From the sequence record PZ445442.1: DNA of 64,000 nucleotides; one strand, 5' to 3'. The notes beneath the pieces are model-generated. The model was given only the letters and a program-made list of their open reading frames with translations. It was not told where the DNA came from and made no database searches. Shown piece by piece: positions 1-64,000 of the stretch (positions are counted from its first letter, which is position 1; the number at the start of each line of letters is the position of its first letter). The stretch comes from a phage. A program made the position numbers and the translations under genes.

Positions 1-1
1 A

Positions 2-1435
2 ATCGTTGAAACTAAGCAAAGCCTGATCCGTGCTTTTGGCGAAAACTTCAACGTACAGAGTAACTCCGTTGCAGATAAGCTGACCACTATCTTCAACGAG
101 CGAGAGTATCAACTTATTCTTATGGCAGCATCTGTATACGCATCACAGACGCTGTACGGGGCAGAAGGTATTTACCTGGATGAGCTTCTTGGAAGACAGG
201 GTATTTACCGAAGAGGCCGTTCTAAATCATCAGGTACTTGCCAGTTGACAATCAACACAACTGTGCCGTACAATATGATTTATGATTCCAAAACTTATAC
301 GCTGGACAGTGGCAACTTTGTTCTTAGCAACGATGTGCAAGTAGCAGGGAATCTTATTGCTCACAGAATAAATGCTCCAGACCTAAGGATTGGGAAATAC
401 AACTTCCAAATTACCAACCAGACAGATGGAAGTATCAAAACAAAAAGCCTGGTTTTAACAGATAAGTCTCTGGACTCTTCTGATTTGCCAAGCTTTTACG
501 GAGAGATTAAGCAATTCATTGTCGATAATACAACCCTGTTGAACGACGATTTGATTCAGATCGATATGTTGACAGGAACGTTGTGGATAGGGTACAATTC
601 GAATCTTGATCAAGTTGGACTTAACAGCAGGGTAGATTTCAGAGTATCCCCGATTGTAGGGGAAAGAACTATCACACTGGATGTTATCGCTAACGAGGCT
701 GGTGAGCTGTCAAGAGAGGCAGAAACCGTGACAACAATGTCACCTACTCCCAGTGGATTTATCAAGCTTACCAACCGAGAAAGATTCAATGAGGGCAGGG
801 ATGTTGAGAAAGACTCAGAGTATCGCTTAAGAGCTTCCAGCACAAAACAGTTAACATCGAAGGCTACCCGTCCTGCAATCCTTAGCGCTGTAAGCGAGGT
901 GAAAGGTGTTGAGAAAGTGAGAGTGTTTTCCAACAACACTGATAAAACTGATGCTAAAGGTATACCTCCTTACAAGTTCCAAGTGGTTGTGTTTGGTGGT
1001 GCAACGGAGGACATTTGCCAAGCACTTTACCAAACTATAGCCTGTACGAACAGGACTTATGGTAATATTTTCTACGATGTCACTACATCTGACGGTCAAA
1101 CTGAAAGAATTTATTACTCCAAGGCAAATACCTACCGCTTGGATGTGAGAATTACCTACTCCGGTGCTGCGCTTTCCACAACCGAAAAAGATGCCATTGT
1201 AGAGGCTCTTTTGCAGGTTGTTAACGGACTGGATGTTGCAGATACGTTATACAATATCCAATTGGTCGGTGCTGCATCCGCTGCTGTGTCAATAGGCAGA
1301 TTTAATAGACTGGTAATTCAAGTTAAATCCGTAGGAGCTTCTGATGAAGCTTACACTACAAACGATATTGTTGCGAACATGACCGAGGTGTTTGACCTCG
1401 ACGAAAGTAATATAACTTTCCAACAAACTATTTAA
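2..1435 (+). CDS. virion structural protein, 5'-partial (ORF open to window start)
   Basis: Frame of the 122..1435 ORF stays open back to position 2 with no stop; sits in the late module upstream of the tail fibre genes. Confidence 0.55.
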   Translation: MVETKQSLIRAFGENFNVQSNSVADKLTTIFNEREYQLILMAASVYASQTLYGAEGIYLDELLGRQGIYRRGRSKSSGTCQLTINTTVPYNMIYDSKTYTLDSGNFVLSNDVQVAGNLIAHRINAPDLRIGKYNFQITNQTDGSIKTKSLVLTDKSLDSSDLPSFYGEIKQFIVDNTTLLNDDLIQIDMLTGTLWIGYNSNLDQVGLNSRVDFRVSPIVGERTITLDVIANEAGELSREAETVTTMSPTPSGFIKLTNRERFNEGRDVEKDSEYRLRASSTKQLTSKATRPAILSAVSEVKGVEKVRVFSNNTDKTDAKGIPPYKFQVVVFGGATEDICQALYQTIACTNRTYGNIFYDVTTSDGQTERIYYSKANTYRLDVRITYSGAALSTTEKDAIVEALLQVVNGLDVADTLYNIQLVGAASAAVSIGRFNRLVIQVKSVGASDEAYTTNDIVANMTEVFDLDESNITFQQTI

Positions 1436-1446
1436 GGCGGCGAGAT

Positions 1447-2133
1447 ATGGCAGAGATTAAGTCGGATGTTAACCACATCCACACTCTGCCAGATTTTGTT
1501 CAGGGAGGTCTTGACTACCTACCTGGAGATTTTCTGGCTGAGAAGGTTAATTTAGTCACATTCTTAACCGTATACCTTAAAAGGTTGGAGGATGTTGATA
1601 AGATGCTGGTAGGTTTGGCTGAAGGAAGATTGCTTAACAATGCCAGCGGAAGATACCTCGACGAAGTTGGTAATCAACTTGGTATTCTTAGGAATGGACT
1701 TTCAGATGCTGATTTTCGTGCCACACTAATTATTCAGCAGGCCGCAGCATCAAGGGGCGGGACTCGCGAAGATGTCATCTCCACCTTGCGACAATTGTTC
1801 GGAAGAGACAATTTCGATACGTGGAAAGGAGACAACTTCAGGTTTGACATAAATATTAGAAAAACTTGCTTTGACATATTGCAGTCTATCGATCAGATCT
1901 TAGATATGCTACCATTGCCTTGTCATTTGCGTCTTACAGAATCGCAAGGGCAAGCTTTTGGTTTTGAAGGAGACTCTACAGCTCTTGGCTTCGGATCAGT
2001 GTGGGAAGAAAACCAATTCGGAGTTGGTGGGCTGGCTACTTTGCTATATGTTCCTGACGTAAGACCTGATTGGGACACCACAACCATTTATTGTGAAAGT
2101 ATTACAGTAAACGCAACTAGACAGGAGGGTTAA
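1447..2133 (+). CDS. hypothetical structural protein (baseplate/tail module)
   Basis: 228-aa ORF tightly packed in the late operon, ATGA overlap with next gene. Confidence 0.5.
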   Translation: MAEIKSDVNHIHTLPDFVQGGLDYLPGDFLAEKVNLVTFLTVYLKRLEDVDKMLVGLAEGRLLNNASGRYLDEVGNQLGILRNGLSDADFRATLIIQQAAASRGGTREDVISTLRQLFGRDNFDTWKGDNFRFDINIRKTCFDILQSIDQILDMLPLPCHLRLTESQGQAFGFEGDSTALGFGSVWEENQFGVGGLATLLYVPDVRPDWDTTTIYCESITVNATRQEG

Positions 2134-4205
2134 TGGCAACAGCTGTTTTTAAACCTTACCGTGATTACTCTACAATGGCTGCACAGTTTCATTACCGAAC
2201 AGTTCAGGATACTGCCGTTCCTGGTAGAGATTATAATCATGTTGAGGGCGATGTAACTATCCCAATTGGGGCAACCAGTATTGAGATCCCAGTGGAAATT
2301 GTTGACAAATTACCCAACAGGTTACCAAGAAGCTTCTTTATGGAGTTTTCATCAAAATCTCAAGGGGTGATGATTGGGACACAAAGGGCGAAATGTACAA
2401 TAGTTTCAGATGAGAATCTTGACAGGATATCTTGGGATACTGTCGAGGAGAGAATGTTTCACCCAAGATATTGGGTTACAACTACTCAGCAGACTGAAAG
2501 TACTTGTATTGTTGCAGATAATAACTGTTGTATTAACCGTTTAGTGTCAAGAACATATGGAGGTATGGCTGGATGCATTTGGGAAACAGTTGACAAGTAT
2601 GACCATTTCGGTATTGGGTTTGATGATCACTATGAGATGAGAAACACCAAGCTTTGGTTCAGAATGTCAATAACCAACGCCAGCAACTTCTCCACTCCTG
2701 AAAAGATGATTATGACTGTAGACCTTGTTGATGGCACAATCATCTATGTTCCTTTAGCTCAATATGCTGTCAGCATCTCAGAGGATAAGAATGTTGCAGA
2801 AATTCATATTGATTTTGAGGACTGCGTCGGGATGGACCAGAACAACAACATGATGGGTGTTGATCCTCGGCAGGTGAGAAGGATTTTAATACCGCTCATG
2901 CCTAAAGACTGGGTAAGTAATAGCACAGACCCGAGAACGGAAAATGTAGAGTGTGAGTTGCGCCTAGATTTGCTTCAGCCAGACACAGGCTGGAAAATGA
3001 TGCAACTTAACAATATTCAGGTGAGAGAGCACGACGTTGGGATCTGCACCGCATATGACGATATGTGGAACGTATCTCCTTTAAGGGTGTTGAACAATAT
3101 CAAGCGTCTGGGCTATACCGGAACCATAAACCATTATGTTGGTATGAGTCATTATTATGACTACACATGGTCAGGAACCCAATGGTCTATAAACAGAACA
3201 GGAGCGCTAAACGCTGCAGCTTATAAATGGCATGATGATTTTATGTACAATGCCAAACGACATAACTTCGACGTTATGCAATCTGTAAGTTTTGAGCTTT
3301 TCAGCGATGCCTGCCCGTTGGAATGGACCCAAAGAGACTGGAACGATAACTACGCTAAAACAGGGTATACACCTTGTAGCTACCTCCTGTCTCCAACCAT
3401 TGAAGAGGGTATGAATTTCCTTACTGCAGTATTTAAGAATTTTGCATCAGCCGCTATGAGAAACAACCTGCCAGTGATTATGCAGGTTGGTGAACCGTGG
3501 TGGTGGTACAATACCGATACTCGTAAACCTTGTATTTATGATTACCCTACAAAACAGGCGTTTTATGATGAGACAGGCGAGTATGCATTAGATATTGGGA
3601 CTATTGACGATCCTAAAACTGGCGGTGTTTACGACAAGTATGTAGCATTTTGTCGTGGTAAGCTTGGCGCTCGTATTGCGGCTATTTCAAAGGCAATAAA
3701 GGCACACGCTGCATCAGCTCAGATGACAGCTTTGCTATTTTTCCCAACTATTATGGAAACCGAGCTTACGCAAAAGCTGAACCTTGCTGACCAATATAAA
3801 AAGGAAGCCGGAGCTCTTGATTTCTTCTGCACTGAGTGCTACGATTGGGTGATGCAGGGAGGTATTGAAAAGGCAAAAGAGTCTGTAAACATACCTATCG
3901 TTAAGTTAGGTTGGCAACCGTCTGAAATACAATACCTTGCAGGGTTCGTTCCTAGTAAAGAGCTTGCTCCGGTATATGGCTACGACCCAACTAGGAATTA
4001 CCAAGAATTTTTATGGAGATGTATTTGCGGAAACATGGCAACTATAGAGTATAGATACCCTGAGGTAAAACAGTATGTGTGGGCATACCCGCAAGTAATG
4101 TCTGACAGCATCACTGTTACCGCTAGAGATTCTACCGTGCTTCATATGGGGCAGGTTGCTCTGAAAGGGTATGTAGAAGATGTTGTCCCGCCAGACTTCT
4201 CATAA
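2133..4205 (+). CDS. hypothetical large structural protein (baseplate/tail)
   Basis: 690-aa ORF, translationally coupled to upstream gene, immediately upstream of tail fibre. Confidence 0.5.
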   Translation: MATAVFKPYRDYSTMAAQFHYRTVQDTAVPGRDYNHVEGDVTIPIGATSIEIPVEIVDKLPNRLPRSFFMEFSSKSQGVMIGTQRAKCTIVSDENLDRISWDTVEERMFHPRYWVTTTQQTESTCIVADNNCCINRLVSRTYGGMAGCIWETVDKYDHFGIGFDDHYEMRNTKLWFRMSITNASNFSTPEKMIMTVDLVDGTIIYVPLAQYAVSISEDKNVAEIHIDFEDCVGMDQNNNMMGVDPRQVRRILIPLMPKDWVSNSTDPRTENVECELRLDLLQPDTGWKMMQLNNIQVREHDVGICTAYDDMWNVSPLRVLNNIKRLGYTGTINHYVGMSHYYDYTWSGTQWSINRTGALNAAAYKWHDDFMYNAKRHNFDVMQSVSFELFSDACPLEWTQRDWNDNYAKTGYTPCSYLLSPTIEEGMNFLTAVFKNFASAAMRNNLPVIMQVGEPWWWYNTDTRKPCIYDYPTKQAFYDETGEYALDIGTIDDPKTGGVYDKYVAFCRGKLGARIAAISKAIKAHAASAQMTALLFFPTIMETELTQKLNLADQYKKEAGALDFFCTECYDWVMQGGIEKAKESVNIPIVKLGWQPSEIQYLAGFVPSKELAPVYGYDPTRNYQEFLWRCICGNMATIEYRYPEVKQYVWAYPQVMSDSITVTARDSTVLHMGQVALKGYVEDVVPPDFS

Positions 4206-4217
4206 TCAGGAGATAAA

Positions 4218-5258
4218 ATGTCAAAACCTAGTTTTCCATTAGAGATTTGGGCAGAGGAGGATCAGGTTCTGCCTAACACCCACAGACAGAACAGGCTACG
4301 CCCGATTGATGATTTGTGGAGAAAAGGTTGGGATCTTGGTCAAAAGCCCTCATGTGAAGAGCTTAACTATATTTTCAATATGCTCGGAACTTGGGCAAAA
4401 TACATTGCTGACGAGCAGATCCCCGCTCAAGAAGGCCGTTATCTGGTACGTGATAATAACTTGAGTGATCTTTTGAACATTCCTGTTGCCCGTAGAAACC
4501 TTGGGATTATTACTAAGGAAGAGGCAGACGACAGGTATGTAAAAGTTACAGGTGATACAATGACAGGCCCATTGGGTTTGCAACGTATCAACTTTAAAGC
4601 TGCCGAGACAGATAAGGCTTGGATAGAGACAACTGTTGGCCCGGATAAGACAACTCTCGACTTTGGGTTAAGTGATAATATTGGGTCGTTTGATGATGGT
4701 GGTACATCTACAGTAGATGCGTTTCGTTGGAGATTCCAGCCAACTCAGCCGGATATTAATCCAGAGTTCACTTTGATGTACCTTAACGCGATCACGGCTA
4801 ACCGTGCGCTGTTGAAAGTGGTAGGCAATGTTGAAGTTGTCGATAACATGAGGTGTAATAACCTTACTATCAGTAATACAGCAACATTCACCAACTGTAA
4901 TGTGGCTAGTCAGTTGACGGCTGGGTCAGTATATGTTAATGATGGTGCAAGTTGTGACAGTATGGTTGTAAGAAGCCAGCACTGTGTTGTCGGTAACAGA
5001 AATGTGGTGCGCTCCGTGAATGGAGTGACGGCTAACGGTAACGGTGATGTAACGATCACTATCCCTCAGACAGGTGTGCAAGACATCAGAATCGGTGCAA
5101 GACTTGTGGACGGCGTTTCTGAATCTCCAATCCGCAACGGCTACGTTGTCACAGGCTGGCATTTCGGTGACAAAAAAGAGATGCGTGGTTCAACCTACTG
5201 GGCAGGACCTTTACAAAAACTTGTAAATGGTCAATGGATCACTGTTAATTATGCATAG
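4218..5258 (+). CDS. tail fibre / receptor-binding protein, paralog 1
   Basis: 346 aa; N-terminus (PLEIWAEEDQVL..GWD) and C-terminus (LQKLVNGQWITVNYA) shared with 6270..7316; followed by Tfa-like chaperone; RBS AGGAGA. Confidence 0.6.
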   Translation: MSKPSFPLEIWAEEDQVLPNTHRQNRLRPIDDLWRKGWDLGQKPSCEELNYIFNMLGTWAKYIADEQIPAQEGRYLVRDNNLSDLLNIPVARRNLGIITKEEADDRYVKVTGDTMTGPLGLQRINFKAAETDKAWIETTVGPDKTTLDFGLSDNIGSFDDGGTSTVDAFRWRFQPTQPDINPEFTLMYLNAITANRALLKVVGNVEVVDNMRCNNLTISNTATFTNCNVASQLTAGSVYVNDGASCDSMVVRSQHCVVGNRNVVRSVNGVTANGNGDVTITIPQTGVQDIRIGARLVDGVSESPIRNGYVVTGWHFGDKKEMRGSTYWAGPLQKLVNGQWITVNYA

Positions 5259-5272
5259 ATCGGAGGACTAGC

Positions 5273-5857
5273 ATGAAAATACTTCAAGAGTTTAAACTTT
5301 ACCAACCGGGATCTGGCGAATACCACGCCAACAAGGAAACCAAGGAGCTGACCCCTCAAGAGGTTGAGGATTACACCGCATACACTGGGTATTTTTTACG
5401 TAATGATGATGGCGATTGGTATGTGCAGTCACGAACATTACGACAAGAAAATCCGGGTTGTATCTTCCTACTTGTTGACGAGAAGGGAATTCTTAAGACA
5501 TCTACAGAAGAACCTGATGCCTTATGGCCTGCTCCAGGTCTTCGTGTGGTTATCGCCAAAAAAGAAGAGGTACCAGAAAACATTATGCTTCACCACGACG
5601 CTTTGCGTTTAGTTGGTGATGAATTTGTCACAGATAATGAATTCTTTGTTCAACAGGCAGAGGGTGTCATAGAGACAGAACTTGCTTGGGCTACTGCTAG
5701 AATTGGTGCCTATCAAGACATGATTGACCTTGAATATGATCTTACTGATGACCAGAAACGTAACATCAGAGATTTGAAAATGTACAGGGTAAAACTTCTT
5801 GAAATAGATACATCTAAAGCCCCTGACATTTTCTTCCCGGAGCGACCTACCCTCTAA
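5273..5857 (+). CDS. tail fibre assembly chaperone (Tfa-like)
   Basis: 194 aa; C-terminal LLEIDTSKAPDIFFPERP resembles the DTS.APDI.WP motif of phage tail fibre assembly proteins; directly downstream of fibre gene. Confidence 0.55.
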   Translation: MKILQEFKLYQPGSGEYHANKETKELTPQEVEDYTAYTGYFLRNDDGDWYVQSRTLRQENPGCIFLLVDEKGILKTSTEEPDALWPAPGLRVVIAKKEEVPENIMLHHDALRLVGDEFVTDNEFFVQQAEGVIETELAWATARIGAYQDMIDLEYDLTDDQKRNIRDLKMYRVKLLEIDTSKAPDIFFPERPTL

Positions 5858-5868
5858 GAGGAGGTGTT

Positions 5869-6183
5869 GTGGAGTTGGATTTGGCGGCATTGTACGGTAT
5901 CTGCATGGGTACCGTTGTCCCGATCTGTGTATGGGCTTTCAACCAGTGGCACACCAAATGGAAAGGCATTTCCAAGAGGTTGGATGAACTGGAGAAAGAC
6001 CTCATCTTAGTGAAAAACAGTATGGTTACAAAAGATAAACTTGATTCCGTTATCGAGACCCGGTTAAGCAAGCTAGAGGCCGATATTAACGACCTTAAGC
6101 AGGATGTCAGGACAGATGTCTCCGGTATCCGAGCTGATGTACAAAAGATTTTGCACATGCTCGTAGAGCATAGTAAAAGGTAA
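5869..6183 (+). CDS. hypothetical membrane-anchored coiled-coil protein
   Basis: 104 aa; N-terminal hydrophobic segment then charged coiled-coil-like region; RBS AGGAGG. Confidence 0.4.
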   Translation: MELDLAALYGICMGTVVPICVWAFNQWHTKWKGISKRLDELEKDLILVKNSMVTKDKLDSVIETRLSKLEADINDLKQDVRTDVSGIRADVQKILHMLVEHSKR

Positions 6184-6192
6184 ACAAAGGTC

Positions 6193-6225
6193 AGAACGGA
6201 AAGGACTCCGTTCTTGCATTTTGTT
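6193..6225 (+). terminator. Rho-independent terminator
   Basis: Perfect 8-bp stem AGAACGGA/TCCGTTCT followed by T-rich tract, just after stop of 5869..6183. Confidence 0.55.
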
Positions 6226-6269
6226 CTCTAAAGTGTTAAAATAGTCCTAAGGAATTTTCTCAGGAGAAC

Positions 6270-7316
6270 GTGATGACTAAACCAGTTATCCCTCTTGATA
6301 TTTGGGCCAATCAGGATGTTGTGCTTGAAAATACGGGAGAGTTGAATAAGTCTCAACCAAAAAAAGAAGATAGATTGAAAGGTTGGGATATGACACAAAG
6401 AATGGCATGTGAAGTTGTTAACTTTGAACTTCACATGCTTTCTGCGTGGTTAAAGCATCTAACAGAAGATGTTGTCCCAGGATGGGATAATAGATTCTTA
6501 AGGGTCACTAATAATCTAGCAGACGTTCCAGACAAAGCTGCTGCACGTCAAGTTCTCAATGTATACTCGCCTGAAGAAATGGACGATCTGTATGTTGACA
6601 AGTCTGGAGACATAATGACTCAGACTCAAACTTTAGGTCTTCAAAGAATCGAGTTTGCATCTGCGTCAACAGACAATGCGGCAATATATACCACCATAAC
6701 TCCAGACAAGACGACGATGGATTTCTGGATTATGGACAACATCGGTGGTGCTGACGGCACAGACCTTGATGATCCTTCCCACCAAATAGACGGGTTCCGT
6801 TGGAGATTTCAACCTTCTGGTGGGCAGCCTGTGTTTTCGGCTATGAAGCTCAATGCTATAACTGCCAATCGTGCAAGACTGGCCATCCAAGGAAATCTTG
6901 AATGCAACGATGCAAAAAGTTCCTCTGCAAATGCCAATGCGGTCACGATACCAAGAGCCACTGTTAATGGACAACAATCCTGCGGAAGCGCTCAAATAGG
7001 TGGAAGAGTTGATTGTAACGATGAAACCGTCAGGGGCCAATATGCAACAGTTGGTGGAAGAAACGTGGTCCGCAGGGTAAATGGTAACAGCGCAGACAGT
7101 AGCGGTAACCTTACTATCCCTATTCCTAGCAGAGGGGTTGATGATGTAAGGATAGCAAACCGTTTTAAAACCACCTACAGAGAGTCAAGAGTCTACCCTG
7201 GACATGTGATGTGCTCTGGCAACTACGCTTATAAACACCCTTATCAAGGTGATTACTGGACAGGTGCTATCCAAAAACTTGTAAATGGTCAATGGATCAC
7301 TATATCTTATGCTTAA
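6270..7316 (+). CDS. tail fibre / receptor-binding protein, paralog 2
   Basis: 348 aa; conserved N-terminus (PLDIWANQDVVL..GWD), central FRWRFQP block and C-terminus IQKLVNGQWITISYA shared with 4218..5258. Confidence 0.6.
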   Translation: MMTKPVIPLDIWANQDVVLENTGELNKSQPKKEDRLKGWDMTQRMACEVVNFELHMLSAWLKHLTEDVVPGWDNRFLRVTNNLADVPDKAAARQVLNVYSPEEMDDLYVDKSGDIMTQTQTLGLQRIEFASASTDNAAIYTTITPDKTTMDFWIMDNIGGADGTDLDDPSHQIDGFRWRFQPSGGQPVFSAMKLNAITANRARLAIQGNLECNDAKSSSANANAVTIPRATVNGQQSCGSAQIGGRVDCNDETVRGQYATVGGRNVVRRVNGNSADSSGNLTIPIPSRGVDDVRIANRFKTTYRESRVYPGHVMCSGNYAYKHPYQGDYWTGAIQKLVNGQWITISYA

Positions 7317-7327
7317 AAAGAGGGTAA

Positions 7328-7594
7328 ATGAAACTAACTCAGTTTTTATGGGGACTGGTTGCGGCATCTGATGACCCTACGAAAGTGTCCCAATCTAAGC
7401 TATGGTCGAACATAGGCATGGCGGTGATGACTGGGGTGTTTATTCATATGGGGTATAATGATACGCTTCCTGAATGGTATGCGTGGATATACGCGCCTTC
7501 AGTAGCTTGCCCCCAGCTTATTAGCAAATTCATCTCGCTCCGGTGGGGTTGCCAGCACCCTGACCACGTTAAAAACGAAGAGCAAAAAGCTTAA
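7328..7594 (+). CDS. hypothetical small membrane protein
   Basis: 88 aa with hydrophobic segments; RBS-like AGAGGG upstream. Confidence 0.35.
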   Translation: MKLTQFLWGLVAASDDPTKVSQSKLWSNIGMAVMTGVFIHMGYNDTLPEWYAWIYAPSVACPQLISKFISLRWGCQHPDHVKNEEQKA

Positions 7595-7603
7595 GGAGAA
7601 ATC

Positions 7604-9349
7604 ATGGCGCAAGACATGACAAGCTTTGAGCAGGCGGTAGATCAAGTAATTGTTGATTCTGAACGTTTGCACCTGATTGTCAACGGTAACGCTGTGGATG
7701 AAGTTGTCGTAGAGGATGGGACCACCATCCCTACGGTACGAAAAGCCATGCTTGACACCCTTTATTTTAAAACGCCACCGATCCCTTGGGCGTATGGTGC
7801 ATCCACAACAGTTTTTAACCAGCTGTACGAGTTTAAAGGGGACACAGGCCCTCAGTGGTGGTACGCTCCCGCAGCATCAAAATCTAACCCGGTTAGAATG
7901 CCAGCAGATCCTTCACAATCTCCAAACTGGAGATTATATACCGATTCTGCAGTAATGGCAAAATACTACGCAAAACTTAACAGTCCGAGGTTTGAAGGTG
8001 ACCCGCGAGTACCTACGCCTCCAATGGACGACAAATCAGAGTCTATAGCAAACACAGAGTTTGTTGTTGACTATGTGGATAGCATATTTGAAGCCATGGA
8101 GGGAATGAAAGTTACTGTAGGGTCTTTGGTGGTAAAAGGTCTTACAGAACTTGCTAACACCATAGTTGGTGGCACACTCACCTTACATGGGCCTGTTAAT
8201 GGAGCAGATTCTACTGCACGCTTCAGGAACCTAATCCTCACGGCAAATACTTCTACACTTACTTTTGCGTGGAGTGATCCTAAGCATGCAGACTGGAGAA
8301 GCACAGAGCTGCAACCTTATGAAGTGTCCACCCACAGGGTTATAGCTGACACTATAACTTCTGGGAAACCAGTGGCTAATAATAACGATGTGCATTTTGA
8401 TGGTCTAGGTAATAACTTTTTTGACTACGTGTACATTCGTGGTAATGCCATGAAGGCAGCAACCGAACCGACATTGCAGGTAGATGGGACCACCAGGGTT
8501 AAGAACCTTGAGGTGACAGGTACTGTTACAGGGATAACCTACTCTGTCGATGGCACCATGATCTACCCTAGCTATATTGAAAGCACGGGGGACGCATTAA
8601 TAAATGGTGATTTAGAAGTTGGCGGATCTGTAGTTATTCGAGGTACAGCCTCTATCCAAAACATAGCTCTGAATACCTTAAGAGTCAATGAACGTGCAAC
8701 TTTTGAAGGAGAAGGACTTACAGCCAACAAAGGTGTAATTACCGAGCTGACAACCACCACTTTAACTGCAACAACTGCAAACTCTGAAAACTGCAACGTT
8801 ACCAGAAACTTGCAGGTAAATGGAGATGTTAGTTTAAACGCAGCAGGTACGGGCACCACCTACCTTCACAACCTTGAAATATCCGGCACAGTGACTGGGT
8901 GGCTGCCAGACTTCTCTAATGTCAACTTTGTTTGTAATGGCATTAACTCCAGTGGTAAGATAACTACCTCTCAAGAAATTGAGGCGGGTAAAACCATTAC
9001 TGCCCCTACTTTCCACGCAGGAAAGGTAGATTTTGATTTAGAGGAGGTTGACGCGTCCAGTGGGACATGGACACCCAACGGGCAGGCCAGCATGTATGTT
9101 GTCCACGCGAAAGGGGATTTTACAATAGGACAATGGCCTGGTACATCAGCGGAAGATAAACCTTATCCATTTACTGCAGTTATCTATGTCATTCAGGATG
9201 CTGTAGGTCACAACGTGACTTTGCACGATAAGTATGCTATCCTGTCGGCAACACCTGTTATTAACAACAAGGCTAACAGTGTTACCCTGCTGCAATTAAC
9301 ATATTGTGGTGTTGGTGATATCGTAGACGTAGTAATTGCACAACGTTAA
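7604..9349 (+). CDS. tail fibre / tailspike-like protein
   Basis: 581 aa, Thr/Gly/Asn/Val-rich repetitive beta-type sequence typical of fibre shafts; RBS AAGGAGA. Confidence 0.5.
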   Translation: MAQDMTSFEQAVDQVIVDSERLHLIVNGNAVDEVVVEDGTTIPTVRKAMLDTLYFKTPPIPWAYGASTTVFNQLYEFKGDTGPQWWYAPAASKSNPVRMPADPSQSPNWRLYTDSAVMAKYYAKLNSPRFEGDPRVPTPPMDDKSESIANTEFVVDYVDSIFEAMEGMKVTVGSLVVKGLTELANTIVGGTLTLHGPVNGADSTARFRNLILTANTSTLTFAWSDPKHADWRSTELQPYEVSTHRVIADTITSGKPVANNNDVHFDGLGNNFFDYVYIRGNAMKAATEPTLQVDGTTRVKNLEVTGTVTGITYSVDGTMIYPSYIESTGDALINGDLEVGGSVVIRGTASIQNIALNTLRVNERATFEGEGLTANKGVITELTTTTLTATTANSENCNVTRNLQVNGDVSLNAAGTGTTYLHNLEISGTVTGWLPDFSNVNFVCNGINSSGKITTSQEIEAGKTITAPTFHAGKVDFDLEEVDASSGTWTPNGQASMYVVHAKGDFTIGQWPGTSAEDKPYPFTAVIYVIQDAVGHNVTLHDKYAILSATPVINNKANSVTLLQLTYCGVGDIVDVVIAQR

Positions 9350-9356
9350 TATATCT

Positions 9357-9385
9357 AACCGCTCCTGACGGGGCGGTTTTCTTAT
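9357..9385 (+). terminator. Rho-independent terminator
   Basis: GC stem (AACCGCTCC..GGGGCGGTT) followed by TTTTCTT after stop of 7604..9349. Confidence 0.5.
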
Positions 9386-9397
9386 CTGGAGAACACA

Positions 9398-12300
9398 ATG
9401 CTTCCAATCCCTTTGCTAAAACTTGGTCGTCATTTCCTCGATAAGAGGGGTGGAATTAAGGAACTTGCTGTTCTGTCATACCCAATAGACAACAGTGATG
9501 GTACAAGCAACACAGTATCCTATGTAAATAGCTTAGCTATACTTTTTGATGATGGTCAACTTAATATCACGGGCTATAACAGGTTCGGAGAGTGCCGCAC
9601 TGGGGATCTTGACACGATAAACTATCCCAACGAGGCTGCCTGGAACGTTGATCATGTGTGGAGAGCAGACCGTGCGTTTGTGATCCGAACTTTTGATAAC
9701 CAGTTTTTCTACATCGGCTGCACTGCAGGGCTTATTGGGTCTGATGCTGCAGGCGGTAATGATGTTTGTGTAAGAGAGTGGACACCTCTTCCTGAACAGA
9801 TCGTTAAAGGATTGCACCTTGACACCCACCCAGAGCGCCTTATTGAGGTGATGGGTGGTATTAACAACACTGTCTGGGTTATTGCAGAGGCAGAAGGCAC
9901 TGGCATACTTAACCTGTATGGGTCTGGTAACAACACCTACGGATCTTTGCATGTAGATAAAAATCAGCATGCAACCCCTGTAAAGATTGGTGAGACATCG
10001 GAAAATCCTGAAACAGGCCCTTGGAAAAACCCAAGCATCAACTGCGAGGTGCATGACAACTCTGTTATTTTCGGTGGTCCTAGGGGTTTCTGGATTGCTG
10101 GATACGACTTTCTGAGAAATAACAGTAGAAACGACCTTGTTTGGCCTCCTGTGCAGATCACTCGTAACGATTTGAGGGGCATTCCTGCAGATGAGGAGTG
10201 GAAAGGGTTTATGTGTGGTCCTAACGGGGCAATAATTGCCACACAGAGGATGCATAGACCCGATGACCAGCAGCTTGTTAACGTATTCTACGGGCAAGAC
10301 GTTTGGGGAGATGACACATGGCGTTCCTTAAATATCACCTACACCCATGAGGTAATAATGGCTCGTGGGTACGGCACAAGTGGCATTTTCTTCAATAATG
10401 GCACTAAGCAGTATCGTGGATTCTCTCGCAACTTGTGTAATGATATTGGCGCACAATCTGCAAACAATAGCCCTAGGGCCAATTTTATCCACTATCAAGC
10501 TCTTGCTACAGCTAAATATGTTGAGCAACGCCTGCCAGTTAGCTGGACAGAGAGTGTTTATTTCCAAGGCATCCACAGGGAAGGTTTCTTAGGAACCTTT
10601 ACTGTTGTTAATGGTAAACTTTGGTGGTCAGGCATCCCAAGGGGGAGTTTTGCAGGCTCTAACAACCTGTTTGGCGGCAGACTTAATAGTCAGGGGTTCA
10701 CAGAGGTTCCTGAGAATTGGTATAAAAATGTCCCAGTAGACAGTTGGGGTGTTGATGATATTTTCGACGTTAACGGTGTTAGCAGCGTTAGCAATATTTA
10801 CATTGGTGACACGGTCAAGATGAAATTGAAGCCTCAGCCAGAAGGGGCTACGTTCATTATTGACAAGATTGAACTGGTAAATGCTGCAGGCACGGTTGTT
10901 ACAGATGCAAATTACCAATTCTCCACCAACTGGAACCACGGCGGGGCCAATGAAGTTGTTGTTACCCAGTATAACAGAAATGTTAACAGACGTGGCCTGT
11001 ACTCTGTAAAAATAACTTATCATGACAAGCATGGCACAGGCAGAACCCATACGACAAGGACTTTGAACTGGAACACCATAGTTCCTGCGTATCCGTCTAA
11101 CGGCAAGTGGCATACCGTTGGTAGAAACAAGCAGTTCCATGTTAACGATACTGTATACTTTGGGCTGAATGGTACTCAGCCTGCAGTAGAAGGTGATACA
11201 TCATATATGGTCCGACTCCACAGAATGGATGCTGGATCAGTCACTTACGATGTTACCCAAGAGATTTATGATCAGAGAAGAAATACCTACAACAACTTGG
11301 TGCAGACACAGGCCGTATGGGAGTTCAACCCTAACGGCAGAGGTGGTAAAATGTTGCAGGTTAACGAGCAAAACGGAACGTCGTTAACTGTCCACGAACA
11401 CCCAGACCCTTGGCCTGATCCTGGAAAACCTCACCCAGGCGCTCGTACGCTGAAAATTGTCAGCCATGATGTAGGATATTTCGGAATACGCTGGGAAGCT
11501 ACAGTAAGGTATGCCGACGGGACAACAAACAACATAGGGATTACACTTGGGGGCACCAGTGAGGATAACTCGCTGAAAATTGCCTACACTCCTAGAGGTA
11601 TTTCTATTGATAATATGGATGTTGTTCGCAACGGTTACGGGGATGTGAACATCAAAGTTACTCTTGGTGAACATCTTGGCGGGGAAAGGATCATCATGTA
11701 CGCCTTTGATCACGACCCACGCACTGACGGAACCTATGCAGACCAAGCGTGGAGCTACCTGATAAGCGCACCTGAGCCAAATACCAAAGAATTCTACTAC
11801 GGTATGAAACGGGATGTGTGCAAGAAAACAGGGACACATGACTGGATTGCAATCTGCGTTAAAGATGAACGTACCGCTTGGGACGAGCCTGTTAACAGAT
11901 GGTTCATAGGAATTCCCACTCGAAGTGATAAATACGTTGAAGAATATATTGTATGCATGGGCGGCACCAACCTCAACATGTGTTGGAACGAGGATGCAAA
12001 CAAATACTCTGATTATGATTATATGAGGGATTACTCTTGCAATCAATGGTTTAACCAAACCGGGTATGCTAATCGACAGTCAAGAGTAAACCCTGCAATC
12101 TTTACAGATACGCAGGTTTTCTTGACAAAACAGGCCAACGAGGTTCAGACCTTCAAGAACAAATACGACCCTAACAAGTGGTTTTATAACTGTTATGGCG
12201 CATTTTTCTGGGGGCCAGGGGAACTGCCTAACGGGGGATCTTGCTTCGAGGCTGCAACTTACGCCAGTGATTACATCATGGGGCAGGTTAAGAAGTATAA

Positions 12301-15031
12301 GATAATTCCAGGGCCTGAAACTCTTGGTAATGCCGTTGATCCTTATATCATCATGACTGCGCTGAGATCAAACATGGACGGGACATCTATGTCTATGCAG
12401 ATCCCAGTAACAAATGGGTACAAACGTGTTGTGATGATTATTAAGTGTGACTTAATAGGTAAACAAGTCCTTGCAGAAAACGGGACCTCCACACATCCTT
12501 TTGAAATTGCTCTGTACTATCAGTTTGCTGACTCACCTTTTTCAGGAGATAAGAGAATATCTGATACAGATGCGCAGCGTTGTAAGAAGGTATTGTTGGG
12601 TGCAGGTTGGTGGTGGTATGAATTTGATTTAACAGACAAATTCACCGACACGTCAAAAGTTGTAACAGGACTTCGTCTAGACCTTGGCGAGAACATGCAC
12701 AAAGCTGTTTGTGATGGCACCTATGGTGACCCTACAGTATATCTGAAGTATGTCTCTTTTGAGCATCCGGAAGATGTTGTTTACGGTCCAAAACTGAGAT
12801 TGTTTGGCAGTTGGATTGCAAAAGACAGGGTAGGCATGGGTAAAAAGGTAAGAGGGTTCTTGGTTGATGCAGGAACAGAAGACATGCTGGTTAATGCAGT
12901 GTGGCCTGAATTACCTGGGACTCAGTGGGATAACTCAGCCAAGTCTATAAACTGGTTCAACATTCACAGAGCTATGTGGACCACTAACTGCTATTTGTGG
13001 AGAGAGCTTAACGATCAGGCTTTTGGCTTCAGTAACGGCAGAAGGATGGCGATCATTTGCTGGACAACGCTGCAAAGATGTTATGACCATGACTACGAGA
13101 TTGGGGGCAGGGCATGGAAAAACATCAGGGATAGAATCATAACCAATTTTGCAGACGACAACGGCGGTGGAGCACATAACTTCGGCACAAGTAGACTTAT
13201 TCACTTGAATGGGTCATCCGCGTATAAGAAAGAGGGTTACTCCGGATCCATGATCGAGTGGGGTCTGGTGAAAGATGCTCGCGTATTGATGGGTCAACAA
13301 CTTGCTGCTGCAATAGGCCCTAACGCAGTGCAGTCTGTTAAGCCAGCGTGGTTCGATATACCAATATGGTCATCTGGAACACCGGGAACTGCGGCAATCA
13401 ACCCTACCACGGGGGATTTGGAAATCTCTTGGGAGGACTTAAAGCAGGTTGGTGGCTGGGATAAGACAGGGTACCAGGTACAATGGTGGAGATCTGACGG
13501 ATCGTTAGCAGCTGATGAGTTTGTTAAGGACAATTTCTACACTATGTCCTCTGCAAAAGCCCAGCAATTGTTTGGTCAGGCCACTCCGTCAACAATCACC
13601 ATGTCTATGTGTTGTAAAGACAACAGAACTGGAGCTTTGGGACCAAGGGTTGCTAAAGTTTTCTCAGGTATTAAATGGAATCTCCCTGTTCAAAGTGTTT
13701 CATGGAAGCAAATAGGTGATAACAAGCTACTGGTTACTCCTGCCTGCCAGTTCAACGCAACCCTCAACGTTGATCCGGCTGTTGCAGCAAACTCAGCTAA
13801 AGCTTCTGACTTCTCTGTGTCTAACACTGCCATGGCAGATGTGAGAAAGATTGATACACTGAATGCCAGAATTACCTGTAAAAACACTTATGGCACATTC
13901 CAGATCATCAACAACTTCACAGATGCTGATTCTAAGGTAGTGAGAACAGCAAGCCAGACTATGCAGTTGGGAACTCTGGCATACTCTGCCTTGATCACTG
14001 AACAATCTCCTACCCTTCAGGGTGGGGGTGTTGGTAAGTTGATCACAACACCTGTGTGGAAGCCAAATGAGTGGGTTGTGTTTGATTTGACTGTAGACTT
14101 CTCCAGTGACAATAACTGGACATGGGTAAGGAATTGCTTGTCACAGTTGATGGGTGGTCCAAGCTCTGTTAGTGATAGCCACGACTCTACTGACCCGAGC
14201 GTGTTCCAGGTGGGTAAAACTCACCCAGAAACTGGGGCACAGTTGCCTGACAGGAAGTATGCTTTGGTTTGCATCTCCAACGGCAAGGCAGATGTAACCT
14301 TCTCAGGGACACACGCATATAACGGCACTTACAACTTCTCTAAAAAGTACAGCCTCAAGGCAGGTAACATTGTAGATGAAGTTGGTGCGTTGTATAATCC
14401 AGGTAACGGCATAGGGATTGTGGGCGGTAAACTGCAGATGCAGGAACCTTCTATTACCCCTTCCAATGTGCCAGGGATTAGAAAGACTTGGGAAAGTAGT
14501 AATACTAACATTGCAACAGTGGATGCTACCACAGGATTGGTAACATTTAAAGCCCCTGGTAATGTCACTATAAAGTTTGTAGTTACGGATGATGCAGGCC
14601 GCAAAACGTCTTCAACATCTTTCACTGTCAGACAGATGGCACCTCAGTGGAGAATGTGGATAGGCACAGCAACAAACGGGGCATACCCTAATCCGGCAGG
14701 GACTTCTGGTATGAAGACTTTCTCTACAAGCAAGCCGATGGAGTACGGCAGCGGTCCTAAGGTAGGGCAGATGGTGTACTTTGGTGCATATATTCCTGAA
14801 ATTATAGGGCTTCCGAGAAGTCAGCTTCAGTTGCTGTTTGGAGCTGGTGTTGACGAGCTTGCCACTTTTGGGTATAGCGACAACATCGAGGCTGCAAGGA
14901 GTTCCGGATGGGTAGGGTTCAGAATGGAGTCTGGAAAGGAAGGCAGGATTCTAGGGACAGCCTCTATAGGTGTTATGTTCCCTGGTGACCAGCAGTATCG
15001 TCTGGGAGCCTACGCGACTTTCTCTCTTTAA
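9398..15031 (+). CDS. giant virion protein (1877 aa) with BIG2-like Ig domain, probable adhesin/tail protein
   Basis: Single uninterrupted 5.6-kb ORF; C-terminal region around 14430-14640 resembles a bacterial Ig-like group 2 domain (ATVDATTGLVTFKAPGNVTI); RBS GGAG. Confidence 0.6.
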   Translation: MLPIPLLKLGRHFLDKRGGIKELAVLSYPIDNSDGTSNTVSYVNSLAILFDDGQLNITGYNRFGECRTGDLDTINYPNEAAWNVDHVWRADRAFVIRTFDNQFFYIGCTAGLIGSDAAGGNDVCVREWTPLPEQIVKGLHLDTHPERLIEVMGGINNTVWVIAEAEGTGILNLYGSGNNTYGSLHVDKNQHATPVKIGETSENPETGPWKNPSINCEVHDNSVIFGGPRGFWIAGYDFLRNNSRNDLVWPPVQITRNDLRGIPADEEWKGFMCGPNGAIIATQRMHRPDDQQLVNVFYGQDVWGDDTWRSLNITYTHEVIMARGYGTSGIFFNNGTKQYRGFSRNLCNDIGAQSANNSPRANFIHYQALATAKYVEQRLPVSWTESVYFQGIHREGFLGTFTVVNGKLWWSGIPRGSFAGSNNLFGGRLNSQGFTEVPENWYKNVPVDSWGVDDIFDVNGVSSVSNIYIGDTVKMKLKPQPEGATFIIDKIELVNAAGTVVTDANYQFSTNWNHGGANEVVVTQYNRNVNRRGLYSVKITYHDKHGTGRTHTTRTLNWNTIVPAYPSNGKWHTVGRNKQFHVNDTVYFGLNGTQPAVEGDTSYMVRLHRMDAGSVTYDVTQEIYDQRRNTYNNLVQTQAVWEFNPNGRGGKMLQVNEQNGTSLTVHEHPDPWPDPGKPHPGARTLKIVSHDVGYFGIRWEATVRYADGTTNNIGITLGGTSEDNSLKIAYTPRGISIDNMDVVRNGYGDVNIKVTLGEHLGGERIIMYAFDHDPRTDGTYADQAWSYLISAPEPNTKEFYYGMKRDVCKKTGTHDWIAICVKDERTAWDEPVNRWFIGIPTRSDKYVEEYIVCMGGTNLNMCWNEDANKYSDYDYMRDYSCNQWFNQTGYANRQSRVNPAIFTDTQVFLTKQANEVQTFKNKYDPNKWFYNCYGAFFWGPGELPNGGSCFEAATYASDYIMGQVKKYKIIPGPETLGNAVDPYIIMTALRSNMDGTSMSMQIPVTNGYKRVVMIIKCDLIGKQVLAENGTSTHPFEIALYYQFADSPFSGDKRISDTDAQRCKKVLLGAGWWWYEFDLTDKFTDTSKVVTGLRLDLGENMHKAVCDGTYGDPTVYLKYVSFEHPEDVVYGPKLRLFGSWIAKDRVGMGKKVRGFLVDAGTEDMLVNAVWPELPGTQWDNSAKSINWFNIHRAMWTTNCYLWRELNDQAFGFSNGRRMAIICWTTLQRCYDHDYEIGGRAWKNIRDRIITNFADDNGGGAHNFGTSRLIHLNGSSAYKKEGYSGSMIEWGLVKDARVLMGQQLAAAIGPNAVQSVKPAWFDIPIWSSGTPGTAAINPTTGDLEISWEDLKQVGGWDKTGYQVQWWRSDGSLAADEFVKDNFYTMSSAKAQQLFGQATPSTITMSMCCKDNRTGALGPRVAKVFSGIKWNLPVQSVSWKQIGDNKLLVTPACQFNATLNVDPAVAANSAKASDFSVSNTAMADVRKIDTLNARITCKNTYGTFQIINNFTDADSKVVRTASQTMQLGTLAYSALITEQSPTLQGGGVGKLITTPVWKPNEWVVFDLTVDFSSDNNWTWVRNCLSQLMGGPSSVSDSHDSTDPSVFQVGKTHPETGAQLPDRKYALVCISNGKADVTFSGTHAYNGTYNFSKKYSLKAGNIVDEVGALYNPGNGIGIVGGKLQMQEPSITPSNVPGIRKTWESSNTNIATVDATTGLVTFKAPGNVTIKFVVTDDAGRKTSSTSFTVRQMAPQWRMWIGTATNGAYPNPAGTSGMKTFSTSKPMEYGSGPKVGQMVYFGAYIPEIIGLPRSQLQLLFGAGVDELATFGYSDNIEAARSSGWVGFRMESGKEGRILGTASIGVMFPGDQQYRLGAYATFSL

Positions 15032-15044
15032 CAAGTAGTAGATA

Positions 15045-15075
15045 AAAAAGGGCCATTTGGCCCCTTTCTTTTTAT
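15045..15075. terminator. bidirectional Rho-independent terminator between convergent genes
   Basis: AAAAAGGGCC-ATTT-GGCCCCTTTCTTTTT: GC stem flanked by A-run and T-run, between + gene end 15031 and - gene end 15078. Confidence 0.65.
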
Positions 15076-15077
15076 AG

Positions 15078-15278
15078 TTAGTAATACTCCCAACATGCCC
15101 CATCTTCAGACGGCTTGACGCGCTTACCTTTATGGTCAACATAGGTATAGCCACAACCTTCACAAATAACAGGTGCCGCATAACCTTCCTTCCACTGGTC
15201 TTCTGTGATCAGTCCTTCCAGATCTCTGCAGTCAAAACCAAACAACTCTTCAGAACAATCTTTGCAAAAATCAGCCAT
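15078..15278 (-). CDS. zinc-ribbon protein
   Basis: 66 aa with CxxC...CxxC pairs (CKDC, CEGC). Confidence 0.45.
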   Translation of the reverse strand: MADFCKDCSEELFGFDCRDLEGLITEDQWKEGYAAPVICEGCGYTYVDHKGKRVKPSEDGACWEYY

Positions 15279-15281
15279 TTC

Positions 15282-15746
15282 TCAGTCCTCGCATTTAACA
15301 AATTTTTCTACAGATCCACCAAGCACAGCTTGTTGTTTGATGGCACTTACTTCATCATAGTGGATAGACTTATGTTCCGTACCTCCGAACTTACCTGTGT
15401 GGAAGGTGTGCACCCAAATCTCTTTAGGAAGGGATTTATTCTCTTCCTCCACCAACTCCCACATACCCCACAAGTGATCTGTGATATCTCTGATGAAATA
15501 TCCCTCGCCGAGGTTTGTATTCACACTGTAAGCTGATTCGTGATCTCCGCAAATATAACGGAAGGCAGTGTACTCTTTACCTGGTGTGAAGTGAGTATCC
15601 ATTAGTATGGCTGTTAAAGAATAAGGGTCTCGAAAGCCCAAGAACTTTAGTTTAACAATTTCGACATTTACATCTGCAAGATTATCCATGACGATCTCCT
15701 CTGTTTGGTTGGTGAGAATTATATATAGATCTGGTGGTGGTGTCAA
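15282..15746 (-). CDS. hypothetical protein (weak phosphoesterase-like GDHE motif)
   Basis: 154-aa ORF; only a GDHE and a later His-rich patch, so function is unassigned. Confidence 0.4.
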   Translation of the reverse strand: MTPPPDLYIILTNQTEEIVMDNLADVNVEIVKLKFLGFRDPYSLTAILMDTHFTPGKEYTAFRYICGDHESAYSVNTNLGEGYFIRDITDHLWGMWELVEEENKSLPKEIWVHTFHTGKFGGTEHKSIHYDEVSAIKQQAVLGGSVEKFVKCED

Positions 15747-15850
15747 GCTTAATTTTAAGAGATCTGAGAGGGTATTTTATTCAGGAAGGCAATCGCACAG
15801 GGTGGGGAAATTTATGAAGGCACAGGCCTCGTTTGAGGCCTTAAATTCTA

Positions 15851-16231
15851 TTATGACACTTTGACATAGCGCTCTGACAAAGCTGGGAAGCCAAAAGTAG
15901 TGCCTATACTACCGTACGCTATCCACCATTGAAGTTCATCGTGACACCATTTTCCGATCAGAAAGGTGCTGGGGTAGCGGGTCAGTATTTTGGCATAAGC
16001 TTTAGGATCTGCATCTTCTGGGATAATGATGCTTGGAATATCTTTGTTATGACCACAGCAGCAGTTTAGCGTTTTCAAACCTGCTGCCCACAAACTCATG
16101 ATAGGCTTAGCCATACACTTATCAAGGCACACACGTTTTTTGCCGTCACGAAGATTTTTAGGCACATCAACGATAACATTTGGATGCTTGGCACCTTTCA
16201 CTTTCCAATTATAGGATTTACACTTGCACAT
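15851..16231 (-). CDS. hypothetical Cys-rich protein
   Basis: 126 aa with many Cys (CKCK, CCCGH, WCH); likely metal-binding. Confidence 0.4.
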   Translation of the reverse strand: MCKCKSYNWKVKGAKHPNVIVDVPKNLRDGKKRVCLDKCMAKPIMSLWAAGLKTLNCCCGHNKDIPSIIIPEDADPKAYAKILTRYPSTFLIGKWCHDELQWWIAYGSIGTTFGFPALSERYVKVS

Positions 16232-16457
16232 TTAATCAGTCTCCGTCTAGAAAGCCGCACTATACGTTTTTGAGGTATACTTTACTTAAAGTCTTTATCA
16301 CCTGCCACGATTGCATGAATCCACTCATTGTGATGCTCAATAGCGGTGAGATGTAACATGATGTAGTGATCGTCATTGCCAAACATGGTATGATAGGCTT
16401 TGGCAGCATTTTGATATAACTTCCACATCAGGTAGTGATATCTTCGCCTCATGGCTC

Positions 16458-16928
16458 TTACTCCGGTTCAGGATCTGGGTAATCTTCAATAATAAAGGGC
16501 CATCCGTTCCGCTTAGCCTCAGACTTATACTCAATCTCCTTCATTGCAAACTCTAACTGATTCTTAGCCGGAATACATGCCGGAGAATCATCAATCCAGA
16601 TATCTGGGTAGATATCAAACTGCGCCAGGTAGGCTGCCTTCTGAACACCACCTGTGTAGAACACACCAACATCGAGCTCCTTGCGCCAATACTCAATGTC
16701 TACATTGTCTTGAGTAATGAATCGGAAAGTCACAAGGTAGACTGTCCACCCCTCCTTCTTCAGATCCCTGATCAGGCGGGAGAAGATGAAAGGGCTCGCA
16801 TTAAACGTTCCATCAAAGTCGATGGCAATGATGTGCGTGCCGTGGCGAGTCTCATATGGATTGCTCGTGGTAAGATTGCTGTAATTAAAAGGGACTTCTT
16901 CCCCGCAGTAGCTGTAGTCCATATTCAC
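16458..16928 (-). CDS. HAD-superfamily phosphatase (nucleotidase-like)
   Basis: 156 aa with HAD motif I IIAIDFDGTF, conserved Thr (YLVTF), Lys and terminal IWIDD. Confidence 0.55.
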   Translation of the reverse strand: MNMDYSYCGEEVPFNYSNLTTSNPYETRHGTHIIAIDFDGTFNASPFIFSRLIRDLKKEGWTVYLVTFRFITQDNVDIEYWRKELDVGVFYTGGVQKAAYLAQFDIYPDIWIDDSPACIPAKNQLEFAMKEIEYKSEAKRNGWPFIIEDYPDPEPE

Positions 16929-17200
16929 ACCTTCTCGTTGATAAATTTACGGGCGGTTTGGTGAGTTGTTTCTGCTGTCTTCAGAATGATATTAATTTTA
17001 TCGTCAAGATCATTCATCTCGGCAGTTAATTCAGGAATCTCTCCGGCATGCATGGTGAAATCATACATAGACATGCCCAAGATCTCATTGATGCGGCGGT
17101 TGCATTCTGCAGCACGCTGGTTCATTTTCCAAGCTAACACCAAAGCCTCCTGCGTAGCCTCTAGTGCAAAATCTAATACGTCGGCCTCTTCTTTCGTCAT
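16925..17200 (-). CDS. hypothetical protein
   Basis: 91-aa ORF, 4-nt overlap with downstream gene (coupled). Confidence 0.4.
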   Translation of the reverse strand: MTKEEADVLDFALEATQEALVLAWKMNQRAAECNRRINEILGMSMYDFTMHAGEIPELTAEMNDLDDKINIILKTAETTHQTARKFINEKV

Positions 17201-17257
17201 CTTAGTCTCTCCTGTTGTATTGTTGGTAGGTGTATGAATACCTTATAACTCACCTTT

Positions 17258-17824
17258 TTATTCAAACTGCAATAGTAAGTCCACCACCGCGCTAGGTCTG
17301 TCAACAAATTCCCCAGGTCCACATGCCCACAGAGGGTATCCGTCTACATACCGCCAAATCCAACCTGCAGTGTGGAGTTCGAGCAGGGCAGTACCGTCCT
17401 TACTGTCAACCACTCTTTCCCACAGTGTCGGGCAGCGAAGCTTGAGGATCGGATCCCCTCCCTTATACCCATCCATGTAGATACCCATTGCAAAGTTCAG
17501 TATCATCTTTTTGTGCACTGATCTTTTACTGAGGGTACTCATCACTTCCTCTTTGTGAATGTTTGTAAGCTTCTCCTTGGCTACCCGCAGATCGTTGCAA
17601 CCATTGTTCAGCAGATCTTCCAGACACTTGATCCGAAGGTCGTGAATGTCTTTGTCGTGTACCGTTGGCACAGGGTCGTAGCGGTATAGCACTGTTGATA
17701 CAAGGTTGCTCGGGTGTGGGTCTGACAGCAACCCATAACCCCAATACTCTTCTGTATCTGAAAGGACAAGACACCCAATGTCTCTGTCAAGCTTTCCTGT
17801 GTTGTAAGCCACATTGACCGCCAT
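17258..17824 (-). CDS. hypothetical protein
   Basis: 188-aa ORF in minus-strand accessory block. Confidence 0.45.
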   Translation of the reverse strand: MAVNVAYNTGKLDRDIGCLVLSDTEEYWGYGLLSDPHPSNLVSTVLYRYDPVPTVHDKDIHDLRIKCLEDLLNNGCNDLRVAKEKLTNIHKEEVMSTLSKRSVHKKMILNFAMGIYMDGYKGGDPILKLRCPTLWERVVDSKDGTALLELHTAGWIWRYVDGYPLWACGPGEFVDRPSAVVDLLLQFE

Positions 17825-17826
17825 GA

Positions 17827-18072
17827 CTATAGCTCCACTAGCAAAGTGCTTTCAAAGTGACGTTCATGCAGACCGTTGTAAGGGACCACTTCCACAACGC
17901 CATCACGGACATATGGGGCCATCATGGTGGTATAATCTCCAAACGGGTTGGTATTGTCACTAACCACAACCACCTTCTGCCCTTCCTTGGCAGAGTGCCA
18001 AATAGATCTGCACTTCATCAGGTGTTCGAGAGCCCCAGGTAAAATTTTGTTACGTTCTTTACGGGTCTTCAT
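17827..18072 (-). CDS. hypothetical protein
   Basis: 81-aa ORF, tightly packed. Confidence 0.4.
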   Translation of the reverse strand: MKTRKERNKILPGALEHLMKCRSIWHSAKEGQKVVVVSDNTNPFGDYTTMMAPYVRDGVVEVVPYNGLHERHFESTLLVEL

Positions 18073-18518
18073 AACAGGTATAGCTCCTTATGAAAGTGAT
18101 CTTTTAATTTCTCACTGAGAAACTTCTTGATACCTTCCTCTAAAGTGTTTTCGATGTAGTCCAGCTTAACTGCTTCGATGGACATATCATAGATCGCCAG
18201 CTCTAAGCTGTCAAGTCCCATCATAGCATGAACCATAAGATTTTCATCTTCAGATACATTCAGGGGACTTCCTATAACATCTGGAGGCAGAATAGTTTCC
18301 CAATTATTCTGGGTGGTAGTTCTCCCTCCCTCTACTTTACGGCGCAGTTCGAATGTGTTCTTAGTGTAGAACACTTCATAAGAAACGATACGACTGTCGC
18401 TCTCGTAATAAACGAAGTTCAGGTAGGAGCCTAGCCGCAGTCGGCAAACTTCTACCCCAAACCATTGTTTCTTATAAGAATTCAGGCTAATGCTGTCGCA
18501 TTCACGTTTGCTCAACAC
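18069..18518 (-). CDS. hypothetical protein
   Basis: 149-aa ORF, 4-nt overlap with downstream gene. Confidence 0.45.
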   Translation of the reverse strand: MLSKRECDSISLNSYKKQWFGVEVCRLRLGSYLNFVYYESDSRIVSYEVFYTKNTFELRRKVEGGRTTTQNNWETILPPDVIGSPLNVSEDENLMVHAMMGLDSLELAIYDMSIEAVKLDYIENTLEEGIKKFLSEKLKDHFHKELYLL

Positions 18519-18534
18519 GGCTCTCTCCTTTTTG

Positions 18535-18771
18535 TTAATCTTCGTAAATCAGGATTTCTGCTTTAGGTTTTCGTGCTTTCATGTCCAGCTCTATCCAGTG
18601 CACCATAGCTGTTTCAAGAAAAACAGCCTGGATGCATCCGTCCTCAGCAGCGTGTCCTAGCAGCATAACAAGATCTTCTCCTTCGTCATCTGCATCACGA
18701 ACATACAGAATCTCCCCGGGTTCAAAATCTTTAACAACCTGATTGTTGGATAATTTACGAATTTTCGCCAT
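18535..18771 (-). CDS. small protein, member of tandem paralog family A
   Basis: 78 aa; shares the PGE/GTVV...hydrophobic core...E.D pattern with the three upstream 87-aa paralogs. Confidence 0.45.
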   Translation of the reverse strand: MAKIRKLSNNQVVKDFEPGEILYVRDADDEGEDLVMLLGHAAEDGCIQAVFLETAMVHWIELDMKARKPKAEILIYED

Positions 18772-18772
18772 A

Positions 18773-19036
18773 TCAGAAACCCTCTAAAAAGCTCTTGTAG
18801 AAAACAATCTCAGTATCCACACCAGTCACAATCTTGTCGTTCCTGATTTCATCGGTAAGATAGGTGTCAAAACGCAGAACCTGTGTGGTGTTGTCACACA
18901 TCCACTCAGCTGTGACCATTGCGAAAATCTTAGCATCTTCATTATCTGGTGTGAATGTTACCACCTCACCGCACTTAAACTTTTCGATAGGCTGAGTGTT
19001 AGCTTTCGGTTCTGCGATAGTGATTTTTGTGGTCAT
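18773..19036 (-). CDS. small protein, tandem paralog family A
   Basis: 87 aa; CGEVVTF...VTGVDTEIVF resembles neighbours. Confidence 0.5.
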   Translation of the reverse strand: MTTKITIAEPKANTQPIEKFKCGEVVTFTPDNEDAKIFAMVTAEWMCDNTTQVLRFDTYLTDEIRNDKIVTGVDTEIVFYKSFLEGF

Positions 19037-19299
19037 TATTCTCCTCCTTCTTTTGAATAGCTTGTCTCTCCAAGGATGGTAATTTTGGTGTCAAGCTCTG
19101 TAACTTTCATGTTTGGCGGCAGATCGTACAACTCATTATTTTCTAAATCGAACCCCCACACACAATGTTCTCCTGTTTTGACAATCATAACTATGTTTTG
19201 AATGCCGTCTCCGTCGCAACTTACCACGGTCCCACACGGAAAACTGTCTGCACGCTTTTTGTTCTTCACCTTAGAATTGAATACAATGCTGGTAGCCAT
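19036..19299 (-). CDS. small protein, tandem paralog family A
   Basis: 87 aa; PCGTVVSC...VTELDTKITILGE resembles neighbours. Confidence 0.5.
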   Translation of the reverse strand: MATSIVFNSKVKNKKRADSFPCGTVVSCDGDGIQNIVMIVKTGEHCVWGFDLENNELYDLPPNMKVTELDTKITILGETSYSKEGGE

Positions 19300-19562
19300 T
19301 ATTGTTCCTCCACCATAACTTCGCCAAGAATTTCTATGCAGGCATCCATTTCTGTAACAACCAAACTGTGAGGCAGTTCTACAAACACCTTTCTGAACAG
19401 GTCAAATACCCCAACATATATGTTTGCAGGATGTGATTTTACAACAAGTGCTGTATTCACATCCCCAAGTTCATCAACAAACATCACCACAGTGCCTGGA
19501 GCTACTGAGGACAGATACTTCTTAGTTTTACGGTTTGATGCAAATTTTAACTCTGTTGCCAT
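19299..19562 (-). CDS. small protein, tandem paralog family A
   Basis: 87 aa; APGTVVMF...VTEMDACIEILGE resembles neighbours; start and stop overlap neighbours. Confidence 0.5.
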   Translation of the reverse strand: MATELKFASNRKTKKYLSSVAPGTVVMFVDELGDVNTALVVKSHPANIYVGVFDLFRKVFVELPHSLVVTEMDACIEILGEVMVEEQ

Positions 19563-19577
19563 AAATAACCTCCTCTC

Positions 19578-21059
19578 TTACTTAGCGTACTCGATTAATT
19601 CCACAGTTTTCCCAAAGCTCGGGATATAATTTTTATTATACCCCTCAGTGAGGACCCATAGAGTATCGTACTTTTTCCACTTGTTGTCAACAACCTTTTG
19701 TTCAAAGTTATGCTCAAAGTATAGGTCGGTCAGGACGATGACATCTTTTGCATTAGGTATGTTGGCATCCAGATACTCGAACACGCAAGCAGCTGTTGTG
19801 CCCCATGTTGAGTGGACCTCATAGTTGACCATCTCGTCTATGTTGCCGCGAGTGTATACTTTAACCTCTCCAACCTCAGTTGACCAACAGAACATTGTAA
19901 CCTTAAACTCTTTATACAGATTGCACAATCCGGTGATTTCATTGAACATTTTCTTTAAAGTTCTTTGAGAGATCGAGCCAGAAACGTCTAAAGCCACCAC
20001 AATATCTATAGTGTTTTCCGGATTACGACCAGGAACAATAACGTGCTGGTTCTTGTTTATAGTCCCAACTTTTCGCATTGTGCTGGTCAAAGACCCAGAT
20101 CGGCGACCAGGTTTTCTGTAGGTCAGTTCGGCCTTTCTTTTAGACAACATACGTTGCTTAATGATGTCTATATAGTTGATTACAGGCCTACCTCTGTTCT
20201 TGACAAACTCACGCACCGCCTCAGGGCAACGGCCTCCGGACGCTTGCATTGCTGCCTCCAGCATATCACCAGAGTCCTGCATGGCCTGATCTTTATCAGA
20301 TTGGCTGATTACAGGTTGTGGCTGATCATACCCCATAGCCTTTCCAAGATTATCACTGGTGCCACCGTTCCCACTCATGTGATCATCGGTTTGTCGCTTA
20401 TCACTTTGAGAGTTCTCACCTTTACCGTTCTTACTTTTACCGTTATTCTGATCTCTTTGCTTATCAAGAACTGCATAAACGTTCTCAGCAATCCATCCAT
20501 GAAACTTCATGTCGCAGTAGCAGCTGGCTAAGAAGCCAAAAGGCTTACCTTTCATGAACGTAGTGCTTTTCCCCTTCGGGAAGAAAACACAAGGAGGTTT
20601 GCTAAAGTCAACCACAAGGCCTGTGTTGATAACGTGATCACAAGCAATATTGAACAGTTCCGGCTCAAAGCTTTTACCACGGACTAGGTGATCACAGATA
20701 ATATGCCCCACCTCATGTGACAGAAGAAAGGCCACCTCTTTCACAGATTTTGGGGAATAGAAAACCTCAGCCATCTCAAACTGCTTGTCAGTCAGAGATG
20801 CTTTAAGAATGGTTTTACGCTCATCTGCCAACCCCATAATGAACTCAGGGCTGTAGTAGATGCGTTTATGGTCTGTTGCCATAGTGGAGCACCATGTGTG
20901 GTTTTCTACGAACTGCAACCCTGACAACAGTGTGCCATAAAACGGCAGCTTTTCAAGAAGGTACATGCGAGCGGCCTGCAGCATTCGCAAGGCATCATCT
21001 TTTTGTGCGGTAATGATTTCTGAACTTCTGCTATCCATTAAAACTCCAGAAGGGGCCAT
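19578..21059 (-). CDS. vWA-domain protein with HExxH metallopeptidase-like N-terminal domain
   Basis: 493 aa; HEVGHIICDH (HExxH) in N-terminal half and MIDAS-like VVALDVSGSIS (DxSxS) in C-terminal half; start may be the downstream Met (MDSRSS) because the first ATG lies within a GC hairpin. Confidence 0.6.
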   Translation of the reverse strand: MAPSGVLMDSRSSEIITAQKDDALRMLQAARMYLLEKLPFYGTLLSGLQFVENHTWCSTMATDHKRIYYSPEFIMGLADERKTILKASLTDKQFEMAEVFYSPKSVKEVAFLLSHEVGHIICDHLVRGKSFEPELFNIACDHVINTGLVVDFSKPPCVFFPKGKSTTFMKGKPFGFLASCYCDMKFHGWIAENVYAVLDKQRDQNNGKSKNGKGENSQSDKRQTDDHMSGNGGTSDNLGKAMGYDQPQPVISQSDKDQAMQDSGDMLEAAMQASGGRCPEAVREFVKNRGRPVINYIDIIKQRMLSKRKAELTYRKPGRRSGSLTSTMRKVGTINKNQHVIVPGRNPENTIDIVVALDVSGSISQRTLKKMFNEITGLCNLYKEFKVTMFCWSTEVGEVKVYTRGNIDEMVNYEVHSTWGTTAACVFEYLDANIPNAKDVIVLTDLYFEHNFEQKVVDNKWKKYDTLWVLTEGYNKNYIPSFGKTVELIEYAK

Positions 21060-21066
21060 TGGCCCC
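21046..21066 (-). terminator. GC stem-loop between tandem minus-strand genes
   Basis: GGGGCC-loop-GGCCCC hairpin immediately downstream of stop of 21072..22061. Confidence 0.4.
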
Positions 21067-21071
21067 TGTCA

Positions 21072-22061
21072 TTATTTAACGTGCTTGAAAATACCAGCCA
21101 CCTCGGTCATTGTCATGCGAGTGGTCTTCATAAGGTCTGTCATAGCCTTCTCCATGATTGGAGATACTACCATGAAGTTACCTTTGGTGAAACCTTTGTT
21201 CCAGTCGGTAACTAATAGGGGTTTAAGTCCGGCACCGAGACGTTCACCAGTTAAAGCACAACATTTTCGAATGTATGTGCTCTTAAACTGGCTGAATGAC
21301 AGATCAACTTTCATACCTGCATCGTAGAACGTCTGGCAATAGAAAGTGTAAGCTTTGGCAATCTCAACATCGTCAGGCAGTGCAGGAACCTCTTCTGTAA
21401 GCTCTTCTTCGACTCCTTGAGGCTCTTTTTCCTCTTCGTAAGCCTGTTGCGTCATCTCTTCAATCTCCTCTACTACAGGCTCGTTTACAATGTCAGAAAT
21501 GTGCTTGTTGGCTCCACGATTAGCCATGAAGTTTTTAAAATCCTGCATTGGTGACATATCTTCCTCCCATTCTTCGTCAAAGAGTGCTAGTTTATCCTCT
21601 TCCGTTCCATATTGCAAGATGAAATCTTCAAAAGTGTAATCACCTTTCAATTTCTCCATACGCTCTTCGCTCAGGTGGAGCATCATCTGCTGGACAATTT
21701 TTCGATCAGTTTTGTCTTTAATCAAGACTGCGGTCTTTTTATCTACCAGACAGTCCTTTAGAGAGTTGCATCTCAATCCCACCACACAACAGTTATCAAC
21801 CGCATAAGGACCTTCATCATCTATCCGCTCTAGAGATGGGTAGAAAGGATTTCCCAGTCCGTTTTCATCTGTGTGCATGTCGAAAGGTATAAGGGTATAG
21901 TCGCATACTCCCTCTCCTAAAAGTTTTTTACCAAATAGGAGATATTCTTCCCATGACAGGTTGAACTCTATATCTCGTTTCCGTGCATTATTCTGTTTGC
22001 GTCTGTATTTTTTGAGCAAGCGCTCTAACTCTTCTGGTGCATAATATTTTTCAAGATTCAT
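21072..22061 (-). CDS. hypothetical protein with HNH-like N-terminal motif
   Basis: N-terminal SLERIDDEGPY..DN..VV resembles the DRID..GY..N motif of the HNH ORF at 45972; start moved to Met23 because a TTGACA-17-TAAGAT promoter lies inside the track's longer ORF. Confidence 0.45.
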   Translation of the reverse strand: MNLEKYYAPEELERLLKKYRRKQNNARKRDIEFNLSWEEYLLFGKKLLGEGVCDYTLIPFDMHTDENGLGNPFYPSLERIDDEGPYAVDNCCVVGLRCNSLKDCLVDKKTAVLIKDKTDRKIVQQMMLHLSEERMEKLKGDYTFEDFILQYGTEEDKLALFDEEWEEDMSPMQDFKNFMANRGANKHISDIVNEPVVEEIEEMTQQAYEEEKEPQGVEEELTEEVPALPDDVEIAKAYTFYCQTFYDAGMKVDLSFSQFKSTYIRKCCALTGERLGAGLKPLLVTDWNKGFTKGNFMVVSPIMEKAMTDLMKTTRMTMTEVAGIFKHVK

Positions 22062-22092
22062 GAGTTGTCTCTTGTTCTCTGTGGGTGGAGAA

Positions 22093-22121
22093 ATCTTACC
22101 AAGCGCCTGGGGAGATGTCAA
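22093..22121 (-). promoter_or_regulatory. sigma70-like promoter for minus-strand accessory block
   Basis: On minus strand TTGACA-17nt-TAAGAT, upstream of ATG at 22061. Confidence 0.45.
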
Positions 22122-22134
22122 CCTCAAAAACGCG

Positions 22135-22163
22135 TTGACTTTACTTTAAATCTCCGATATAGT
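22135..22163 (+). promoter_or_regulatory. sigma70-like promoter for plus-strand gene block
   Basis: TTGACT-17nt-TATAGT about 40 nt upstream of the 22204 start; back-to-back with the minus promoter. Confidence 0.45.
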
Positions 22164-22203
22164 GCACCCATTCGAAAGAAAACTAACATAGGAGCACTTA
22201 TTC

Positions 22204-23103
22204 ATGGCAAATCTTAACAGTTTTAGCACCAGGTGGCAACAGGATATAACAACCAATCTTTCAGCTGGAGATATCCTTTCTGCAATTTACGAGGCTTTGG
22301 ATGATAAAGCTACTTCAAGATCGGTTTGTACTAATCCGCTAATTCCTATGGTGATGAAGGTAATTGAGCGGAGGTTGGTATCCGGGTCTGATAAGTGGAC
22401 ATACCTTGATAATGGAGGGCATACTTACTCCAACGGATACGTTGATATAAAAGTAGAATACGCAGTATCATACCGCCGGAGCGGTTCTGTAACTTTCAAC
22501 TTCTCTGGAGGTTTTCGATCTCTGGCTACTTCACCTTTTGTTTCCTCAGAGGAGAAGTATGAGCTGCCATTTCTTTGGATGATGGCTAACGCGACAGGAA
22601 AAACCCCCGTTAGCATCCGAGTAAAATACAACTACAACGGATCTAGTAAGATCTATGCCGAAAGTGTTTCAGCAAGTTTTTATTTTGTGATGGGGGATGG
22701 AATCCTCAAACATATAAAGATGTGCGATATGCATGATGTTATAAATGAAGTGACTGATAAGAATGTTCTAGTGAAAGACCTCAATAATTTTTATACACCT
22801 GGAGACTATTACGTCAACCGTCCACTGTGCATCTTTAATGCCGCACACCCTTTGGGTGAGTATTTGATCGCTAATAGCGATATTGCCAATAACCGCTTCG
22901 AGGTGGCAAGAGTACAGAATGAGGTATTGACATCTTGCAAGAGCGGTGATAAGTTTACCGAAGAAGAGATGGGTGTTTTAGAGATGATGGGATATAAGTG
23001 TAGCCTTTGGGTAGATGAGGTGTTTAATGACTGCATCTATGGACAGGATATTTACCCGTTAAAGAAGTATACTGATTCCAGTTTAATTTACGCGGAGATT
23101 TGA
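22204..23103 (+). CDS. hypothetical protein
   Basis: 299-aa ORF with RBS AGGAG upstream. Confidence 0.5.
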   Translation: MANLNSFSTRWQQDITTNLSAGDILSAIYEALDDKATSRSVCTNPLIPMVMKVIERRLVSGSDKWTYLDNGGHTYSNGYVDIKVEYAVSYRRSGSVTFNFSGGFRSLATSPFVSSEEKYELPFLWMMANATGKTPVSIRVKYNYNGSSKIYAESVSASFYFVMGDGILKHIKMCDMHDVINEVTDKNVLVKDLNNFYTPGDYYVNRPLCIFNAAHPLGEYLIANSDIANNRFEVARVQNEVLTSCKSGDKFTEEEMGVLEMMGYKCSLWVDEVFNDCIYGQDIYPLKKYTDSSLIYAEI

Positions 23104-23378
23104 CTATGATGAAGTCATGTGGTAGTGTATATTATGTTGGTGAGAATGTTCAGGCAGATAGTGTGTGGAAATCCATTAAGTCCACCACCGATGATGCCTT
23201 CTTGAGCGGGTTATGTTTCCCCAATCCAGGGGACATCCTCCCTCACCCTGGAGATTTTGTTGTTAACAAGATGGACGGTTATACCGTGTGCCTGATGGTT
23301 GAAAAAATCTTTTTAGACACTAGACACAATCACCGTCTTGTGTTAAAATTTCAAGAATGTAAAATGACAATTGCCTAA
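23100..23378 (+). CDS. hypothetical protein
   Basis: 92-aa ORF overlapping upstream stop. Confidence 0.4.
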   Translation: MTMMKSCGSVYYVGENVQADSVWKSIKSTTDDAFLSGLCFPNPGDILPHPGDFVVNKMDGYTVCLMVEKIFLDTRHNHRLVLKFQECKMTIA

Positions 23379-23748
23379 GGAGGCCTTACCGATGTCTAAA
23401 GCTACTTATCGTGCAGCTATTTACTGCAATGAACACCCCATCAATAATGATGGTCACTGCCTTTTTAAAGAAAATCAGTTGGGCTGTATTGTCCTACCTG
23501 ATGAAGGGAAAGGTTATCTGATTGCATTGACAGGGTTCGAGCCTGAAGCTTTGGAAGCCAATCTGGACTATCTGGTAGAAGAGGGTGCTGCAGACCTGGT
23601 TTCCAATGGCCTCGCCATAAGCCTTGACGAGGTGGAGCGCTTCATGGGCAATTACCGTGTAGTGCGTGAGTTTACTATCGAGGTGGAAACTCCAGAGTGG
23701 GGTAGCACTGAAACTAACGCCGAAGAAAAAGAAGAGGAGGCAGAATAA
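23371..23748 (+). CDS. hypothetical protein
   Basis: 125-aa ORF, RBS AAGGAGG. Confidence 0.45.
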   Translation: MPKEALPMSKATYRAAIYCNEHPINNDGHCLFKENQLGCIVLPDEGKGYLIALTGFEPEALEANLDYLVEEGAADLVSNGLAISLDEVERFMGNYRVVREFTIEVETPEWGSTETNAEEKEEEAE

Positions 23749-24005
23749 TGAAAGTGCAGATCTTGACTAATGCCGAGAAGATGTTTATTGAAGATACACC
23801 TTTTGAAGCTGGTGAGCTACAGTTCGTTTATTTTGTTGACTTAGATAAGGTGTTCCCTGCACTGAATCTGGGTCTGGATGAAGTCCCTCATAAAGTTTTG
23901 TGCCAAGTTGTTCGTGCCTTAGCGGCAGATGGGGATTTCCACACCCTTGAAGATATCCAGACCTACGGGTATCTTGAACTGCAACGAGAAGAAGAGGTGG
24001 ACTGA
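23748..24005 (+). CDS. hypothetical protein
   Basis: 85-aa ORF, ATGA-type overlap. Confidence 0.45.
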   Translation: MKVQILTNAEKMFIEDTPFEAGELQFVYFVDLDKVFPALNLGLDEVPHKVLCQVVRALAADGDFHTLEDIQTYGYLELQREEEVD

Positions 24006-24007
24006 TA

Positions 24008-24388
24008 ATGGCCCGGTGGAAGACAACAGTTGACCTTCATGATCAGTGGTTAGGACGCATCGCTGAAGACGGGAAACTAGTAGAGTGGGACAATAAGCAT
24101 GTTAGCGAGTTGGCAAGCATTGTGGCTGGCAAGTTACGCTCCAAGTTCCCTGAACAACTGGATCCTGATAATTCAAAGTTCGATCCTGAGTTGGAGGATG
24201 TTGTATACTACTTCGATACCGTGGATGACTACGATGCGTGGCTTGCAGCACGGGAGCTTTACCCACAAGGCTCTGCTATGCGCCAGATGGAAGAAGATTA
24301 TCCTCCGTGTGAGCAATTCAATAGCGCAATGACTTGCCTCTATGATTGGGCAGATAAGAACCTTGTCTGGATTCGGACTGCATTTTAG
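24008..24388 (+). CDS. hypothetical protein
   Basis: 126-aa ORF. Confidence 0.45.
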   Translation: MARWKTTVDLHDQWLGRIAEDGKLVEWDNKHVSELASIVAGKLRSKFPEQLDPDNSKFDPELEDVVYYFDTVDDYDAWLAARELYPQGSAMRQMEEDYPPCEQFNSAMTCLYDWADKNLVWIRTAF

Positions 24389-24432
24389 TGGGCAGGAATG
24401 GCGGCAAGGATGCCGCTTAAGGAGTAGTAGAG

Positions 24433-24702
24433 ATGTTATACCAGCAATATGAACTTCGTGCAGAAAAAGAGTTAAATTTTGACAAAGATATTCACAGATA
24501 TTATTATGGGAAAGTTAGAGGGCAAGCAAGAAAGTGTACTCCAACACTCTTTTATGCCAGCAGACGACTAGCGCCAGAAGAGGCAACAGCAGAAAGGGTT
24601 GCGTACAACTGGAGAGTCACGTATGATATTGACAGATTCGATGTGATATCTGTTTTGGAAAACTTTGAAAACACTTACACACAAGTAGAGGACTTTTACT
24701 AA
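24433..24702 (+). CDS. hypothetical protein
   Basis: 89-aa ORF, RBS AAGGAG. Confidence 0.45.
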   Translation: MLYQQYELRAEKELNFDKDIHRYYYGKVRGQARKCTPTLFYASRRLAPEEATAERVAYNWRVTYDIDRFDVISVLENFENTYTQVEDFY

Positions 24703-25886
24703 TGTCAAGAAACGTATTCGAAAGTGGTCAAATCACTGTCCGTGAGTTGCCAGCTATTATTCAGTTTGCCCAACGTCATAGCCGATCTGTCCTAATTTTG
24801 GGACCAATGGGTGTGGGTAAAAGCCAGGTGATGAAGCAGATCGCTGATAATATGTTCGGTGAGCGAGATGACAACCTTGTTGACGTGCGACTGTCAGATA
24901 AAGATCCTGCCGACTTATCTGGGCTACCTATCCCTGTAGAAGCGGATGGAACTACACGTACAGTGTTTGCAATTCCAGAATTTTGGCCTGCGGATCCTGA
25001 CTGGAGCGGAATTATCTTTCTGGATGAGCTCACTCATGCAGATAACTACCTGCAAAAGGTTGCAATGCAAATTATGCTTGACCACAAGTGCGGCACCTAT
25101 GCATTCCCTAAGGGTTCTGTTTTTGTGGCTGCGGGTAACCGTTCTACAGATGGTGCGGTTCTTTCGGCGCTCGAAGCCCCTCTGGCTAACCGTTTTATCA
25201 TTGTAGAGGTTACAAGCAATGCAGAGGTGTTTATTGAGGACTACGCATTCCTCAACGGGGTTCACTCCTCTGTAATTGGGTATCTGAAAAGAGTTCCATC
25301 AGCTATTGATAATTATGAGGCTATGGCTGAGATTAATTGTCCATCTTTTGCCACACCACGATCTTGGGTTGCTGCATCTGACATCTTGCACGATTTTGAC
25401 AGCGGTATTATTTCTGACGCTATGGCCCGTGTTCTTCTGCAAGGTGCTATTGGTCACACTGCAGCGGTAGAGATCTGGACATACCACACCAAGAAACGCA
25501 ATTTACCGGAAATCGGTCGGATTATGGCAGGTGGCTGCAAAGAATACGTAGGTCCTAAGCAGCCAGACATTTTGTGGATTCTTGGATCTGAAGGTTGTAT
25601 CGCTATTCGTAATATGATGGAAAATGCAAGTATCTCAGACGAAGATCTTGTCAGCTGTGTGGCAAACTTCCTCGATTTCCTTTGGGAAAACTTCAAGGAC
25701 GAGAACCGAGATTTTGTATTCTCAGTCTTTATGGCGATGATGAAACCTAATGCCTTAGGAAATGCCTTGCTTATCGGTAAAGGGCGTGACAAGATTGTTG
25801 CTCAGCTGATCAAAGCATACCCAAACCTGATGAAGATTGTAAAAGAGTTTGGTGAAGAGTTTAGCGCCATTTTGGCTAAAGCTTAA
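24702..25886 (+). CDS. MoxR-like AAA ATPase
   Basis: 394 aa; Walker A LILGPMGVGKSQ and Walker B IIFLDELTHAD. Confidence 0.6.
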   Translation: MSRNVFESGQITVRELPAIIQFAQRHSRSVLILGPMGVGKSQVMKQIADNMFGERDDNLVDVRLSDKDPADLSGLPIPVEADGTTRTVFAIPEFWPADPDWSGIIFLDELTHADNYLQKVAMQIMLDHKCGTYAFPKGSVFVAAGNRSTDGAVLSALEAPLANRFIIVEVTSNAEVFIEDYAFLNGVHSSVIGYLKRVPSAIDNYEAMAEINCPSFATPRSWVAASDILHDFDSGIISDAMARVLLQGAIGHTAAVEIWTYHTKKRNLPEIGRIMAGGCKEYVGPKQPDILWILGSEGCIAIRNMMENASISDEDLVSCVANFLDFLWENFKDENRDFVFSVFMAMMKPNALGNALLIGKGRDKIVAQLIKAYPNLMKIVKEFGEEFSAILAKA

Positions 25887-25896
25887 GGGGGGTTGT

Positions 25897-26277
25897 ATGG
25901 CTAAAGTAGGTAAGCGGGGAAACTACCTGGTGGTATTGACCGAGGAGCCGGAGAAGGAGTACGAATGCAGCTCCACTTGCGTGATCGATATCCGAGAAAA
26001 AGATGTAGATGAAATCTGGTTTAAAATATTGGACGCTTGCGATAGCAGTGATTATTTCTTCATTTATGTCAACGATAAGGCTGGATTCTTCCATGACGAC
26101 GGAGAGTTGCCGTATGAAATCTATGAACTTGTAGAGGCTTGCCATCGTGGAGATGCGGAGTTGTTTGGCCTACGGCTGAAAAGCGGTAAATTCTTCTATC
26201 AAGATGAGTGCATGAATCTTCATAACTTTGTAGAGGGAACTTGCAACGATGGAGAGATTTTGGCACACTACGATTAA
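25897..26277 (+). CDS. hypothetical protein
   Basis: 126 aa from ATG at 25897 (RBS AAGGGGGG); the track's longer ORF begins inside the previous gene. Confidence 0.45.
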   Translation: MAKVGKRGNYLVVLTEEPEKEYECSSTCVIDIREKDVDEIWFKILDACDSSDYFFIYVNDKAGFFHDDGELPYEIYELVEACHRGDAELFGLRLKSGKFFYQDECMNLHNFVEGTCNDGEILAHYD

Positions 26278-26288
26278 TTTCTAAGACC

Positions 26289-26317
26289 TCCCCCGCTTCG
26301 GCGGGGATTTTCTATTT
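26289..26317 (+). terminator. Rho-independent terminator
   Basis: CCCCGC-TTCG-GCGGGG stem-loop followed by ATTTTCTATTT. Confidence 0.6.
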
Positions 26318-26326
26318 GGAGTCATT

Positions 26327-26827
26327 GTGAAAATTAAGATCTTTGCTATTATTTTGAGCGCACTTTTATCGCTGCCTGTTGTTGCAGCACCAAAACAAAA
26401 AGTATATCATACTTGCAAGCCCTCAGATACTAAGGAAAACATTCTGGCATGCAATATCTACAGGGAGGCTAGAGGGGATGGCACGATGGGTATGCTGGCA
26501 TCAGGGTTTGCCACACTAAACAGGAAATCTCACCCCAAATACCCAGACACTATAAGAAAGATTGTCTACCAACCTAACCAGTTTTCGTGGACAAACCACG
26601 GCAAAACTTTTAAGGTGACAGAAAAAGATTCATGGGATCACGCTAAAAGTCTTGCAAAGATGCTTCTAAAGGTCTATAATAACAACCATGTTGCATACAT
26701 GGCTATGGACATAACAGGTGGAGCAACACACTACCATACAACCAAAGTACGACCGAAATGGGCAAAAAAGATGCAGAGGACAGCTCAATTCGGGAGTCAT
26801 ATCTACTACAAGGAGCGCAATAAATGA
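26327..26827 (+). CDS. secreted cell-wall hydrolase (SleB-like), candidate endolysin
   Basis: 166 aa; N-terminal signal peptide (ILSALLSLPVVAAP); CNIYREARGDG...ATLNR resembles the SleB/Hydrolase_2 family; GTG start. Confidence 0.55.
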   Translation: MKIKIFAIILSALLSLPVVAAPKQKVYHTCKPSDTKENILACNIYREARGDGTMGMLASGFATLNRKSHPKYPDTIRKIVYQPNQFSWTNHGKTFKVTEKDSWDHAKSLAKMLLKVYNNNHVAYMAMDITGGATHYHTTKVRPKWAKKMQRTAQFGSHIYYKERNK

Positions 26828-28806
26828 TTGTAAACAGTAATGAAACTAAAGCAGTACTAACCGGAAATATGGAGGTCACCAGGGGCTCAATTTCTCTGAA
26901 CAAAGAGACTTTTGGGCTAATCATTAAAGGGATTTACGAAGATAAGGTGCTGGCAAGCTGCCGTGAACCAATCTTCAATGCTGTGGACTCCCATGTTGAG
27001 TCTGGACGGGGTGATGTACCTATCATCATTCACTCTCCTACAGACCTTGAACCATACTTCTTTGTGCAGGACGTTGGATTGGGCATGTCAGAAGAGATGG
27101 TCCGCAACACTTTCATGAATCTCGGGGAGTCAACCAAGCGCAACAGCAACGCTCTGGTAGGTAATAAAGGTGTTGGTTCAAAGGCTCCGTTCAGTATGGT
27201 GGACACTTTCGATGTTATCAGTGTGCACAATGGTGTTGAAAGCACATATCTATTGTTCTTGGATCAGGGTATCCCAAACGTTACCAAGATCCGCGAGCGA
27301 AAGACTGAAGAGCACAACGGGGTAAAAGTTCAGTTCCATGTTAAGAAAGAGCATGTTCTGAAATATCGCACTGCTATTGCGTCATGCCTACGCTATGCAA
27401 AGTTTCCGTTTACCGTTACCGACCCTATGACCAGTAAGATGCTGGAAGGTGACAAGGTTGAGGCGCAGTATCGCTACGAGAAAGATGGTTGGAAAATGAC
27501 TATCCTGAAAGGTTATACCAGCTCTGATGAGAGCCGTGTGGTGATGGGACACCAACCTTACCGCTCTAAGTTTCTGGAAACATTGACAGACTACCCTGCA
27601 ATCTGTGTAGAGATCCCTATCGGGGATTGCAATATTAACCCTGGGCGCGAATGGACCATAGAGGGGCACGACGATGGTGGATTCCAGGATCGCCTGGAGG
27701 CCTTTGTCAAAGAAGGTATACGTCTTCGTGGGGCAGAAGTTGTTGCGGAATTGGAGACAGCAAAAACATCCTCAGAAGCACGTGAGATGATGAAGAACAG
27801 TGGAGTGTTCGGACACATCTTCGGCAAAAACTTTATGTGGAACCGTTGGGAAGAAACAGGGCTTGGCGACTTAGGCGATTGTGAAATTTTCGCTGGCGGC
27901 TTAAATAAAGGCCGCATAGGCTATGCTCGTTACGGAAAGTCGGAGTTCTTACGAGGTGTATACCTTGTATTTAACGACGGAGACGGCAAATATAACCGAA
28001 ATAAGTGTAACTACTTAAGCGAGATCACCGGACGCAACGTTTTCTATTGCCGTAACACGGATCTGATGGAAGAGTTTAAAGAAGCGGCACACCACCCGTT
28101 CTTTGCAGATACGGTCAAATTGTTATCAGAGCTCCCTCGCCGTCCTGTAAAGAAAGGTGAAACAAAAACTCACTATGAGCCAGGGTATTGGGTTAAAAAA
28201 CTTGAGAAAGATGGTTACTTCCGTCGTGAGCGTATTACTAAGGCAGAGTTCAAGAAGATTAAGCACTGCATTCCTTATGAGGGTGATATCCAACGTGGAA
28301 GTTGTTGGCTGGGACAGCTAAGTAACATCTACCAGCAAAATTATGACCGTGTGCGTGCGGCACTCAAGATTCCTGAAGGGGAAGATCTGTACCTGGTATC
28401 AGAATCTCGTCTGCTTTGGACTGATCCTGATTGCCAGTATGTTACAGAGAAAAATGTGGAACATTTGTTGAAAGAGGACGCCTGGAAATTCTTACTGACT
28501 CGCGCAGCAAATGAAACTTCATATGACAGCCTGTATAGACAATTAGGGAAAATTATCCCCATGCAAGATTTTGGAAATTATCGGCCACATTTCCACAAGT
28601 GGGAAGGTAACACCGCGTGGAAGCACAGTGAGCTAAATCATCGTGCCAAAATCTTAATCGCCAACCGAGTCAAGTGCGGGAAGGCCTATATTGCAAGATT
28701 GGAAAAGAAATATCCACTTTTGAAGCATGTGGGCTTGAAATATTGGGACACTCCTGCTATGATTGAATACCGTGAACTGATCGACGCAAAGAATAACACC
28801 AAATAA
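26824..28806 (+). CDS. GHKL-type ATPase (Bergerat fold) protein
   Basis: 660 aa; N-box EPIFNAVDS, G1 box VQDVGLGMS, G2 box GNKGVGSKAPF in the N-terminal 150 aa. Confidence 0.5.
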   Translation: MIVNSNETKAVLTGNMEVTRGSISLNKETFGLIIKGIYEDKVLASCREPIFNAVDSHVESGRGDVPIIIHSPTDLEPYFFVQDVGLGMSEEMVRNTFMNLGESTKRNSNALVGNKGVGSKAPFSMVDTFDVISVHNGVESTYLLFLDQGIPNVTKIRERKTEEHNGVKVQFHVKKEHVLKYRTAIASCLRYAKFPFTVTDPMTSKMLEGDKVEAQYRYEKDGWKMTILKGYTSSDESRVVMGHQPYRSKFLETLTDYPAICVEIPIGDCNINPGREWTIEGHDDGGFQDRLEAFVKEGIRLRGAEVVAELETAKTSSEAREMMKNSGVFGHIFGKNFMWNRWEETGLGDLGDCEIFAGGLNKGRIGYARYGKSEFLRGVYLVFNDGDGKYNRNKCNYLSEITGRNVFYCRNTDLMEEFKEAAHHPFFADTVKLLSELPRRPVKKGETKTHYEPGYWVKKLEKDGYFRRERITKAEFKKIKHCIPYEGDIQRGSCWLGQLSNIYQQNYDRVRAALKIPEGEDLYLVSESRLLWTDPDCQYVTEKNVEHLLKEDAWKFLLTRAANETSYDSLYRQLGKIIPMQDFGNYRPHFHKWEGNTAWKHSELNHRAKILIANRVKCGKAYIARLEKKYPLLKHVGLKYWDTPAMIEYRELIDAKNNTK

Positions 28807-28816
28807 GGAGACAGCT

Positions 28817-30022
28817 ATGATTTTCATCTACGAACATTTCAAAACTCGTAAAGAAGCACGCGACCGCCGTGCAGAACTTGAGAAGAAGGGTTTCACATGT
28901 GCTATTGAGAAAGGTACTACAACATGGACACTGGCAGTAGGTGCCCCAGAGCTGTTTGATCCTGACCGAGACAGTGTCTGCTATACCCGTGAGGATTTTG
29001 AAACCCGCGAAGAGGCCCGTTTATTCCGCTACGGACTGGAAGACAACGGTAAGTACGCCATGATCTTAGATTCAGGTGAAGGTTCCGTTAAACGTTGGGG
29101 CGTGGTATACCCACTGTGTGTTGTTCACGGTGTGGGGGTCACTGGGGTAGCAATCAAGTCAGAAGAACCTTTAGTAGAAGTCAAAGATCCGGTGCTGGAA
29201 GTGGTGAGCAGTGTGTCTCAGCAACAGTCTCGAAGCATCGAGCCTTTGGTAGTTATTTGCGGGGAACTCCTCCAGATCACCTGCAACGAAGGCATTTTTG
29301 AAATTCGCCGCAGCGAAAGTGAGGAAGTTTACCAGAAAGTCTTCGACCATATTTCTGTTCAGGAATATGATGAGGCAATTGGTGAAATCCTTGTCTGGCT
29401 GGAACGCAAGAATGAGTTCACCACACTTGCAGACAACCTGATCATGAAAGATGGTAAGCTCTACTACTACGGTGTAGAGATGCGATCCACCATTGCAAAG
29501 AAAATTGAGGAAGATTATGTAGATGGAACACTGGACGACCGATATGTTAAATTCCTTGTCCGTCTGCTACGCAACCCGTCTGCAAAATCTGTGAACATGC
29601 TCTACGATTTCATGCAGGCTAATGACATCCAGGTTGCAGAAGATGGTCGAATCATTTGCTATAAGGGGGTTCAGTTTAACGGGAGCAGGTGGGTGGATTG
29701 GCACAGTGGTAAAGTTCCACAATACCAGGGTGCTTTTGTGTCCATGCCTCGTGACTTTGTAGAAGATGATCCGGAAGCTGCGTGTTCTTATGGCCTGCAC
29801 TGCGCCAGCAAAGAGTATGCAGCGGGCTATGGCACTGTAATGATGGTTATGGTTGACCCTGCGGATGTGGTTAGTGTGCCATACCAACACAACAGTGCTA
29901 AGTGCCGTGCATGCCGCTACGAAATCGTAGCAGCACCGGAATCACGCAAAGATGGCGATCCGATTGAATACGTAGTTGACCGTGATGGTAACATCATCGA
30001 CATTATCTACGAGGAGGCGTAA
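28817..30022 (+). CDS. hypothetical protein (between GHKL ATPase and helicase)
   Basis: 401-aa ORF with two N-terminal repeats (FKTRKEARDRRAELEKKGF / FETREEARLFRYGLEDNGKY). Confidence 0.5.
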   Translation: MIFIYEHFKTRKEARDRRAELEKKGFTCAIEKGTTTWTLAVGAPELFDPDRDSVCYTREDFETREEARLFRYGLEDNGKYAMILDSGEGSVKRWGVVYPLCVVHGVGVTGVAIKSEEPLVEVKDPVLEVVSSVSQQQSRSIEPLVVICGELLQITCNEGIFEIRRSESEEVYQKVFDHISVQEYDEAIGEILVWLERKNEFTTLADNLIMKDGKLYYYGVEMRSTIAKKIEEDYVDGTLDDRYVKFLVRLLRNPSAKSVNMLYDFMQANDIQVAEDGRIICYKGVQFNGSRWVDWHSGKVPQYQGAFVSMPRDFVEDDPEAACSYGLHCASKEYAAGYGTVMMVMVDPADVVSVPYQHNSAKCRACRYEIVAAPESRKDGDPIEYVVDRDGNIIDIIYEEA

Positions 30023-31392
30023 TGGAAAAAGGGCAGTATGACGTAGGCACAGATGCTGCCCTCATTGCAATCATGAGTGGTGAGAATGTCTTCGTTTCAG
30101 GACCTGCAGGTTGTGGGAAGACGTATCTCATCAACATGATCCAGTCAATGTATGGAGACTCTTGCATAACGGTTGCCCCGACAGGGGTAGCCGCTTTAAA
30201 CGTTAATGGAGCAACAGCACACCGAACATTCGATCTTGCAGCAGGTGTGAGCATGGAGTCGGACTGGACCGCAATAAGGGCAAAAACAGCAAAGCCTTTG
30301 AAAAGCAAGGCATTTACCATCCTAATTATCGATGAAATCTCTATGATCCGTGCTGATAAGTTTATAGAGATGGATAGGAAACTCCGCTTCCTTCGAAAAA
30401 ATGACAAACCTTTCGGAGGCATACAGGTCATATTGTTTGGCGATTTTTACCAGGCACCTCCTGTTGTCTCTTCTATGGAGAAGGAAGCCTACTTCAACTT
30501 CTACCATACGGACCTGTGTTGCTACACCGAATCTTGGAAAGAGCTTGACCTCCACAACATAGCCCTAATAGATCAGTTCCGACAGGAGTCTATTCGATTT
30601 GCCACAATGCTCAACTGTGTTCGTGAGGGTCGTCGCATAAAAGAGGTTGTAGCAGAACTTAATGCTCGCTGTTACAAAGGCGGTGTACCAACAGACGCTC
30701 TCACAATTTGCGCCACCAACAAACAAGCAGAGGAAGTGAACAGAAGGTTCTATGATGCCATCAACGCCCCAGAGAAGGTATACACTGGTGAAATGAAGGG
30801 TAAGTTTCCCTCCACCCTGCCAGTTGAGCAGGAGATGAAGTTGAAAATTGGCATGAAAGTTATGATAACTGCCAACGATGTTGACCCGACGCACAAAGTA
30901 CCTTATTATGTTAACGGAACACGTGCCACAATTGTTAAATTTAAGAACAAGGCGGTGGTGGTAGAGCTTGAAGATGGAACACAGGTTGACATAGAGCAGA
31001 GGTTGTGGGAAAATAACGAGTATAAGCCCTCTCAGAGATACAACATTGCAGAAAGGAAGATGGAGAAGTTTATAGAGAGGGTAGTGATTGGGTCATACAA
31101 GCAACTTCCTCTGAAATCTGGGTACGCCGTAACATCTCATAAAAGTCAAGGACTTACGCTAGATTGTTACAACCTAGACCTTGGAAAGAACGGAGCTTTC
31201 TCTCCTGGGATGACGTATGTCGCTTTGAGTAGAGTTAAGACAATACAAGGAATAAACTTGTTGCGTCCCCTAAGAGAAGTTGACATTATTGTTGACCCGC
31301 GAGTAGTAGAGTTTTACAATACAACATTCCCTGACTTAGACAAAATTGTCAGGAAAGATTTTGAAACCAGAGCAGAAGAGGGGGACGTATGA
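30022..31392 (+). CDS. Dda/RecD/Pif1-like SF1 DNA helicase
   Basis: 456 aa; Walker A VSGPAGCGKT, Walker B IIDEISM, motif III GDFYQAPPV, motif TSHKSQGLT. Confidence 0.7.
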   Translation: MEKGQYDVGTDAALIAIMSGENVFVSGPAGCGKTYLINMIQSMYGDSCITVAPTGVAALNVNGATAHRTFDLAAGVSMESDWTAIRAKTAKPLKSKAFTILIIDEISMIRADKFIEMDRKLRFLRKNDKPFGGIQVILFGDFYQAPPVVSSMEKEAYFNFYHTDLCCYTESWKELDLHNIALIDQFRQESIRFATMLNCVREGRRIKEVVAELNARCYKGGVPTDALTICATNKQAEEVNRRFYDAINAPEKVYTGEMKGKFPSTLPVEQEMKLKIGMKVMITANDVDPTHKVPYYVNGTRATIVKFKNKAVVVELEDGTQVDIEQRLWENNEYKPSQRYNIAERKMEKFIERVVIGSYKQLPLKSGYAVTSHKSQGLTLDCYNLDLGKNGAFSPGMTYVALSRVKTIQGINLLRPLREVDIIVDPRVVEFYNTTFPDLDKIVRKDFETRAEEGDV

Positions 31393-31730
31393 GTTTGTGG
31401 AGAAATATCGTTAACTACGTGTGTGGCAATCCGACTCCTGAAGAGAAGGATGTTGTGATTCACGATTTTACTAAAAGATCTCGTGAAAAAGATCTACTGC
31501 TAACAAAGGTGACTGATAAAGATCCTGCAGTAGGGGACTGGGCAGGTTTTGCGTTTACATCGGACAAATACACCTTTAACAAAGGTGACTACCTTGTTGT
31601 GGATTTTAACGAAGACATTGAGGGTGCTGAACCTTACTATCAAACCCTTATTGTTGCAGGGTGTGTTAATCTCTCTGCAGGTATGCACAGTTTGATTCTT
31701 TTTGAGCTTGACTCTGAAGACCTTGAGTAG
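31389..31730 (+). CDS. hypothetical protein
   Basis: 113-aa ORF overlapping helicase stop. Confidence 0.4.
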   Translation: MSLWRNIVNYVCGNPTPEEKDVVIHDFTKRSREKDLLLTKVTDKDPAVGDWAGFAFTSDKYTFNKGDYLVVDFNEDIEGAEPYYQTLIVAGCVNLSAGMHSLILFELDSEDLE

Positions 31731-31736
31731 TAAGAT
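31708..31736 (+). promoter_or_regulatory. sigma70-like promoter upstream of methyltransferase gene
   Basis: TTGACT-17nt-TAAGAT, followed by 5' stem-loop GGGGAGG-CACT-CCTCCCC (31748-31765) and RBS AAGGAGA. Confidence 0.45.
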
Positions 31737-31791
31737 GTGAGTATAAAGGGGAGGCACTCCTCCCCACAAAAACTAAGGAGAGCACCAAACG

Positions 31792-33118
31792 ATGAGTAAA
31801 ACCAAATTAGAACTAACCTGGATAGGTAAAAACGAGCGCAAAAAGTTAGAGCCACACATTTTGTTAGAAGATTCTAGCAAGTCTTACCACAGCCAGAAAG
31901 TGACCGAAAACGATATTTTTTGATAATAAACTGATTTTTGGAGATAACTTATTAGCATTGAAGGCGCTAGAGCAAGAGTATGCAGGCAAAGTGAAGTGTG
32001 TTTACATAGACCCACCATTCAATACTGGAAGGGCTTTTGAGCACTACGATGATAGCCTTGAGCATTCCATTTGGCTGGGCTTAATGAGGGATAGGTTAGA
32101 AATAATTCGTAATCTTCTAAGTGATGATGGGGTAATATTCGTTCACTTAGATGATTGCGAAATGGCGTATTTAAAAGTTTTGATGGACGAGATTTTTGGT
32201 CGTGCAAATCAGTTAAATACCATATCGATGACCACAAATTCCCCTTCGGGATTTAAGGCAACAGGAGCCACAGTTTTCTCCACAGCAAACTTTTTGCTTG
32301 TATATGCAAAAGATCACACCCAGAAACCGCTTAACAAAATCTATATACCTAAAGGGTACGATACAGGATATAACAAATACCTATTAAACCCGGATGACCA
32401 TTATAAAAATTGGACGTGGTGCAGTATTGCCGATGCGTTTGCAAAGGCCAATGGCTATAAGGATGCAAAAGAAGCCAAGAAAAAACTACCTGACACATTC
32501 GATGATGAATTAGCACAATTCGCAATTGATAATGCAGAACGTGTATTTCAATCTGTTGCAATTGGTGGTGGTGCTAAAATAAAGAGAAAAGAAACTATCG
32601 AGAAGTCAAAGAAAGATAGGGATAAGGTTTATGTACATCCAAATGAGGATGTTGAAGGATTTTATATCGCAAATGGTAGGCAAATGGTCTTTTACTCCAA
32701 TAGGCTTTTGGAAATTGACGGTGAGATGCAACCTGCGGAACTAATAACTGATGTTTGGACAGACATTGGTTGGAATGGAATAGCAAATGAAGGCGGCGTT
32801 AGTTTCAAAAATGGGAAAAAACCAGAAGCGCTTTTGAAGCGGATTTTCGAAATGTGCACGCGAGAAGGCGATTTGGTATTGGATTCATTCGGTGGTTCGG
32901 GAACTACTGCTGCTGTAGCTCATAAGATGAAAAGACGCTGGATCTCAATCGAGCTAGGTGATCATTGTCATACCCATATTATTCCGCGCTTGGAAAAAGT
33001 GATCGATGGCGAAGATCAAGGTGGTATTTCTAAGTCTGTAAACTGGCAAGGTGGTGGTGGCTTCCGTTATTACAAACTTGCCCCGGCCTTAGTTGCGAAA
33101 GATAAGTCTGATCAATAA
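31792..33118 (+). CDS. N6-adenine DNA methyltransferase (Mod-like), interrupted by +1 frameshift at T6 tract 31916-31921
   Basis: N-terminal 43 codons (MSKTKLELTWIGK..ENDIF) stop at TGA 31921; the +1 frame continues FFDNKLIFGDNLLALKALEQ..VKCVYIDPPFNTG (DPPF motif IV) to 33118; removing one T restores a single ORF. Confidence 0.6.
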
Positions 33119-33131
33119 AGAGTACAATCAA

Positions 33132-33437
33132 ATGATGAAACGTTATAAACCATACACTTTTGAAATCGATTTTGAACTTGACGATATGTTCACTGTGGAA
33201 GCTCAGGCAGTTGTCCAGTTGCCAGACCCAGAGTGTCGTGATTCTGATGTTGACTATTATGGATTTAGACAGATCACTGATGTGCATGTTTACCACAACG
33301 GTGAAGAGGTGGACTTCCACAAACTGCCAAACGATATGCGCCACTCAATTTACAAACGTGCAGCCCGTGAACTAGAGTCCTATCTTGATGCAGCGACGAC
33401 AGCAGCTGCATTTGCCGAAGAAGTGGGAGGTTTCTGA
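33132..33437 (+). CDS. hypothetical protein
   Basis: 101 aa from ATG 33132; upstream part of the track ORF overlaps the methyltransferase. Confidence 0.4.
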   Translation: MMKRYKPYTFEIDFELDDMFTVEAQAVVQLPDPECRDSDVDYYGFRQITDVHVYHNGEEVDFHKLPNDMRHSIYKRAARELESYLDAATTAAAFAEEVGGF

Positions 33438-33832
33438 TGATTACAGATGTGAAGATTGTCCAATACCACTTAACCAAGTTGGAAGATGCTGAGAAAGAGC
33501 TTGCAGAAGTTCTGAATAGTGGATATACTTTGCTATCATGCGCCTGCTCAGACACCTACGCTGTGTGGACACTTATCAGGAAGGAAGAGCCTGCAGGGAT
33601 CTTGGTGCCAAACCCTAAGATTATTAGTGAGGTGGATGACTACCCCCAGGACGGCCTGCCAGAAGGCTGGGAAGTATGGGAAGGTGGTGAAAACCCTGCA
33701 CCAGGTAAGTGGGTAAAATACAAACTACGTAGTGGTGCACAGTACGCTGACTACTCTGATGACCTAGACTGGAGTCATTCTTCACCAGGATCATCTGCAA
33801 GTTCATATGATATCGTTGCTTTTCAGGAATAA
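33437..33832 (+). CDS. hypothetical protein
   Basis: 131-aa ORF, ATGA overlap. Confidence 0.45.
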   Translation: MITDVKIVQYHLTKLEDAEKELAEVLNSGYTLLSCACSDTYAVWTLIRKEEPAGILVPNPKIISEVDDYPQDGLPEGWEVWEGGENPAPGKWVKYKLRSGAQYADYSDDLDWSHSSPGSSASSYDIVAFQE

Positions 33833-33844
33833 GGAGAGGGTGTT

Positions 33845-34327
33845 ATGTCAGATTTTATGTGGAAAGTAGGCTATGCCACTCCTGAAATGTGCGAGGCTTG
33901 CTTTGTGAAAATAGGCCGCGAGGATATCGACAAAGTGATCCTTAAGTTTCGTGATGTGGCTGTGATCGGCAACCGAGTGCTTAAGCACTTAAAGAATCTG
34001 AAGCTCACCAAAAAGAAGTTCTTCGGGCTTTTCGAAGAGAAAGTTGATGCTTGGACCCATTGCATTCAGGAAGCTAAATCTCACTACAGTGCTATCGTTA
34101 CTCCAGAACGGGTAGCTAAGATGGAAGGATTCATTAACAGCACAGAATTTGAGTGTCTGAAAGCTGCACTCGATAGTTATCCGAAATGCCTTAAGCACTT
34201 GGACAAGTATGCAGAAAAGGATGGGGAAATGTATCTAACCCTGGACGCATATTATGAGATGCAAGAAATTTTAAATTTAGATTTGACATTGGTATCCACC
34301 GAGTATACAATAGGTATCCGGGTTTAA
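33845..34327 (+). CDS. hypothetical protein
   Basis: 160-aa ORF, RBS AAGGAGAGGG. Confidence 0.45.
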   Translation: MSDFMWKVGYATPEMCEACFVKIGREDIDKVILKFRDVAVIGNRVLKHLKNLKLTKKKFFGLFEEKVDAWTHCIQEAKSHYSAIVTPERVAKMEGFINSTEFECLKAALDSYPKCLKHLDKYAEKDGEMYLTLDAYYEMQEILNLDLTLVSTEYTIGIRV

Positions 34328-34333
34328 CACTAG

Positions 34334-34360
34334 GCCCTGCCCGAAAGGGTGGGGCTTTTT
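34334..34360 (+). terminator. Rho-independent terminator (copy 1 of a duplicated terminator)
   Basis: GCCCTGCCC-GAAA-GGGTGGGGC then TTTTT; same hairpin recurs at 46611. Confidence 0.6.
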
Positions 34361-34378
34361 GCATTAGGAGACAGCAAA

Positions 34379-35140
34379 TTGAAATTTATCTACAAAGAAC
34401 ACTACCACAAAGGTGTTGTGTGGAGTCTATTTGACGGGTCTGGTGGTGCAGTCATTGACTGGGCAAAAGCTGGGTACCTGTGCCTGTGCTTTAATGCAGA
34501 AGGCGCTGATCACGGCAGTTATGCAGAGGTGATCACCGATCATCCCAACATTCACTATGTGGACTATTGGATTGACCCGTGGTTCCCTCAGGAAACTTTT
34601 TGCATGTATCCGGCTCCAGATTTTATTCTTGCATTTCCTCCGTGCACGCATTTAGCGGTATCAGGTGCTGCACATTTTAAGAAAAAGCTGGCTAAGGACC
34701 CCATGATCCAAATTAATGCTGTAAAGGATGCTCGGGTTGCGGAAGAGCTGGGAGAGATTTACGATTGCCCGTGGCATGTAGAGAATCCTGTGGGTGTTAT
34801 GTCCACACTGTGGCGCAAACCTGATTACCGTTTTCACCCTTCGGATTATGGCGGGTATTTACCGGAAGATGATGTAAACCCATGGTTTCCTGAATTTATA
34901 GCTCCACGTGATGCCTATCCAAAAATAACTTGCGGCTGGATAGGTAATGGATTTATAATCCCAGCCACAAAACCTGTCCCGCAAATAGTTGACGCGGTTA
35001 GTGGGTACTCCATGCAACACGCTAAGCTGGGTGGAAAGAGTGCAAGAACGAAGATGATCCGAAGCCTCACACCACGTGGCTGGGCAAAAGCTGTATTCTT
35101 AGCAAACGAGCCTGTAGTAAGGAGAAGGGCCAATGGTTGA
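34379..35140 (+). CDS. DNA (cytosine-5)-methyltransferase-like protein
   Basis: Motif I SLFDGSGG, motif IV-like FPPCTHLAVSG (PC dipeptide), motif VI-like HVENPVG; probable TTG start at 34379 after RBS AGGAG (track ORF starts 34349). Confidence 0.5.
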   Translation: MKFIYKEHYHKGVVWSLFDGSGGAVIDWAKAGYLCLCFNAEGADHGSYAEVITDHPNIHYVDYWIDPWFPQETFCMYPAPDFILAFPPCTHLAVSGAAHFKKKLAKDPMIQINAVKDARVAEELGEIYDCPWHVENPVGVMSTLWRKPDYRFHPSDYGGYLPEDDVNPWFPEFIAPRDAYPKITCGWIGNGFIIPATKPVPQIVDAVSGYSMQHAKLGGKSARTKMIRSLTPRGWAKAVFLANEPVVRRRANG

Positions 35141-35804
35141 CTGGAGCAAGTATTTCACCTACAGTGACGGCAAACTGTTCTGGGCGTACACTGCAAAAGC
35201 CGGAAGGGGCAGGGTTATACATTACGCAGGTGAGGAGGCCACAGGCACAGATAAAAATGGCTATAGAGTGATATATGTGTCAGGTGTTGGGAGTGTTCGT
35301 AGGCATAGAATAGTTTGGGAGATGCATTACGGGGAGATACCTGAGGGACTTGTTGTGCGGCACAAGAACGACATAGCGGGCGATGATAGGGTAGAGAACT
35401 TAGTCCTAGGTACACAGGGCGATAATGCACGAGACATGATCTACAGTGACAAACTGAGCATTAACAATACCTCAGGGTGTAGAGGTGTACGCTACCATAG
35501 AGGCATAAAAAGATGGATTGCATCTGTTGGAGATATATACTTAGGGTGTTTTAAGACAAAAGAGGCTGCAATTGAATGCAGAAAGTTATGGGAGAAGGGA
35601 AAATTCGTCCCGCAAGAGTTGGATGTTAGAAACACTAGCGGTGTAACAGGGGTGTTCTATGTGCCGAGCTCTGGAAGGTGGAGAGTCAGAGTGCAAAGCG
35701 GCAAAAAGAGAAAGAGCTATGGCACTTACAATACTTTAGAAGAAGCAAAAACTGTAAGGGATAGAGTGATGAAAGAGATTGAGGAGTTTAAAGATGGGGA
35801 ATAA
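35133..35804 (+). CDS. HNH homing endonuclease with AP2-type DNA-binding repeats
   Basis: 223 aa; HNH region RHRIVWEMHYGEIPEGLVVRHKNDIAGDDRVENL; two AP2-like repeats (GCRGVRYHRGIKRWIASV, SGVTGVFYVPSSGRWRVRV). Confidence 0.6.
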   Translation: MVDWSKYFTYSDGKLFWAYTAKAGRGRVIHYAGEEATGTDKNGYRVIYVSGVGSVRRHRIVWEMHYGEIPEGLVVRHKNDIAGDDRVENLVLGTQGDNARDMIYSDKLSINNTSGCRGVRYHRGIKRWIASVGDIYLGCFKTKEAAIECRKLWEKGKFVPQELDVRNTSGVTGVFYVPSSGRWRVRVQSGKKRKSYGTYNTLEEAKTVRDRVMKEIEEFKDGE

Positions 35805-37872
35805 GTTTATATCCTCTGCATATAGCCGCTATGGAGAACCTAACCCAGTTGCAACAAGATACAAAAGTGGGGGTAGTATGAAACGAGACTATCGTGATGA
35901 AAAAGAGGTTGAAACTGTAGAGACTGTTTTAGAAAATACTAAAATTGTCCCTGTCCCACAACAAAATATCGGTCTGATGGCTGCACAATATTTTGGTGTG
36001 CGATCAGCATTGTCCCAAGAAGACGGTGTGACAGTCACTGCAACATATTTCCCATATTACGACCGATACGGAAATCTGTCCGGTTTCAAAAAGCGTGACT
36101 GGTCTAAGCCGAAAGAGCAGAAAGGGCACTGGTCTGTAGTAGGCATCGTAAAGGCCAACTCCCAGATGTTTGGTCAAAAGCTGTGTGCATCTTCCAACAA
36201 CCGTAAGCAGATCAACGTTTGTGAGGGAGAAGGTGATGTTATTGCAGCATGGCAGGCTGCATATCAGATACAAGTAAAAGGGATTCTCACCAATGCTAAA
36301 GCCCCGGCAAAGGTGAAGCAGTGGGCTAAAGAGGTCCAGGACGGGATCGATGCAGTTATCAACGGCGGTGATCTGGCAGGAAAACCCTGCCTGCCTTTTG
36401 TTGGAATTAACTGTGGATGTGCAAACGCAGTAGATACTTTTGCAAACAATGAGAAGTTTATCCGTAGCTATGGAACAGTTGTGCTGGCAATGGATAACGA
36501 TGCAGCTAACGAGGTAGAGAAGCAAAAACACGTCATTAAAGGTGTTGAGGCCACGCACAATATCGCAGCATTTTTAATGGCTGATAACGTTTACCACGTA
36601 GAATACCCTGGTGAAGTAAACGACCCTGACGGTGTAAAAGATATCCGAGACATGCTGAAGGCTAAAAAGCTGGAAGATATTGTCAACATGTTCCGGCATC
36701 CTGTTAAATATGTGCCTGATGCTGTGTCGGATTTAGAAGACTTCTCTATCGAGTCTTTGCGGAAAAAGACTTCCAACGGGGTAGATATCAGTGCAGAGTT
36801 CCCAAAACTGCAAAAAATGCTAAAAGGCTTGCACAAAGGGACACTCGTAATGCTTACAGGTCCATCAGGCGGCGGTAAAACAACCGTGGCTAAAAAACTG
36901 GAACACTGTATTGCAAGATACCTAATGGATCCGACATGCCAGAAGGCTGATGACTATGAAGAGGATGATCGTCTATGTATGATCCATCTTGAGGAGGACC
37001 CAGAGGAAGCAATTAACTCCTTGTATGCAAACCAGTTAGGGTTTGATGTTAAAGAGTTTGTTGAAGATCCTAGCCAGTTTTTAACTGATCAAGAACACGC
37101 AGAGATTCACCAATCATGGGCAAAAGCTGGAAAAATCAAAGTGTTCAAACATTTCGGGTCTATTCCGGTGGACGAGTTGATTACCAAGCTTAAGCAAATG
37201 GTTTGCCTGTACCATTGTCGTTATATTGTGCTGGATCACCTATCCATGGTAATTTCAGGGCTTAATGTTAAGGATGAGCGAAAAGAACTGGACATAGCTA
37301 TGACTCAGCTGGCTGCGTTTTGTAAGCAGTTTAATGTGTTTATCTTGGTGATCGCTCACCTCAAACGTACAGAGATTGTGCCTCCTAAGGACAAGGATGG
37401 TAACCCGTTACCTTTCTGGTATCCTGTGCGAAAAGAGAATTTGCGAGGATCGGCTGGGCTTGAGCAGTTGAGTTGGGTAGTCATAGGTGTCGAGGCCGAA
37501 GAAATGGTGGATCGTTCTCGTGGGCGTGTCCGTCTGGTAGGTCTTAAAAACCGTCCAGCAAAAACTTTAGGTATTGCTGACACTTTAGTTATGGACCCAC
37601 ACACAGGTAAGTTCCATGATGCCAGTAATTGGTACTGGGACAAAGAAATGCAAATGTTTACAGACGGAGAAGGTGGGGAGGTTGTTTGGAGACCTCAGGC
37701 TATGTTTGAGGATCAGGAGCATGCAGTTGTAGAAACACCTATGGGCAAGGTTGTGGCTGATAAGGTTGTAACTCCTACTGTTAAGTCTGTTGACACGCAG
37801 GAAGACCTCCAGTACGATGATCCATCCTCTGACCCGGTCCCCGGTTTTGAGGATGATGAAACGCCTTTTTAA
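35794..37872 (+). CDS. primase-helicase (T7 gp4-like: Toprim primase + DnaB-family helicase)
   Basis: Toprim-like CEGEGDVIAAW; Walker A LTGPSGGGKTT; Walker B YIVLDHLSMV; start ATG 35794 after RBS GAGGAG. Confidence 0.65.
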   Translation: MGNKFISSAYSRYGEPNPVATRYKSGGSMKRDYRDEKEVETVETVLENTKIVPVPQQNIGLMAAQYFGVRSALSQEDGVTVTATYFPYYDRYGNLSGFKKRDWSKPKEQKGHWSVVGIVKANSQMFGQKLCASSNNRKQINVCEGEGDVIAAWQAAYQIQVKGILTNAKAPAKVKQWAKEVQDGIDAVINGGDLAGKPCLPFVGINCGCANAVDTFANNEKFIRSYGTVVLAMDNDAANEVEKQKHVIKGVEATHNIAAFLMADNVYHVEYPGEVNDPDGVKDIRDMLKAKKLEDIVNMFRHPVKYVPDAVSDLEDFSIESLRKKTSNGVDISAEFPKLQKMLKGLHKGTLVMLTGPSGGGKTTVAKKLEHCIARYLMDPTCQKADDYEEDDRLCMIHLEEDPEEAINSLYANQLGFDVKEFVEDPSQFLTDQEHAEIHQSWAKAGKIKVFKHFGSIPVDELITKLKQMVCLYHCRYIVLDHLSMVISGLNVKDERKELDIAMTQLAAFCKQFNVFILVIAHLKRTEIVPPKDKDGNPLPFWYPVRKENLRGSAGLEQLSWVVIGVEAEEMVDRSRGRVRLVGLKNRPAKTLGIADTLVMDPHTGKFHDASNWYWDKEMQMFTDGEGGEVVWRPQAMFEDQEHAVVETPMGKVVADKVVTPTVKSVDTQEDLQYDDPSSDPVPGFEDDETPF

Positions 37873-37930
37873 TGTTTAACAAAGAGTGGGAGGGGTAGTA
37901 CAACCGCCTCCCCTTTAAGGAGAACTGTAT

Positions 37931-40321
37931 ATGAGTATGTGGTCGTTCGATTTTGAGTCATCCGGTTTGCTGGAAGACCCAGATCTTTATTATCACTGCG
38001 GTCTGTTTAAAGAGCTGAATAAGAACCGTTTTATGCTGTTCCTTCCTCTAAATGACCGCACACACTACTCCGAGGAGGATATAGAAAAGGCTAAGAACTT
38101 CATTCTGGCAAAGAAAACTCTTTATAAAGATTTTGAAGTTCGCATAGCAGATTTTTCGGAGTTGGAAGGTTGGCTTACAGGCAATTCTGACTGGTCACCA
38201 ACAGCTTTGAACTGCCATAACTGCTACAGTTATGACTTTATGCTGATGGAAAGATTATCCGGTATTCATTTTGATATGTTCCGTGATCCTAAATGCATGG
38301 GGACTATCAACGATCACCAGGTTAACCTGTTTGATACGTTGGCGATGAGCCGAATCTTGTGGCCTGATCGCCCTTTACCAAAAGGTTGTCCGGACTCTGT
38401 ATTCAACCCGGTTACTAAGAAAATGCAGCCTGTTGGTCCCCACGGCCTTATGGCATGGGGCTACGCCCTTGGTAACCAGAAAGTTCAAATTGATGACTGG
38501 CGCGATCTTCCGTTGTGGAAGTATGTGGATCGTGTATTCGAGGACGTTATCATCCAGGAGCTGCTCTGGAAAGAGCTGGTAGCGGAATCAAAAGGTGTAT
38601 TCTACGGCAAATCTGACATGCAGAACTTTATGTACGATCCTGCCAAAGAGAAGCCGAAAGGGTTCAAGAAGATCACCTGGAAGAACGCATTACGCCGAGG
38701 CATGCTGCAGCACTTCCTGATGGAGCTGCAGGCCCGTCAGGGTGTGTATTTTGACATAGATGGAGCTATTGCTTTACGTGACCGTTGCGATGCGTGGATG
38801 AAAGAAATCGCTGATCGTGTTGAACCACAACTACCTTTAAAAGAGTTGTCAATGTCTCAGCGGCCCAAGTTCCCTGAAAAGCCGTTTAACCAAGATGGGA
38901 CAATCTCCAATAATGGTTGGAAATGGTTAAAAGATAAGCTTGGCTATCCTGTAGATATGAGCGCTTTAGAGTTCAAAGCCCCGCCTAAGCGAGCATTTAC
39001 CTCCACAGGGGATGTCAGCAAGATGGGGATAAAATGGTGTGAAGAGATGGGCTGCAAAGACCCTGATAAGATGGCTGATTTCTTGAGAGGCTATATTAAG
39101 GGCACTTCCACACCACAACCTTTACCTAAAGAGCTGATGGATCAGGCAATAAGTGATCTGCAGCAGAAGCGAATGCCTGACTGCAAGATACCTATGAAAA
39201 TCAGCAATCAGGACGACATTAAGCGGTATCTGATCAGTGCTGGCTGGCTCCCGACGATGTGGAGAACTAAGGATGTAACTAAAGACAGCAAGAAGAAAGC
39301 CCTACCTGATGCAGATGTTGATGCACGAGTATATGCATATATGGACGAGCTTTTAGAGTCAGAGTATTGTGATCTGATTATCAACTTCTGGAACAAAACT
39401 GATGCTAAGTTCCAGACAACCGTGCACAAGTTCCGAAGCTTTCCTAACTCCGAAAGGATTAAAAAGGAAGTATTCGGGAAAATACGTAGAAAAGCTAGGG
39501 CACTTATTACTTCTCCGCAACTGAAAGATACGTTTGGACACCTATGCCCGAATCTTGAAAAATTGAACGGAGAGATGGCTAAAGATATCGTCTTGTGGTT
39601 ATCTTTGCGAAACCGCAGATCGGTACTTGATCCAATCAAGGAGGATAAGGTTGATACTGGTCTTCTTAATCACCCACGTTTGAAGATTGACCATAAGCTT
39701 CCTGCTAAAAGCTCTGGATTAACAAACACTTCCAGACAGAAACACAGTATTTGTGCAAACATGCCTAAACCATCTCCTAAAGTGGTCATGGGTAAAGAGA
39801 TGCGTAGTCTGTGGGGTGTTCCTCCAGGATACTTTGAGATCGGTATTGACGGGTCCAACTTAGAGCAGCTTATCGGGGCTTGGGGTGCCTTTGAGTTCGA
39901 CAACGGATTGTATTATGATGTTGTAAGTAACGGGGACGCACACCAAAACAATGCTGAAGCATATACAAAAGTGGCAGGCAGAGAGGTGTCTCGTAACGAC
40001 GGTAAACCTATCACGTATGGGGTTATGTATGGGGCACAAAAAGATAAAGTTGCAGATATGCTGGACATCTCTCCAGAACTGGGGCAGAGAGTAATTGATG
40101 CTCTCTGGGATGCCAACCCAGGTCTTAAGGGGCGCAAAGAGGATCTGGAGAAATTCTGGGAAGCAACAGGTAAGAAATTTATCTACTCTTTTGACGGGCA
40201 TGCCATTTGGACCCGCTCTAAACACTCTTTGCTTAATGCATATCAGCAAAATGGCGGTGCATCGTTGTGCGACTTGGTCGGAATCCTCATGCACCACCAA
40301 ATGGTGAAGCGTGGATGGTAT
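37931..40321 (+). CDS. family A DNA polymerase, exon 1 (3'-5' exo + polymerase motifs A and B)
   Basis: Exo I FDFESSGL; motif A GIDGSNLEQLIGAW; motif B KPITYGVMYGAQ; track ORF runs 12 codons further into the intron to a stop at 40360. Confidence 0.65.
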
Positions 40322-41196
40322 GATGAAGGTGTTCGTCGTATTATTTATTACCATAAATAACATTGTGGCTTCGTGCAGTGATGCACGTCGAAAACCTCTT
40401 TAATTGACGGGAAGGCTAAGTTGACTTTTACACCTAAACATGGTAAAAGCTCAATATGCTAATCCGCAGCGAAGACTAAAGGGGTGTAGTTAAAATGGCT
40501 AGATCAGTTGATTATCACGGATATACCGTGTTTGATGATGGAACAATACCTTTATCGAAACGTGATCATACAACAATGTTCTGTTTTGATAATGGTCGAG
40601 GTTACCTTTGCGTAACCATGTTCATCGAGGGGAAGCAGTGCACAAAAGGTGTCCACCACTTGGTTGCTGAATGCTTTGTATCAAACCCTGATCCTGAAAG
40701 GCTCACATGGGTGAACCATAAGGACGGAAACAAATACAACAATGCATACTGGAACCTTGAATGGACCACCCCTGGTGGAAATATCAAACACGCTTATGAT
40801 AATGACCTCAGAGTAAGGCCAGTCGGTGAGTATAATGCCAACGCTGTACTGACCGAGGATGAGGTAACGGAGATTTGCGAACTGTTACAAAGTGGTTTAC
40901 GACAATGCGAGATTAGGGATCTTGGGTATCCTTATGAGACGGTCAGAGCCATAAAGCAAAGAAGACAGTGGAAACATATCTCTAAAAACTACACCTGGTA
41001 GTAACGTTCAGAGACTATCGAAAGCATAGCGCCAACATAAATTGGTGCGAAGAAGCGAGTAGAGTAGGCCAGCAAGTGCGGTCGAAATGGGAGGTGCCTT
41101 GGTAACAAGGTAGTGAGATAGTCCGATCCATACAGGAAACTGTATGGCTGTGCACGTAATGGTGCGGGGTAGCTTAACGACCTACCTGAACTATTG
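40322..41196 (+). mobile_element. group I intron with HNH homing endonuclease ORF, inside the DNA polymerase gene
   Basis: Elements matching the conserved P (AATTGACGGGAA, 40402-40413), Q (AATCCGCAGC, 40461-40470), R (GTTCAGAGACTATC, 41006-41019) and S (GAGATAGTCC, 41115-41124) sequences; P9-like hairpin CCATACAG-GAAA-CTGTATGG (41128-41147); U at -1 (40321) and terminal G (41196); boundaries inferred. Confidence 0.6.
40495..41001 (+). CDS. intron-encoded HNH homing endonuclease
   Basis: 168 aa; HNH region GVHHLVAECFVSNPDPERLTWVNHKDGNKYNNAYWNLEW; lies between intron Q and R elements. Confidence 0.65.
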   Translation: MARSVDYHGYTVFDDGTIPLSKRDHTTMFCFDNGRGYLCVTMFIEGKQCTKGVHHLVAECFVSNPDPERLTWVNHKDGNKYNNAYWNLEWTTPGGNIKHAYDNDLRVRPVGEYNANAVLTEDEVTEICELLQSGLRQCEIRDLGYPYETVRAIKQRRQWKHISKNYTW

Positions 41197-41550
41197 GATG
41201 AGTACCAACTTCAAGTGCCTGACACACCTAAGTATAAAACCGTATACACCTTCGACACAATTGAAGAGCTGGAAACATTTAAGGCCAAGCAGGAGGCTAA
41301 ACTTCATGTGTTCGACGGTCATAAGTACAAAAAGGCACGCAAGGATGAGGATGGAAACGAAGTGGTTGACAAGGACGGAAATACGGTGTACGATCCTATC
41401 CTGAACGATGACGGAAAGCTTGAACTTATCTGGAGCCCTGTGGGTGAAATGGTGGTGCATTGCTTCTGGCAAGCTTCTAAAATGATGGGAGTCCCGTTCC
41501 AGATCACAGGTGAATACTTGTGTGGTCGTAATTGGGGTGATTGTCACTAA
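41197..41550 (+). CDS. family A DNA polymerase, exon 2 (C-terminal region)
   Basis: Begins DEYQLQV, which joined to exon 1 gives GWY|DEYQLQV (motif C-like); ends GRNWGDCH with terminal His, as I recall for T7 gp5 and E. coli Pol I. Confidence 0.55.
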   Translation, partial: DEYQLQVPDTPKYKTVYTFDTIEELETFKAKQEAKLHVFDGHKYKKARKDEDGNEVVDKDGNTVYDPILNDDGKLELIWSPVGEMVVHCFWQASKMMGVPFQITGEYLCGRNWGDCH

Positions 41551-41599
41551 TGTAAACTATCAACACATGGAAGTGTTGTTGAGCAAAGAGGAGACTTTT

Positions 41600-41884
41600 A
41601 TGGTAGTAGAACCAACAAAAACATTTACATCCATGACTATCCCTGTTATTATGCAGGTGGAGTGTGTTCAGGTATCTCAAGTGTGGCCTGGCACCAAAAT
41701 CCCAACAGGGCCTGATTTCTTTCAGGTTGGGAAAGTGTACAATGTCTGGAAGGCACCAGATTGTTACCCTTTCATTAAAGATGACCGTGGGATGCTGTGG
41801 TACCTTGGAAATGACTTGACACTGCACCTTGGGAATACTATTATTGCAGTATTCAGACTTAACAAGAAGGAGACCGATCAATGA
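41600..41884 (+). CDS. small protein, tandem paralog family B
   Basis: 94 aa from ATG 41600 (RBS AGAGGAG); shares GK.Y.V......D..G..W core with neighbours. Confidence 0.4.
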   Translation: MVVEPTKTFTSMTIPVIMQVECVQVSQVWPGTKIPTGPDFFQVGKVYNVWKAPDCYPFIKDDRGMLWYLGNDLTLHLGNTIIAVFRLNKKETDQ

Positions 41885-42108
41885 CGACTTTGGTTAAAGC
41901 TACCTTTGTAGAAGAAAAGATGACAGACCTGTCATTCTTTAAAGAAGGAAAGACCTACGAGGTTTATTACGATAAAGCTCGTGCAAACAAAATGATTAAA
42001 GACGAGGAAGGGGTTGCCTGGTATATCTCTCACCTGGCAAACGGTGAGTATCATATCTACGGAACCACTTTGCTTGCCAAGTTTGTAGTTGTTGAAGAGG
42101 ACCTATGA
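41881..42108 (+). CDS. small protein, tandem paralog family B
   Basis: 75 aa; GKTYEVYYDK..DEEGVAWYISHLANGEYHIYG. Confidence 0.45.
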   Translation: MTTLVKATFVEEKMTDLSFFKEGKTYEVYYDKARANKMIKDEEGVAWYISHLANGEYHIYGTTLLAKFVVVEEDL

Positions 42109-42299
42109 AAGTAAAGTATCTTGCTGAAGGTATGAATAGGTATTTTACCCTTGGTGAAGAATATTGGCCCTTTACAAACAACGGCGATGTCTACGTGAAA
42201 GATAATTTCGGCACGCCGTGGTTTCTGCACTCTAATGGGCTGGGATACTCCATTTACTGCGGTGCAGTGAACAACACAACTCTTGCAGAGTTCGTTTAG
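42105..42299 (+). CDS. small protein, tandem paralog family B
   Basis: 64 aa; GEEYWPFTNNGDVYVKDNFGTPWFLHSNG. Confidence 0.45.
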   Translation: MKVKYLAEGMNRYFTLGEEYWPFTNNGDVYVKDNFGTPWFLHSNGLGYSIYCGAVNNTTLAEFV

Positions 42300-42309
42300 A
42301 GGAGGTAGG

Positions 42310-42681
42310 ATGTTAGTAAAAGGTACCCACACAGTCAAACAACGTATTGAAGTTGAGATTGATGATTGTGAGCTGAAGCATATTTTACGGTCATGCTCCA
42401 ACGTTTTGCTCCTTAGTATTCTTCAGGAGCGAGCGGAGAAAGAGTTCTTAAATGCATTGGCAGGCCGTCCCGGTGACTTCTGTGTGCGTAAGCGTGGTGA
42501 CAACAAGTCGTGGTTGTGGGAGATCGATGCCGACTGGGATTACCACAAAAATGAGGGTATAGATGAGCCTATTCGTGAACTGACGGACAAAGAGATTCAG
42601 ATGTACAATGAAGTTTGTCATTGGGCAACACGCCAACAAATTTACCTAGACCCTGTGTGGCTGATTGAAAATAGTCGTTGA
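42310..42681 (+). CDS. hypothetical protein
   Basis: 123 aa from ATG 42310 (RBS GAGGAGG). Confidence 0.45.
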   Translation: MLVKGTHTVKQRIEVEIDDCELKHILRSCSNVLLLSILQERAEKEFLNALAGRPGDFCVRKRGDNKSWLWEIDADWDYHKNEGIDEPIRELTDKEIQMYNEVCHWATRQQIYLDPVWLIENSR

Positions 42682-42757
42682 CAAGAAGTAAGGCTAGATG
42701 TAAGATACTCCCCACAAACAGAGTATTGATTGTTAAATAATTAAGGAGACCTCTAAG

Positions 42758-43012
42758 ATGAAAATCATGTTGAAACCAGAATGCGTTGCAAACGACCGAG
42801 CTTTTAAAGATTGCACACTTGGCGCTACTTATGAAGCAGAGTTTTGTGAGAACCCTTTGGTAAAAGCCCTTTTGGAAGAAGGGGCCCCTCTATCACAAGA
42901 AGAGCTTGATGAGCTGGAAAACTCAGCACAGTGCCTTACCTTTAAAGATGATGAAGGAGACTCTGTCTGGTGCACTGTTAATGAAGTAGTTTTTGTAAAA
43001 CCTGAACATTAA
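42758..43012 (+). CDS. small protein (paralog of 43076..43336)
   Basis: 84 aa; DRAFKDCTLGATYEA..DDEGDSVWCTVNEVVFV; RBS AAGGAGA. Confidence 0.45.
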   Translation: MKIMLKPECVANDRAFKDCTLGATYEAEFCENPLVKALLEEGAPLSQEELDELENSAQCLTFKDDEGDSVWCTVNEVVFVKPEH

Positions 43013-43075
43013 TACTTGACAACAGTGATGGGGCCTAATATAATGGCCCTATCAAAACGAAAGGGGACCACAGCA

Positions 43076-43336
43076 ATGACCAAACAATATCAACGAATTA
43101 AAGCCAAGGTTAAGCCAGACTATCTGGAGAAAGACTCTGCTTTTCGGGACTGCACAGCCGACAAAGTTTACACAGGGGCTGTCCTGTTGAACGATAAACT
43201 TGAAGTAGATGTGCTGGGTAAAGAGGCCGTTATCGAGGATGACAACGGTGACTGTGTTTTCTGCACCACACGAGAGCTAGAAGTCTTAGAATATTTCGGT
43301 GAAATCTTCAACTCCTTAGACGACGAGGAAGCGTGA
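43076..43336 (+). CDS. small protein (paralog of 42758..43012)
   Basis: 86 aa from ATG 43076; DSAFRDCTADKVYTGA..DDNGDCVFCTTRELEVL. Confidence 0.45.
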   Translation: MTKQYQRIKAKVKPDYLEKDSAFRDCTADKVYTGAVLLNDKLEVDVLGKEAVIEDDNGDCVFCTTRELEVLEYFGEIFNSLDDEEA

Positions 43337-43725
43337 TGAAAAATATTTGGGATATCGATATCTTTGAAGCCTCTAAGCTTGACGGTGCTGATGGAGTGAT
43401 TATGGTGTCTGATGGCAAGGCAACACTAACTTCCGGAGATATCATCTATGCCTTGGACGAGCTGGCGCTTCTGAAATCTACCGGTAACACTTTGGAGGAG
43501 CGTCTTCAAGGATTCTCTTTCAAAGAAGGTACAAATACAGCCATGATGTGCACCACACGGACAGTTCAGGTTGGTAACGGTGTCTATATGATTATTGCTG
43601 TGTGTCCTAAATTCAGCAACGTCAACAAAGATGATGCTGACGCGGTCAACGATGTGGTTGTTCTCTTCGTGGGTGACGCTATGGCAGATCTGATGAATGC
43701 AGGAGAAGCAGCAAATGAAGACTGA
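43333..43725 (+). CDS. hypothetical protein
   Basis: 130-aa ORF, ATGA overlap. Confidence 0.45.
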   Translation: MMKNIWDIDIFEASKLDGADGVIMVSDGKATLTSGDIIYALDELALLKSTGNTLEERLQGFSFKEGTNTAMMCTTRTVQVGNGVYMIIAVCPKFSNVNKDDADAVNDVVVLFVGDAMADLMNAGEAANED

Positions 43726-44017
43726 AAACATCACCCCAGCAGGGTTCTTAAAAGTATACCGTGAACTGCTATATACTACAGAGGACAGTGTTCTAGAGTA
43801 TCCAGAATATCTTTTGCTGTATAAGTATCTGCAGGAGGCTGGTGAAAATCTGCCAGTTAGTGCAGAAGGTGGTCCAAACTGGATATACAGCGCATGGAGA
43901 AAGGTTGACATTCTCCCAGACCCAGGTAAAGATATGGTAGTTTGGCAGCTTATCAACAACATCGGGATTCCAATCTTTGATGAAGCTGTTAAAATCTATT
44001 TTGAACTTGACGATTAA
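43715..44017 (+). CDS. hypothetical protein
   Basis: 100 aa from ATG 43715 (RBS AGGAGA); the track ORF starts 18 nt earlier. Confidence 0.4.
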   Translation: MKTENITPAGFLKVYRELLYTTEDSVLEYPEYLLLYKYLQEAGENLPVSAEGGPNWIYSAWRKVDILPDPGKDMVVWQLINNIGIPIFDEAVKIYFELDD

Positions 44018-44034
44018 TATCAGGAGACCTTAAG

Positions 44035-44280
44035 ATGACTGAAGCAGTTGCTCGCGCAGGACAGAAAGTACGTTGTGTTGAAGTAGGTTTTGGTGGCAAA
44101 GGGTGTCAAAACTTGACTCAAGGTAAGGAATACGCTGTTATCTCTGGGGGTGGAGACGAAAGTATTGTGTTCGAGGGCCACATCCTGGGTGCTGAAAACT
44201 TTGAAATCTTTGACGACGATGGGGACCCGATCACCTGCCTGCTGGACGGGAATTGGGGAACTTTCGAAGTGATTGGCTAA
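44035..44280 (+). CDS. small protein, family B-like
   Basis: 81 aa; QGKEYAVISGGGDESIVFEGHILG; RBS AGGAGA. Confidence 0.45.
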   Translation: MTEAVARAGQKVRCVEVGFGGKGCQNLTQGKEYAVISGGGDESIVFEGHILGAENFEIFDDDGDPITCLLDGNWGTFEVIG

Positions 44281-44363
44281 CAAATACCTATTGTAATTTA
44301 CAGAAGGGGATGCTAAAATAGTGTCTCCTTCTATGTTGTTCAAATAAAATCGGAGATTCCATA

Positions 44364-44729
44364 ATGGAACAAATGAACGATCAAGCGTCGGTTGCGATGA
44401 ACGAGCAAGAACAACCTCAAGAATTTTTCTTAGGGTTAAGTAAAGATCAAGTGTCTCTTCTGCTAGTGCTTTCTTCTTTCATGGGAAGACTTCAGGAGCT
44501 TACACAACAGCCAGAGGCTGAACAATTATTCCAGGCTCTGCGTGAAGAAGAAAAATATCGTCGTTTGGACTATGCCTTAGGTTGGGTAGCTCAACAACGA
44601 GATATGCTGATGGCCCTCTCTGGGACCACAAGTTTTGCAATGGGCCTGTTGGCTCAAGTTCAGGACAAATTAATTCAAGCAGGGTTTGCACACACGGCAA
44701 ACACTAACGAAGAACAAGGAGATAAATAA
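44364..44729 (+). CDS. hypothetical protein
   Basis: 121-aa ORF, RBS GGAGA. Confidence 0.45.
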   Translation: MEQMNDQASVAMNEQEQPQEFFLGLSKDQVSLLLVLSSFMGRLQELTQQPEAEQLFQALREEEKYRRLDYALGWVAQQRDMLMALSGTTSFAMGLLAQVQDKLIQAGFAHTANTNEEQGDK

Positions 44730-46000
44730 TGAGCGTTATTCAACAATTCGCTAACCCGATGAATCCGCGTGAAACTGTTTTACTAGCTCACGGCATGATT
44801 AAACGTGTCAGCATCAAGCCTATCAAAGGTGCTGATCCTACAACAGGTATTAAAACCACTGTGTGGCAAGGTAAGAAAATTGAATCCAGCCACACCATCT
44901 CTTTACTGATTTCTGAACTGGATTCCTCTGATAACCTACTTCAAGGTGGTGAAGAAGTTTGGATCAGTATGGGCGATAAGCTGCTTAAACCAGGTCATCA
45001 AGACTCTGTCTCTGTTAAAATTGATGACAAGTGGGAAACCGTAACGCCAGGATGGATCGTAAATATCCCTTTGAAGGCAAACGAGCATAACGGTAAGACC
45101 TACTACAAAGGCTCACTGGCTAAGATGGTTAAGCTGGGTGCAGGAGAGGCTCCAGCAGCGACTCAGCAGCAAAAACAGCAACAAGGTGCACAATCACAAG
45201 GCCAGAAGCAGAAACCTCAGCAGAATGCCAATCAGGGCGTTTTACGCATCTATGGTGATGTGACTCAGATTGTTGGCAACGTGGTTACTGTTAATGACCA
45301 CAAGATTGGCGAAGGTGCTATGGTTGTAACTGATGAGCAGCTTAAAGACCTAGTGGTAGGTGGTCGTGTTGCAGCCATTGTTGACAAAGACACCGGAAAC
45401 ATTATCAGTGGTTTCAAGGCCTATCCTCCTAAGGCAGAGAACGGTACTCAAGGCTCCGGTGGCAAGCGTAAATCCTCTTACGACCCTATTGGTGTGGAGA
45501 CGGGGCATAGCATCAATGCGTTGCAGATCATCCTGGATCGCGGGTTTAAGGTGGACGACCCACTAGGTGTGGCTAAAACACTGCACGTAGTCACCATTGA
45601 GCTTAAGAAAGAGTATGCTCAAGCCACCAACCGAACTGAAGATGAAGTAGGTGCCAGTGTCGGTAATGCGGTGTTGAACGCTTGTCGCCGTATTGACAAG
45701 AAAACGAAAGTTGATGATTTTGCAGCGGCAATTACTGCAGAAGCAAAAGATGTCTTGACTAATCTGGCTGAGCCGTTGTACGATTGGATCAAGAACGGTG
45801 CTGAGTCCACTGACCATCAAGAACCTCAAGCTGCCAAACAGGAAGCCGCTCCACAGCAAAACACTGTAGACGCACCTCCTGTAAATGATGAGGAAGATGA
45901 CCCGATGGGTCAGAATCCGGCGCAGTATGACTTCTGTGATGACATACCTTTCGCTCCGGTAGGTTTGCAATATGGCAAAAGTAGAATCCACGCATTGTAA
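44729..46000 (+). CDS. putative ssDNA-binding protein (SSB-like acidic tail with DDIPF)
   Basis: 423 aa; Gln-rich linker and acidic C-terminal region ending ..[22 protein letters not shown] plus a 17-aa extension that overlaps the next gene. Confidence 0.45.
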
Positions 46001-46595
46001 GAGGTGCATCAAGTGCGGAGAGGTGAAAGACATCTCCGAGTTCTACAAACACCCAAAGATGTCTGACGGTCATCTTAATAAGTGCAAAGAGTGTTGCAAG
46101 AAGGCCAGCAGGGAGGCTGACCAATTTTCCCACGACTCTTCAGAAAAAGGTGTAATACGCGTGCTGTACAAGGCTCAAAAGTGCAACAGCAAGCAAAGAG
46201 GTCACCCGCCTCCGACTTACACCAAAAAAGAGTTTAAGGAGTGGCTATACCTAAACGGTTACAAAGAGTTGTATGATCAGTGGGTAGCCAGCGGATACGA
46301 CAAAAGGAAAAAGCCTTCTTGTGACAGGATAGATGATTTCAAAGGGTACTCTTTTGATAATATCCGTTTAACGACTTGGGGAGAAAATAAAGACAAGCAG
46401 ACAGAGGATATTCTGTTGCATAGAAGCACCAGCGGTAGACGGTGTAAAAATGTAAGGAGGCTGGACATGAATGGCAACGTTCTTAAAGAATGGGTATCCC
46501 ACAATTCTTGTAGAAGAGAAACCGGAATATGTGTTGATTACTACATTCATGAAAAAATTCCAGCCCCAGATGGATACCTCTACGAATACTTTTAG
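45972..46595 (+). CDS. HNH-type homing endonuclease with N-terminal zinc finger
   Basis: 207 aa; CKRCIKCG...CKECCKK zinc-finger-like; [23 protein letters not shown] nuclease motif; overlaps the 3' end of the SSB-like gene. Confidence 0.5.
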
Positions 46596-46610
46596 CACCT
46601 AACTAACATA

Positions 46611-46638
46611 GCCCTGCCCGAAAGGGTGGGGCATTTTT
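46611..46638 (+). terminator. Rho-independent terminator (copy 2 of duplicated terminator)
   Basis: Same GCCCTGCCC-GAAA-GGGTGGGGC hairpin as at 34334, followed by ATTTTT. Confidence 0.6.
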
Positions 46639-46657
46639 GTATAAGGAGATCTGAAAA

Positions 46658-47074
46658 ATGACATTAGAAGATATCATTGTTAAACCTGAGAACTATGACC
46701 AATACAACCTGTCAACTCAATCTGTAGACCTTGGATGCGCCACAGTTAGTGCGTGGCTGGTTAACGGAAAAGAGCTGGACAAGTGCTTAGAAGCTCACAT
46801 GTCTGTTAACAAGTTTCTGGATGAAAATACTCACTGGCTGGAAGGTGCAGGCGTATATGCTTCATGGTTGGAGAGCATGGGCTTTGACTATCAATCTGAT
46901 GAAGGGTGGTGGAGCTATCTAGCTATCTGTCCAGAAACACTGCAATGCTTCATGAAATACTCTGAAGATCTTGAGTACCGAGCGGTGGTTGATAGTGCTA
47001 TTGCCCGTTATAGCCGTAAACCTTTTTCCCACGACATTAAAACTGTGGAAGAGTTTGTTGAAGTTTTCTGTTGA
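46658..47074 (+). CDS. hypothetical protein
   Basis: 138-aa ORF, RBS AAGGAGA. Confidence 0.45.
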   Translation: MTLEDIIVKPENYDQYNLSTQSVDLGCATVSAWLVNGKELDKCLEAHMSVNKFLDENTHWLEGAGVYASWLESMGFDYQSDEGWWSYLAICPETLQCFMKYSEDLEYRAVVDSAIARYSRKPFSHDIKTVEEFVEVFC

Positions 47075-47169
47075 CACAGGTTGAAAGGTGTGCAATTATA
47101 ACTTCATAGACGGGAGGACGTGATGAACGAAGAAAACTGGGATGTATAACTAACAGGAGGCCACTGCCC

Positions 47170-47367
47170 ATGATTTATCGAATCCGTGTAAGAGAAGATG
47201 CACCAGGCTGTTACTTTGACTGGCGTGGGTGGTGGTTTCTCCACCCAATGGATGGACTCACAGATAGAATGCTGGATGCTGCCCTTTATACAGATACCGA
47301 TATAGAATATAATCTCTATCTGAAGGACGGTATAGATAACGGCCTGTTTGAAGCAATTCCTGTGTAA
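47170..47367 (+). CDS. hypothetical protein
   Basis: 65-aa ORF, RBS AGGAGG. Confidence 0.4.
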   Translation: MIYRIRVREDAPGCYFDWRGWWFLHPMDGLTDRMLDAALYTDTDIEYNLYLKDGIDNGLFEAIPV

Positions 47368-47435
47368 GAGGCTGTGATAGCTATGTTTTATGATCTTCCT
47401 GTAGCACCACCACCTGTTGAACCCGGAGAACTAAG

Positions 47436-47861
47436 ATGATCTATGAAATGCCAAAACTGATTCGCGACGATGCCCAAAACGCTCACACCATTATTATGGG
47501 CAAACGCATGGATATTATTTGTCATAGAGATTTCTGGGAAGGAAGTTACTTCACAGAGTATTTTGGTAAACTGGACAATGGTCTGCTGATCCAGTTCTAC
47601 ACCGATGCGGAAAACAACATTCCCTGGGAGTTCGAAACTGAAGATGTCCATAAACTTTTCACCTTCCTCGGTATTAAGGTTAAGGCCAAGTTTGAAGAAG
47701 GTGAGTGCGACGATTGTGGATTTTATGAGGTAACAGATTTCTACCTTCCTAGCGGTAAGAACCTTTACTATGAAAGCCACTTCGGTAACTCCAATATGCC
47801 ACAGTGCTGGACTGAGTTTTTTGAAATTGCGGAAGAGGAGCTGGCTTACCGTGATTATTGA
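47436..47861 (+). CDS. hypothetical protein
   Basis: 141-aa ORF directly upstream of and overlapping the macro-domain gene. Confidence 0.45.
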   Translation: MIYEMPKLIRDDAQNAHTIIMGKRMDIICHRDFWEGSYFTEYFGKLDNGLLIQFYTDAENNIPWEFETEDVHKLFTFLGIKVKAKFEEGECDDCGFYEVTDFYLPSGKNLYYESHFGNSNMPQCWTEFFEIAEEELAYRDY

Positions 47862-48309
47862 TACTGTAGAGGGAGATTTAATCTCCCTTTTTAAGGGCGG
47901 TGCTGGTCACCTGATCCACGGTTGTAACTGCTTCCACACAATGGGCAAGGGTATAGCAAAACAGATTGCCCGTGAGTTTCCTCAAGCACTGTCAGCCGAC
48001 AAAGAGACTAGATACGGTTGCCTAAGTAAACTGGGTGCGTTCTCCCGATGGGAGCACTTATCTCCGATAGGTATTGTCTACGGAATCAATCTATATACCC
48101 AGTTCTACCCAGGACCTAATGCTGAGTATTTCTCAATCCTGAAAGGCTTTGAGCTAGTCAATGAAGTATTCAGCGGATCGACTTTACCATTCTACATCCC
48201 TAAGATCGGGTGCGGCATAGGCGGTTTGAAGTGGGAACACGTAGAGGACGTTATTAACCTTGCCACTTTCGACATAGATATTGTCGTGGTGGAGTACAAA
48301 AAGTGTTGA
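47851..48309 (+). CDS. macro-domain protein (ADP-ribose binding/hydrolase-like)
   Basis: GGAGHLIHGCNCFHTMGKGIAKQI and later IPKIGCGIGGL resemble the two glycine-rich macro-domain motifs; probable GTG start 47851 after RBS GAGGAG. Confidence 0.5.
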   Translation: MIIDTVEGDLISLFKGGAGHLIHGCNCFHTMGKGIAKQIAREFPQALSADKETRYGCLSKLGAFSRWEHLSPIGIVYGINLYTQFYPGPNAEYFSILKGFELVNEVFSGSTLPFYIPKIGCGIGGLKWEHVEDVINLATFDIDIVVVEYKKC

Positions 48310-48560
48310 CGACCATCTTCTGAGGTGATATAGTTTCCACGACAACTAAGAGAGGAGAGCACTGTGGAGACTAAAATCTTAATTCTTGCTGTGGTAGATA
48401 CAACCGAAGGAGCTATATTCGAATCTGCAGGAGGGTATTTCTACCTACCATACGGAAAAAGAACTTCCGAGCCAAGTAAAGATTCAATCCTCAAAGTGTT
48501 CCCGTGTGCTTTCTGGCTGGAGATTTTGGTATAAGATTGCAGAGGATTTGGGAGAGAATT

Positions 48561-48755
48561 ATGAGAAACAAGAAAGAACTTTACTCCGGTGAGTGGATCA
48601 ACGATCAACAGGTGGGAGAGGTAACCTGCTTCCGATGTTTTACCAGGTACAATCTTAAAACTGCACCAAAAAGTGTTCCAAAGACTGACGGTTACTACAT
48701 AAAAGAACCTCATTGCCCAAAATGTAAATGCCGATTGTACTGGAGCAATCTGTAA
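48561..48755 (+). CDS. zinc-ribbon protein
   Basis: 64 aa from ATG 48561 (RBS GGGAGAG); CFRC...CPKCKC. Confidence 0.4.
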   Translation: MRNKKELYSGEWINDQQVGEVTCFRCFTRYNLKTAPKSVPKTDGYYIKEPHCPKCKCRLYWSNL

Positions 48756-48818
48756 GAGGTTGACATCTGAAAACTGCAGTGTATAATATACGCATAAACT
48801 AACAGAGGGTGATGTATT

Positions 48819-49010
48819 ATGGTAATTTTTAACCGGGATGGTATCATAGTTAGACAGCACCCGTTCCTTGAATACTATCAAATTGAGCAATGGTGCTACG
48901 GGGATTGCAGTCACTCCTATGGGCAAAGTTGGGGATATCGTACAGTTTTTGAATCCACAGACCTTGACAAAGTAAAACAGAAAGTTTTAGAACTTCTTAA
49001 CAACAAGTGA
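48819..49010 (+). CDS. hypothetical protein
   Basis: 63-aa ORF. Confidence 0.35.
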   Translation: MVIFNRDGIIVRQHPFLEYYQIEQWCYGDCSHSYGQSWGYRTVFESTDLDKVKQKVLELLNNK

Positions 49011-49020
49011 GTATCGTGCC

Positions 49021-49353
49021 ATGGTAACATTGGAAAGACGTAAAGCTATTGCCGCCACACTGGCAGACATCTTTTGGGATTGTAATTTAAAATCTACCCG
49101 AAATTGTGGTGCATCTGTAGATGTATTATTCCCACGGCCTACTATTGTTGCAATGGGCAACCTGCTCGATGTGGTATATGGAGCATGGGACAAGGAAGGT
49201 GGATTCTATATCTGGCAACCTGACTACGGGACTTGGAAAGAGGTTAGTGGTTCTTCGGACTTCACTCCTGCAGTGGCTAAAATGGATGGCTGGAAAATCT
49301 ATGTCGGTAACGACATGGAACTGAAAGGCGAAATTGTTTACTGGTTACCTTAA
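49021..49353 (+). CDS. hypothetical protein
   Basis: 110-aa ORF. Confidence 0.4.
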   Translation: MVTLERRKAIAATLADIFWDCNLKSTRNCGASVDVLFPRPTIVAMGNLLDVVYGAWDKEGGFYIWQPDYGTWKEVSGSSDFTPAVAKMDGWKIYVGNDMELKGEIVYWLP

Positions 49354-49374
49354 GAAAGTCCAGGAGATAAAGTT

Positions 49375-49620
49375 ATGAACAAAGGGTGGACATTTGTAGA
49401 CGGCGTTAAAAACATGCCTCTAGGAAAGTATATTGTAGCCATGGCAGATGAGAATGGCAAGGTTGATTTCGGAGTTTGCGAGGTTGTTCTTGCAGGATCT
49501 GGTGACTATGCTCACAAAACTGGGATAATTAACGGTCATTTCTACTTTGATTACAACCCTGTTGTGGCGTATATGGCTATGCCAGAGTTCGAGCTCCCAA
49601 AGGAAGGTGCAGATGTTTAA
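49375..49620 (+). CDS. hypothetical protein
   Basis: 81-aa ORF, RBS AGGAGA. Confidence 0.45.
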   Translation: MNKGWTFVDGVKNMPLGKYIVAMADENGKVDFGVCEVVLAGSGDYAHKTGIINGHFYFDYNPVVAYMAMPEFELPKEGADV

Positions 49621-49810
49621 GCTTAAATCTGCATGGAACATCGCTGTGGGGGACGAGATCCGTATCCCAGGTGGAAAGACCATTATGAAAATATCTCGTA
49701 TCGAGTACGAAGGTGATCGTGTATTTCATATCTTTGCAGAAGATGGTCGAGAAATTTATATACAGGCAGGCTCTCACATCTATATTCGTAAGAAAGGGGA
49801 GGACAAATGA
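49613..49810 (+). CDS. hypothetical protein
   Basis: 65 aa from ATG 49613 (RBS AAGGAAGG), start overlaps upstream stop. Confidence 0.4.
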   Translation: MFKLKSAWNIAVGDEIRIPGGKTIMKISRIEYEGDRVFHIFAEDGREIYIQAGSHIYIRKKGEDK

Positions 49811-50136
49811 CAGAGATCATCATTTCAACTGCAGGGTATGTATTCCTGACAATCATTGCGCTGACTATTCTGGTGGCGGTGTATGGATTTGTTATCCTTC
49901 CTATTCTTGAGACATTTAGTTTGTGTCGGTGTTGGAGAAAAGCTTACGGTCCACAACCATGGAAGGACTGGCCCCACCTGGTGCGCTTAGCGTTCTCTTA
50001 TGCTTACGATCACTCCAGTAGTGCATGCATAACCGGATACCACGCCCACAACTGGAGCTGGGAAGGGTTGAGGAAATGGAATGTTACAAAGACCATACCT
50101 CTGCGCATGTACAAACCTAAAAACAAAGACAACTGA
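49807..50136 (+). CDS. hypothetical membrane protein
   Basis: 109 aa with N-terminal hydrophobic segments; ATGA overlap with upstream gene. Confidence 0.45.
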   Translation: MTEIIISTAGYVFLTIIALTILVAVYGFVILPILETFSLCRCWRKAYGPQPWKDWPHLVRLAFSYAYDHSSSACITGYHAHNWSWEGLRKWNVTKTIPLRMYKPKNKDN

Positions 50137-50439
50137 TACTTGAAAATTCCTGGCATATCAAGTATAAGGGGGATTTCTAAAATGGATTTCCTCCTTTTGA
50201 TATTTCACCGGGCTGGATATTTTAAAATTCTTAGAAAATCAGAAAATGGATCGAAAACTAAAATGGATTTTTCAGAGTAGGCGCGACAAGCTGAATAGCT
50301 CATCCTATCGTTTGCACCATATTCCAGACCACCATTATAGATTTCCCACACATGCTAACCTCCCTCTACTAGAACTTCCTCCACTTACCCTTGACCTTCT
50401 ATGGTAACAATCTAACCACTATCTTGAAGTTGCGGTGCA

Positions 50440-50640
50440 GCTTTCCAGGTACTCGATCTACTTTTCATTTCAGGGCTTGGATTTTCTGAAAATTTTTCTC
50501 GATAAATTTCTCAGTACTCGATCTGTTTTTCGTTTTCTGAATCGGATTTTCTGGAAATCGTTCCGGATCTCGACCTGAAATTTTTGGGGACGAAATCTAT
50601 TTTTCGTTTTCAGAAATGGATTTTTAAAATTTCTATATGG
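50440..50640. repeat. iteron-like imperfect tandem direct repeats in non-coding region
   Basis: Three units of roughly 55-65 bp each containing GTACTCGATCT / TTTTCGTTTTC / GGATTTTCTG; AAAATGGAT recurs at about 50180, 50243, 50260, 50613. Confidence 0.5.
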
Positions 50641-50770
50641 GAATATTTTATGGGGCACTGTTTTATAGGAAATTGTTACGGAGGGTAATTAGCATGCTAA
50701 TTAAATTTATTAAATGCGAGGGATTCTTATTTAGAATTTTGAATGATAATTATTCTCGTTTGCAGAATAA

Positions 50771-50812
50771 CGGGCAGGCCCGGTGATTGTCTCCCGGCCC
50801 CTGCTGCCCCGG
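50771..50812. repeat. GC-rich palindromic element (copy 1)
   Basis: GGCAGGCCCGGTGATTGTCTCC core; inverted copy at 60344-60389. Confidence 0.45.
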
Positions 50813-50908
50813 CTTGTTATTATAGTATCACACAGGACAAAGAAGGCAAGGATTTTTTGCATAAATTTTTAAATGATAATGATAACCGTTCTCATTTTAT
50901 GAAGCGCC

Positions 50909-50950
50909 CATCCCCGGTGGTTGTCTCCCCCGTCACCGGTGCCTGCCGTC
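50909..50950. repeat. GC-rich palindromic element (copy 2, divergent)
   Basis: CCCCGGTGGTTGTCTCCCCCGTCACCGGTGCCTGCC, related to copy 1. Confidence 0.4.
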
Positions 50951-51101
50951 CTTTCGATAGGTATATTATGCCGCCTGGCGGGGCCGCTGTCAACACTTTT
51001 CAAAAAATTTTTCTAACCTGATGCGCTAACCGTTGCAACCTGGCGGGGCCAGCCTGGCAGGTCCGCACTATAAAGTAAACAGCTACAGAAGAGGTACAAA
51101 A

Positions 51102-51227
51102 ATGAAAGGTAATGCTACTCGCCTGGGAAATGTAGTGATTAATGATACGGAAGCTATCGCCCTGGTTGAAAAGGTTATGGCGGGAGCGTTGGAACATAAA
51201 GAAGAGTACGAAAAAAATGGTGGTTAA
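51102..51227 (+). CDS. small early protein
   Basis: 41 aa from ATG 51102 with RBS AGAGG; the track ORF upstream overlaps repeats. Confidence 0.35.
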   Translation: MKGNATRLGNVVINDTEAIALVEKVMAGALEHKEEYEKNGG

Positions 51228-51280
51228 CCTGGCGGGGGGCGGCAGGTGGATTCTATCATAAAAATAATTTAAAATAGTCG

Positions 51281-51308
51281 TTGACAACAAGGTTAATCAT
51301 GGTATTAT
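51281..51308 (+). promoter_or_regulatory. sigma70-like promoter
   Basis: TTGACA-16nt-TATTAT upstream of 51359 gene. Confidence 0.5.
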
Positions 51309-51358
51309 TACCCTACAAGGTGAACAACACCGCACTAACCAGTAAAGAGGATAAATTT

Positions 51359-51556
51359 ATGAACGCATACGGGATCAAAGTACGTCGCAACACTCGCCAG
51401 GTGGTCACCAATCAAGTGATTTGCCGGGTGGATGTAACCATCAACAACGGGCAAGGCCTTTATAAATTTCGTCGCGGCCATAGCTATACCCTGCAACAGC
51501 TTAATCGTTGCGCCCTGACAAAAGGTCAGATCAACCACTGGTTTAATAAAAAATAA
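51359..51556 (+). CDS. small early protein
   Basis: 65 aa from ATG 51359 (RBS AAAGAGGA); the track ORF start coincides with the promoter -35. Confidence 0.45.
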   Translation: MNAYGIKVRRNTRQVVTNQVICRVDVTINNGQGLYKFRRGHSYTLQQLNRCALTKGQINHWFNKK

Positions 51557-51559
51557 GTA

Positions 51560-51588
51560 TTGACATACAGTCCGACACCAAATACACT
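51560..51588 (+). promoter_or_regulatory. sigma70-like promoter
   Basis: TTGACA-17nt-TACACT upstream of 51621 gene. Confidence 0.5.
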
Positions 51589-51620
51589 AAAAGCACAAAA
51601 GACACTAAGAGGATAAAATC

Positions 51621-52019
51621 ATGAAAACCACTACCTTTAATTTTGATAATGCAGACTTTTCTTTTTCTGATGTCAAGAACTGCCGCCGTGATCGTGGATT
51701 TTACAAGGCTTATAATCTGGTGGGCCTGGACGATGACAATAATTTGCACGAAGTAGCTGAGATCCGGTATTATGCCGCCGCCAGCGGGAACACTCACTAC
51801 TGCGTGTTTTGGATTCACGACAACAAGAACAATAAGTACGGTTATACTGGCGGCAAGGCGAGCGGTCACGGTTACGATAAAGCTAACGCAGCACTTGAGA
51901 GCGCATTAAATGCTATGGGGATCACTGCCGACGGCTGGATCTACGAAGAAGAGTTTTTGTCGGCACTTGCTGACCACCTGGGCTATAAAAAACACATTGT
52001 AACATGCGCCCACGAATAA
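51621..52019 (+). CDS. hypothetical early protein
   Basis: 132-aa ORF, RBS AAGAGGA. Confidence 0.5.
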   Translation: MKTTTFNFDNADFSFSDVKNCRRDRGFYKAYNLVGLDDDNNLHEVAEIRYYAAASGNTHYCVFWIHDNKNNKYGYTGGKASGHGYDKANAALESALNAMGITADGWIYEEEFLSALADHLGYKKHIVTCAHE

Positions 52020-52025
52020 AAATCA

Positions 52026-52053
52026 TTGACACGCTGCAAAATTTAAGTAAACT
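52026..52053 (+). promoter_or_regulatory. sigma70-like promoter
   Basis: TTGACA-16nt-TAAACT; followed by stem-loop 52064-52082. Confidence 0.45.
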
Positions 52054-52063
52054 AGACACAAAA

Positions 52064-52082
52064 GGCGGGAATGTTTCCCGCC
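52064..52082 (+). other. 5'-UTR GC stem-loop (GGCGGGAA-TGT-TTCCCGCC)
   Basis: Perfect 8-bp stem, 3-nt loop, no downstream T-tract; between promoter and RBS of 52102 gene. Confidence 0.5.
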
Positions 52083-52101
52083 AGCACAAAGGAAAAAGAT
52101 C

Positions 52102-52497
52102 ATGAATAAGAACGTACGCCGCATCATGAACGAACTGGCAAACGATGAAAAAATTATTGATATGCATTTGGTCAACATTTGCCGCCGTTGTGTAACATAT
52201 AACAACCGCGCCGCAAAAGCGCGTGAGATGAACGCAAAAGGCACCTTAAAGCCCTTTCAGGTGGTTGTAAAATCTATAACTAGCGCAGCAGGCCAGGCGC
52301 AGGACCACAACAACGAGAGCGCTAATATTGATCCGTCTTACGTAATGAAACGGATCCGGACTTGCAAGAATAAAGAGCAGGTATATAACGTCATAGATTG
52401 GCTGGACTCCCTGGGCGATGTGGTTTACAATAGGTTTTCTGCAGCTATCGAGATCCAGCTTGACAGATTGGACGGGAAAGTACTAAAAACTTATTGA
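52102..52497 (+). CDS. hypothetical early protein
   Basis: 131-aa ORF, RBS AAAGGAAAAAG. Confidence 0.5.
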   Translation: MNKNVRRIMNELANDEKIIDMHLVNICRRCVTYNNRAAKAREMNAKGTLKPFQVVVKSITSAAGQAQDHNNESANIDPSYVMKRIRTCKNKEQVYNVIDWLDSLGDVVYNRFSAAIEIQLDRLDGKVLKTY

Positions 52498-52499
52498 GT

Positions 52500-52545
52500 T
52501 TATTTTTAGATGGCCTTGACACCAGGGCCATCAATAAAGTAAACT
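52500..52545 (+). promoter_or_regulatory. repeated palindrome-containing promoter cassette, copy 1
   Basis: TTATTTTTAGATGGCCTTGACACCAGGGCCATCAATAAAGTAAACT; TTGACA flanked by inverted repeat GATGGCC/GGCCATC; near-identical copies at 53120 and 56853. Confidence 0.5.
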
Positions 52546-52576
52546 AACCACAGTTGAGCGGAAAGGGGGCTTAAAG

Positions 52577-52696
52577 ATGAGCACTACACGCCAGCACACA
52601 AAGGTAACCATCATCGTTTGCATCATTGGGTACATCCTGGCGCAAATGTTGATGGGTAGCGCCAACGGTGTCGCAAAATTTTTCTTAAACTTTTAA
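52577..52696 (+). CDS. small hydrophobic peptide (39 aa)
   Basis: MSTTRQHTKVTIIVCIIGYILAQMLMGSANGVAKFFLNF; RBS AAAGGGGG; below the 60-aa track cutoff. Confidence 0.4.
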   Translation: MSTTRQHTKVTIIVCIIGYILAQMLMGSANGVAKFFLNF

Positions 52697-52724
52697 TTGA
52701 CAAGCTAACTTAAATCGATATAAT
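52697..52724 (+). promoter_or_regulatory. sigma70-like promoter
   Basis: TTGACA-16nt-TATAAT; followed by stem-loop GGGAA-AAC-TTCCC (52737-52749). Confidence 0.55.
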
Positions 52725-52775
52725 AAGCACATAAACGGGAAAACTTCCCAGAACACACAAAAGGAGAAAAACACC

Positions 52776-53117
52776 ATGACTACTATGACCGCCTCAGAAA
52801 AAGCTATGCAGATCGCTGAACTGAAAAAACAGATCGCAGACCTTGAGAATAAGATCGATAACTTTGAAATCGACGAGGACAAGTACGACGAAAACTATGA
52901 TGAATGGTTAGACGAGATCTACGGCGAAATTATGATCGGAAACATTTCTTTTCTTCCGTCGCGTATCCTCAAGGAGCTAGATCCTATCGCTTACCGCTGC
53001 GGATTTAGCGACTACATCGACAGCCTGGATATTGAGGACGATGAAGAATACCAGGAATTACAGACAGAGTTAGAAGAAGCAAAAGAAGAGCTTGCGGAGC
53101 TGGAAGAAAACGAGTAA
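52776..53117 (+). CDS. highly acidic early protein
   Basis: 113 aa, very Asp/Glu-rich with coiled-coil-like N-terminus; RBS AAAGGAGAAA. Confidence 0.5.
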   Translation: MTTMTASEKAMQIAELKKQIADLENKIDNFEIDEDKYDENYDEWLDEIYGEIMIGNISFLPSRILKELDPIAYRCGFSDYIDSLDIEDDEEYQELQTELEEAKEELAELEENE

Positions 53118-53119
53118 GC

Positions 53120-53165
53120 TTATTTTTAGATGGCCTTGACACCAGGGCCATCAATAAAGTAAACT
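53120..53165 (+). promoter_or_regulatory. repeated palindrome-containing promoter cassette, copy 2
   Basis: Identical 46-bp element to 52500-52545. Confidence 0.5.
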
Positions 53166-53206
53166 TTATACTGTTAACACTGAACTAATGCATAGGAGTT
53201 AAAACC

Positions 53207-53452
53207 ATGGCAGCACTAATCACCAAATATTATGCCCCTACCAACACCAAAAGCGCCCGTATCATGGTAAAAGGCTTCGGACGTAAAAAGGTGTACACCT
53301 GGGATTATGCCTTAGACACGGAAGACAACTACACCAACGCAATGACCGATTTTATTAATGAACTAAATAAGCAGATCTTGACAAGTTATAAAGTGACCGA
53401 TATTGCTTATATAGGTGAAGGCGGGATCTGTTTTGTAGGCATTGTGAAATAG
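53207..53452 (+). CDS. hypothetical early protein
   Basis: 81-aa ORF, RBS AGGAG. Confidence 0.45.
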   Translation: MAALITKYYAPTNTKSARIMVKGFGRKKVYTWDYALDTEDNYTNAMTDFINELNKQILTSYKVTDIAYIGEGGICFVGIVK

Positions 53453-53500
53453 TTATTTTTTCGGTGGTCCTGGTTGCAGGGCCATCTATAAAGATAATTT
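53453..53500 (+). promoter_or_regulatory. degenerate copy of the repeated promoter cassette
   Basis: TTATTTTTTCGGTGGTCCTGGTTGCAGGGCCATCTATAAAGATAAT: same layout with substitutions. Confidence 0.4.
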
Positions 53501-53526
53501 ATTAACACCATGAAAGGAGAAAGTAC

Positions 53527-54066
53527 ATGATCAGCGGGGCAAGTTTTATTATTGGCGCTATTGCTACGGCTTTAATTGTAAATAAGATCCAGGATAAAAA
53601 GGAAAGAGGAAGTACCGCCCTTGCAGAATATCCATTTTGGGCATTCAACGATAACGAAGATTATATTATAAAGTATAAAAATAAAGAAGGTGACCAAGTA
53701 ACACCGCGACCGATCCCGGCTTACAAAATGCAGGAAACACTATACCGCCTGGAGGCGGGAGGCGCAAAAATTGTAGACTTTTGGGGATACGACCACACAG
53801 ATCAGGAAGTTATAAAGCGCCGTATCCGGGCTATTCAGGCCAATATTGAAGTTAGCAAGGGGGAATATATGAAAATTAATTTCGAGAAAATTGTAAAGCG
53901 CCCTCATGATTCCGAAGAGCTGCCAGAACGCCGCCAGCGTAACAATAAACTGAATAAGCCAAAAAGGTTTGGGAAGATCTGGCGTAATCATTATGATCGT
54001 AAATTGCCCGGCCTACTTTTGGAACGTGAACGACAGGCAGAACGATACCGCCATAAAGACAAATAA
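53527..54066 (+). CDS. hypothetical membrane-anchored early protein
   Basis: 179 aa; N-terminal hydrophobic helix then basic C-terminus; RBS AAAGGAGAAAG. Confidence 0.5.
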   Translation: MISGASFIIGAIATALIVNKIQDKKERGSTALAEYPFWAFNDNEDYIIKYKNKEGDQVTPRPIPAYKMQETLYRLEAGGAKIVDFWGYDHTDQEVIKRRIRAIQANIEVSKGEYMKINFEKIVKRPHDSEELPERRQRNNKLNKPKRFGKIWRNHYDRKLPGLLLERERQAERYRHKDK

Positions 54067-54074
54067 CAACCAAC

Positions 54075-54100
54075 GCCCCGCCATTGTGCGGGGCTTTTTA
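54075..54100 (+). terminator. Rho-independent terminator
   Basis: GCCCCGC-CATTGT-GCGGGGC followed by TTTTTATTT. Confidence 0.65.
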
Positions 54101-54307
54101 TTTCTATCCTACGAATAGCGCCCCTGGTTGGCCCCACAAACGCCACAAAAGCCCCTACCTATGCAATCCCCTTTCTTGACCTGAAAACAACGTCTAGGGC
54201 CGTTTTATGGCGTTAAAAATATTATTGACAGTGATTTTATTCAAAGCTTGACACCTTGGAATAGTCCGGATATACTAACCACATCAAAGCAAGAAGGAGT
54301 AAACGCC

Positions 54308-54568
54308 ATGCGTAAATTAAAAAATTTTGATAAAGTAGATGTTGTCCTGAATAATTTTTACTACTGCAATAATAAAGCCGTTTGGTGGCGTGATAGCTCC
54401 ACCGATAAAGTTAAAGCGCGCTTTCTCCAGGGGCACTGGCAAGGCCGCCCAGTGATTAAAATCTTAGGGCAATTGGTAGCGTTTAAAAATTGCCACCGTG
54501 TTGACGACGTTGAAGATATTTTGAACATTTTACGCCACAATAATTTAAAAAATAGTGTTGACAAGTAA
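54308..54568 (+). CDS. hypothetical early protein
   Basis: 86 aa from ATG 54308 (RBS AAGGAG); promoter TTGACA-17-TATACT upstream at about 54208-54236. Confidence 0.45.
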   Translation: MRKLKNFDKVDVVLNNFYYCNNKAVWWRDSSTDKVKARFLQGHWQGRPVIKILGQLVAFKNCHRVDDVEDILNILRHNNLKNSVDK

Positions 54569-54585
54569 GCCTCAATAAGTATACT
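54558..54585 (+). promoter_or_regulatory. sigma70-like promoter
   Basis: TTGACA-16nt-TATACT; followed by stem-loop GGCGGGAA-AAC-TTCCCGCC (54596-54614). Confidence 0.55.
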
Positions 54586-54642
54586 TAAACACACAGGCGG
54601 GAAAACTTCCCGCCACTAACAAAGAAAATAGGAGAAAATATC

Positions 54643-55266
54643 ATGACCACCGTTAACATTACTACAGGTTACAATTTATCTTTCGACGTGCTGACCGACG
54701 AACAAAAAGAAAAAGCCGTTGAAATGGTCCGCGAAAGAGAAGAACACAGCGGGGATAATTTTTTTGCAGAAAGTGTAATTGAATACTATAAAGAATATGT
54801 TTTTCCAGAGTATGGCCTTGAAGATACCGAAGTACATTGGTCAGGCTTTTGGTGCCAGGGTGACGGCGCGTCAATCAGTGCGGAAAACGTGGATTTAGAA
54901 AAATTCTTGCGTAAAGTAAAGGCCCTGACCAAGTTCCGATCAATTCGTCACTTGTTCGGCACAATGCACGATGGCGAGCTATCCGCAAGTGTTGAGCGTG
55001 ATCCATATAGCCGCTATAGTCACGAAAACACTGTAAGCGGGTACATCGATACTACATGGCTAGACCTGACCGCCAAACAAGAAAATAAAGTGGAAGATCT
55101 GGAAGAGCTGATCACCGAGACGGTACGGGAGCTATCCCGCAAGGTTTACGTAGACCTGGAGGAGGCCTATCTTGAGCAATTTACCGCCGAAAACTTGATC
55201 GGCCTTATCGAGGCAAATGATTGGCGGTTTGATGTGGATGAGCATGGCGAGATGAGTTTTTCATAA
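54643..55266 (+). CDS. hypothetical acidic early protein
   Basis: 207-aa ORF, RBS AGGAGAAAA. Confidence 0.5.
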   Translation: MTTVNITTGYNLSFDVLTDEQKEKAVEMVREREEHSGDNFFAESVIEYYKEYVFPEYGLEDTEVHWSGFWCQGDGASISAENVDLEKFLRKVKALTKFRSIRHLFGTMHDGELSASVERDPYSRYSHENTVSGYIDTTWLDLTAKQENKVEDLEELITETVRELSRKVYVDLEEAYLEQFTAENLIGLIEANDWRFDVDEHGEMSFS

Positions 55267-55311
55267 ATAAAGTGTTGCAATAATCTAAAAACCTGCTATA
55301 TTAAAACTCAA

Positions 55312-55330
55312 GGGGCAAGACGTTTGCCCC
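55312..55330 (+). other. 5'-UTR GC stem-loop
   Basis: GGGGCAA-GACG-TTGCCCC between a TTGCAA/TATATT promoter-like element and the RBS of 55356. Confidence 0.45.
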
Positions 55331-55355
55331 CACACAAAACAAAGAGGAAAACATC

Positions 55356-55736
55356 ATGAAAAACACTACTAAAGCTATTGACACCGTCATGTTTAACCTG
55401 GTTACATTCCGTGAAGATATGAAAGATCTTCCTCGTGAAACAGTGTGCGACCATATCGAAAACTATCGCAAACTAATCAAAGAGTTGCCTTTAAAACGTG
55501 ATCAATATGCGGCTAACGCCATGCTTAATGCCATGATCAAAAAGATGATCCAGTGTGATTTAACCCTGGCCTATGATTATGCAGGCGGTCGTTTTGCAGT
55601 ATACAATCAGCCCGTGCCCGGTATGAGCACCACCGAAGAATTGCACGCGCTCAATCTAAAACAAGACGTGTGGGATAGTATGCCTCGCGTGGTGGTATGG
55701 GTAGAAAGCGGAAAGATTTACGGCGATAATTTTTAA
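55356..55736 (+). CDS. hypothetical early protein
   Basis: 126-aa ORF, RBS AAGAGGAAAA. Confidence 0.5.
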   Translation: MKNTTKAIDTVMFNLVTFREDMKDLPRETVCDHIENYRKLIKELPLKRDQYAANAMLNAMIKKMIQCDLTLAYDYAGGRFAVYNQPVPGMSTTEELHALNLKQDVWDSMPRVVVWVESGKIYGDNF

Positions 55737-55743
55737 TCAGGTA

Positions 55744-55770
55744 GCAGGCGGCATATTTGCCGCCTTATTG
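55744..55770 (+). terminator. Rho-independent terminator
   Basis: AGGCGGCA-TATT-TGCCGCCT followed by TATTGTT. Confidence 0.5.
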
Positions 55771-55800
55771 TTAATCAGAACTGTAAAAGAGGTACATAGA

Positions 55801-56172
55801 ATGGAATTTATTATTTTGGCTGTATTTGTTGCCTTGTTCAACGCCTGGATCGCTGGCAAGATGGGTAGATCCGCCTTTTTATGGTTTATTATATCTATTT
55901 TCCTGGGGGTGGTTGCAACTATTGTACTTGTTATCCTTGCAATTGTTGACAAGGGGAATAATAGAAAGGGTAAAGTATTTTCAGACCTGTACGACGCTCA
56001 AACGTTTGTCAACGCCTATTATAGTGATCTTCCAGTCTCCCTACGCTGCAGCCTGGCACAACAAGTTTTCGATGAGGCTAAAACCAGAGATCAAGCCCAT
56101 GAGATATGTTTAACTGAGGCGGATCGCCTATTTGAGAGGAATAGAAAATATGTGGGCCAACCGTTTAAATAA
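55801..56172 (+). CDS. small membrane protein
   Basis: 123 aa from ATG 55801 (RBS AAGAGG); two predicted TM helices in the N-terminal half. Confidence 0.45.
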   Translation: MEFIILAVFVALFNAWIAGKMGRSAFLWFIISIFLGVVATIVLVILAIVDKGNNRKGKVFSDLYDAQTFVNAYYSDLPVSLRCSLAQQVFDEAKTRDQAHEICLTEADRLFERNRKYVGQPFK

Positions 56173-56371
56173 TGCCACATTAATTAATCCCTTTAGTGAA
56201 GATTTGAAGCCAGCCGCCTGGCGTGATGGATTCAATAACGAACGCTTTATTTTCAAGCCTGATCTTGAGGAATTTTATAACAATGGATCGAACAACGACA
56301 GAGATAATTTTTCTTGTGGTGTGCGTAGTGATGGTACTCCTGGGGGCCATTGTAAACCACGTCACTACTAA
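56150..56371 (+). CDS. hypothetical early protein
   Basis: 73 aa from ATG 56150 (RBS GAGAGGAA). Confidence 0.4.
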   Translation: MWANRLNNATLINPFSEDLKPAAWRDGFNNERFIFKPDLEEFYNNGSNNDRDNFSCGVRSDGTPGGHCKPRHY

Positions 56372-56391
56372 CAGGGGGAAAGGGGGAGACG

Positions 56392-56511
56392 ATGACACCC
56401 AAGGATAAGCCCCGCACCGATAAGGCGCGCCGTGTTATGGTATGGCTTGAGATCATCGCCCTTGAAATATTGTTAGGGGTAGGGATGTACTTTATCGCTG
56501 TAAGTAACTAA
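56392..56511 (+). CDS. small hydrophobic peptide (39 aa)
   Basis: MTPKDKPRTDKARRVMVWLEIIALEILLGVGMYFIAVSN; RBS AAGGGGGAG; followed by terminator. Confidence 0.4.
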   Translation: MTPKDKPRTDKARRVMVWLEIIALEILLGVGMYFIAVSN

Positions 56512-56514
56512 GAA

Positions 56515-56545
56515 CGGCCCCCCGATCATGGGGGCCTATCTTTTA
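56515..56545 (+). terminator. Rho-independent terminator
   Basis: GGCCCCC-CGATCAT-GGGGGCC followed by TATCTTTT. Confidence 0.55.
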
Positions 56546-56602
56546 AAAAAATTCTTCCGGGGTGTTGCAATCCGGTCCGGAATGTGGATAATAACAATCA
56601 AC

Positions 56603-56617
56603 GGGGAGCTAATCCCC
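56603..56617 (+). other. 5'-UTR GC stem-loop
   Basis: GGGGA-GCTAA-TCCCC downstream of a TTGCAA...GATAAT promoter-like element, upstream of RBS of 56649. Confidence 0.4.
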
Positions 56618-56648
56618 ACCACCACAAAAACCAGAAAGGAGAAACAAA

Positions 56649-56849
56649 ATGAGCAACAATATCCGCGTTATTAACTTCAAAAAAGAAGAAAAAATTGCCG
56701 TGCTGATTGACGGTCAAGAAATCTTCAAGGGCGACTATGAAGATCATCAAACGGCGATTAGTATCACTCGCGTGATTGGTTACCATAATTTTTACCCCCA
56801 AGGCGCTGAGGCAGCGGTTAAACGAATCAAAGAGATTGTAGGCCTGTAA
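56649..56849 (+). CDS. hypothetical early protein
   Basis: 66-aa ORF, RBS AAAGGAGAAA. Confidence 0.45.
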   Translation: MSNNIRVINFKKEEKIAVLIDGQEIFKGDYEDHQTAISITRVIGYHNFYPQGAEAAVKRIKEIVGL

Positions 56850-56852
56850 AAT

Positions 56853-56897
56853 TTATTTTTAGATGGCCTTGACTCCAGGGCCATCAATAAAGTAAAT
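56853..56897 (+). promoter_or_regulatory. repeated palindrome-containing promoter cassette, copy 3
   Basis: TTATTTTTAGATGGCCTTGACTCCAGGGCCATCAATAAAGTAAAT, two substitutions relative to copies 1-2. Confidence 0.5.
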
Positions 56898-56943
56898 TTA
56901 AACCCTGTTAAAAATACCACGCAGTTAACAAGGAGTGATAGAC

Positions 56944-57243
56944 ATGTTTATCCAGGCTAATAATCTTTATTTCTTTGATGGTCAGATCGTAGACGGCGTG
57001 GAGGTGGAAATCACCGGGTGCCCTAGCGGTCAGGTTATGACTTTTCGGAATAATGCCTTTGATGATTCTCATATCGTTATGAGAATGGAAGTTAGTAAGC
57101 TGGATGACAAGAAAACACTTATCGACTATTCCGTCAAAGATCATCCAGACTACCACATGATCTATGGTGATTTGTGCATTGTTGACCGTGACAAGGTTGG
57201 CGGCATTGTGATCGCTATTGTGAACGATGTTTTCTCAAACTAA
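56944..57243 (+). CDS. hypothetical early protein
   Basis: 99 aa from ATG 56944 (RBS AAGGAG). Confidence 0.45.
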   Translation: MFIQANNLYFFDGQIVDGVEVEITGCPSGQVMTFRNNAFDDSHIVMRMEVSKLDDKKTLIDYSVKDHPDYHMIYGDLCIVDRDKVGGIVIAIVNDVFSN

Positions 57244-57260
57244 TTTCAGCAGGTAATTTT

Positions 57261-57611
57261 ATGAAAGTAAAACTATATTACCTTAATGAGCTTAACCCCC
57301 TTGCCCAGGTCCGCGCCCTGGCTAATACCTTGATTTGTGAGAAATCTGTATATTGTGTTGAGCTTAACGCCATGCGTGAACGTCTCAAAGGTGGTTACTT
57401 TGACATCCATGCTGCAATCAACGGCCTGAATATAGAATTTATCCGCTTACGTAACAGCCGCCAGAATCTGGCAAGAATGGAACAAGATCCGGCCCACCTT
57501 CGTAAGCTGGTTATTGAAAATCATCTGATGTTTAATGCCGATGGTGATTATTACCATTTTCACCGTAAACGCTGGTACCGTAGCGGCAATATAGGAAAGA
57601 ATGCAAAATAA
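57261..57611 (+). CDS. hypothetical early protein
   Basis: 116-aa ORF. Confidence 0.45.
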   Translation: MKVKLYYLNELNPLAQVRALANTLICEKSVYCVELNAMRERLKGGYFDIHAAINGLNIEFIRLRNSRQNLARMEQDPAHLRKLVIENHLMFNADGDYYHFHRKRWYRSGNIGKNAK

Positions 57612-57647
57612 GGCCCCTGGCAGGGCCTGCAGCGATATAATCACATA

Positions 57648-57680
57648 AAGGCTATGCGGTTGCATAGCCTTTATTATTTT
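57648..57680 (+). terminator. Rho-independent terminator
   Basis: AAAGGCTATGC-GGT-TGCATAGCCTTT followed by ATTATTTT. Confidence 0.6.
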
Positions 57681-57820
57681 GGCGTTACAGCGGCCCCCAA
57701 GGCGCTTAAAAAATTTTTAAAGAAGTACTTGCATCAAGTCCTACAATATGGATAATAAAGGGTGTCGGGGGGGGGCGGTGAGGCCTCCAATCATTAACCG
57801 GATAGATAGGAGTTAAAACC

Positions 57821-58105
57821 ATGGCTATTGTTACCGTTGGCGATGTAGTGGAAATGGAAGCAAAATACTTAAAAGCGGGTATGCATATCCTACGCAACGA
57901 TCTTGAACTAGTCCTGACAATGGTTGACTATAACCCAGGGCAAGATTATCCAAGCATCGACTACTTTTTTGAGTATGTTGATGAAGAGTTGAAAGAGGAT
58001 GAGGCCTATTGCGGTGAGTTCTGCAATTTCTTTTGTCCTGATGAGGTTGTAAAGGTTATCTATCAACCTGGCGTACCTTTCCCGCTGCACGCTATCAATA
58101 AATAA
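57821..58105 (+). CDS. hypothetical early protein
   Basis: 94-aa ORF, RBS AGGAG. Confidence 0.45.
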   Translation: MAIVTVGDVVEMEAKYLKAGMHILRNDLELVLTMVDYNPGQDYPSIDYFFEYVDEELKEDEAYCGEFCNFFCPDEVVKVIYQPGVPFPLHAINK

Positions 58106-58168
58106 ACCTGGTGGGGCCGAAAAGGCCCCCTCCTGAAACTATGAAAAAATAAAGAGAGGTAAATCATC

Positions 58169-58402
58169 ATGATGGAACAAATTAAACGCGCTGAGTCTAT
58201 TAATGGCAATGTGATCTATTTTGTCAGCAAAAACGAAAAAGGCGTACCATATGCGGCGGTAATAGTACAACCTGACGGCGATTATTGGTTTACTGTATAC
58301 GGATCTTATTCTTTCGGGCGTCCGGTTCATGATAGAATTTTGAAAGTAGCAAATCCGACCGGGAAAAATATCACAGCAGAAAAATTTTTTGAAAATAGTT
58401 GA
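58169..58402 (+). CDS. hypothetical early protein
   Basis: 77-aa ORF, RBS AAGAGAGG. Confidence 0.45.
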   Translation: MMEQIKRAESINGNVIYFVSKNEKGVPYAAVIVQPDGDYWFTVYGSYSFGRPVHDRILKVANPTGKNITAEKFFENS

Positions 58403-58426
58403 CATGACCATATAAGACTGTAATAT
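58399..58426 (+). promoter_or_regulatory. sigma70-like promoter
   Basis: TTGACA-16nt-TAATAT; followed by stem-loop about 58437-58453. Confidence 0.5.
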
Positions 58427-58478
58427 ATAAATCAAAGGGGGGCAACAAGCCCCACCAACCACAAAGAGGATAAAAATC

Positions 58479-58658
58479 ATGGCTATTATTGCAAAGACTG
58501 AGATCGTAGGCTTAGATTCTATTCTCCTCGCATATGAGGAAGCTATAGAAATGTATGTGGTTTCCTATGGTGAGTATATTCGTGAATATAAATCTATTGA
58601 TCTGGCTTTTGAATGTTATATTCGCCAGGTAAATAAAGCATATGATGATTATCGTTAA
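58479..58658 (+). CDS. small early protein (59 aa)
   Basis: MAIIAKTEIVGLDSILLAYEEAIEMYVVSYGEY...; RBS AAAGAGGA; just below the track cutoff. Confidence 0.4.
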   Translation: MAIIAKTEIVGLDSILLAYEEAIEMYVVSYGEYIREYKSIDLAFECYIRQVNKAYDDYR

Positions 58659-58664
58659 AATAGT

Positions 58665-58692
58665 TTGACAACAATTACAAATCGGGTAGAAT
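58665..58692 (+). promoter_or_regulatory. sigma70-like promoter
   Basis: TTGACA-16nt-TAGAAT; followed by conserved GTATTTCGTAGGGCGG and stem-loop 58705-58720. Confidence 0.5.
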
Positions 58693-58743
58693 GTATTTCG
58701 TAGGGCGGCAATGATGCCGCTCACAACTAAAAGAGAGATCATC

Positions 58744-58938
58744 ATGGCGCTTAAAAAACTAACAAGCAATACTCGTTGGGATGAAATCGACGGGGAAGTT
58801 TACATTTTTGCCCGTAAACCAGGGGATCAAAAATGGTCAAAGGCTTTTACTTGCCATCCTGCAACAATAGATCTGATAAAAAGTCAAGGACTACGTGAAG
58901 CAGTAGCAAGAAGTTTACTGATCCCTTGTAAAAATTAG
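58744..58938 (+). CDS. small early protein
   Basis: 64 aa from ATG 58744 (RBS AAAAGAGAG). Confidence 0.4.
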   Translation: MALKKLTSNTRWDEIDGEVYIFARKPGDQKWSKAFTCHPATIDLIKSQGLREAVARSLLIPCKN

Positions 58939-58939
58939 T

Positions 58940-58967
58940 TTGACAACAGTCAACAATCTGGTAAAGT
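58940..58967 (+). promoter_or_regulatory. sigma70-like promoter
   Basis: TTGACA-16nt-TAAAGT; followed by stem-loop GCGGGAA-TAC-TTCCCGC (58980-58996). Confidence 0.45.
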
Positions 58968-59015
58968 GTACTACATAGCGCGGGAATACTTCCCGCCATT
59001 AATGAGGGTAATTTA

Positions 59016-59153
59016 ATGAAAACTTTCAACGCAACAGCCTCGACAATTGGTTATATTATTACAGTACAAGCCGTGGATCTGGTAGCAGCAGCAAACAAGA
59101 TTAAAAAGATGATTCCGCCAGGTAGTGAATTTTCCGTTTGGGAAGTAAAATAA
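59016..59153 (+). CDS. small early protein (45 aa)
   Basis: MKTFNATASTIGYIITVQAVDLVAAANKIKKMIPPGSEFSVWEVK; RBS-like GAGGG upstream. Confidence 0.35.
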   Translation: MKTFNATASTIGYIITVQAVDLVAAANKIKKMIPPGSEFSVWEVK

Positions 59154-59236
59154 ATCTTGACAATAGTTTATTACTTGATAGACTGTATTTCGTAGGGCGG
59201 GGCAATAAGGCAACGCCCATTAATGAGGGTAGAATC

Positions 59237-59341
59237 ATGTTAGAGAAAATTTTCACGGTTGTAGTAGTTGGCCTGGCATTATCGGTTGGAGTGGTTGCAA
59301 CTATGGCTAACATGATCCTATCTTCCCACGGTATCGGTTAA
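59237..59341 (+). CDS. small hydrophobic peptide (34 aa)
   Basis: MLEKIFTVVVVGLALSVGVVATMANMILSSHGIG: single TM helix; RBS GAGGG; the track's longer ORF spans the promoter. Confidence 0.35.
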   Translation: MLEKIFTVVVVGLALSVGVVATMANMILSSHGIG

Positions 59342-59342
59342 G

Positions 59343-59567
59343 GTGAATCAAATGATCACGAATAAGACAGGTAAAACAGAATTTTTACGCGGCTTGCAAA
59401 TAGGTAAGCCTGAGATCTGGCATTGCACTAAAACACCACGTGACGAAATGAAAGACTTCACCGCCACGCTGCAACGGGTAAAGATATCCATCACGCAGAA
59501 AAAGGCCTTGATAGTGGTGGAAGGTGAGATCCCTCAAACCGTTGTTATAGTTGAGCGTACAGCATAG
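59343..59567 (+). CDS. hypothetical early protein
   Basis: 74-aa ORF. Confidence 0.4.
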   Translation: MNQMITNKTGKTEFLRGLQIGKPEIWHCTKTPRDEMKDFTATLQRVKISITQKKALIVVEGEIPQTVVIVERTA

Positions 59568-59658
59568 TTTAATTTATAGCGATACCTGAAAATTAACCAA
59601 TAAATCATAAACAGGCGGTTACCGCCGCCTTAAACGTAGCAGAAAGAGGCTAGACACA

Positions 59659-59943
59659 ATGAAAAAGATGATCGCAGTAGTTGCCCTGGTTGTTGGACTT
59701 AATGCGCCTGTAATGGCTAAAGAGCTGGCAAAAGAGGTTAATCTAACGGATATCCATGCCGTCAATCAAATCGGGGTTACTTATCGCTTATGCCTTGCCG
59801 CTAAAACTTTTAATGACGGCACAACAGAGTACTACGGATTCGAGGGTATCCGGTGCGGTAAGCTTGCTCGCGACCTTAAGGAAGATCCAGACCTGGAAGA
59901 TCTGCCCATCACCGTAAACGGTAAAGCTTACGTAAACCGTTAA
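59659..59943 (+). CDS. small secreted/periplasmic protein
   Basis: 94 aa with signal peptide MKKMIAVVALVVGLNAPVMA; RBS AAAGAGG. Confidence 0.45.
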   Translation: MKKMIAVVALVVGLNAPVMAKELAKEVNLTDIHAVNQIGVTYRLCLAAKTFNDGTTEYYGFEGIRCGKLARDLKEDPDLEDLPITVNGKAYVNR

Positions 59944-59945
59944 CC

Positions 59946-60080
59946 ATGAGAAAGATAATCATCACCTTGGGGATTGTGGCTGGATCGCTGGCGCTCTTTC
60001 CCCTTATGGTTAGGTATGTGCTGATCAGTATTGTCCTGGTAGTCAGTGATCTATTGGGAACGGTTGGCACCTTGTTTTAA
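59946..60080 (+). CDS. small hydrophobic peptide (44 aa)
   Basis: MRKIIITLGIVAGSLALFPLMVRYVLISIVLVVSDLLGTVGTLF; start 3 nt after upstream stop. Confidence 0.35.
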   Translation: MRKIIITLGIVAGSLALFPLMVRYVLISIVLVVSDLLGTVGTLF

Positions 60081-60092
60081 AGAGCGATAAAA

Positions 60093-60284
60093 ATGAATAT
60101 CGAACAAGTTAGAAAGGTATTGGCGGTACTGCGTTATCATAATCATAGAAAGGTTATAGACGATCCTGATTATGTTGATTCAAGTCTGGAAGGGGATACA
60201 CTGCAAGCCATAAGCAACATGCAAGAATTGCTCAAGCGCATGACAGAGAAAAACCGACCGGACTACATAGGCGAAAAAATATAA
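60093..60284 (+). CDS. hypothetical early protein
   Basis: 63-aa ORF. Confidence 0.4.
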   Translation: MNIEQVRKVLAVLRYHNHRKVIDDPDYVDSSLEGDTLQAISNMQELLKRMTEKNRPDYIGEKI

Positions 60285-60300
60285 TCCTTATAAACTACAA

Positions 60301-60330
60301 AACAGGGCTTGCAATGGTCCTGTTTTTTGT
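60301..60330 (+). terminator. Rho-independent terminator
   Basis: AACAGG...CCTGTT stem followed by TTTTTG. Confidence 0.45.
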
Positions 60331-60343
60331 TATACTTGTTTCA

Positions 60344-60389
60344 CGGCAGGCACCTGGCGACGGGTGGAGACAATCACCGGGCCTGCCTG
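60344..60389. repeat. GC-rich palindromic element (inverted copy)
   Basis: GGCAGGCACCTGGCGACGGGTGGAGACAATCACCGGGCCTGCC; reverse complement matches the 50771 core. Confidence 0.45.
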
Positions 60390-60412
60390 TCATATAAGAA
60401 CTATAAAAACCG

Positions 60413-60441
60413 TTGACATCTGCCAGGTGGTGGGGTAACAT
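60413..60441 (+). promoter_or_regulatory. sigma70-like promoter
   Basis: TTGACA-17nt-TAACAT; followed by stem-loop GGGCA-AAAG-TGCCC (60453-60466). Confidence 0.5.
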
Positions 60442-60495
60442 TTATCTTGAAGGGGCAAAAGTGCCCACACAACAACCAGAAGAGAGGAAAACATT

Positions 60496-60768
60496 ATGTC
60501 AAGCTGGATTAATCAAGAAGTCGAATCACGTTTTAATGCTATTTGGGATCTCATCGAAAAAGAGGACGGAACATCAAGCCCTTATCTCAATAATCTTGAA
60601 TTCCATTTCGTGGAAGCGATGAACGCAGAACATGATCACGAAGGTGGTGCGGATGAGTTCGCTAAAGGGTATGGCTTCAACAATGCCAACGAAATGATCG
60701 AGGCGGTTGTACTCCAGGCTGAGGAAGATTATCAATTAAAAACGCTTGAATTCTGCCGCCGTAAGTAA
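60496..60768 (+). CDS. hypothetical acidic early protein
   Basis: 90-aa ORF, RBS AGAGAGGAAAA. Confidence 0.45.
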   Translation: MSSWINQEVESRFNAIWDLIEKEDGTSSPYLNNLEFHFVEAMNAEHDHEGGADEFAKGYGFNNANEMIEAVVLQAEEDYQLKTLEFCRRK

Positions 60769-60782
60769 TAAGATAATGACAC

Positions 60783-60796
60783 GGGCCAAAAGGCCC
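60783..60796 (+). other. 5'-UTR GC stem-loop
   Basis: GGGCC-AAAA-GGCCC upstream of RBS of 60829 gene. Confidence 0.4.
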
Positions 60797-60828
60797 ACTA
60801 ATCAGAACCACACAAAGAGAGAAAGAAA

Positions 60829-61047
60829 ATGACAACCCGTAAAATTAAAGTTGTTTGCATTGAATCGACTGGGGGCGCTTTTGTAGTTGGTCAGGAATAT
60901 AATGCGGTTTTAATGGGTACGGATTGGAAGGTTAAAGGCCTTAATGGTTACGAGTACGGCACTACTTGCGGCTTGCGTGGTCGAATCGGATACGTGAGTT
61001 TAGACAACAAAGAAAAATTTGTTTTCGACACCGTTGTGAGTAAATAG
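60829..61047 (+). CDS. hypothetical early protein
   Basis: 72-aa ORF, RBS AAAGAGAGAAAG. Confidence 0.45.
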   Translation: MTTRKIKVVCIESTGGAFVVGQEYNAVLMGTDWKVKGLNGYEYGTTCGLRGRIGYVSLDNKEKFVFDTVVSK

Positions 61048-61125
61048 CATGAATTGCTAAAGACTGATCTGCGAACTGCTGTATTATCAACTAATCAAAA
61101 CGAACCGCATAAAGAGGAAAACATC

Positions 61126-61389
61126 ATGAAACGTCTGGATCAGCTTAAATTAGTTCAGTACATGGCCTACAGAATTCTTGAAGTCCAAAAAGGTAGCAAA
61201 AAAGAGGTTTGCGAGAAAGCTTATAAGATCTTTACTCGCAAAAAAGATGACTGGATGCTACGCCAGACCAAAAAATCCGATATCCTGGGGTACCTGGAAG
61301 AAGAGATCCGGCTTGAAGAACAAGAAGAGATCCGCCGCAGTGAGGCAGATTATCAGGCAGCTTGGGAAAACTGGATGAGCAACAAATAA
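61126..61389 (+). CDS. hypothetical early protein
   Basis: 87 aa from ATG 61126 (RBS AAAGAGGAAAA). Confidence 0.45.
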   Translation: MKRLDQLKLVQYMAYRILEVQKGSKKEVCEKAYKIFTRKKDDWMLRQTKKSDILGYLEEEIRLEEQEEIRRSEADYQAAWENWMSNK

Positions 61390-61533
61390 TACAACAAGTT
61401 ACGGTCAGGGGGGTAATAAAGCCCCTTGATCACATAAAAATTATGCTATCCCTGGTTGACAGGGATCGGCAGTTTTGCTATATTCTTTTTTGAAGGGGAG
61501 TTGTAAGAAAATTAACTAAGAGGTAAAAACACC

Positions 61534-61953
61534 ATGAACATTAAATCTAATAATCCGGCATATAGCTTTGATAACGCTTTTTGTCACGGTCCGGCGGCGA
61601 AAGGATTCGAAATCGATGGTAAACTAATTATTGTCAATGTTGACGGGGAAGAGGTTGCAGTATATCCGGTGGCAGACGTTAAAAGCCGTCTACAATGCCG
61701 CATGGATGTTACCGCCTATCAGCTTGATCCGGTCCGCATAGTTGCCCTGGTCCTGGAAGAAGAAATTAAAGCCATGCACCATAGCAACAGATTTATTGGT
61801 GACGCGCAGGATAATATGAAAGTATGCCGCCATAAAGTTAATGAAGTGCTTAAAGAGTACGGCTATAAAGATCTTATGATCAAACGCGAGGAAAAATTCC
61901 GCTACCGTAACGACCTGGCAAATCGGATTTTTGAAATATACGAATCATTATAA
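61534..61953 (+). CDS. hypothetical early protein
   Basis: 139-aa ORF, RBS AAGAGG; TTGACA-17-TATATT promoter at about 61449-61477. Confidence 0.5.
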   Translation: MNIKSNNPAYSFDNAFCHGPAAKGFEIDGKLIIVNVDGEEVAVYPVADVKSRLQCRMDVTAYQLDPVRIVALVLEEEIKAMHHSNRFIGDAQDNMKVCRHKVNEVLKEYGYKDLMIKREEKFRYRNDLANRIFEIYESL

Positions 61954-61971
61954 TTTTTTAACTGAATTATC

Positions 61972-61996
61972 AAGGGGCTTAGGCCCCTTTCTTTTT
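61972..61996 (+). terminator. Rho-independent terminator
   Basis: AAGGGGC-TTAG-GCCCCTT followed by TCTTTTT; last clear signal before the non-coding repeat region. Confidence 0.65.
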
Positions 61997-62599
61997 GTCT
62001 GCTCTTCCCCCTACCATAAACGGCCCTACCTGGCAAGTGGAATAATTGACGAGCCATCAATCCCACACACTGTACAAACATACATATAAAATAACTATTG
62101 CATAATTTTTCATTGTGTGGTAGCAGGGCCATTTTTACACATTTTTCCTTCCAAAATTGCACGTAATGCAGCATTTGCACAAAATTTAACCTGATGCATA
62201 TATTCAATAGCTTGTCAACAACTAAAAATCTTTATAAGTCATACACTTACATAACTACAAAAGCGTTTTCTACGTGAAAAATCGAGTATAACTATAGCCG
62301 CCAGATCTCAGAATTTACGTACGCTCGCCATTCTATAGCCTGCTAAGCATTTATTCCAACCATAGAATAACGGAATAGTCAATACCTGCATAAAATAATT
62401 ATTCGTGTAAACTGCATAACATAAATCGGCCCAGGTGTCAACATTTTTCGTAAACAGTCTGGAATTGTCACGTTAGGTTACCATAAGCAGAGAAATCTTT
62501 AGTCGTCTAATGTTTACTGTACGTTACTATATTAACTGAAATCATTAGATGACTAATAGAAAGATAAGAAATAATTAACAATACAATTATTTTATCTGT

Positions 62600-62835
62600 A
62601 ACAATAAGGCAACTATGCAAACGAATGGCATGGCGCGACGGAGTCGCGACATAATATAAAAGCAGTAACCATCACCCCCGTGATAGTTTGTCTGCAAACT
62701 ATTAATCAGATCATAGTTGCCTTGTATTTAGTTAATCATGACATAACAAGCAAGGCAACTATAGATCTTCTAATAGTTGCCCTGCTTTTATATTATGTCA
62801 TAAATTATTAACATGCAAACGAATGGCATGGCTTA
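62600..62835. repeat. cluster of direct and inverted repeats in AT-rich non-coding DNA
   Basis: GGCAACTAT/ATAGTTGCC four times in alternating orientation (about 62608, 62713, 62754, 62774); 20-bp direct repeat ATGCAAACGAATGGCATGGC at about 62615 and 62812; 18-bp inverted repeat GACATAATATAAAAGCAG at about 62648 and 62782. Confidence 0.5.
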
Positions 62836-63542
62836 TAATTTTTGAGAAAATAGTCTATACGTGAACAGTAAGGCATGCAATAGTAACAATTGTTATTGTA
62901 TCCAGTGTGTTGAGTATGCCCAGTATGTCACCATTGTGTCCAGTATGTCAGACAAGTTTTCCTCCTCTTTGTCAAGTGCTGCATGAAAAATTTACAAACT
63001 GGTATGGTAGCATTTTTGCGGCCCTGTTTACATTCAGTAATGTATGTATAATCCTTGTTGTGTGGGCGTTTAGACGTCTAGACGGTTGGAAGTCTACAGG
63101 TCAATATCTAATCTATTGGCTGCTAACTATATCCCACACAAATAGTAAGAAATATGATTGTTATATGCGTAAACTGTAACTCATGTTATCAATCCCTGTA
63201 TGTATCACCAGTGGTGCGCATAATGGGTATTATGTTAAATTGCCCGTAATGATAACTATTCTCACAATGATAGGTATTCTCATTCACCCCAACAAAATAG
63301 GTTGCAAATGTTGTGCCACTGTGTGAACGGCCTCACCTATTAATTTGCCTCACTGCCTCGATATTTGAGAATTATTATAAAAATGAGAAGTATTCCCATT
63401 CCGTCCGCCTGGCAGCACTCCAGTCGCTACGGCTCCTGACAGGGCAGCACTCCTGTAGGTCAGGTCAAAATCGGGGTAGAACTGGACCTGTTCAGATATT
63501 TCTGGCTGACTCTTCAGGTCTGTGTGGGAAAAGCCAACCTCT

Positions 63543-63703
63543 CCGGCGGGGCAGGGGAGGTAAATTAAAAAATTTACGTGGTGTATGAAGAGCCCTTCAG
63601 GTAAGGCATGTATTATAGGATGAAACCCTCTTCAGGCATGATATTTGTGGGTGTGATATTTGCTGGAAAGCCAGATATGACGGGACTCCCGGCGGGGCAG
63701 GGG
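63543..63703. repeat. direct repeats CCGGCGGGGCAGGGG about 145 bp apart
   Basis: CTCCGGCGGGGCAGGGGAGG at about 63541 and ACTCCCGGCGGGGCAGGGGTAG at about 63686, with CTTCAGG.ATG repeats between. Confidence 0.4.
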
Positions 63704-64000
63704 TAGTACAGACGGGGAAATATGGGGATGTAGTTGGGGAAATTGATCAGGCAGGTGGGGTATAGGATATGTTACAAGTATGTTAAATATGGAGGTTGAA
63801 TATCTGTAGGATTTGTGTGTAAAATCAAAGACTTAAGTGGTGTTGTGGTATTTTCTATAAATAATTCAAGTTTAATAGGTAATATTTGCCTCTATCCACT
63901 TTGTGTGGTAAACAGATTCAGATGAGATTAGTTTACAAGTGTATACATAATATACAAATTAAAGATACAGGAAACCCCCCTCCCCCTTCGGCTACCATTC

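Follow-up and report, generated by a model that had tools for sequence, protein, structure and literature searches.

Phage T4's genes rIIA and rIIB form the rII locus of Benzer and act as a counter-defence against the RexAB system of phage lambda. The RIIA proteins have been described (Iyer et al. 2021, PMC7824862) as a family with an N-terminal GHKL ATPase and, after it, a C-terminal region that varies. In phage EdH4, a knockdown of rIIA/rIIB lowers the plating on hosts that carry lambda RexAB, and both genes are dispensable without Rex (PMC11879866). In phage Bas54 (MaxBurger), rIIA, rIIB and the helicase gene that follows them are all dispensable on K-12.

Here, we analysed such a locus in a window of 64,000 nucleotides (sequence record PZ445442.1), the whole stretch of DNA to which all positions refer. 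This window matches Escherichia phage EmilHeitz (Bas49, Vequintavirus), an rV5-like coliphage, at 100% identity, and the EmilHeitz record (MZ501062.1) labels the three genes in question as rIIA, rIIB and DNA helicase. The first-pass annotation had read them as a module of a GHKL-type ATPase, an unknown 401-aa protein and a Dda/RecD-like helicase, and could assign this arrangement to no characterised system. This no longer holds, as the leading gene pair is rIIA-rIIB and is so named in the record. The locus is already known: it is a textbook rII system, annotated in the source genome, and near-identical phages have been tested. With a probability of about 90%, we conclude that rIIA-rIIB is an accessory counter-defence pair of this Vequintavirus and that the helicase is a separate neighbour by descent.

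Organisation of the locus

All three open reading frames were confirmed with unchanged coordinates, and all are on the plus strand. There is a gap of 10 nt between rIIA (bas49_0066, 26824..28806) and rIIB (bas49_0067, 28817..30022), and rIIB overlaps the helicase gene (bas49_0068, 30022..31392) by 1 nt. The tight coupling that had been proposed for these genes is thus present; however, it is not peculiar to them, as the flanking genes are packed equally tightly. The first gene of the block (bas49_0065, 26327..26827, plus strand) encodes a SleB/CwlJ-type cell-wall hydrolase (Pfam Hydrolase_2, E 2e-19; synteny in the rV5-like lineage) with an N-terminal hydrophobic segment (residues 3-21), and it overlaps rIIA by 4 nt (ATGA). 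The last gene (bas49_0069, 31389..31730, plus strand) is a 113-aa ORF of unknown function (PHROG 11869, E 2e-78) that overlaps the stop of the helicase gene, again by 4 nt (ATGA).

Upstream of the block, a hairpin scan detected CCCCGCttcgGCGGGG, a terminator-like hairpin with a T-run behind it (26291..26306, plus strand), and the equivalent site in EdH4 is annotated as a terminator. Just 3' of the block lies the G+C-rich hairpin GGGGAGGcactCCTCCCC (31748..31765), which was scored on the minus strand and has a putative role as a plus strand terminator. A promoter scan was uninformative (27 sites compared to 21 ± 5 expected), and a tRNA scan of the window found none.

Conservation of the gene neighbourhood

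When comparing the locus across phages, we found rIIA directly 5' of rIIB, in the same orientation, in almost every one of 57 diverse loci; natural RIIA-RIIB fusions also exist. In several lineages, rII is located among replication genes. The helicase gene adjoins rII only in the rV5-like lineage (phmmer), which keeps the gene order down to ~35-40% protein identity. Thus, co-occurrence, which had been suggested as a check on the proposed module, links rIIA to rIIB across lineages, whereas the helicase accompanies the pair in the rV5-like lineage only. We conclude that the helicase is next to rIIB only through the inherited gene order of rV5-like phages, where it heads a block of replication genes.

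The original proposal was a single machine for DNA remodelling or anti-defence, with GHKL ATPase, 401-aa protein and helicase as its three components. Consistent with this, the genes lie close together on one strand, their order is kept within the rV5-like lineage, jackhmmer detected one distant SF1B helicase two genes 3' of rIIB in an N4-like phage, and the fold relatives of RIIA include DNA-manipulating ATPases. However, no Pif1-like helicase was found within 10 kb of rIIB in ~40 loci of other lineages (among them T4-like, Kuttervirus, Streptomyces and jumbo Vibrio phages), three rV5-like loci have HNH genes (homing elements) between rIIB and the helicase gene, and the hydrolase gene and the 113-aa ORF are packed just as tightly. 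Furthermore, PADLOC contains no model that matches RIIA significantly (best E 0.005) and none that matches RIIB, and in Bas54 the helicase differs from rIIA/rIIB in its conditional essentiality, as described below. We thus consider the three-component machine largely refuted and very improbable. A known defence or conflict system that combines GHKL and helicase components was likewise rejected, as no PADLOC model fits and the components co-occur in one lineage only.

Phenotypes in near-identical phages

The layout of the locus is identical in EdH4 and Bas54. Compared to the EmilHeitz proteins, those of EdH4 are 98.5% (rIIA) and 97.3% (rIIB) identical, and those of Bas54 are 96-99.6% identical, with 99.6% for the helicase. 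On a clinical (uropathogenic) isolate, the Bas54 helicase alone is strongly depleted, by ~80-fold in the one usable host comparison of the supplement (both sheets hold the same numbers, and the sheet label CFE303 stands against '311' in the console line), whereas insertions in rIIA/rIIB are neutral and not polar on the helicase phenotype. The depletion of the helicase is found in the supplement and is unmentioned in the text of the preprint. By analogy, we infer that EmilHeitz probably resembles EdH4 in its RexAB phenotype and Bas54 in the essentiality of its genes. Anti-defence was therefore a good guess of the first-pass annotation, given the effect of EdH4 rIIA/rIIB against RexAB, but the system is not an uncharacterised one.

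A wider reading is that the MoxR ATPase, the hydrolase, rIIA, rIIB and the Pif1 helicase form an 'anti-defence island' of the Vequintavirinae, where each gene would counter a different host barrier and the helicase itself would be a host-specific counter-defence or escape factor, beyond a replication accessory. This is suggested because the MoxR ATPase (100% identical) is reported to be needed against the DS-28 system in Bas54, rIIA/rIIB are needed against RexAB in EdH4, and the helicase is depleted on the uropathogenic isolate. We regard the island as speculative and rather doubtful.

RIIA

The 660-aa protein matches the RIIA family profile (PHROG 612 'RIIA') over residues 1-656 of 660 (E 1.7e-124), and tblastn detected RIIA homologues in 2877 phage records, T-even phages included. 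For instance, it is 28.3% identical to rIIA of Tequatrovirus BW-1 over 191 aa (tblastn, E 1e-19). The Bergerat-fold (GHKL) ATP-binding domain covers residues ~27-190 (26902..27393, plus strand), with matches to Pfam HATPase_c_3 (E 1.8e-8) and to profiles of Hsp90/TRAP1 N-domains (E 4e-7). The motifs from which this fold had been recognised are present, namely EPIFNAVDS at residue 48 (N-box), VQDVGLGMS at 81 (G1) and GNKGVGSKAPF at 113 (G2), and a set of 49 diverse RIIA sequences keeps E48, N52, D55, D83, G113, G116 and G118 without exception. The earlier assignment to this fold is correct. A second, transducer-like domain (residues ~196-285; 27409..27678, plus strand) has the invariant residues Y246, R275 and E276. 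The C-terminal region (residues ~287-660; 27682..28803, plus strand) is kept only within the rV5-like lineage; beyond this lineage, tblastn alignments of RIIA take in no more than roughly the first 420 residues and usually 190-280. This region was modelled confidently, and a structural comparison with the PDB gave no match past the ATPase module. With its intact ATP-binding motifs and the variable region that follows them, the protein fits the description of the RIIA family; it is predicted to be a GHL-type ATPase with intact catalytic residues and a lineage-specific C-terminal region.

Profile searches of the 660-aa and 401-aa proteins had been proposed as a check, and the known family that they detect is RIIA/RIIB. 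A type II topoisomerase subunit was rejected for RIIA, in agreement with the earlier view: the GHKL and transducer module is present, but there is no Toprim domain and no Toprim or GyrA-like partner gene nearby. An Hsp90 was rejected as NCBIfam HSP90 scores 18 bits compared to a cut-off of 455 bits and the family-specific middle and C domains are absent. For MutL and MORC, there is no family match in Pfam or NCBIfam, neither the dimerisation/endonuclease domain of MutL nor a MORC-type CW or coiled-coil part is present, and the C-terminal 370 residues are without a PDB match.

RIIB

The 401-aa protein matches the RIIB family profile (PHROG 609 'RIIB', E 6.4e-60) and has homologues in 2863 phage records (tblastn); compared to rIIB of BW-1, the identity is 34.3% over 204 aa (E 1e-26). 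Its conserved core (residues ~166-375; 29312..29941, plus strand) is the region that aligns with RIIB of T4-like, N4-like, Kuttervirus, Streptomyces and Vibrio phages, and C323, G326, H328, P348, D350, K362 and R364 are invariant in 50 sequences. A four-ligand zinc site (C323/H328/C363/C366) was rejected, as C363 is kept in 18 and C366 in 41 of the 50. No relative of the core was found among solved structures, and in a BFVD search the structure model matches RIIB-family proteins only.

The N-terminal duplication that had been noticed in this protein is real: residues 6-25 and 59-78 share 11 of 20 positions, and the repeat is kept in homologues of the lineage. In the structure model, it folds into two beta-alpha-beta-beta units that form a tandem, SPOR-like repeat (residues 3-104; 28823..29128, plus strand). 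The repeat went undetected in RIIB of other lineages and appears to be specific to the rV5-like lineage. No convincing hydrophobic or transmembrane segment was found in RIIA or RIIB; this gives no direct support for an action on the membrane.

If their label in the databases, 'RIIA/RIIB lysis inhibitor', is followed, the two genes would serve lysis inhibition or timing, which in this lineage would tie them to the overlapping hydrolase and to the N-terminal SPOR-like domain of RIIB, which is of a peptidoglycan-binding type. PHROG places them in the category 'lysis', the 4-nt overlap between the hydrolase gene and rIIA is kept in the rV5-like lineage, and the N-terminal repeat, when scanned alone, matches Pfam SPOR marginally (22.4 bits compared to a cut-off of 21 bits). 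We consider this the least probable of the explanations presented here, with hardly any weight.

The Pif1-family helicase

The third gene is a neighbour of rII and not part of it. It encodes a Pif1-family SF1B DNA helicase of 456 aa with a predicted 5'-3' unwinding activity. The protein scores 113.4 bits against Pfam PIF1 (cut-off 25.9, E 1.5e-32), and solved Pif1 structures in the PDB match it nearly over its full length (~400 residues, E 1e-48 to 1e-65). Walker A (GPAGCGKT at residue 27), Walker B (IIDEISM at 102), motif III (GDFYQAPPV at 140) and the TSHKSQG motif (TSHKSQGLT at 371) are present. The helicase furthermore carries PFGGIQVILFGDFYQAPPV, which we take to fit the Pif1 signature region.

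The earlier assignment to SF1 helicases is thus upheld and narrowed to SF1B, whereas the affinity to Dda or RecD is not, as Pfam and the PDB point to the Pif1 family. A RecD2 was rejected (TIGR01448, 42 bits compared to a cut-off of 500 bits), and so was T4 Dda, as no Dda chain is named among 20 PDB sequence matches at E<=1e-3. The PHROG label 'Dda-like' is a broad family name. The protein is better called Pif1-family than Dda/RecD-like.

Possible mechanism of the rII pair

As an accessory counter-defence pair, rIIA-rIIB would be dispensable on hosts that are free of defence systems and would permit growth on cells that are protected by abortive-infection systems, for example lambda RexAB. RIIA would dimerise and hydrolyse ATP like other GHL ATPases, and it would act in a complex with RIIB, its obligate partner. 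The RIIA ATPase and the RIIB core may act generically on the infected cell, such that membrane-depolarising effectors of the Rex type are stopped from firing, and may bind no one specific defence protein. We propose a generic action because rII pairs that are less than 40% identical all neutralise the same RexAB; we put forward this mechanism tentatively, at somewhat less than even odds.

The nearest structural relatives of RIIA in the PDB are mostly DNA enzymes; with rII among replication genes and the SF1B helicase near rIIB in the N4-like phage, a mechanism at the DNA level is therefore also conceivable. RIIA would then be an ATP-gated clamp, similar to the ATPase domains of MutL, MORC or topoisomerase II, and RIIB its DNA-binding partner, and together they would hide or remodel the intermediate of replication or recombination to which Rex-type systems respond. 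We consider such an action on DNA or nucleoprotein unlikely, though far from negligible.

As a discovery, the locus is small. The correction is useful nevertheless: where a phage GHKL ATPase gene is followed by a helicase gene, RIIA and RIIB should be checked before a new module is called. The comparison furthermore defines a conserved rII engine, which consists in RIIA of the ATPase with Y246/R275/E276 and in RIIB of the core with C323/G326/H328/D350/K362/R364; RIIA and RIIB each bear lineage-specific appendages. The remaining lead is the host-specific requirement of the helicase itself.

Comparison with known systems

Among GHL- and MORC-type GHKL ATPases (Hsp90/TRAP1, GyrB/ParE/phage topoisomerase II, MutL, MORC and Topo VI-B), no single family is clearly nearest to RIIA. 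It differs from them in that it has no Toprim domain and neither the MutL nor the Hsp90 C-terminal domains, and its C-terminal half is without a known relative. The helicase has the Pfam PIF1 and PDB matches and Walker A/B in common with Pif1 helicases of bacteria (e.g. Bacteroides BaPif1), yeast and human (PIF1); however, the EmilHeitz enzyme is phage-encoded and compact (456 aa), without accessory N- or C-terminal domains. To T4 Dda and RecD2, it is only distantly related.

When comparing the locus to T4 rIIA/rIIB, the two protein families, their order and their orientation are common to both, and the RIIA ATPase and the RIIB core are conserved. These cores alone are shared, whereas the C-terminal ~370 residues of RIIA and the tandem repeat of RIIB are specific to rV5-like phages. 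The neighbours also differ: in T4-like loci, these are genes of topoisomerase II subunits, and in EmilHeitz the cell-wall hydrolase and the Pif1 helicase. The rIIA/rIIB genes of EdH4 and Bas54, in which the experiments were done, are 96-98.5% identical to those of EmilHeitz and thus practically the same genes, with an amino acid divergence of a few percent.

Identity of the three genes

The window matches Escherichia phage EmilHeitz (Bas49, MZ501062.1) at 100% identity. This phage is an rV5-like Vequintavirus and part of the BASEL collection. The first-pass annotation had placed three genes at 26824-31392, and we recovered three + strand ORFs exactly there: rIIA (bas49_0066, 26824-28806, 660 aa), rIIB (bas49_0067, 28817-30022, 401 aa) and a helicase gene (bas49_0068, 30022-31392, 456 aa). 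All sequence motifs that it quoted occur at the expected positions in the encoded proteins. In MZ501062.1, the genes are labelled 'membrane integrity protector rIIA', 'membrane integrity protector rIIB' and 'DNA helicase', and independent profile searches agree with these labels. The 660-aa protein belongs end to end to the RIIA family (PHROG 612, E 1.7e-124), residues 132-375 of the 401-aa protein match RIIB (PHROG 609, E 6.4e-60), and the 456-aa protein matches a helicase-family profile and is a Pfam PIF1 member (113 bits vs a cut-off of 25.9 bits). RIIA and RIIB align with their counterparts from a T4-like phage at 28% over 191 aa (E 1e-19) and 34% over 204 aa (E 1e-26), and homologues are found in 2877 and 2863 phage records, respectively. 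The boundary between rIIA and rIIB is the linearisation point of many rV5-like GenBank records, which is also the T4 map convention. The genes had been considered not assignable to a characterised system; by record annotation and profile matches, they are rII, a locus that is already known, plus a helicase gene next to it that is unrelated. The earlier observation is thus confirmed, whereas its interpretation is supported in part.

The tight packing of the three genes is real but not particular to them, as both flanking genes also overlap: the upstream cell-wall hydrolase gene shares 4 nt with rIIA and a downstream 113-aa ORF shares 4 nt with the helicase gene. The resulting block of five genes is flanked by strong hairpins, one at 26291-26306 and the other at 31748-31765. 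The 113-aa ORF (31389-31730), which is translationally coupled to the helicase, belongs to PHROG 11869, a family of unknown function. In phage Bas54 on K-12, it is the sole gene of the block classed as 'Intermediate' and not 'Non-essential', with 15 of 20 TA sites hit.

Co-occurrence of rIIA, rIIB and the helicase

To compare gene order, we used nine loci annotated in GenBank and 48 contigs from IMG/VR, each encoding a RIIB relative. The pairing of rIIA and rIIB is obligatory: where the flanking sequence is long enough, almost all loci have a RIIA homologue immediately upstream of rIIB. One exception is a RIIB homologue (L032:9767-10735) with no RIIA detected within 9.7 kb upstream; in another locus (L042:5432-10792), an insertion of ~2.4 kb with two ORFs separates rIIA from rIIB. 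Natural RIIA-RIIB fusions also occur, for instance in RB43 (1049 aa), and PHROG 609 covers both proteins.

A Pif1-like helicase is encoded within 10 kb of rIIB in 16/16 rV5-like loci and in none of ~40 loci from other lineages. Profile iteration revealed one distant SF1B helicase in an N4-like phage, two genes downstream of rIIB and just before the DNA polymerase. In three rV5-like loci, a 230-aa HNH-type endonuclease gene lies exactly between rIIB and the helicase (L004:6786-7469, L020:10804-11493 and L022:11023-11712), which marks this junction as a hot spot for selfish elements. The proposed three-gene module is not upheld, since the helicase accompanies rIIB in the rV5-like lineage only and has its own phenotype in Bas54. 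The simplest reading is that rII heads replication-gene blocks in some lineages and that there is no dedicated three-gene system.

The helicase

Judged from its sequence, the 456-aa protein is a Pif1-family SF1B helicase, matching solved Pif1 structures with E values of 1e-48 to 1e-65. It had been described as Dda/RecD-like; it is an SF1 helicase, but its likeness to RecD2 and Dda is only distant and Pif1 is nearer. As the phage also encodes a primase/helicase, the Pif1-type protein would be an accessory helicase. Two orthologues from IMG/VR relatives are larger (L014:11180-13555, ~790 aa; L022:11708-13999, 764 aa) and carry a ~330-residue insertion inside Walker A, GPGG|C...N|[CS]GK[TS]. This pattern is an intein signature; no Pfam domain was found in the insert. 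The allele in the window is intein-free (GPAGCGKT).

Experimental data come from near-identical phages. The proteins of EdH4 are 98.5% (RIIA), 97.3% (RIIB) and 99.6% (helicase) identical to those in the window, and those of Bas54 (MaxBurger), which has the same gene layout, 97.7%, 96.0% and 99.6%. Bas54 was subjected to transposon mapping (HIDEN-SEQ, preprint), where MoxR, hydrolase, rIIA, rIIB and helicase were all classed as non-essential on K-12. On a uropathogenic clinical isolate, the helicase (bas54_0068) was ~80-fold depleted (log2FC -6.32, adjusted p 0; HIDEN-SEQ supplement), whereas rIIA (-0.01) and rIIB (-0.34) were unaffected. Thus, the helicase differs in phenotype from rIIA and rIIB, and insertions in either of these two genes have no polar effect on it. 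The word 'helicase' does not occur in the preprint text, which leaves this conditional requirement undiscussed; we consider it the one real lead of this locus.

In supplement file 9 (Data S6/S7), the '311' library is named in the console line of a sheet whose title reads 'K-12 vs CFE303', and the numbers of this sheet for bas54_0060-0079 recur unchanged in a later resampling sheet. One resampling table thus appears to be duplicated or mislabelled, and the single usable host comparison is probably CFE311.

The surrounding region

Three genes upstream of rIIA, the window encodes a MoxR-type ATPase (24702-25886) that is 100% identical to bas54_0063. The latter was depleted in the same comparison (log2FC -7.23; HIDEN-SEQ supplement) and is reported to be needed against DS-28, a predicted defence system of E. 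coli CFE311 (HIDEN-SEQ preprint). The rII neighbourhood may be an early region rich in anti-defence genes.

Downstream, an N6-adenine methyltransferase gene (31793-33118) is broken in two by a single additional T in a homopolymer run (T6 at 31914-31919 vs T5 in phages nomo and EdH4, where the gene is a single 1326-nt CDS with a start ATG equivalent to 31793). The upstream frame ends after 44 codons, and in the source record only a truncated CDS is annotated. The extra base may stem from a homopolymer sequencing error; alternatively, the gene could be a real pseudogene or encode an N-terminally truncated enzyme. Further along, the source record has a putative homing endonuclease (bas49_0075, 35133-35804) just before the primase/helicase gene and a DNA polymerase CDS (bas49_0077, 37931-41550) made up of two joined pieces, which suggests an intervening sequence in the polymerase gene; these window coordinates were obtained by subtracting 32682 from the record positions. 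GC and AT skew switch sign at 16000-22000, coinciding from ~18000 with a minus-strand gene block that includes a putative metallopeptidase and an anti-sigma factor and stops just before the + strand early block holding rII. Furthermore, 16 unannotated 'Campylobacter phage' records (GenBank MG0656xx) are 96-99% identical over 6-7 kb to 24702-31730; their Campylobacter jejuni host label looks doubtful.

Structure and possible action of RIIA and RIIB

The assignment of RIIA to the GHKL ATPases was right. Across 49 distinct sequences from very different phage lineages, E48, N52 and D55 (N-box), D83 (G1) and G113, G116 and G118 (G2) are invariant, and the ATPase site is intact; Y246, R275 and E276 in the following domain are likewise invariant. 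In structure comparisons, 250-290 residues of the AlphaFold model (mean pLDDT 83) could be superposed on two-domain ATPase modules from several families, with structural alignment values of 17.4 for TRAP1/Hsp90, 16.8 for ParE, 16.3 for phage T6 topoisomerase II, 15.9 for MutL, ~15 for MORC2/3, 14.9 each for Topo VI-B and SMCHD1, and ~5 for histidine kinases. Judged by this model, none of the families stands out; at the sequence level, the closest match is to the N-domains of Hsp90/TRAP1 (E 4e-7). Consistent with the earlier reading, Pfam and NCBIfam searches found no Toprim or other family-specific domain in RIIA. Residues ~290-660 are conserved solely within the rV5-like lineage, and structure comparison found no solved relative for them. 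The N-terminal duplication reported for RIIB is likewise confirmed: 11/20 positions are identical between residues 6-25 and 59-78, the repeat is kept in homologues, and it forms two beta-alpha-beta-beta units in the structure model.

By analogy with established knowledge of the GHL family, RIIA would dimerise in an ATP-driven manner and act together with RIIB. In the rV5-like lineage, rII of EdH4 counteracts RexAB, and rII pairs that are <40% identical to each other all neutralise the same RexAB (PMC11879866). Such divergent pairs have only the RIIA ATPase module and the RIIB core in common, which favours a conserved engine that acts generically by keeping Rex-type membrane-depolarising effectors from firing (probability about 40%). 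A serious rival, which we consider less likely, is that the pair works at the level of DNA or nucleoprotein and hides the trigger. Under generic action on the effectors, the variable regions of RIIA and RIIB would add lineage- or host-specific functions. In other phages, RIIB of T6 is by itself enough to trigger a bacterial gasdermin system, and its expression is toxic (PMC10312443), and the RIIA/B orthologues of Bas63 have been linked to countering QatABCD (PMC11482910).

Follow-up and report, generated by a model that had tools for sequence, protein, structure and literature searches.

The sequence record of Escherichia phage EmilHeitz (Bas49) shows one extra base, private to this phage, in a homopolymer that lies within the coding sequence of a conserved and already known phage gene; lesions of this kind are ordinary. 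The gene is predicted from its sequence to encode an orphan Type III Mod-like (β-class) N6-adenine DNA methyltransferase. The window, by which we mean the whole 64,000-nt stretch of phage DNA analysed here (PZ445442.1), is 100% identical to MZ501062.1, the record of this rV5-like Vequintavirus from the BASEL collection; window positions equal MZ501062.1 record positions minus 32682. On balance, and by a modest lead over an even chance, we read the extra T as a genuine and recent mutation, private to EmilHeitz, that abolishes or nearly abolishes gene function.

A split methyltransferase gene

The open reading frame that starts at ATG 31792, on the plus strand like all features of the gene described here, has 43 codons (product MSKTKLELTWIGKNERKKLEPHILLEDSSKSYHSQKVTENDIF) and ends at TGA 31921–31923, which is followed by TAA TAA. 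This 5' fragment of the methylase gene (31792–31923) thus closes with a premature stop placed directly at the end of a run of exactly six T residues (31916–31921). The +1 frame is open from 31904, reads ...IFFDNKLIFGDNLLALKAL...IDPPFNTG... and stops at 33116–33118, with no further stop or indel in the 3' part of the gene (31922–33118; repaired residues 44–441 and the stop codon). Deletion of one T yields a single ORF of 441 aa and 1326 nt, the length of the intact gene in relatives. Because the two frames overlap solely within 31904–31923, only a frame change at the T-run can bring back the full product. A first-pass annotation made from the letters alone had described this arrangement (an ATG at 31792, 43 residues, TGA at 31921 after T6, and a +1 frame to 33118 that becomes a full-length ORF with one T fewer), and the sequence agrees with it throughout. 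The good ribosome-binding site that it reported is also real: the Shine–Dalgarno-like AAGGAGAG at 31775–31782, 9–11 nt 5' of the ATG, is invariant in six aligned relatives and so accompanies intact genes as well.

The repaired protein matches Pfam PF01555 (N6_N4_Mtase) over residues 67–393 with 144 bits (cut-off 26.7; E = 8.5e-42), and its closest solved structures are the Mod subunits of Helicobacter pylori (6k0w; 6k0w_B, E = 2.8e-28) and EcoP15I (4zcf; 4zcf_A, E = 2.4e-24), which bears out the initial call of a Mod-like N6-adenine methyltransferase. Catalytic motif IV, DPPF (residues 73–76; 32009–32020), lies N-terminal to the AdoMet-binding motif I, FGGSG (residues 366–370; 32888–32902), the latter placed by C-terminal lobe alignments with CcrM, M.MboIIA, and M.PvuII; this is the β-class order. 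Repaired residues 2–88 align with EcoP15I Mod 52–138, and residues 6–90 with H. pylori Mod 56–141. The Mod matches take in the N-terminal ELTW.GK segment, the GDN...DPPF region of motif IV, and the FxGxG of motif I; the phage protein is the shorter one, at about 440 aa compared with 618–644 aa for these Mod subunits. Since these alignments extend over residues 2–90, the 43 residues encoded before the frameshift belong to a conserved part of the enzyme and are not a chance ORF. A single unbroken frame with both motifs and the conserved N-terminus is absent in EmilHeitz and present in all relatives examined.

The genes around the methylase encode a PIF1-like SF1 helicase, small ORFs without a Pfam match, a Dcm-like ORF, and an HNH homing endonuclease, and no Res subunit gene (SF2 helicase-nuclease) was found among these neighbours. 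A true Type III restriction–modification (RM) system was accordingly rejected, as the Mod homology is present but the adjacent res gene is missing; without a Res partner, the product is best described as a predicted orphan Mod-like adenine methylase in the replication module of a lytic phage. The literature that we found on vequintavirus methylase specificity consists of gene lists, with no methylome or biochemical data among it.

At this locus, the EmilHeitz record annotates only a 344-aa CDS, bas49_0070 (32084–33118), from an ATG at 32084 and under the name 'putative N6 adenine methyltransferase'. That start corresponds to residue 98 and lies past DPPF, so that bas49_0070 as annotated has no catalytic motif IV and would not be a functional methylase.

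The first-pass annotation had further credited the gene with its own promoter and a 5' stem-loop, and had taken both as signs that it is meant to be expressed. The promoter was not borne out: sigma-70-like sites numbered three in 2 kb, compared with 4.7 ± 2.1 in shuffled sequences, which is not above chance. The stem-loop is real, a GC-rich hairpin (GGGGAGG-CACT-CCTCCCC; seven pairs, six of them G–C) at 31748–31765 in the spacer that separates the methylase gene from the ORF before it. It is terminator-like on the minus strand only and is conserved, although WalterGehring and inoa differ in the loop; since relatives with an intact gene share it, it tells nothing about the frameshift. What these elements were taken to say about expression applies to the ancestral intact gene and not to the T6 allele.

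Tract length and selection among relatives

Tract lengths were surveyed by megablast with 41–42-nt probes in which every 28-base seed must cross the entire tract. The T6 probe retrieved one record, EmilHeitz itself, and the T5 probe retrieved 77 phage records with exact flanks. A 300-nt blastn query starting at the ATG matched 87 phage records; all 59 other records listed among these are in frame, spanning 299 nt (T5) or 302 nt (T5 plus one codon), and all 59 are annotated as complete methylases. The phages naswa, WalterGehring, inoa, and Phage 203 have T5 and one intact 1326-nt CDS each, the divergent alleles of FV3, SYGMH1, and YN3 (dS about 0.35–0.39) have T5 too, and the same length is found in all eight alleles fetched (dS up to 0.39). 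Environmental sequences were searched by matching the flanks with 3–9 unspecified bases as the tract, and six of six contigs (one from IMG/VR and five metagenomic; human gut, food, and others) read TTTTT. In relatives, the T5 run is part of ATT TTT GAT and codes for I F D. Comparison with related phage genomes, which the first-pass annotation had proposed as a check, thus gives T5 in every other copy examined and T6 in EmilHeitz only.

When the 1.9-kb region 31500–33400 was compared with the phage collection, the methylase segment was carried by 86–87 of 117 related records; about one relative in four may thus lack it as an accessory gene or carry a more diverged version. Sixteen unannotated 'Campylobacter phage' records (MG0656xx, e.g. 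MG065635.1 and MG065658.1) are 97–98% identical to E. coli rV5-like phages across the region. Their stated host is Campylobacter jejuni, an attribution that looks doubtful.

The intact gene shows dN/dS values of 0.05–0.15 across the eight alleles and is therefore kept by strong purifying selection. Compared with its relatives, the repaired EmilHeitz allele gives 0.07–0.15, and it has six substitutions unseen in four close relatives (R175H, S326G, and four synonymous changes). We rejected an old pseudogene, as the repaired allele has neither extra lesions nor a relaxed dN/dS; given that it is free of other decay, the lesion is either recent or not real. The EmilHeitz gene otherwise matches its intact rV5-like orthologues (the 'putative adenine methyltransferase' of rV5, naswa_99 QHR68913.1, and WalterGehring bas51_0070 QXV85580.1). 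All lie at one locus, flanked on one side by the PIF1-like helicase/113-aa ORF and on the other by the small ORFs that precede the Dcm-like gene, with about 99% nucleotide identity (14–15 differences in 1326 nt) and a shared RBS and upstream hairpin, whereas EmilHeitz alone has T6 instead of T5 at codons 42–43, together with its six private substitutions.

Private mutation, consensus error, and regulatory alternatives

If the mutation is genuine, a T would have been added to the T5 Ile–Phe run (ATT TTT GAT) in the EmilHeitz lineage only, recently and most likely through slippage while the homopolymer was replicated. Ribosomes that begin at the normal start would then terminate after 43 residues, and the remainder of the gene, including DPPF and FGGSG, would lie out of frame without a good start of its own, which would make the allele null or nearly null. 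Such a loss would be tolerated, and the enzyme dispensable, because the phage was isolated and propagated on E. coli K-12 without restriction systems and because sister phages with the intact enzyme gain no measurable protection from it against the six RM systems tested. An occasional +1 slip of tRNA-Phe at U UUU UGA could yield a little protein of wild-type sequence, and low-level adventitious rescue of this kind is plausible; no signs that slippage at this site is selected or programmed were found. We infer a true T6 in the phage DNA and a null allele, with leakiness, if there is any, at or below the percent level.

The main competitor is a sequencing or assembly artefact: the gene would be intact in the phage itself, with T5, and the sixth T would have entered the deposited record as a consensus error. 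We hold this to be a serious possibility, if a less likely one than a genuine mutation. In its favour, no other copy examined shares T6, the repaired allele looks sound in every respect, and Bas49 behaves like Bas48 on RM hosts. Two further points in its favour come from an indel survey of the whole window against WalterGehring and naswa, checked against the annotations. Within the same 64-kb window, EmilHeitz has another private homopolymer indel of ±1 nt, with G5 at 53859–53863 where naswa and WalterGehring have G6; the G5 probe retrieved EmilHeitz only (1 record) and the G6 probe 72 records, and the change fuses two small overlapping ORFs (354 and 198 nt in relatives) into the 540-nt bas49_0112 (53527–54066). 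WalterGehring, which passed through the same laboratory pipeline, also has a private homopolymer indel (MZ501111.1 74727–74768, window-equivalent 42010), G5 compared with G4 in 31 records, and its extra G shortens bas51_0080 to 168 nt, compared with 228 nt in EmilHeitz and naswa. Indels need not be specific to that pipeline, however, since naswa, sequenced in another laboratory, has a private frame-breaking indel too: one base is missing relative to EmilHeitz at window position 11680, and the tail-fibre gene is split into naswa_69/70, whereas its counterpart bas49_0041 (9398–15031), a lateral tail fibre with an intimin domain, is one 5.6-kb CDS in EmilHeitz and WalterGehring. Private indels in all three genomes, roughly one or two in 64 kb of each, mark ±1 homopolymer lesions that touch ORFs as background, biological or technical.

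Against a consensus error stands the quality of the data. An Illumina consensus at 130× is very rarely wrong at a T-run of five or six bases. The BASEL genomes were sequenced on an Illumina NextSeq 550 and assembled in Geneious, with 130× coverage for Bas49, and the BASEL authors settled local ambiguities by PCR and Sanger sequencing. The T6 base call in EmilHeitz is thus probably real. Of the options that the first-pass annotation had raised, sequencing error survives in the form of a consensus error, beside the private mutation that it had called a pseudogene, and the regulatory readings fall away; together with a truncated product, they retain only a very small share of the probability.

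One of these regulatory readings is a phase-variable tract, whose length would change often and toggle the phage methylase in the manner of the simple sequence repeats known from bacterial Type III mod genes. The gene is Mod-like, the lesion lies in a homopolymer, and one record has a different length. In the phasevarions of Haemophilus, Neisseria, and Helicobacter, the tracts are long tetranucleotide or homopolymer repeats that vary within populations, and known phase-variable homopolymers typically have eight or more bases. EmilHeitz resembles these mod genes in having a Mod-family gene whose reading frame is set by the length of a simple repeat. It differs from them in that the tract, at only 5–6 bases, is too short for classic phase variation, is invariant at 5 bases, save for EmilHeitz, in over 90 independent copies, and consists in its T5 form of plain Ile–Phe codons in a conserved protein segment. 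With T5 in 77 exact-flank records, in frame in 59 of 59 listed, and in six of six environmental contigs, no tract-length polymorphism was found besides EmilHeitz among the 87 phage records, IMG/VR, and the metagenome contigs, and we regard phase variation as very unlikely.

A programmed +1 frameshift is harder still to credit. Here T6–TGA would be the functional state and the full-length enzyme would arise by a regulated slip at U UUU UGA, much as in prfB (RF2, CUU UGA C), where a slippery P-site codon likewise precedes an in-frame UGA and a +1 shift restores full length. UUU UGA is listed among +1-prone sequences (PMC3500957, Table 2), tRNA-Phe re-pairs perfectly one base downstream (AUU UUU UGA), and the product would equal the wild-type protein (...D-I-F-D-N-K...). 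A programmed shift site is expected to be conserved and is usually accompanied by a stimulator, yet every relative examined has an in-frame T5 and no stop. Nor was an SD-like stimulator (GGAG, GAGG, AGGA, or GGGG) found in 31890–31921, upstream of the shift site. Of 200 shuffled sequences, 197 gave a more stable fold than the 79 nt downstream (z = +2.06), which speaks against a stimulatory RNA structure. The EmilHeitz site therefore differs from prfB in lacking an upstream Shine–Dalgarno stimulator, conservation of the shift site, and autoregulatory logic, and the suggestion of programmed slippage made from the sequence alone fails on these points.

Two variants would leave some enzyme without any programming. 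T6 could be real and the allele leaky, with an unprogrammed tRNA-Phe +1 slip at U UUU UGA giving a few percent of wild-type methylase and partial genome methylation, which we consider improbable to much the same degree as phase variation. Were it true, methylation on the phage genome would be hemi- or sub-stoichiometric, and short coding homopolymers could, at low frequency in phage populations, switch anti-restriction methylases on and off or dim them. Slightly less probable again is an active, N-terminally truncated enzyme made by re-initiation at TTG 31958 (residue 56) or at the annotated ATG 32084. Beyond the stop the frame stays open to 33118, the GenBank record has its CDS begin at 32084, and a product from TTG 31958 would retain motif IV. 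A start at 32084 lies beyond DPPF, however, and its product would lack the catalytic motif; TTG 31958 is preceded only by a GGAG 13 nt upstream and would lose residues 1–55, which align with the conserved Mod N-terminus, including the FGDNLLALKAL segment.

Restriction phenotype, implications, and neighbouring genes

We compared Bas49 with Bas48 (CarlMeissner), which has an intact gene, in the BASEL S1 raw plating data for six RM systems. Efficiencies of plating (EOP) were about 0.1–1 for both phages with EcoKI, EcoCFT_I, and EcoPI, about 1e-3 for both with EcoRI, and below detection for both with EcoRV; with EcoCFT_II, they were 0.1–0.5 for Bas49 and 0.02–0.09 for Bas48. The frameshifted phage thus does not differ from the intact one in RM sensitivity, in a group that the BASEL paper describes as 'exceptionally susceptible' to RM (Vequintavirinae). 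Equal plating implies that the intact enzyme gives no protection against the six tested systems, and for the same reason it neither supports nor opposes loss of the enzyme in Bas49. As BASEL phages were isolated on MG1655 ΔRM, an anti-restriction methylase would have been under no laboratory selection. The same data contain one marked difference between the two phages: on the ΔwecB host, which lacks enterobacterial common antigen (ECA), EmilHeitz plates at about 1e-3 and CarlMeissner at 0.03–0.5, which indicates a much stronger ECA dependence of EmilHeitz and is unrelated to the methylase.

The finding matters chiefly for curation, as the record of a widely distributed reference phage misrepresents a full-length gene that is broken by one base. 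Compared with its relatives Bas48, Bas50, and Bas51, Bas49 may be naturally methylase-null, which calls for caution in restriction, defence-system, and methylome experiments. If it is null, it offers a convenient near-isogenic comparator for the role of the conserved orphan methylase. The finding has no bearing on recoding or phase-variation mechanisms.

Several neighbouring genes deserve mention in their own right. A second putative methylase, bas49_0074 (34379–35140), lies 1.2 kb downstream of the frameshifted one; it is annotated as 'Dcm-like C5 cytosine methyltransferase' and has no Pfam match at E ≤ 0.001, and its sequence contains FDGSGG and PPC, which resemble motifs of C5 methylases. 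Between this Dcm-like gene and the primase/helicase gene is an HNH/AP2 homing-endonuclease gene (35133–35804) that is missing at the same position in WalterGehring and naswa (BLAST gap 35128–35793), which points to a mobile insertion that varies among close relatives. The DNA polymerase gene bas49_0077 (37931–41550) is annotated as two joined pieces with bas49_0078 (40495–41001) nested inside; bas49_0078 is a homing-endonuclease ORF, an intron- or intein-like insertion in the polymerase gene, which in naswa is one uninterrupted CDS of 2778 nt.

Follow-up and report, generated by a model that had tools for sequence, protein, structure and literature searches.

Three putative homing-endonuclease genes of the His-Me finger superfamily in the replication module of an rV5-like phage

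The replication module of the phage sequence PZ445442.1 contains three nuclease genes in or beside conserved genes, raising the question whether these are mobile elements or resident genes of the phage. Homing endonuclease genes, like group I introns, usually cluster in and around the replication genes of large lytic phages, scrambling the local phylogeny there. The window, the whole stretch of 64,000 nucleotides that was analysed, is 100% identical to Escherichia phage EmilHeitz (Bas49, MZ501062.1), an rV5-like Vequintavirus. In the GenBank record of EmilHeitz the three ORFs are each labelled a putative homing endonuclease and the polymerase is given as a joined CDS; the depositors of the record delimited introns and homing endonucleases through comparative genomics (PMC8594841). 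The three mobile-looking nuclease genes in the replication block are real, ordinary for large phages and were publicly annotated before. An earlier note made from the raw sequence had called three homing-endonuclease genes, one intronic and two free-standing, and domain searches, presence or absence in relatives and the GenBank annotation agree with it. The call also matches the usual biology of large lytic phages and serves mainly as a sanity check. The replication module very probably carries three selfish genes of the His-Me finger (HNH) superfamily that putatively home via co-conversion. Domain identity, base-precise presence or absence in close relatives, identity and boundaries of the intron and the flank patterns could be observed directly. 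The presence and absence of the three elements were counted in approximately 128 related records, and all three showed a patchy distribution with base-precise boundaries at a fixed site. As had been proposed, the insertion points are in or beside conserved replication genes, namely at the methyltransferase/primase-helicase junction, in motif C of the polymerase and at the 3´ end of the SSB-like gene.

The first element, HEG1, is located between a methyltransferase and a primase/helicase gene:

34379..35140, + strand: Dcm-like C5 cytosine methyltransferase gene (GenBank bas49_0074; phrog_757, E 3.6e-87)
35133..35804, + strand: HEG1, free-standing HNH_3 endonuclease gene with an AP2-type DNA-binding region (Pfam, PHROG)
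35133..35793, + strand: 661-nt segment missing from HEG1-less relatives (alignments, column count)
35794..37872, + strand: DNA primase/helicase gene (phrog_239, 1.8e-159; Pfam DnaB_C, AAA_25; GenBank bas49_0076)
35794..35882, + strand: 89-nt tract linked to HEG1, at the 5´ end of the primase gene (alignment differences)

Only 5 of the approximately 128 related records carry HEG1. Pfam identified HNH_3 (5e-17, 61.7 bits, cut-off 24.8) and AP2 (2.3e-10, residues 169-216), the PHROG match was phrog_99 (1.7e-51), and the translation contains the His-Me finger motif with residues H77, N89 and N98. The PDB sequence search gave no match for HEG1, and the Pfam search none for the methyltransferase gene. 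By eye, a second AP2-like repeat is visible at approximately residues 112-155 of HEG1. The HNH-AP2 ORF that had been noticed between the two neighbouring genes is confirmed by both Pfam domains and by the insertion of the 661-nt segment exactly at their junction. This segment rebuilds the stop/start overlap of the primase gene (ATGGGGAATAA versus ATGGGAAGTAA) and, by reading of the sequence, appears to provide a new primase Shine-Dalgarno, GAGGAG. In the alignment, the last 4-5 codons of the methyltransferase gene differ between phages with and without HEG1.

Upstream of HEG1, the EmilHeitz flank differs from that of the HEG-less phage WalterGehring at 6 of 954 positions, and from that of the HEG-bearing HeinrichReichert at 34 of 954. 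The HeinrichReichert flank in turn differs from that of the HEG-less AlexBoehm at 4 of 954 positions. HEG1 was thereby found in two flanking haplotypes, each near-identical to a HEG-less phage, with one short downstream tract, in which the HEG-bearing phages of this comparison differ at 4 of 89 positions. This 89-nt tract shows 2-6 differences among the HEG1-bearing phages and 24-25 differences to HEG1-less phages, with JEP1 being intermediate; it is a candidate for a co-conversion tract or a cleavage-resistant target. Copies of HEG1 diverge by up to 6.5% (43/661), thus HEG1 is not a very recent arrival.

The second element is located within the polymerase gene:

37931..40354, + strand: exon 1 of the family-A DNA polymerase, 808 codons, ending ...IIYYH (phrog_17, phrog_8888; DrSchubert boundary; translation)
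40355..41196, + strand: group I intron, 842 nt (Rfam RF00028; boundaries from the intron-less DrSchubert and translation)
40495..41001, + strand: HEG2, HNH endonuclease gene resembling I-HmuI, in the intron P6 loop (phrog_59, PDB 1u3e, Rfam alignment)
41197..41550, + strand: exon 2 of the DNA polymerase, 117 codons plus stop, beginning DEYQL (alignment, translation)

Catalytic motif C of the polymerase is interrupted between H and DE (...YYH/DEYQL, aligned to ...VHDEIQV of T7 polymerase), with the junctions ...TACCAT/AAATAACATTGTGG... and ...CTATTG/GATGAG. Excision leaves 2424 + 354 = 2778 nt, which is the length of the uninterrupted DrSchubert gene. The ends are those of a group I intron, U being last in the 5´ exon and G last in the intron, and ligation keeps the reading frame. 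By hand-pairing, CCAU at the 5´ exon end pairs with an internal guide GUGG as P1. Rfam at gathering thresholds returned nothing for the whole window; the intron match surfaced with an E-value threshold on a short stretch, where RF00028 (gathering score 50) scored 38.9 bits (E 5e-8) over the full length of the model (positions 1-253). The match was validated through ORF-less homologs, with 73.7 bits for the JEP1 copy and 64.7 bits for the rV5 intron, which occupies the same site, and the same model found no match in the intron-less DrSchubert allele. The 510-nt insertion with HEG2 falls in the P6 region of the Rfam alignment. HEG2 matches phrog_59 (9.3e-38) and I-HmuI (PDB 1u3e, E 4.5e-6, with aligned motif) and weakly Pfam HNH_3 (17.7 bits, under the cut-off of 24.8); residues H75, N87 and N96 are conserved (motif vHhLva...vnHKDGNK.NN..NLeW). 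A second HNH had been suspected within the polymerase intron, and the P6 position, the I-HmuI match and the retained catalytic His and Asn bear this out.

Among the approximately 128 records, 33 have the intron with the ORF, at least 4 the same intron without it and approximately 24 an rV5-type ORF-less intron. About half have an intron-less polymerase, with single-piece junctions in 32 of 60 sampled rows. Comparison of AlexBoehm (intron) with DrSchubert (intron-less) revealed no difference in 120 upstream positions, four changes, all synonymous, within the first 12 nt of exon 2, and none in the 115 positions beyond; these four changes are also present in alleles with ORF-less introns. The flank patterns of HEG1 and of the intron fit homing with co-conversion. 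Other causes are possible as well, given the intermediate state of JEP1 in the HEG1 tract and the presence of the exon-2 changes next to ORF-less introns.

The third element overlaps the 3´ end of the SSB-like gene:

44729..46000, + strand: SSB-like gene (OB-fold domains, helical domain, disordered acidic tail ...YDFCDDIPF, 15-aa extension)
45953..46592, + strand: 640-nt segment missing from AlexBoehm-type relatives (alignment)
45972..46595, + strand: HEG3, free-standing PacI-like His-Me finger gene (fold, homolog comparison)
34334..34355, + strand: hairpin GCCCTGCCCGAAAGGGTGGGGC with a T-run behind it, 5´ of the module (sequence context)
46611..46632, + strand: hairpin identical to GCCCTGCCCGAAAGGGTGGGGC, directly 3´ of HEG3 (sequence)

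HEG3 is present in 52 of the approximately 128 records, and its relatives are scattered over unrelated Vibrio, Acinetobacter and N4-like phages. It gave no Pfam match even at E<=10. The protein consists of an N-terminal Cys4 zinc ribbon, a core with Tyr126 and a C-terminal region, which in some homologs has NUMOD/I-HmuI-type Pfam domains. The beta-beta-alpha-metal fold is present, whereas the end of the first core strand, where the general-base His would be expected, is occupied by D118-R119, invariant in 48 homologs. An invariant loop Tyr, Y126, which is aligned to PacI Y100, replaces the catalytic His. In the classification of His-Me fingers PacI belongs to group 20, with Tyr in place of His (PMC5714182). 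The earlier note had seen here a third HNH overlapping the SSB-like gene: the overlap and the His-Me fold are real, but HEG3 is not a canonical HNH since it is without the catalytic His. With this reservation profile searches back the nuclease folds of all three ORFs, that of HEG1 by Pfam, that of HEG2 by I-HmuI and HNH PHROGs, and that of HEG3 as a PacI-like His-Me finger.

The 640-nt segment comprises the tail extension of the SSB-like protein and HEG3 as far as its stop codon. The most plausible reading of the HEG3-less allele is a secondary deletion in which the ancestral 15-aa tail was lost too, and not a naive target; L013 seems to retain HEG3 remnants. The comparison with relatives that had been suggested gave base-precise boundaries at all three sites, but the "empty" allele at the HEG3 site probably arose by later loss. 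The SSB-like protein has an OB-fold ssDNA-binding domain and a disordered acidic tail with a DDIPF-type tip; it found no Pfam match even at E<=10, and the PDB sequence search returned nothing useful. Its C-terminus exists in two forms, one with a free E. coli-SSB-like DDIPF tip and one in which the tip is capped by a conserved 15-aa tail, AP(V/I)GLQY...(A/L). Delivery of this extension by HEG3, masking the tip, was ruled out: the extension is found in distant homologs without a downstream nuclease gene and also in an 82%-identical HEG3-less relative. In rV5-like phages the two forms go with the presence or absence of HEG3, which might interest specialists, as might the finding that the gene widely named "endonuclease VII" in these phages encodes a PacI-like nuclease without the catalytic His and is distributed like a mobile element. 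We tentatively raise the possibility, which we regard as doubtful, that HEG3 represents an uncharacterised PacI-type class of phage homing endonucleases and that, in addition, its turnover switches the SSB-like C-terminus between the two forms. If true, the coming and going of a selfish element would reshape a motif through which an essential replication protein probably contacts host proteins.

One further ORF had been suggested to contain an HNH-like motif:

21072..22061, - strand: anti-sigma factor by annotation, a core gene; weak PacI-like relic motif PSLERIDDEGPYAVDN

This ORF gave no Pfam match even at E<=10 and was ruled out as a fourth homing endonuclease, being present in every related record matching it. 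It does not belong to the mobile set.

Each of the three genes is positioned such that the essential neighbour is not inactivated. HEG1 fits precisely between the Dcm-like stop codon and the primase/helicase start codon, rebuilding the stop/start overlap and the ribosome-binding site for the primase; RNA splicing of the predicted intron would restore the polymerase interrupted between His and Asp; and HEG3 begins within the final codons of the SSB-like gene. If the three genes are homing endonucleases, then upon co-infection with a relative without the element, the nuclease would nick or cut that allele near the insertion point, and recombinational repair from the element-bearing genome would then copy the element together with a short flanking stretch. 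From the sequences we infer cleavage, its target sites, splicing in EmilHeitz and continuing mobility.

It might also be possible, though rather unlikely, that the three genes are old residents which have lost homing and are now neutral or domesticated, their patchiness resulting from repeated deletion and recombination among rV5-like phages. Exclusion of related phages and DNA-binding regulators are examples of such domestication, and the BASEL authors noted pervasive gene conversion in these genomes (PMC8594841). The 6.5% divergence of HEG1 copies, the ORF-less introns at the same polymerase site, and the HEG3-less allele, which resembles a deletion taking the ancestral SSB tail, with apparent remnants in L013, would agree with long residence. 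However, all three ORFs are intact with conserved catalytic residues, and HEG1 is found in two flanking haplotypes, each close to that of a HEG-less phage, yet linked to one downstream tract, as homing with co-conversion produces; more than 100 independent losses would otherwise be required. Long residence moreover overlaps with homing as the best explanation, since homing elements cycle through invasion, decay and loss.

Two other explanations concern single genes. HEG3 could be a housekeeping junction-resolving enzyme like T4 endonuclease VII, debranching DNA before packaging and not selfish. It is located in the replication module adjoining the SSB-like gene, and phrog_1035 and many related records carry this name for it; it shows neither an Endonuclease_7 match nor a catalytic His nor the conservation of a core gene for packaging or repair, and we consider this function very unlikely. 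Even less probable is a polymerase made of two separate polypeptides from a split gene without splicing, the intervening segment being merely an inserted HNH gene. Several records annotate two polymerase CDSs, the EmilHeitz intron scores under the Rfam gathering threshold, and some HNH-associated interruptions in phage CB7 are unspliced (PMC7344957). Against this, the group I match spans the full model and is strong in the ORF-less copy (73.7 bits), the terminal U and G are in place, and excision is exactly colinear with the uninterrupted gene. In addition, the break lies between His and Asp of catalytic motif C, and the exon-2 ORF is without a good start of its own, its only in-frame candidate being a TTG 3 nt upstream.

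Homing endonucleases in a replication module have counterparts in several known systems. I-HmuI from Bacillus phage SPO1 (PDB 1u3e) is, like HEG2, an HNH endonuclease encoded inside a group I intron of a family-A DNA polymerase gene. The alignment with HEG2 covers residues 12-100 and preserves the motif; sequence similarity (E 4.5e-6) is confined to the N-terminal nuclease half, and the host phages are unrelated. I-HmuI nicks DNA. T4-like phages contain free-standing Seg and Mob homing endonuclease genes, which are likewise intergenic between conserved genes, patchy in relatives and accompanied by co-conversion of the markers beside them. The Seg proteins belong to the GIY-YIG enzymes, whereas HEG1 combines HNH_3 with AP2 and HEG3 is PacI-like. 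Pectobacterium phage CB7 (Certrevirus) belongs to the same subfamily as EmilHeitz, Vequintavirinae, and also has HNH-containing introns in the polymerase gene, with an additional free-standing HNH beside it. It differs in that its polymerase gene has two introns and its genome 23 homing endonuclease genes altogether; its HNH-bearing polymerase introns splice, as determined by RT-PCR (PMC7344957). HEG3 shares the superfamily, a His-Me finger with zinc site, with T4 endonuclease VII (gp49), whose name appears in many annotations of HEG3. Sequence similarity of HEG3 to PacI (PDB 3ldy, 3m7k) is marginal (E 0.18), and unlike PacI it has an extra C-terminal region and is a patchy intergenic gene in phage genomes; by analogy with PacI, its Tyr would act as the nucleophile.

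Over its replication region (34000-47000), the window matches Escherichia phage EmilHeitz at 100% identity (Bas49, MZ501062.1; MZ501062.1 position = window position + 32682), a Vequintavirus (rV5-like myovirus) and member of the BASEL collection. Approximately 128 related records matched this region, 109 of them covering at least 80% of it. Sixteen unannotated GenBank records titled "Campylobacter phage" (MG0656xx), with Campylobacter jejuni given as host, share 94-99% identity with these E. coli Vequintaviruses; their host labels look doubtful. The features discussed are:

34334-34355, hairpin copy just upstream of the Dcm-like methyltransferase gene
35133-35804, HEG1, first endonuclease gene (223-aa product; Pfam HNH_3 and AP2)
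40355-41196, intron of the DNA polymerase gene (Rfam RF00028 and comparison with phage DrSchubert)
40495-41001, HEG2, ORF in this intron (I-HmuI and phrog_59 matches)
45972-46595, HEG3 (ORF3), overlapping the tail of the SSB-like gene
46611-46632, hairpin copy just downstream of HEG3
21072-22061, minus strand, fourth ORF, annotated as anti-sigma factor

The proposal that HEG1 is an HNH-AP2 endonuclease gene between the methyltransferase-like and primase-helicase genes was borne out by Pfam (HNH_3, E 5e-17; AP2, E 2.3e-10); H77, N89 and N98 are the motif residues read from the translation, in which two AP2-like repeats are visible by eye. HEG1 is present in only five of the ~128 related records, and alignment with relatives lacking it revealed a precise 661-nt insertion (35133-35793) with clean edges between ...GTAAGGAG and the primase ATG. 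The final codons of the Dcm-like gene are replaced by the element, and the HEG1 start context, A-ATG-G, is the same as that of the primase start in phages without HEG1. At its 3' end HEG1 rebuilds the stop/start overlap with the primase gene (ATGGGGAATAA versus ATGGGAAGTAA), and a GAGGAG upstream of the primase start is read as the element's own putative ribosome-binding site; with both, the essential primase gene downstream would keep its translational coupling.

Across 954 nt upstream of HEG1, EmilHeitz differs at six positions from WalterGehring, which lacks HEG1, and at 34 from HeinrichReichert, which carries it, while HeinrichReichert shows only four differences from AlexBoehm, again without HEG1. 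Downstream, the three HEG1-bearing phages have the opening 89 nt of the primase gene in common (2-6 differences); phages without HEG1 all show 24-25/89 differences from this tract, except JEP1, which is intermediate (12/89). The upstream flanks nearly match phages without the gene, the downstream tract stays linked to it, and this is taken as evidence for movement of HEG1: homing with co-conversion would place an element, together with a short stretch linked to it, into different backgrounds.

The second HNH gene, suggested to lie within the polymerase intron, was confirmed there. The intron-less family-A polymerase gene of DrSchubert (2778 nt) fixed the boundaries: exon 1 ends at 40354 (...TAC CAT), exon 2 begins at 41197 (GAT GAG...), and the exon lengths of 2424 and 354 nt add up to the DrSchubert gene. 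By hand-pairing, the U terminating the 5' exon pairs with the G of the guide GUGG; the last base of the intron is G. RF00028 matched the EmilHeitz intron over its full length (38.9 bits, E 5e-8; gathering score 50), and HEG2 lies in a 510-nt insertion within the P6 region. In JEP1 the ORF-free version of this intron, and in rV5 a distinct ORF-less intron occupying that position, scored above the gathering score (73.7 and 64.7 bits), and the RF00028 search of the intron-less DrSchubert allele gave no match. HEG2 itself, sub-threshold by Pfam alone, matched I-HmuI (1u3e; E 4.5e-6, with H75, N87 and N96 conserved) and phrog_59 (9.3e-38). The junction ...RRIIYYH|DEYQLQV aligns with ...AWVHDEIQV of T7 DNA polymerase, where HDE is polymerase motif C, bearing the catalytic carboxylates.

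The intron with the ORF was found in 33 records, the cognate ORF-less intron in at least four and the rV5-type intron in about 24; approximately half are intron-less (single-piece junctions in 32 of 60 sampled rows). AlexBoehm, with the intron, and DrSchubert, without it, are identical across 120 nt upstream and from positions 16 to 130 nt downstream of the site. The opening 12 nt of exon 2 hold four differences between them, one at the third position of each of four successive codons (GATGAGTACCAA versus GACGAATATCAG). The rV5-type intron allele has the same four changes, so their role may be in P10 pairing, in immunity to the nuclease, or in both; when paired by hand, position 3 would match the guide sequence. 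In JEP1, polymerase exon 1 (locus L006, 3102-6500) is annotated with 3399 nt versus 2424 nt in EmilHeitz, a difference suggestive of an additional in-frame insert, for example an intein or a fused endonuclease.

For the third endonuclease gene, the overlap with the SSB-like gene stood; its predicted chemistry is atypical, and Pfam found no domain in HEG3. The name "endonuclease VII", given by PHROGs and many GenBank records, is unsupported. HEG3 occurs in only 52 of the ~128 related records, its homologs are scattered among unrelated Vibrio, Acinetobacter and N4-like phages, and some of them contain NUMOD/I-HmuI-type Pfam domains. Its distribution and architecture are those of a free-standing homing endonuclease gene.

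The SSB-like protein of EmilHeitz has an extra 15-residue tail, and the ORF3 start codon lies within the tail's Tyr-Gly codons. In the alignment AlexBoehm lacks a 640-nt block (45953-46592) comprising tail and ORF3 together, and its SSB-like gene stops directly after ...DDIPF, where the ORF3 stop codon sits. WalterGehring has a second ORF3 variant with a different 5' end, and its SSB-like gene stops at ...DDSIPF. Import of the tail by HEG3 was considered and rejected, since the same tail is found in homologs whose downstream neighbour is a non-nuclease gene (Serratia phage Kashira, Salmonella phage SSBI34 and two metagenomic contigs). Conservation of the tail extends to homologs with 28-45% identity and no nuclease neighbour, and the tail is also present in an 82%-identical metagenomic relative (L013) that lacks ORF3 and retains apparent short remnants of both ORF3 ends; by these comparisons, the tail is ancestral. 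The AlexBoehm-type allele is most plausibly a deletion and not a naive target; the event may have taken place between two near-repeats, ATACCTTT and ATACTTTT, that were spotted by eye in the alignment. Comparison with relatives lacking the endonucleases defined boundaries at all three sites; the "empty" site of HEG3 is most plausibly a derived one.

In L013, the spacer after the SSB-like gene (3255-3382; Logan ERR13959479) seems to retain two stretches collinear with HEG3, ~17 nt similar to its 5' end and 22 nt with 18 identities to its 3' end, and looks like a decayed copy. On this reading, HEG3 polymorphism stems in part from decay and loss of the element, and the C-terminus that the SSB-like protein carries is linked to HEG3 turnover. 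Two C-terminal forms, an E. coli-SSB-like tip ...DDIPF and the tip plus the 15-aa tail AP(V/I)GLQY(G/A)xxxI(Y/H)A(L/I), were found among close and distant relatives (window 45953-46000; homologs P0102-P0173; loci L009-L014). The tail would cap the C-terminal Phe, which is normally free.

The fourth ORF, which the earlier note had added to the homing set as HNH-like, has to be removed from it: it is a core gene, full-length in all 118 related records matching it. Its PHROG matches are phrog_3118 ("HNH endonuclease") and Srd/anti-sigma families, and it has only a short PSLERIDD..Y..DN motif in common with ORF3. Possibly, it carries a relic nuclease-like domain; its weak PacI-like motif (PSLERIDDEGPYAVDN) may mark a domain of nuclease origin that has taken on a different function.

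The view that the insertions lie in or beside replication genes and reflect homing is supported by patchy distribution and flank patterns. WalterGehring encodes another "putative homing endonuclease" (244 aa; L005, 3571-4305) between the primase/helicase and polymerase genes, where EmilHeitz has only a 58-nt spacer (37873-37930); this makes four landing sites in the module. The module is bracketed by a 22-nt hairpin, GCCCTGCCCGAAAGGGTGGGGC, with a T-run after it; exactly two copies, identical to each other, lie in the 64-kb window, against none expected by chance. No homing endonucleases beyond the three are annotated elsewhere in this window.

In the deposited EmilHeitz annotation, bas49_0075, bas49_0078 and bas49_0090 are labelled "putative homing endonuclease", and the DNA polymerase is a two-piece joined CDS flanking bas49_0078. 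The depositors set intron boundaries associated with homing endonucleases through comparative annotation and described large genomes of this kind as "infested" with homing endonuclease genes (PMC8594841). In the paper on the rV5 genome, introns are mentioned for the terminase gene alone (PMC3606486). In phage CB7 (Certrevirus, a sister genus), splicing was shown for HNH-containing polymerase introns (PMC7344957). Given the matching annotation, the depositors' statement and the CB7 precedent, the finding of three endonuclease genes is correct, yet already known, and everything found here falls within known phage biology.

Follow-up and report, generated by a model that had tools for sequence, protein, structure and literature searches.

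The best described relative of the gene considered here is the Dcm protein of phage K42, a Drexlerviridae siphovirus whose genome is 95.4% identical to that of phage KarlJaspers (Bas06) (Wang et al., bioRxiv 10.1101/2023.08.16.553469, also cited as Cell Rep 2024;43:114857). In four of four K42 escapers of retron Ec86, the 711-bp dcm gene or the sequence immediately ahead of it carried lesions, and expression of K42 Dcm was toxic only with the retron present (bioRxiv 10.1101/2023.08.16.553469). By LC-MS, 5mC on the Ec86 msDNA rose with wild-type K42 Dcm and not with C82A/E128A/K175A/K176A, and K175 was proposed by Wang et al. as substrate-binding (bioRxiv 10.1101/2023.08.16.553469). The CCWGG target of the enzyme was assumed from host Dcm and is unmapped, its sole support being a mutation of the msDNA CCTGG; the experiments were done in dcm+ MG1655, a host that on its own leaves the retron untriggered (bioRxiv 10.1101/2023.08.16.553469).

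The window analysed here, a stretch of 64,000 nucleotides of phage DNA (PZ445442.1), is 100% identical from 30000 to 40000, over 10 kb, to Escherichia phage EmilHeitz (Bas49, MZ501062.1), which belongs to the BASEL collection and, being an rV5-like Vequintavirus, is a myovirus, unlike K42 and KarlJaspers. Its gene bas49_0074 is named 'Dcm-like C5 cytosine methyltransferase' in the GenBank record of EmilHeitz. The gene and its upstream signals are as follows.

34283-34311, plus strand: candidate sigma70-like promoter from a consensus scan, TTGACA-17-TACAAT (11/12), in the 3' end of the upstream gene
34332-34357, plus strand: terminator-like GC-rich hairpin (11 bp, GAAA loop, T-run) that follows the stop codon of the upstream gene at 34325-34327 and precedes the methyltransferase ribosome-binding site
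34367-34371, plus strand: Shine-Dalgarno AGGAG, 7 nt upstream of the TTG, read off the sequence
34379-35140, plus strand: compact C5 cytosine DNA methyltransferase CDS bas49_0074, 253 aa, TTG start, TGA stop

The open reading frame listing holds a longer frame, 34349-35140, from an upstream GTG; the TTG at 34379 is the start both in GenBank and in the first-pass annotation of this DNA. Upstream, the candidate promoter is followed within about 20 nt by the strong hairpin, ahead of the methyltransferase ribosome-binding site, which is an odd arrangement; the hairpin may end the upstream operon or may stabilise the 5' end of the methyltransferase mRNA. A chance open reading frame at 34379-35140 is ruled out by homology. 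The gene is intact, genuine and already annotated, and it is an ordinary one, whose compact family has one tested member.

The bas49_0074 protein aligns over its full length with the 236-aa KarlJaspers Dcm (54% identity, E 2e-86). Both belong to one family and share its architecture, the PCT motif, matching catalytic Cys, Glu and Lys residues and a location in the phage replication region; they differ in that the bas49_0074 protein has an N-terminus longer by 7 residues, H91 in place of Asp and I183 in place of Lys. The mutated K42 residues C82, E128, K175 and K176 align with C89, E135, K182 and I183. The first three of these are kept in 124, 126 and 120 of the 127 aligned family members, respectively, while the I183 position varies within the family (K in 65, R in 20, others in 42). 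Further support comes from the match to PHROG 757, 'DNA methyltransferase' (E 5.6e-87), which covers residues 2-251 and thus amounts to full-length family homology.

Taken with the fold comparisons given below, in which C5-methyltransferases are the top matches, this similarity to a near-relative of a 5mC-forming enzyme upholds the first-pass reading of the protein as C5-methyltransferase-like. Judging from sequence homology and the modelled fold, we put at roughly 80% the probability that bas49_0074 encodes an active AdoMet-dependent DNA cytosine-C5 methyltransferase of the compact phage family PHROG 757, expressed with the replication genes. The gene is flanked by helicase, primase/helicase and DNA polymerase genes. 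That the bas49_0074 protein itself is active, which sequence it would target and what the phage would gain from it are matters of inference. The first-pass annotation had also allowed for a different substrate or activity; nothing found here speaks in favour of one, and we do not favour it.

The three motifs on which that annotation had drawn (SLFDGSGG, FPPCTHLAVSG and HVENPVG) are all present at the places given for them, and a fourth, tentative element was found towards the C-terminus.

34424-34447, plus strand: motif I SLFDGSGG, residues 16-23, predicted to form the AdoMet-binding loop that follows strand beta1, aligning with DLFAGIGG of E. coli Dcm
34634-34666, plus strand: motif IV FPPCTHLAVSG, residues 86-96, with Cys89 (nt 34643-34645) as the predicted catalytic nucleophile
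34775-34795, plus strand: motif VI HVENPVG, residues 133-139, with Glu135 (nt 34781-34783), aligning with LENV of Dcm
35060-35098, plus strand: tentative motif IX-like R228-S-L-T-P-R-G-W-A-K-A-V-F, residues 228-240, where the C-terminal helix (233-252) begins

The FxGxG AdoMet loop of C5-methyltransferases is complete in bas49_0074 (F18-D-G20-S-G22-G23). Across the 127-member alignment, F18 and G22 are conserved and G20 and G23 are not; motif I is degenerate in distant members (SLYDFTGEA, SLFDKSTLA), where only F/Y18 and G22 are kept. The Pro-Cys of motif IV (P88-C89) aligns with the PCQ of Dcm (z 2.8 in segment alignment), and the ENV-type Glu of motif VI is accompanied by N136 in 118 and P137 in 125 of the 127 aligned members. 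R146 (WRKPD) is likewise near-invariant in the family alignment. In the C-terminal element, R228, P232 and G234 are each at least 90% conserved in the family; the best local match of RSLTPRGWAK in E. coli Dcm is RRLTPRECAR, with a z of 0.8 that is insignificant alone. Segment-wise local alignment to Dcm placed motifs I, IV and IX correctly, of which only motif IV beat most shuffles. The same segment alignment gave no confident assignment of motifs VIII (QxRxR) to X in bas49_0074, and no clear GNxV (motif X) was found there.

Homology to classical C5-methyltransferases suggests how such an enzyme would work. AdoMet would be held by motif I (F18, G20, G22, G23) together with N39 at the end of beta2, a position at which most family members have Asp. 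The target cytosine would be flipped out of the DNA, whereupon the Cys89 thiolate of the PC motif would attack C6 and Glu135 of the ENP motif would protonate N3. Methyl transfer to C5 would be followed by beta-elimination, freeing the enzyme.

Two features had appeared anomalous at first pass, namely the Thr after the catalytic Cys and the length of about 250 aa. The Thr was read correctly, and E. coli Dcm has PCQ at this place (GFPCQPFS). PCT is nevertheless the family consensus rather than a departure from it, occurring in 207 of 235 sequences, with T90 present in 114 of the 127 aligned members. Nor is the protein unusually short for its kind: this length is the norm of a large phage family, and the tested relative, at 236 aa, has PCT as well. 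A search of a 90%-clustered protein database returned 3553 homologues at E<=1e-3 (best 1.6e-176), and at the 50% identity level 1027 clusters were obtained; among the cluster representatives listed, most are 205-275 aa long. By tblastn, 1506 phage records match the bas49_0074 protein. Identity is at least 95% in 117 of them, and the remainder are mainly Escherichia, Klebsiella, Salmonella, Shigella and Vibrio phages, including Drexlerviridae coliphages. Among the structural matches in BFVD, A0A6J5SE15 and A0A6J5NPY6 (24-26% identity, TM ~0.6) carry the compact methyltransferase fold as one domain of proteins of 1126-1397 aa from uncultured phages, one of which is annotated with a helicase/UvrB N-terminal domain.

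Curated profiles give a different picture. Pfam and NCBIfam scans of the bas49_0074 protein returned no relevant match, and its score lies below the PF00145 gathering score. The first-pass annotation had named profile assignment as a check on its reading, and the lack of any significant methyltransferase profile hit as evidence against it. A missing hit of this kind is uninformative as a refutation because the KarlJaspers homologue also fails PF00145 (11.1 bits against a cutoff of 22). PF00145 is matched at E<=0.01 by 6 of the 127 aligned family members, and its gathering cutoff of 22 bits is passed by the representatives P0072 (28.5 bits) and P0055 (24.7 bits) through motifs I-IV only. Searched against PDB sequences, the family profile found no significant C5-methyltransferase (DNMT2 at E 0.51, HaeIII at E 0.83), and neither phmmer nor this profile yielded more than insignificant matches to HaeIII and DNMT2 through motifs I-IV. 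These profile results place the PHROG 757 family outside current curated models.

The AlphaFold2 model of the bas49_0074 protein, built from a 127-sequence alignment, has a pLDDT of 94.5 and a pTM of 0.91, and its predicted order of strands and helices fits the Rossmann-like methyltransferase core of the class I AdoMet-methyltransferase fold. Foldseek against the PDB gave 50 matches at E<=1e-3, nearly all of them DNMT3A/3B catalytic domains (best E 1.8e-6), with the prophage CP-933R C5-methyltransferase 3g7u also among them. The DNMT3A and DNMT3B catalytic domains align with about 190 of the 253 residues at 13-16% identity and a TM-score of ~0.5; in contrast to these enzymes, the bas49_0074 protein has no known regulatory domains or DNMT3L-type partner.

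The bas49_0074 protein has the same predicted catalytic-domain fold as the classical C5-methyltransferases (M.HhaI, M.HaeIII and Dcm), with motifs I, IV and VI collinear. The difference lies in size and in recognition: E. coli Dcm has 472 aa with a PF00145 domain and the solved M.HhaI and M.HaeIII chains have about 325 aa, whereas bas49_0074, at 253 aa, lacks a large target-recognition domain. Where a variable target-recognition domain would lie, between motifs VIII and IX, we found only about 60 residues, and these are among the family's most conserved.

34841-35023, plus strand: family-specific region of residues 155-215, mostly loop apart from a short strand (184-189), presumed DNA-contact element

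This region has near-invariant D178, Y180, K182, T184, W187 and P195 and a pLDDT of ~98. Going by its conservation, it presumably contacts DNA in place of the large recognition domain. Since it is conserved family-wide, the members probably share one recognition mode. We considered a true, CCWGG-specific Dcm orthologue and rejected it: the protein has no Dcm-type recognition domain or N-terminal region, and hhalign put the match between the family and 20 E. coli Dcm orthologues at a probability of 5.7%, in a comparison limited by the little diverse Dcm profile (74-100% identity). The label 'Dcm-like' overstates the relationship and was given without evidence for CCWGG specificity. The frequency of sites in the window is uninformative on the target (observed/expected 0.89 for CCWGG and 1.0 for GATC). 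Palindrome and CCWGG counts in the window showed no telling avoidance, several absent 6-mers having small expected counts, and the literature on rV5-like or Drexlerviridae phage methylomes yielded no 5mC mapping.

A bolder proposal, which we regard as unlikely, is that PHROG 757 forms a separate minimal C5-methyltransferase lineage, structurally nearer eukaryotic DNMT3 than bacterial Dcm, in which the conserved loop replaces the variable recognition domain; its members would then have one unusual recognition mode or a non-standard cofactor. If so, the target may be very short or structure-dependent (a hairpin or single-stranded DNA) and not CCWGG, or, alternatively, members may accept a cofactor such as carboxy-AdoMet.

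The neighbourhood of bas49_0074 includes a second methyltransferase gene and a homing endonuclease gene.

31792-33118, plus strand: N6-adenine methyltransferase gene (PF01555, Pfam E 5.4e-42 on ORF 31958-33118), with a +1 frameshift in the T6 run 31916-31921
35133-35804, plus strand: homing endonuclease gene (HNH_3 and AP2, from Pfam and annotation), between the methyltransferase and primase/helicase genes, its ATG overlapping the methyltransferase stop by 8 nt

The endonuclease gene is present in Phage 203 and Phage 206. For most relatives, coverage of the 10-kb query is 93% and falls into two pieces, which reflects absence of the endonuclease gene, and in CarlMeissner the methyltransferase gene directly adjoins the primase/helicase gene. 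Further downstream, the annotation of the DNA polymerase CDS (~37931-41550 in the window) joins two pieces and places a second putative homing endonuclease gene within it (~40495-41001), which suggests an intron or intein-like insertion.

The first-pass annotation had credited the phage with two DNA-modification enzymes. An N6-adenine methyltransferase gene does begin at 31792; its upstream frame, however, runs into stops in EmilHeitz, where the run at 31916-31921 is T6 and that of relatives T5. Because of this +1 frameshift, EmilHeitz may not carry two active modification enzymes, and we consider the pair doubtful. Among the 73 phage records that match 31880-31955, EmilHeitz alone reaches 100% identity; the next-best records reach 98.7% and align 75 bases with 76 query bases, as a one-base gap would give. 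An intact 1326-bp CDS is annotated in seven relatives, and over the shared part the intact protein of WalterGehring/Bas51 shows 99.1% identity. The EmilHeitz record annotates the gene as 32084-33118 only, with a start that lies past the DPPF catalytic motif. The extra T may be a genuine inactivating change or a sequencing error, or it may be bypassed by slippage. GATC sites in phage DNA are methylated by the Bas51 N6-methyltransferase, which also sets off retrons Asa1 and Squ1 (PMC12548924). In a separate observation, 11-16 'Campylobacter phage' records (MG0656xx, host C. jejuni) match rV5-like coliphage genes, their N6-methyltransferase being ~98% identical; these host labels look doubtful.

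An anti-restriction role, with which the supposed pair had been held consistent, is one that we can only infer. Maffei et al. described the Vequintavirinae as 'exceptionally susceptible' to the restriction-modification systems that they tested, so that no protective effect is seen, and reported methyltransferase genes of Drexlerviridae without a simple link to restriction resistance (PMC8594841). A benefit of this kind from bas49_0074 is plausible by analogy, protection from 5mC-sensitive nucleases being the usual assumption.

The broken state of the adjoining N6-methyltransferase gene bears on whether bas49_0074 might itself be a remnant, that is, a catalytically dead or decaying protein, or one that still binds DNA but has lost methylation activity. 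Consistent with such decay are the missing curated profile match, the replacement by I183 of the second Lys of the KK pair, and H91 in place of the usual Asp after PCT. Among the 127 aligned members this position is D in 92 and H in 16, and its presence in the latter indicates that H91 is tolerated. We judge a remnant very unlikely, since the ORF is intact and the catalytic residues are conserved: motif I, Cys89, Glu135-Asn-Pro, R146 and K182 are all kept, and many Vequintavirus genomes encode the protein at 98% identity. Elsewhere in the family, the representative P0261 is without the PC and ENP motifs, and distant members (e.g. SLYDFTGEA) are without two of the three motif I glycines. These losses suggest that some family branches may not bind AdoMet or may be inactive.

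Covalent Cys chemistry with another cofactor is a still more improbable reading of bas49_0074. In this scheme, carboxy-AdoMet, for example, which is made by E. coli CmoA, would yield 5-carboxymethylcytosine, as it does for the phage enzyme CmoX. A fold match to CmoX, a common PPC motif and the conserved Arg233 of the bas49_0074 protein, a possible counterpart of CmoX R350, are in keeping with this, the CmoX signature being SPPC with R350 (PMC12783734). The K42 relative, however, raised 5mC specifically, and the annotated neighbourhood of bas49_0074 has no cmoA or amide-ligase gene. CmoX (DNA cytosine C5-carboxymethyltransferase, PDB 8yf3) is also longer than the bas49_0074 protein (solved chain 333 aa), takes carboxy-AdoMet as its cofactor and has linked cmoA and ligase genes. 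DNMT3A also has an Arg in motif X (GRSW), yet uses AdoMet, which counts against a carboxy-AdoMet enzyme here.

Least credible of all is an RNA (e.g. tRNA) m5C methyltransferase like DNMT2, or an enzyme acting mainly on host nucleic acids, as DNA C5-methyltransferases top both fold searches and rank above DNMT2, the relative's demonstrated substrate is DNA and bas49_0074 lies in the replication module.

If bas49_0074 is indeed a DNA cytosine-C5 methyltransferase, as we consider probable, it represents a compact family that is very common in phages (~1500 phage records from coliphages and from Klebsiella, Salmonella and Vibrio phages) and invisible to Pfam and NCBIfam. The sole documented effect of a member of this family is a cost, namely the triggering of retron Ec86 (Eco1). 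Mapping of the target would clarify which restriction or 5mC-dependent systems are affected, how retron Eco1 is triggered and how these enzymes achieve recognition without a conventional domain.
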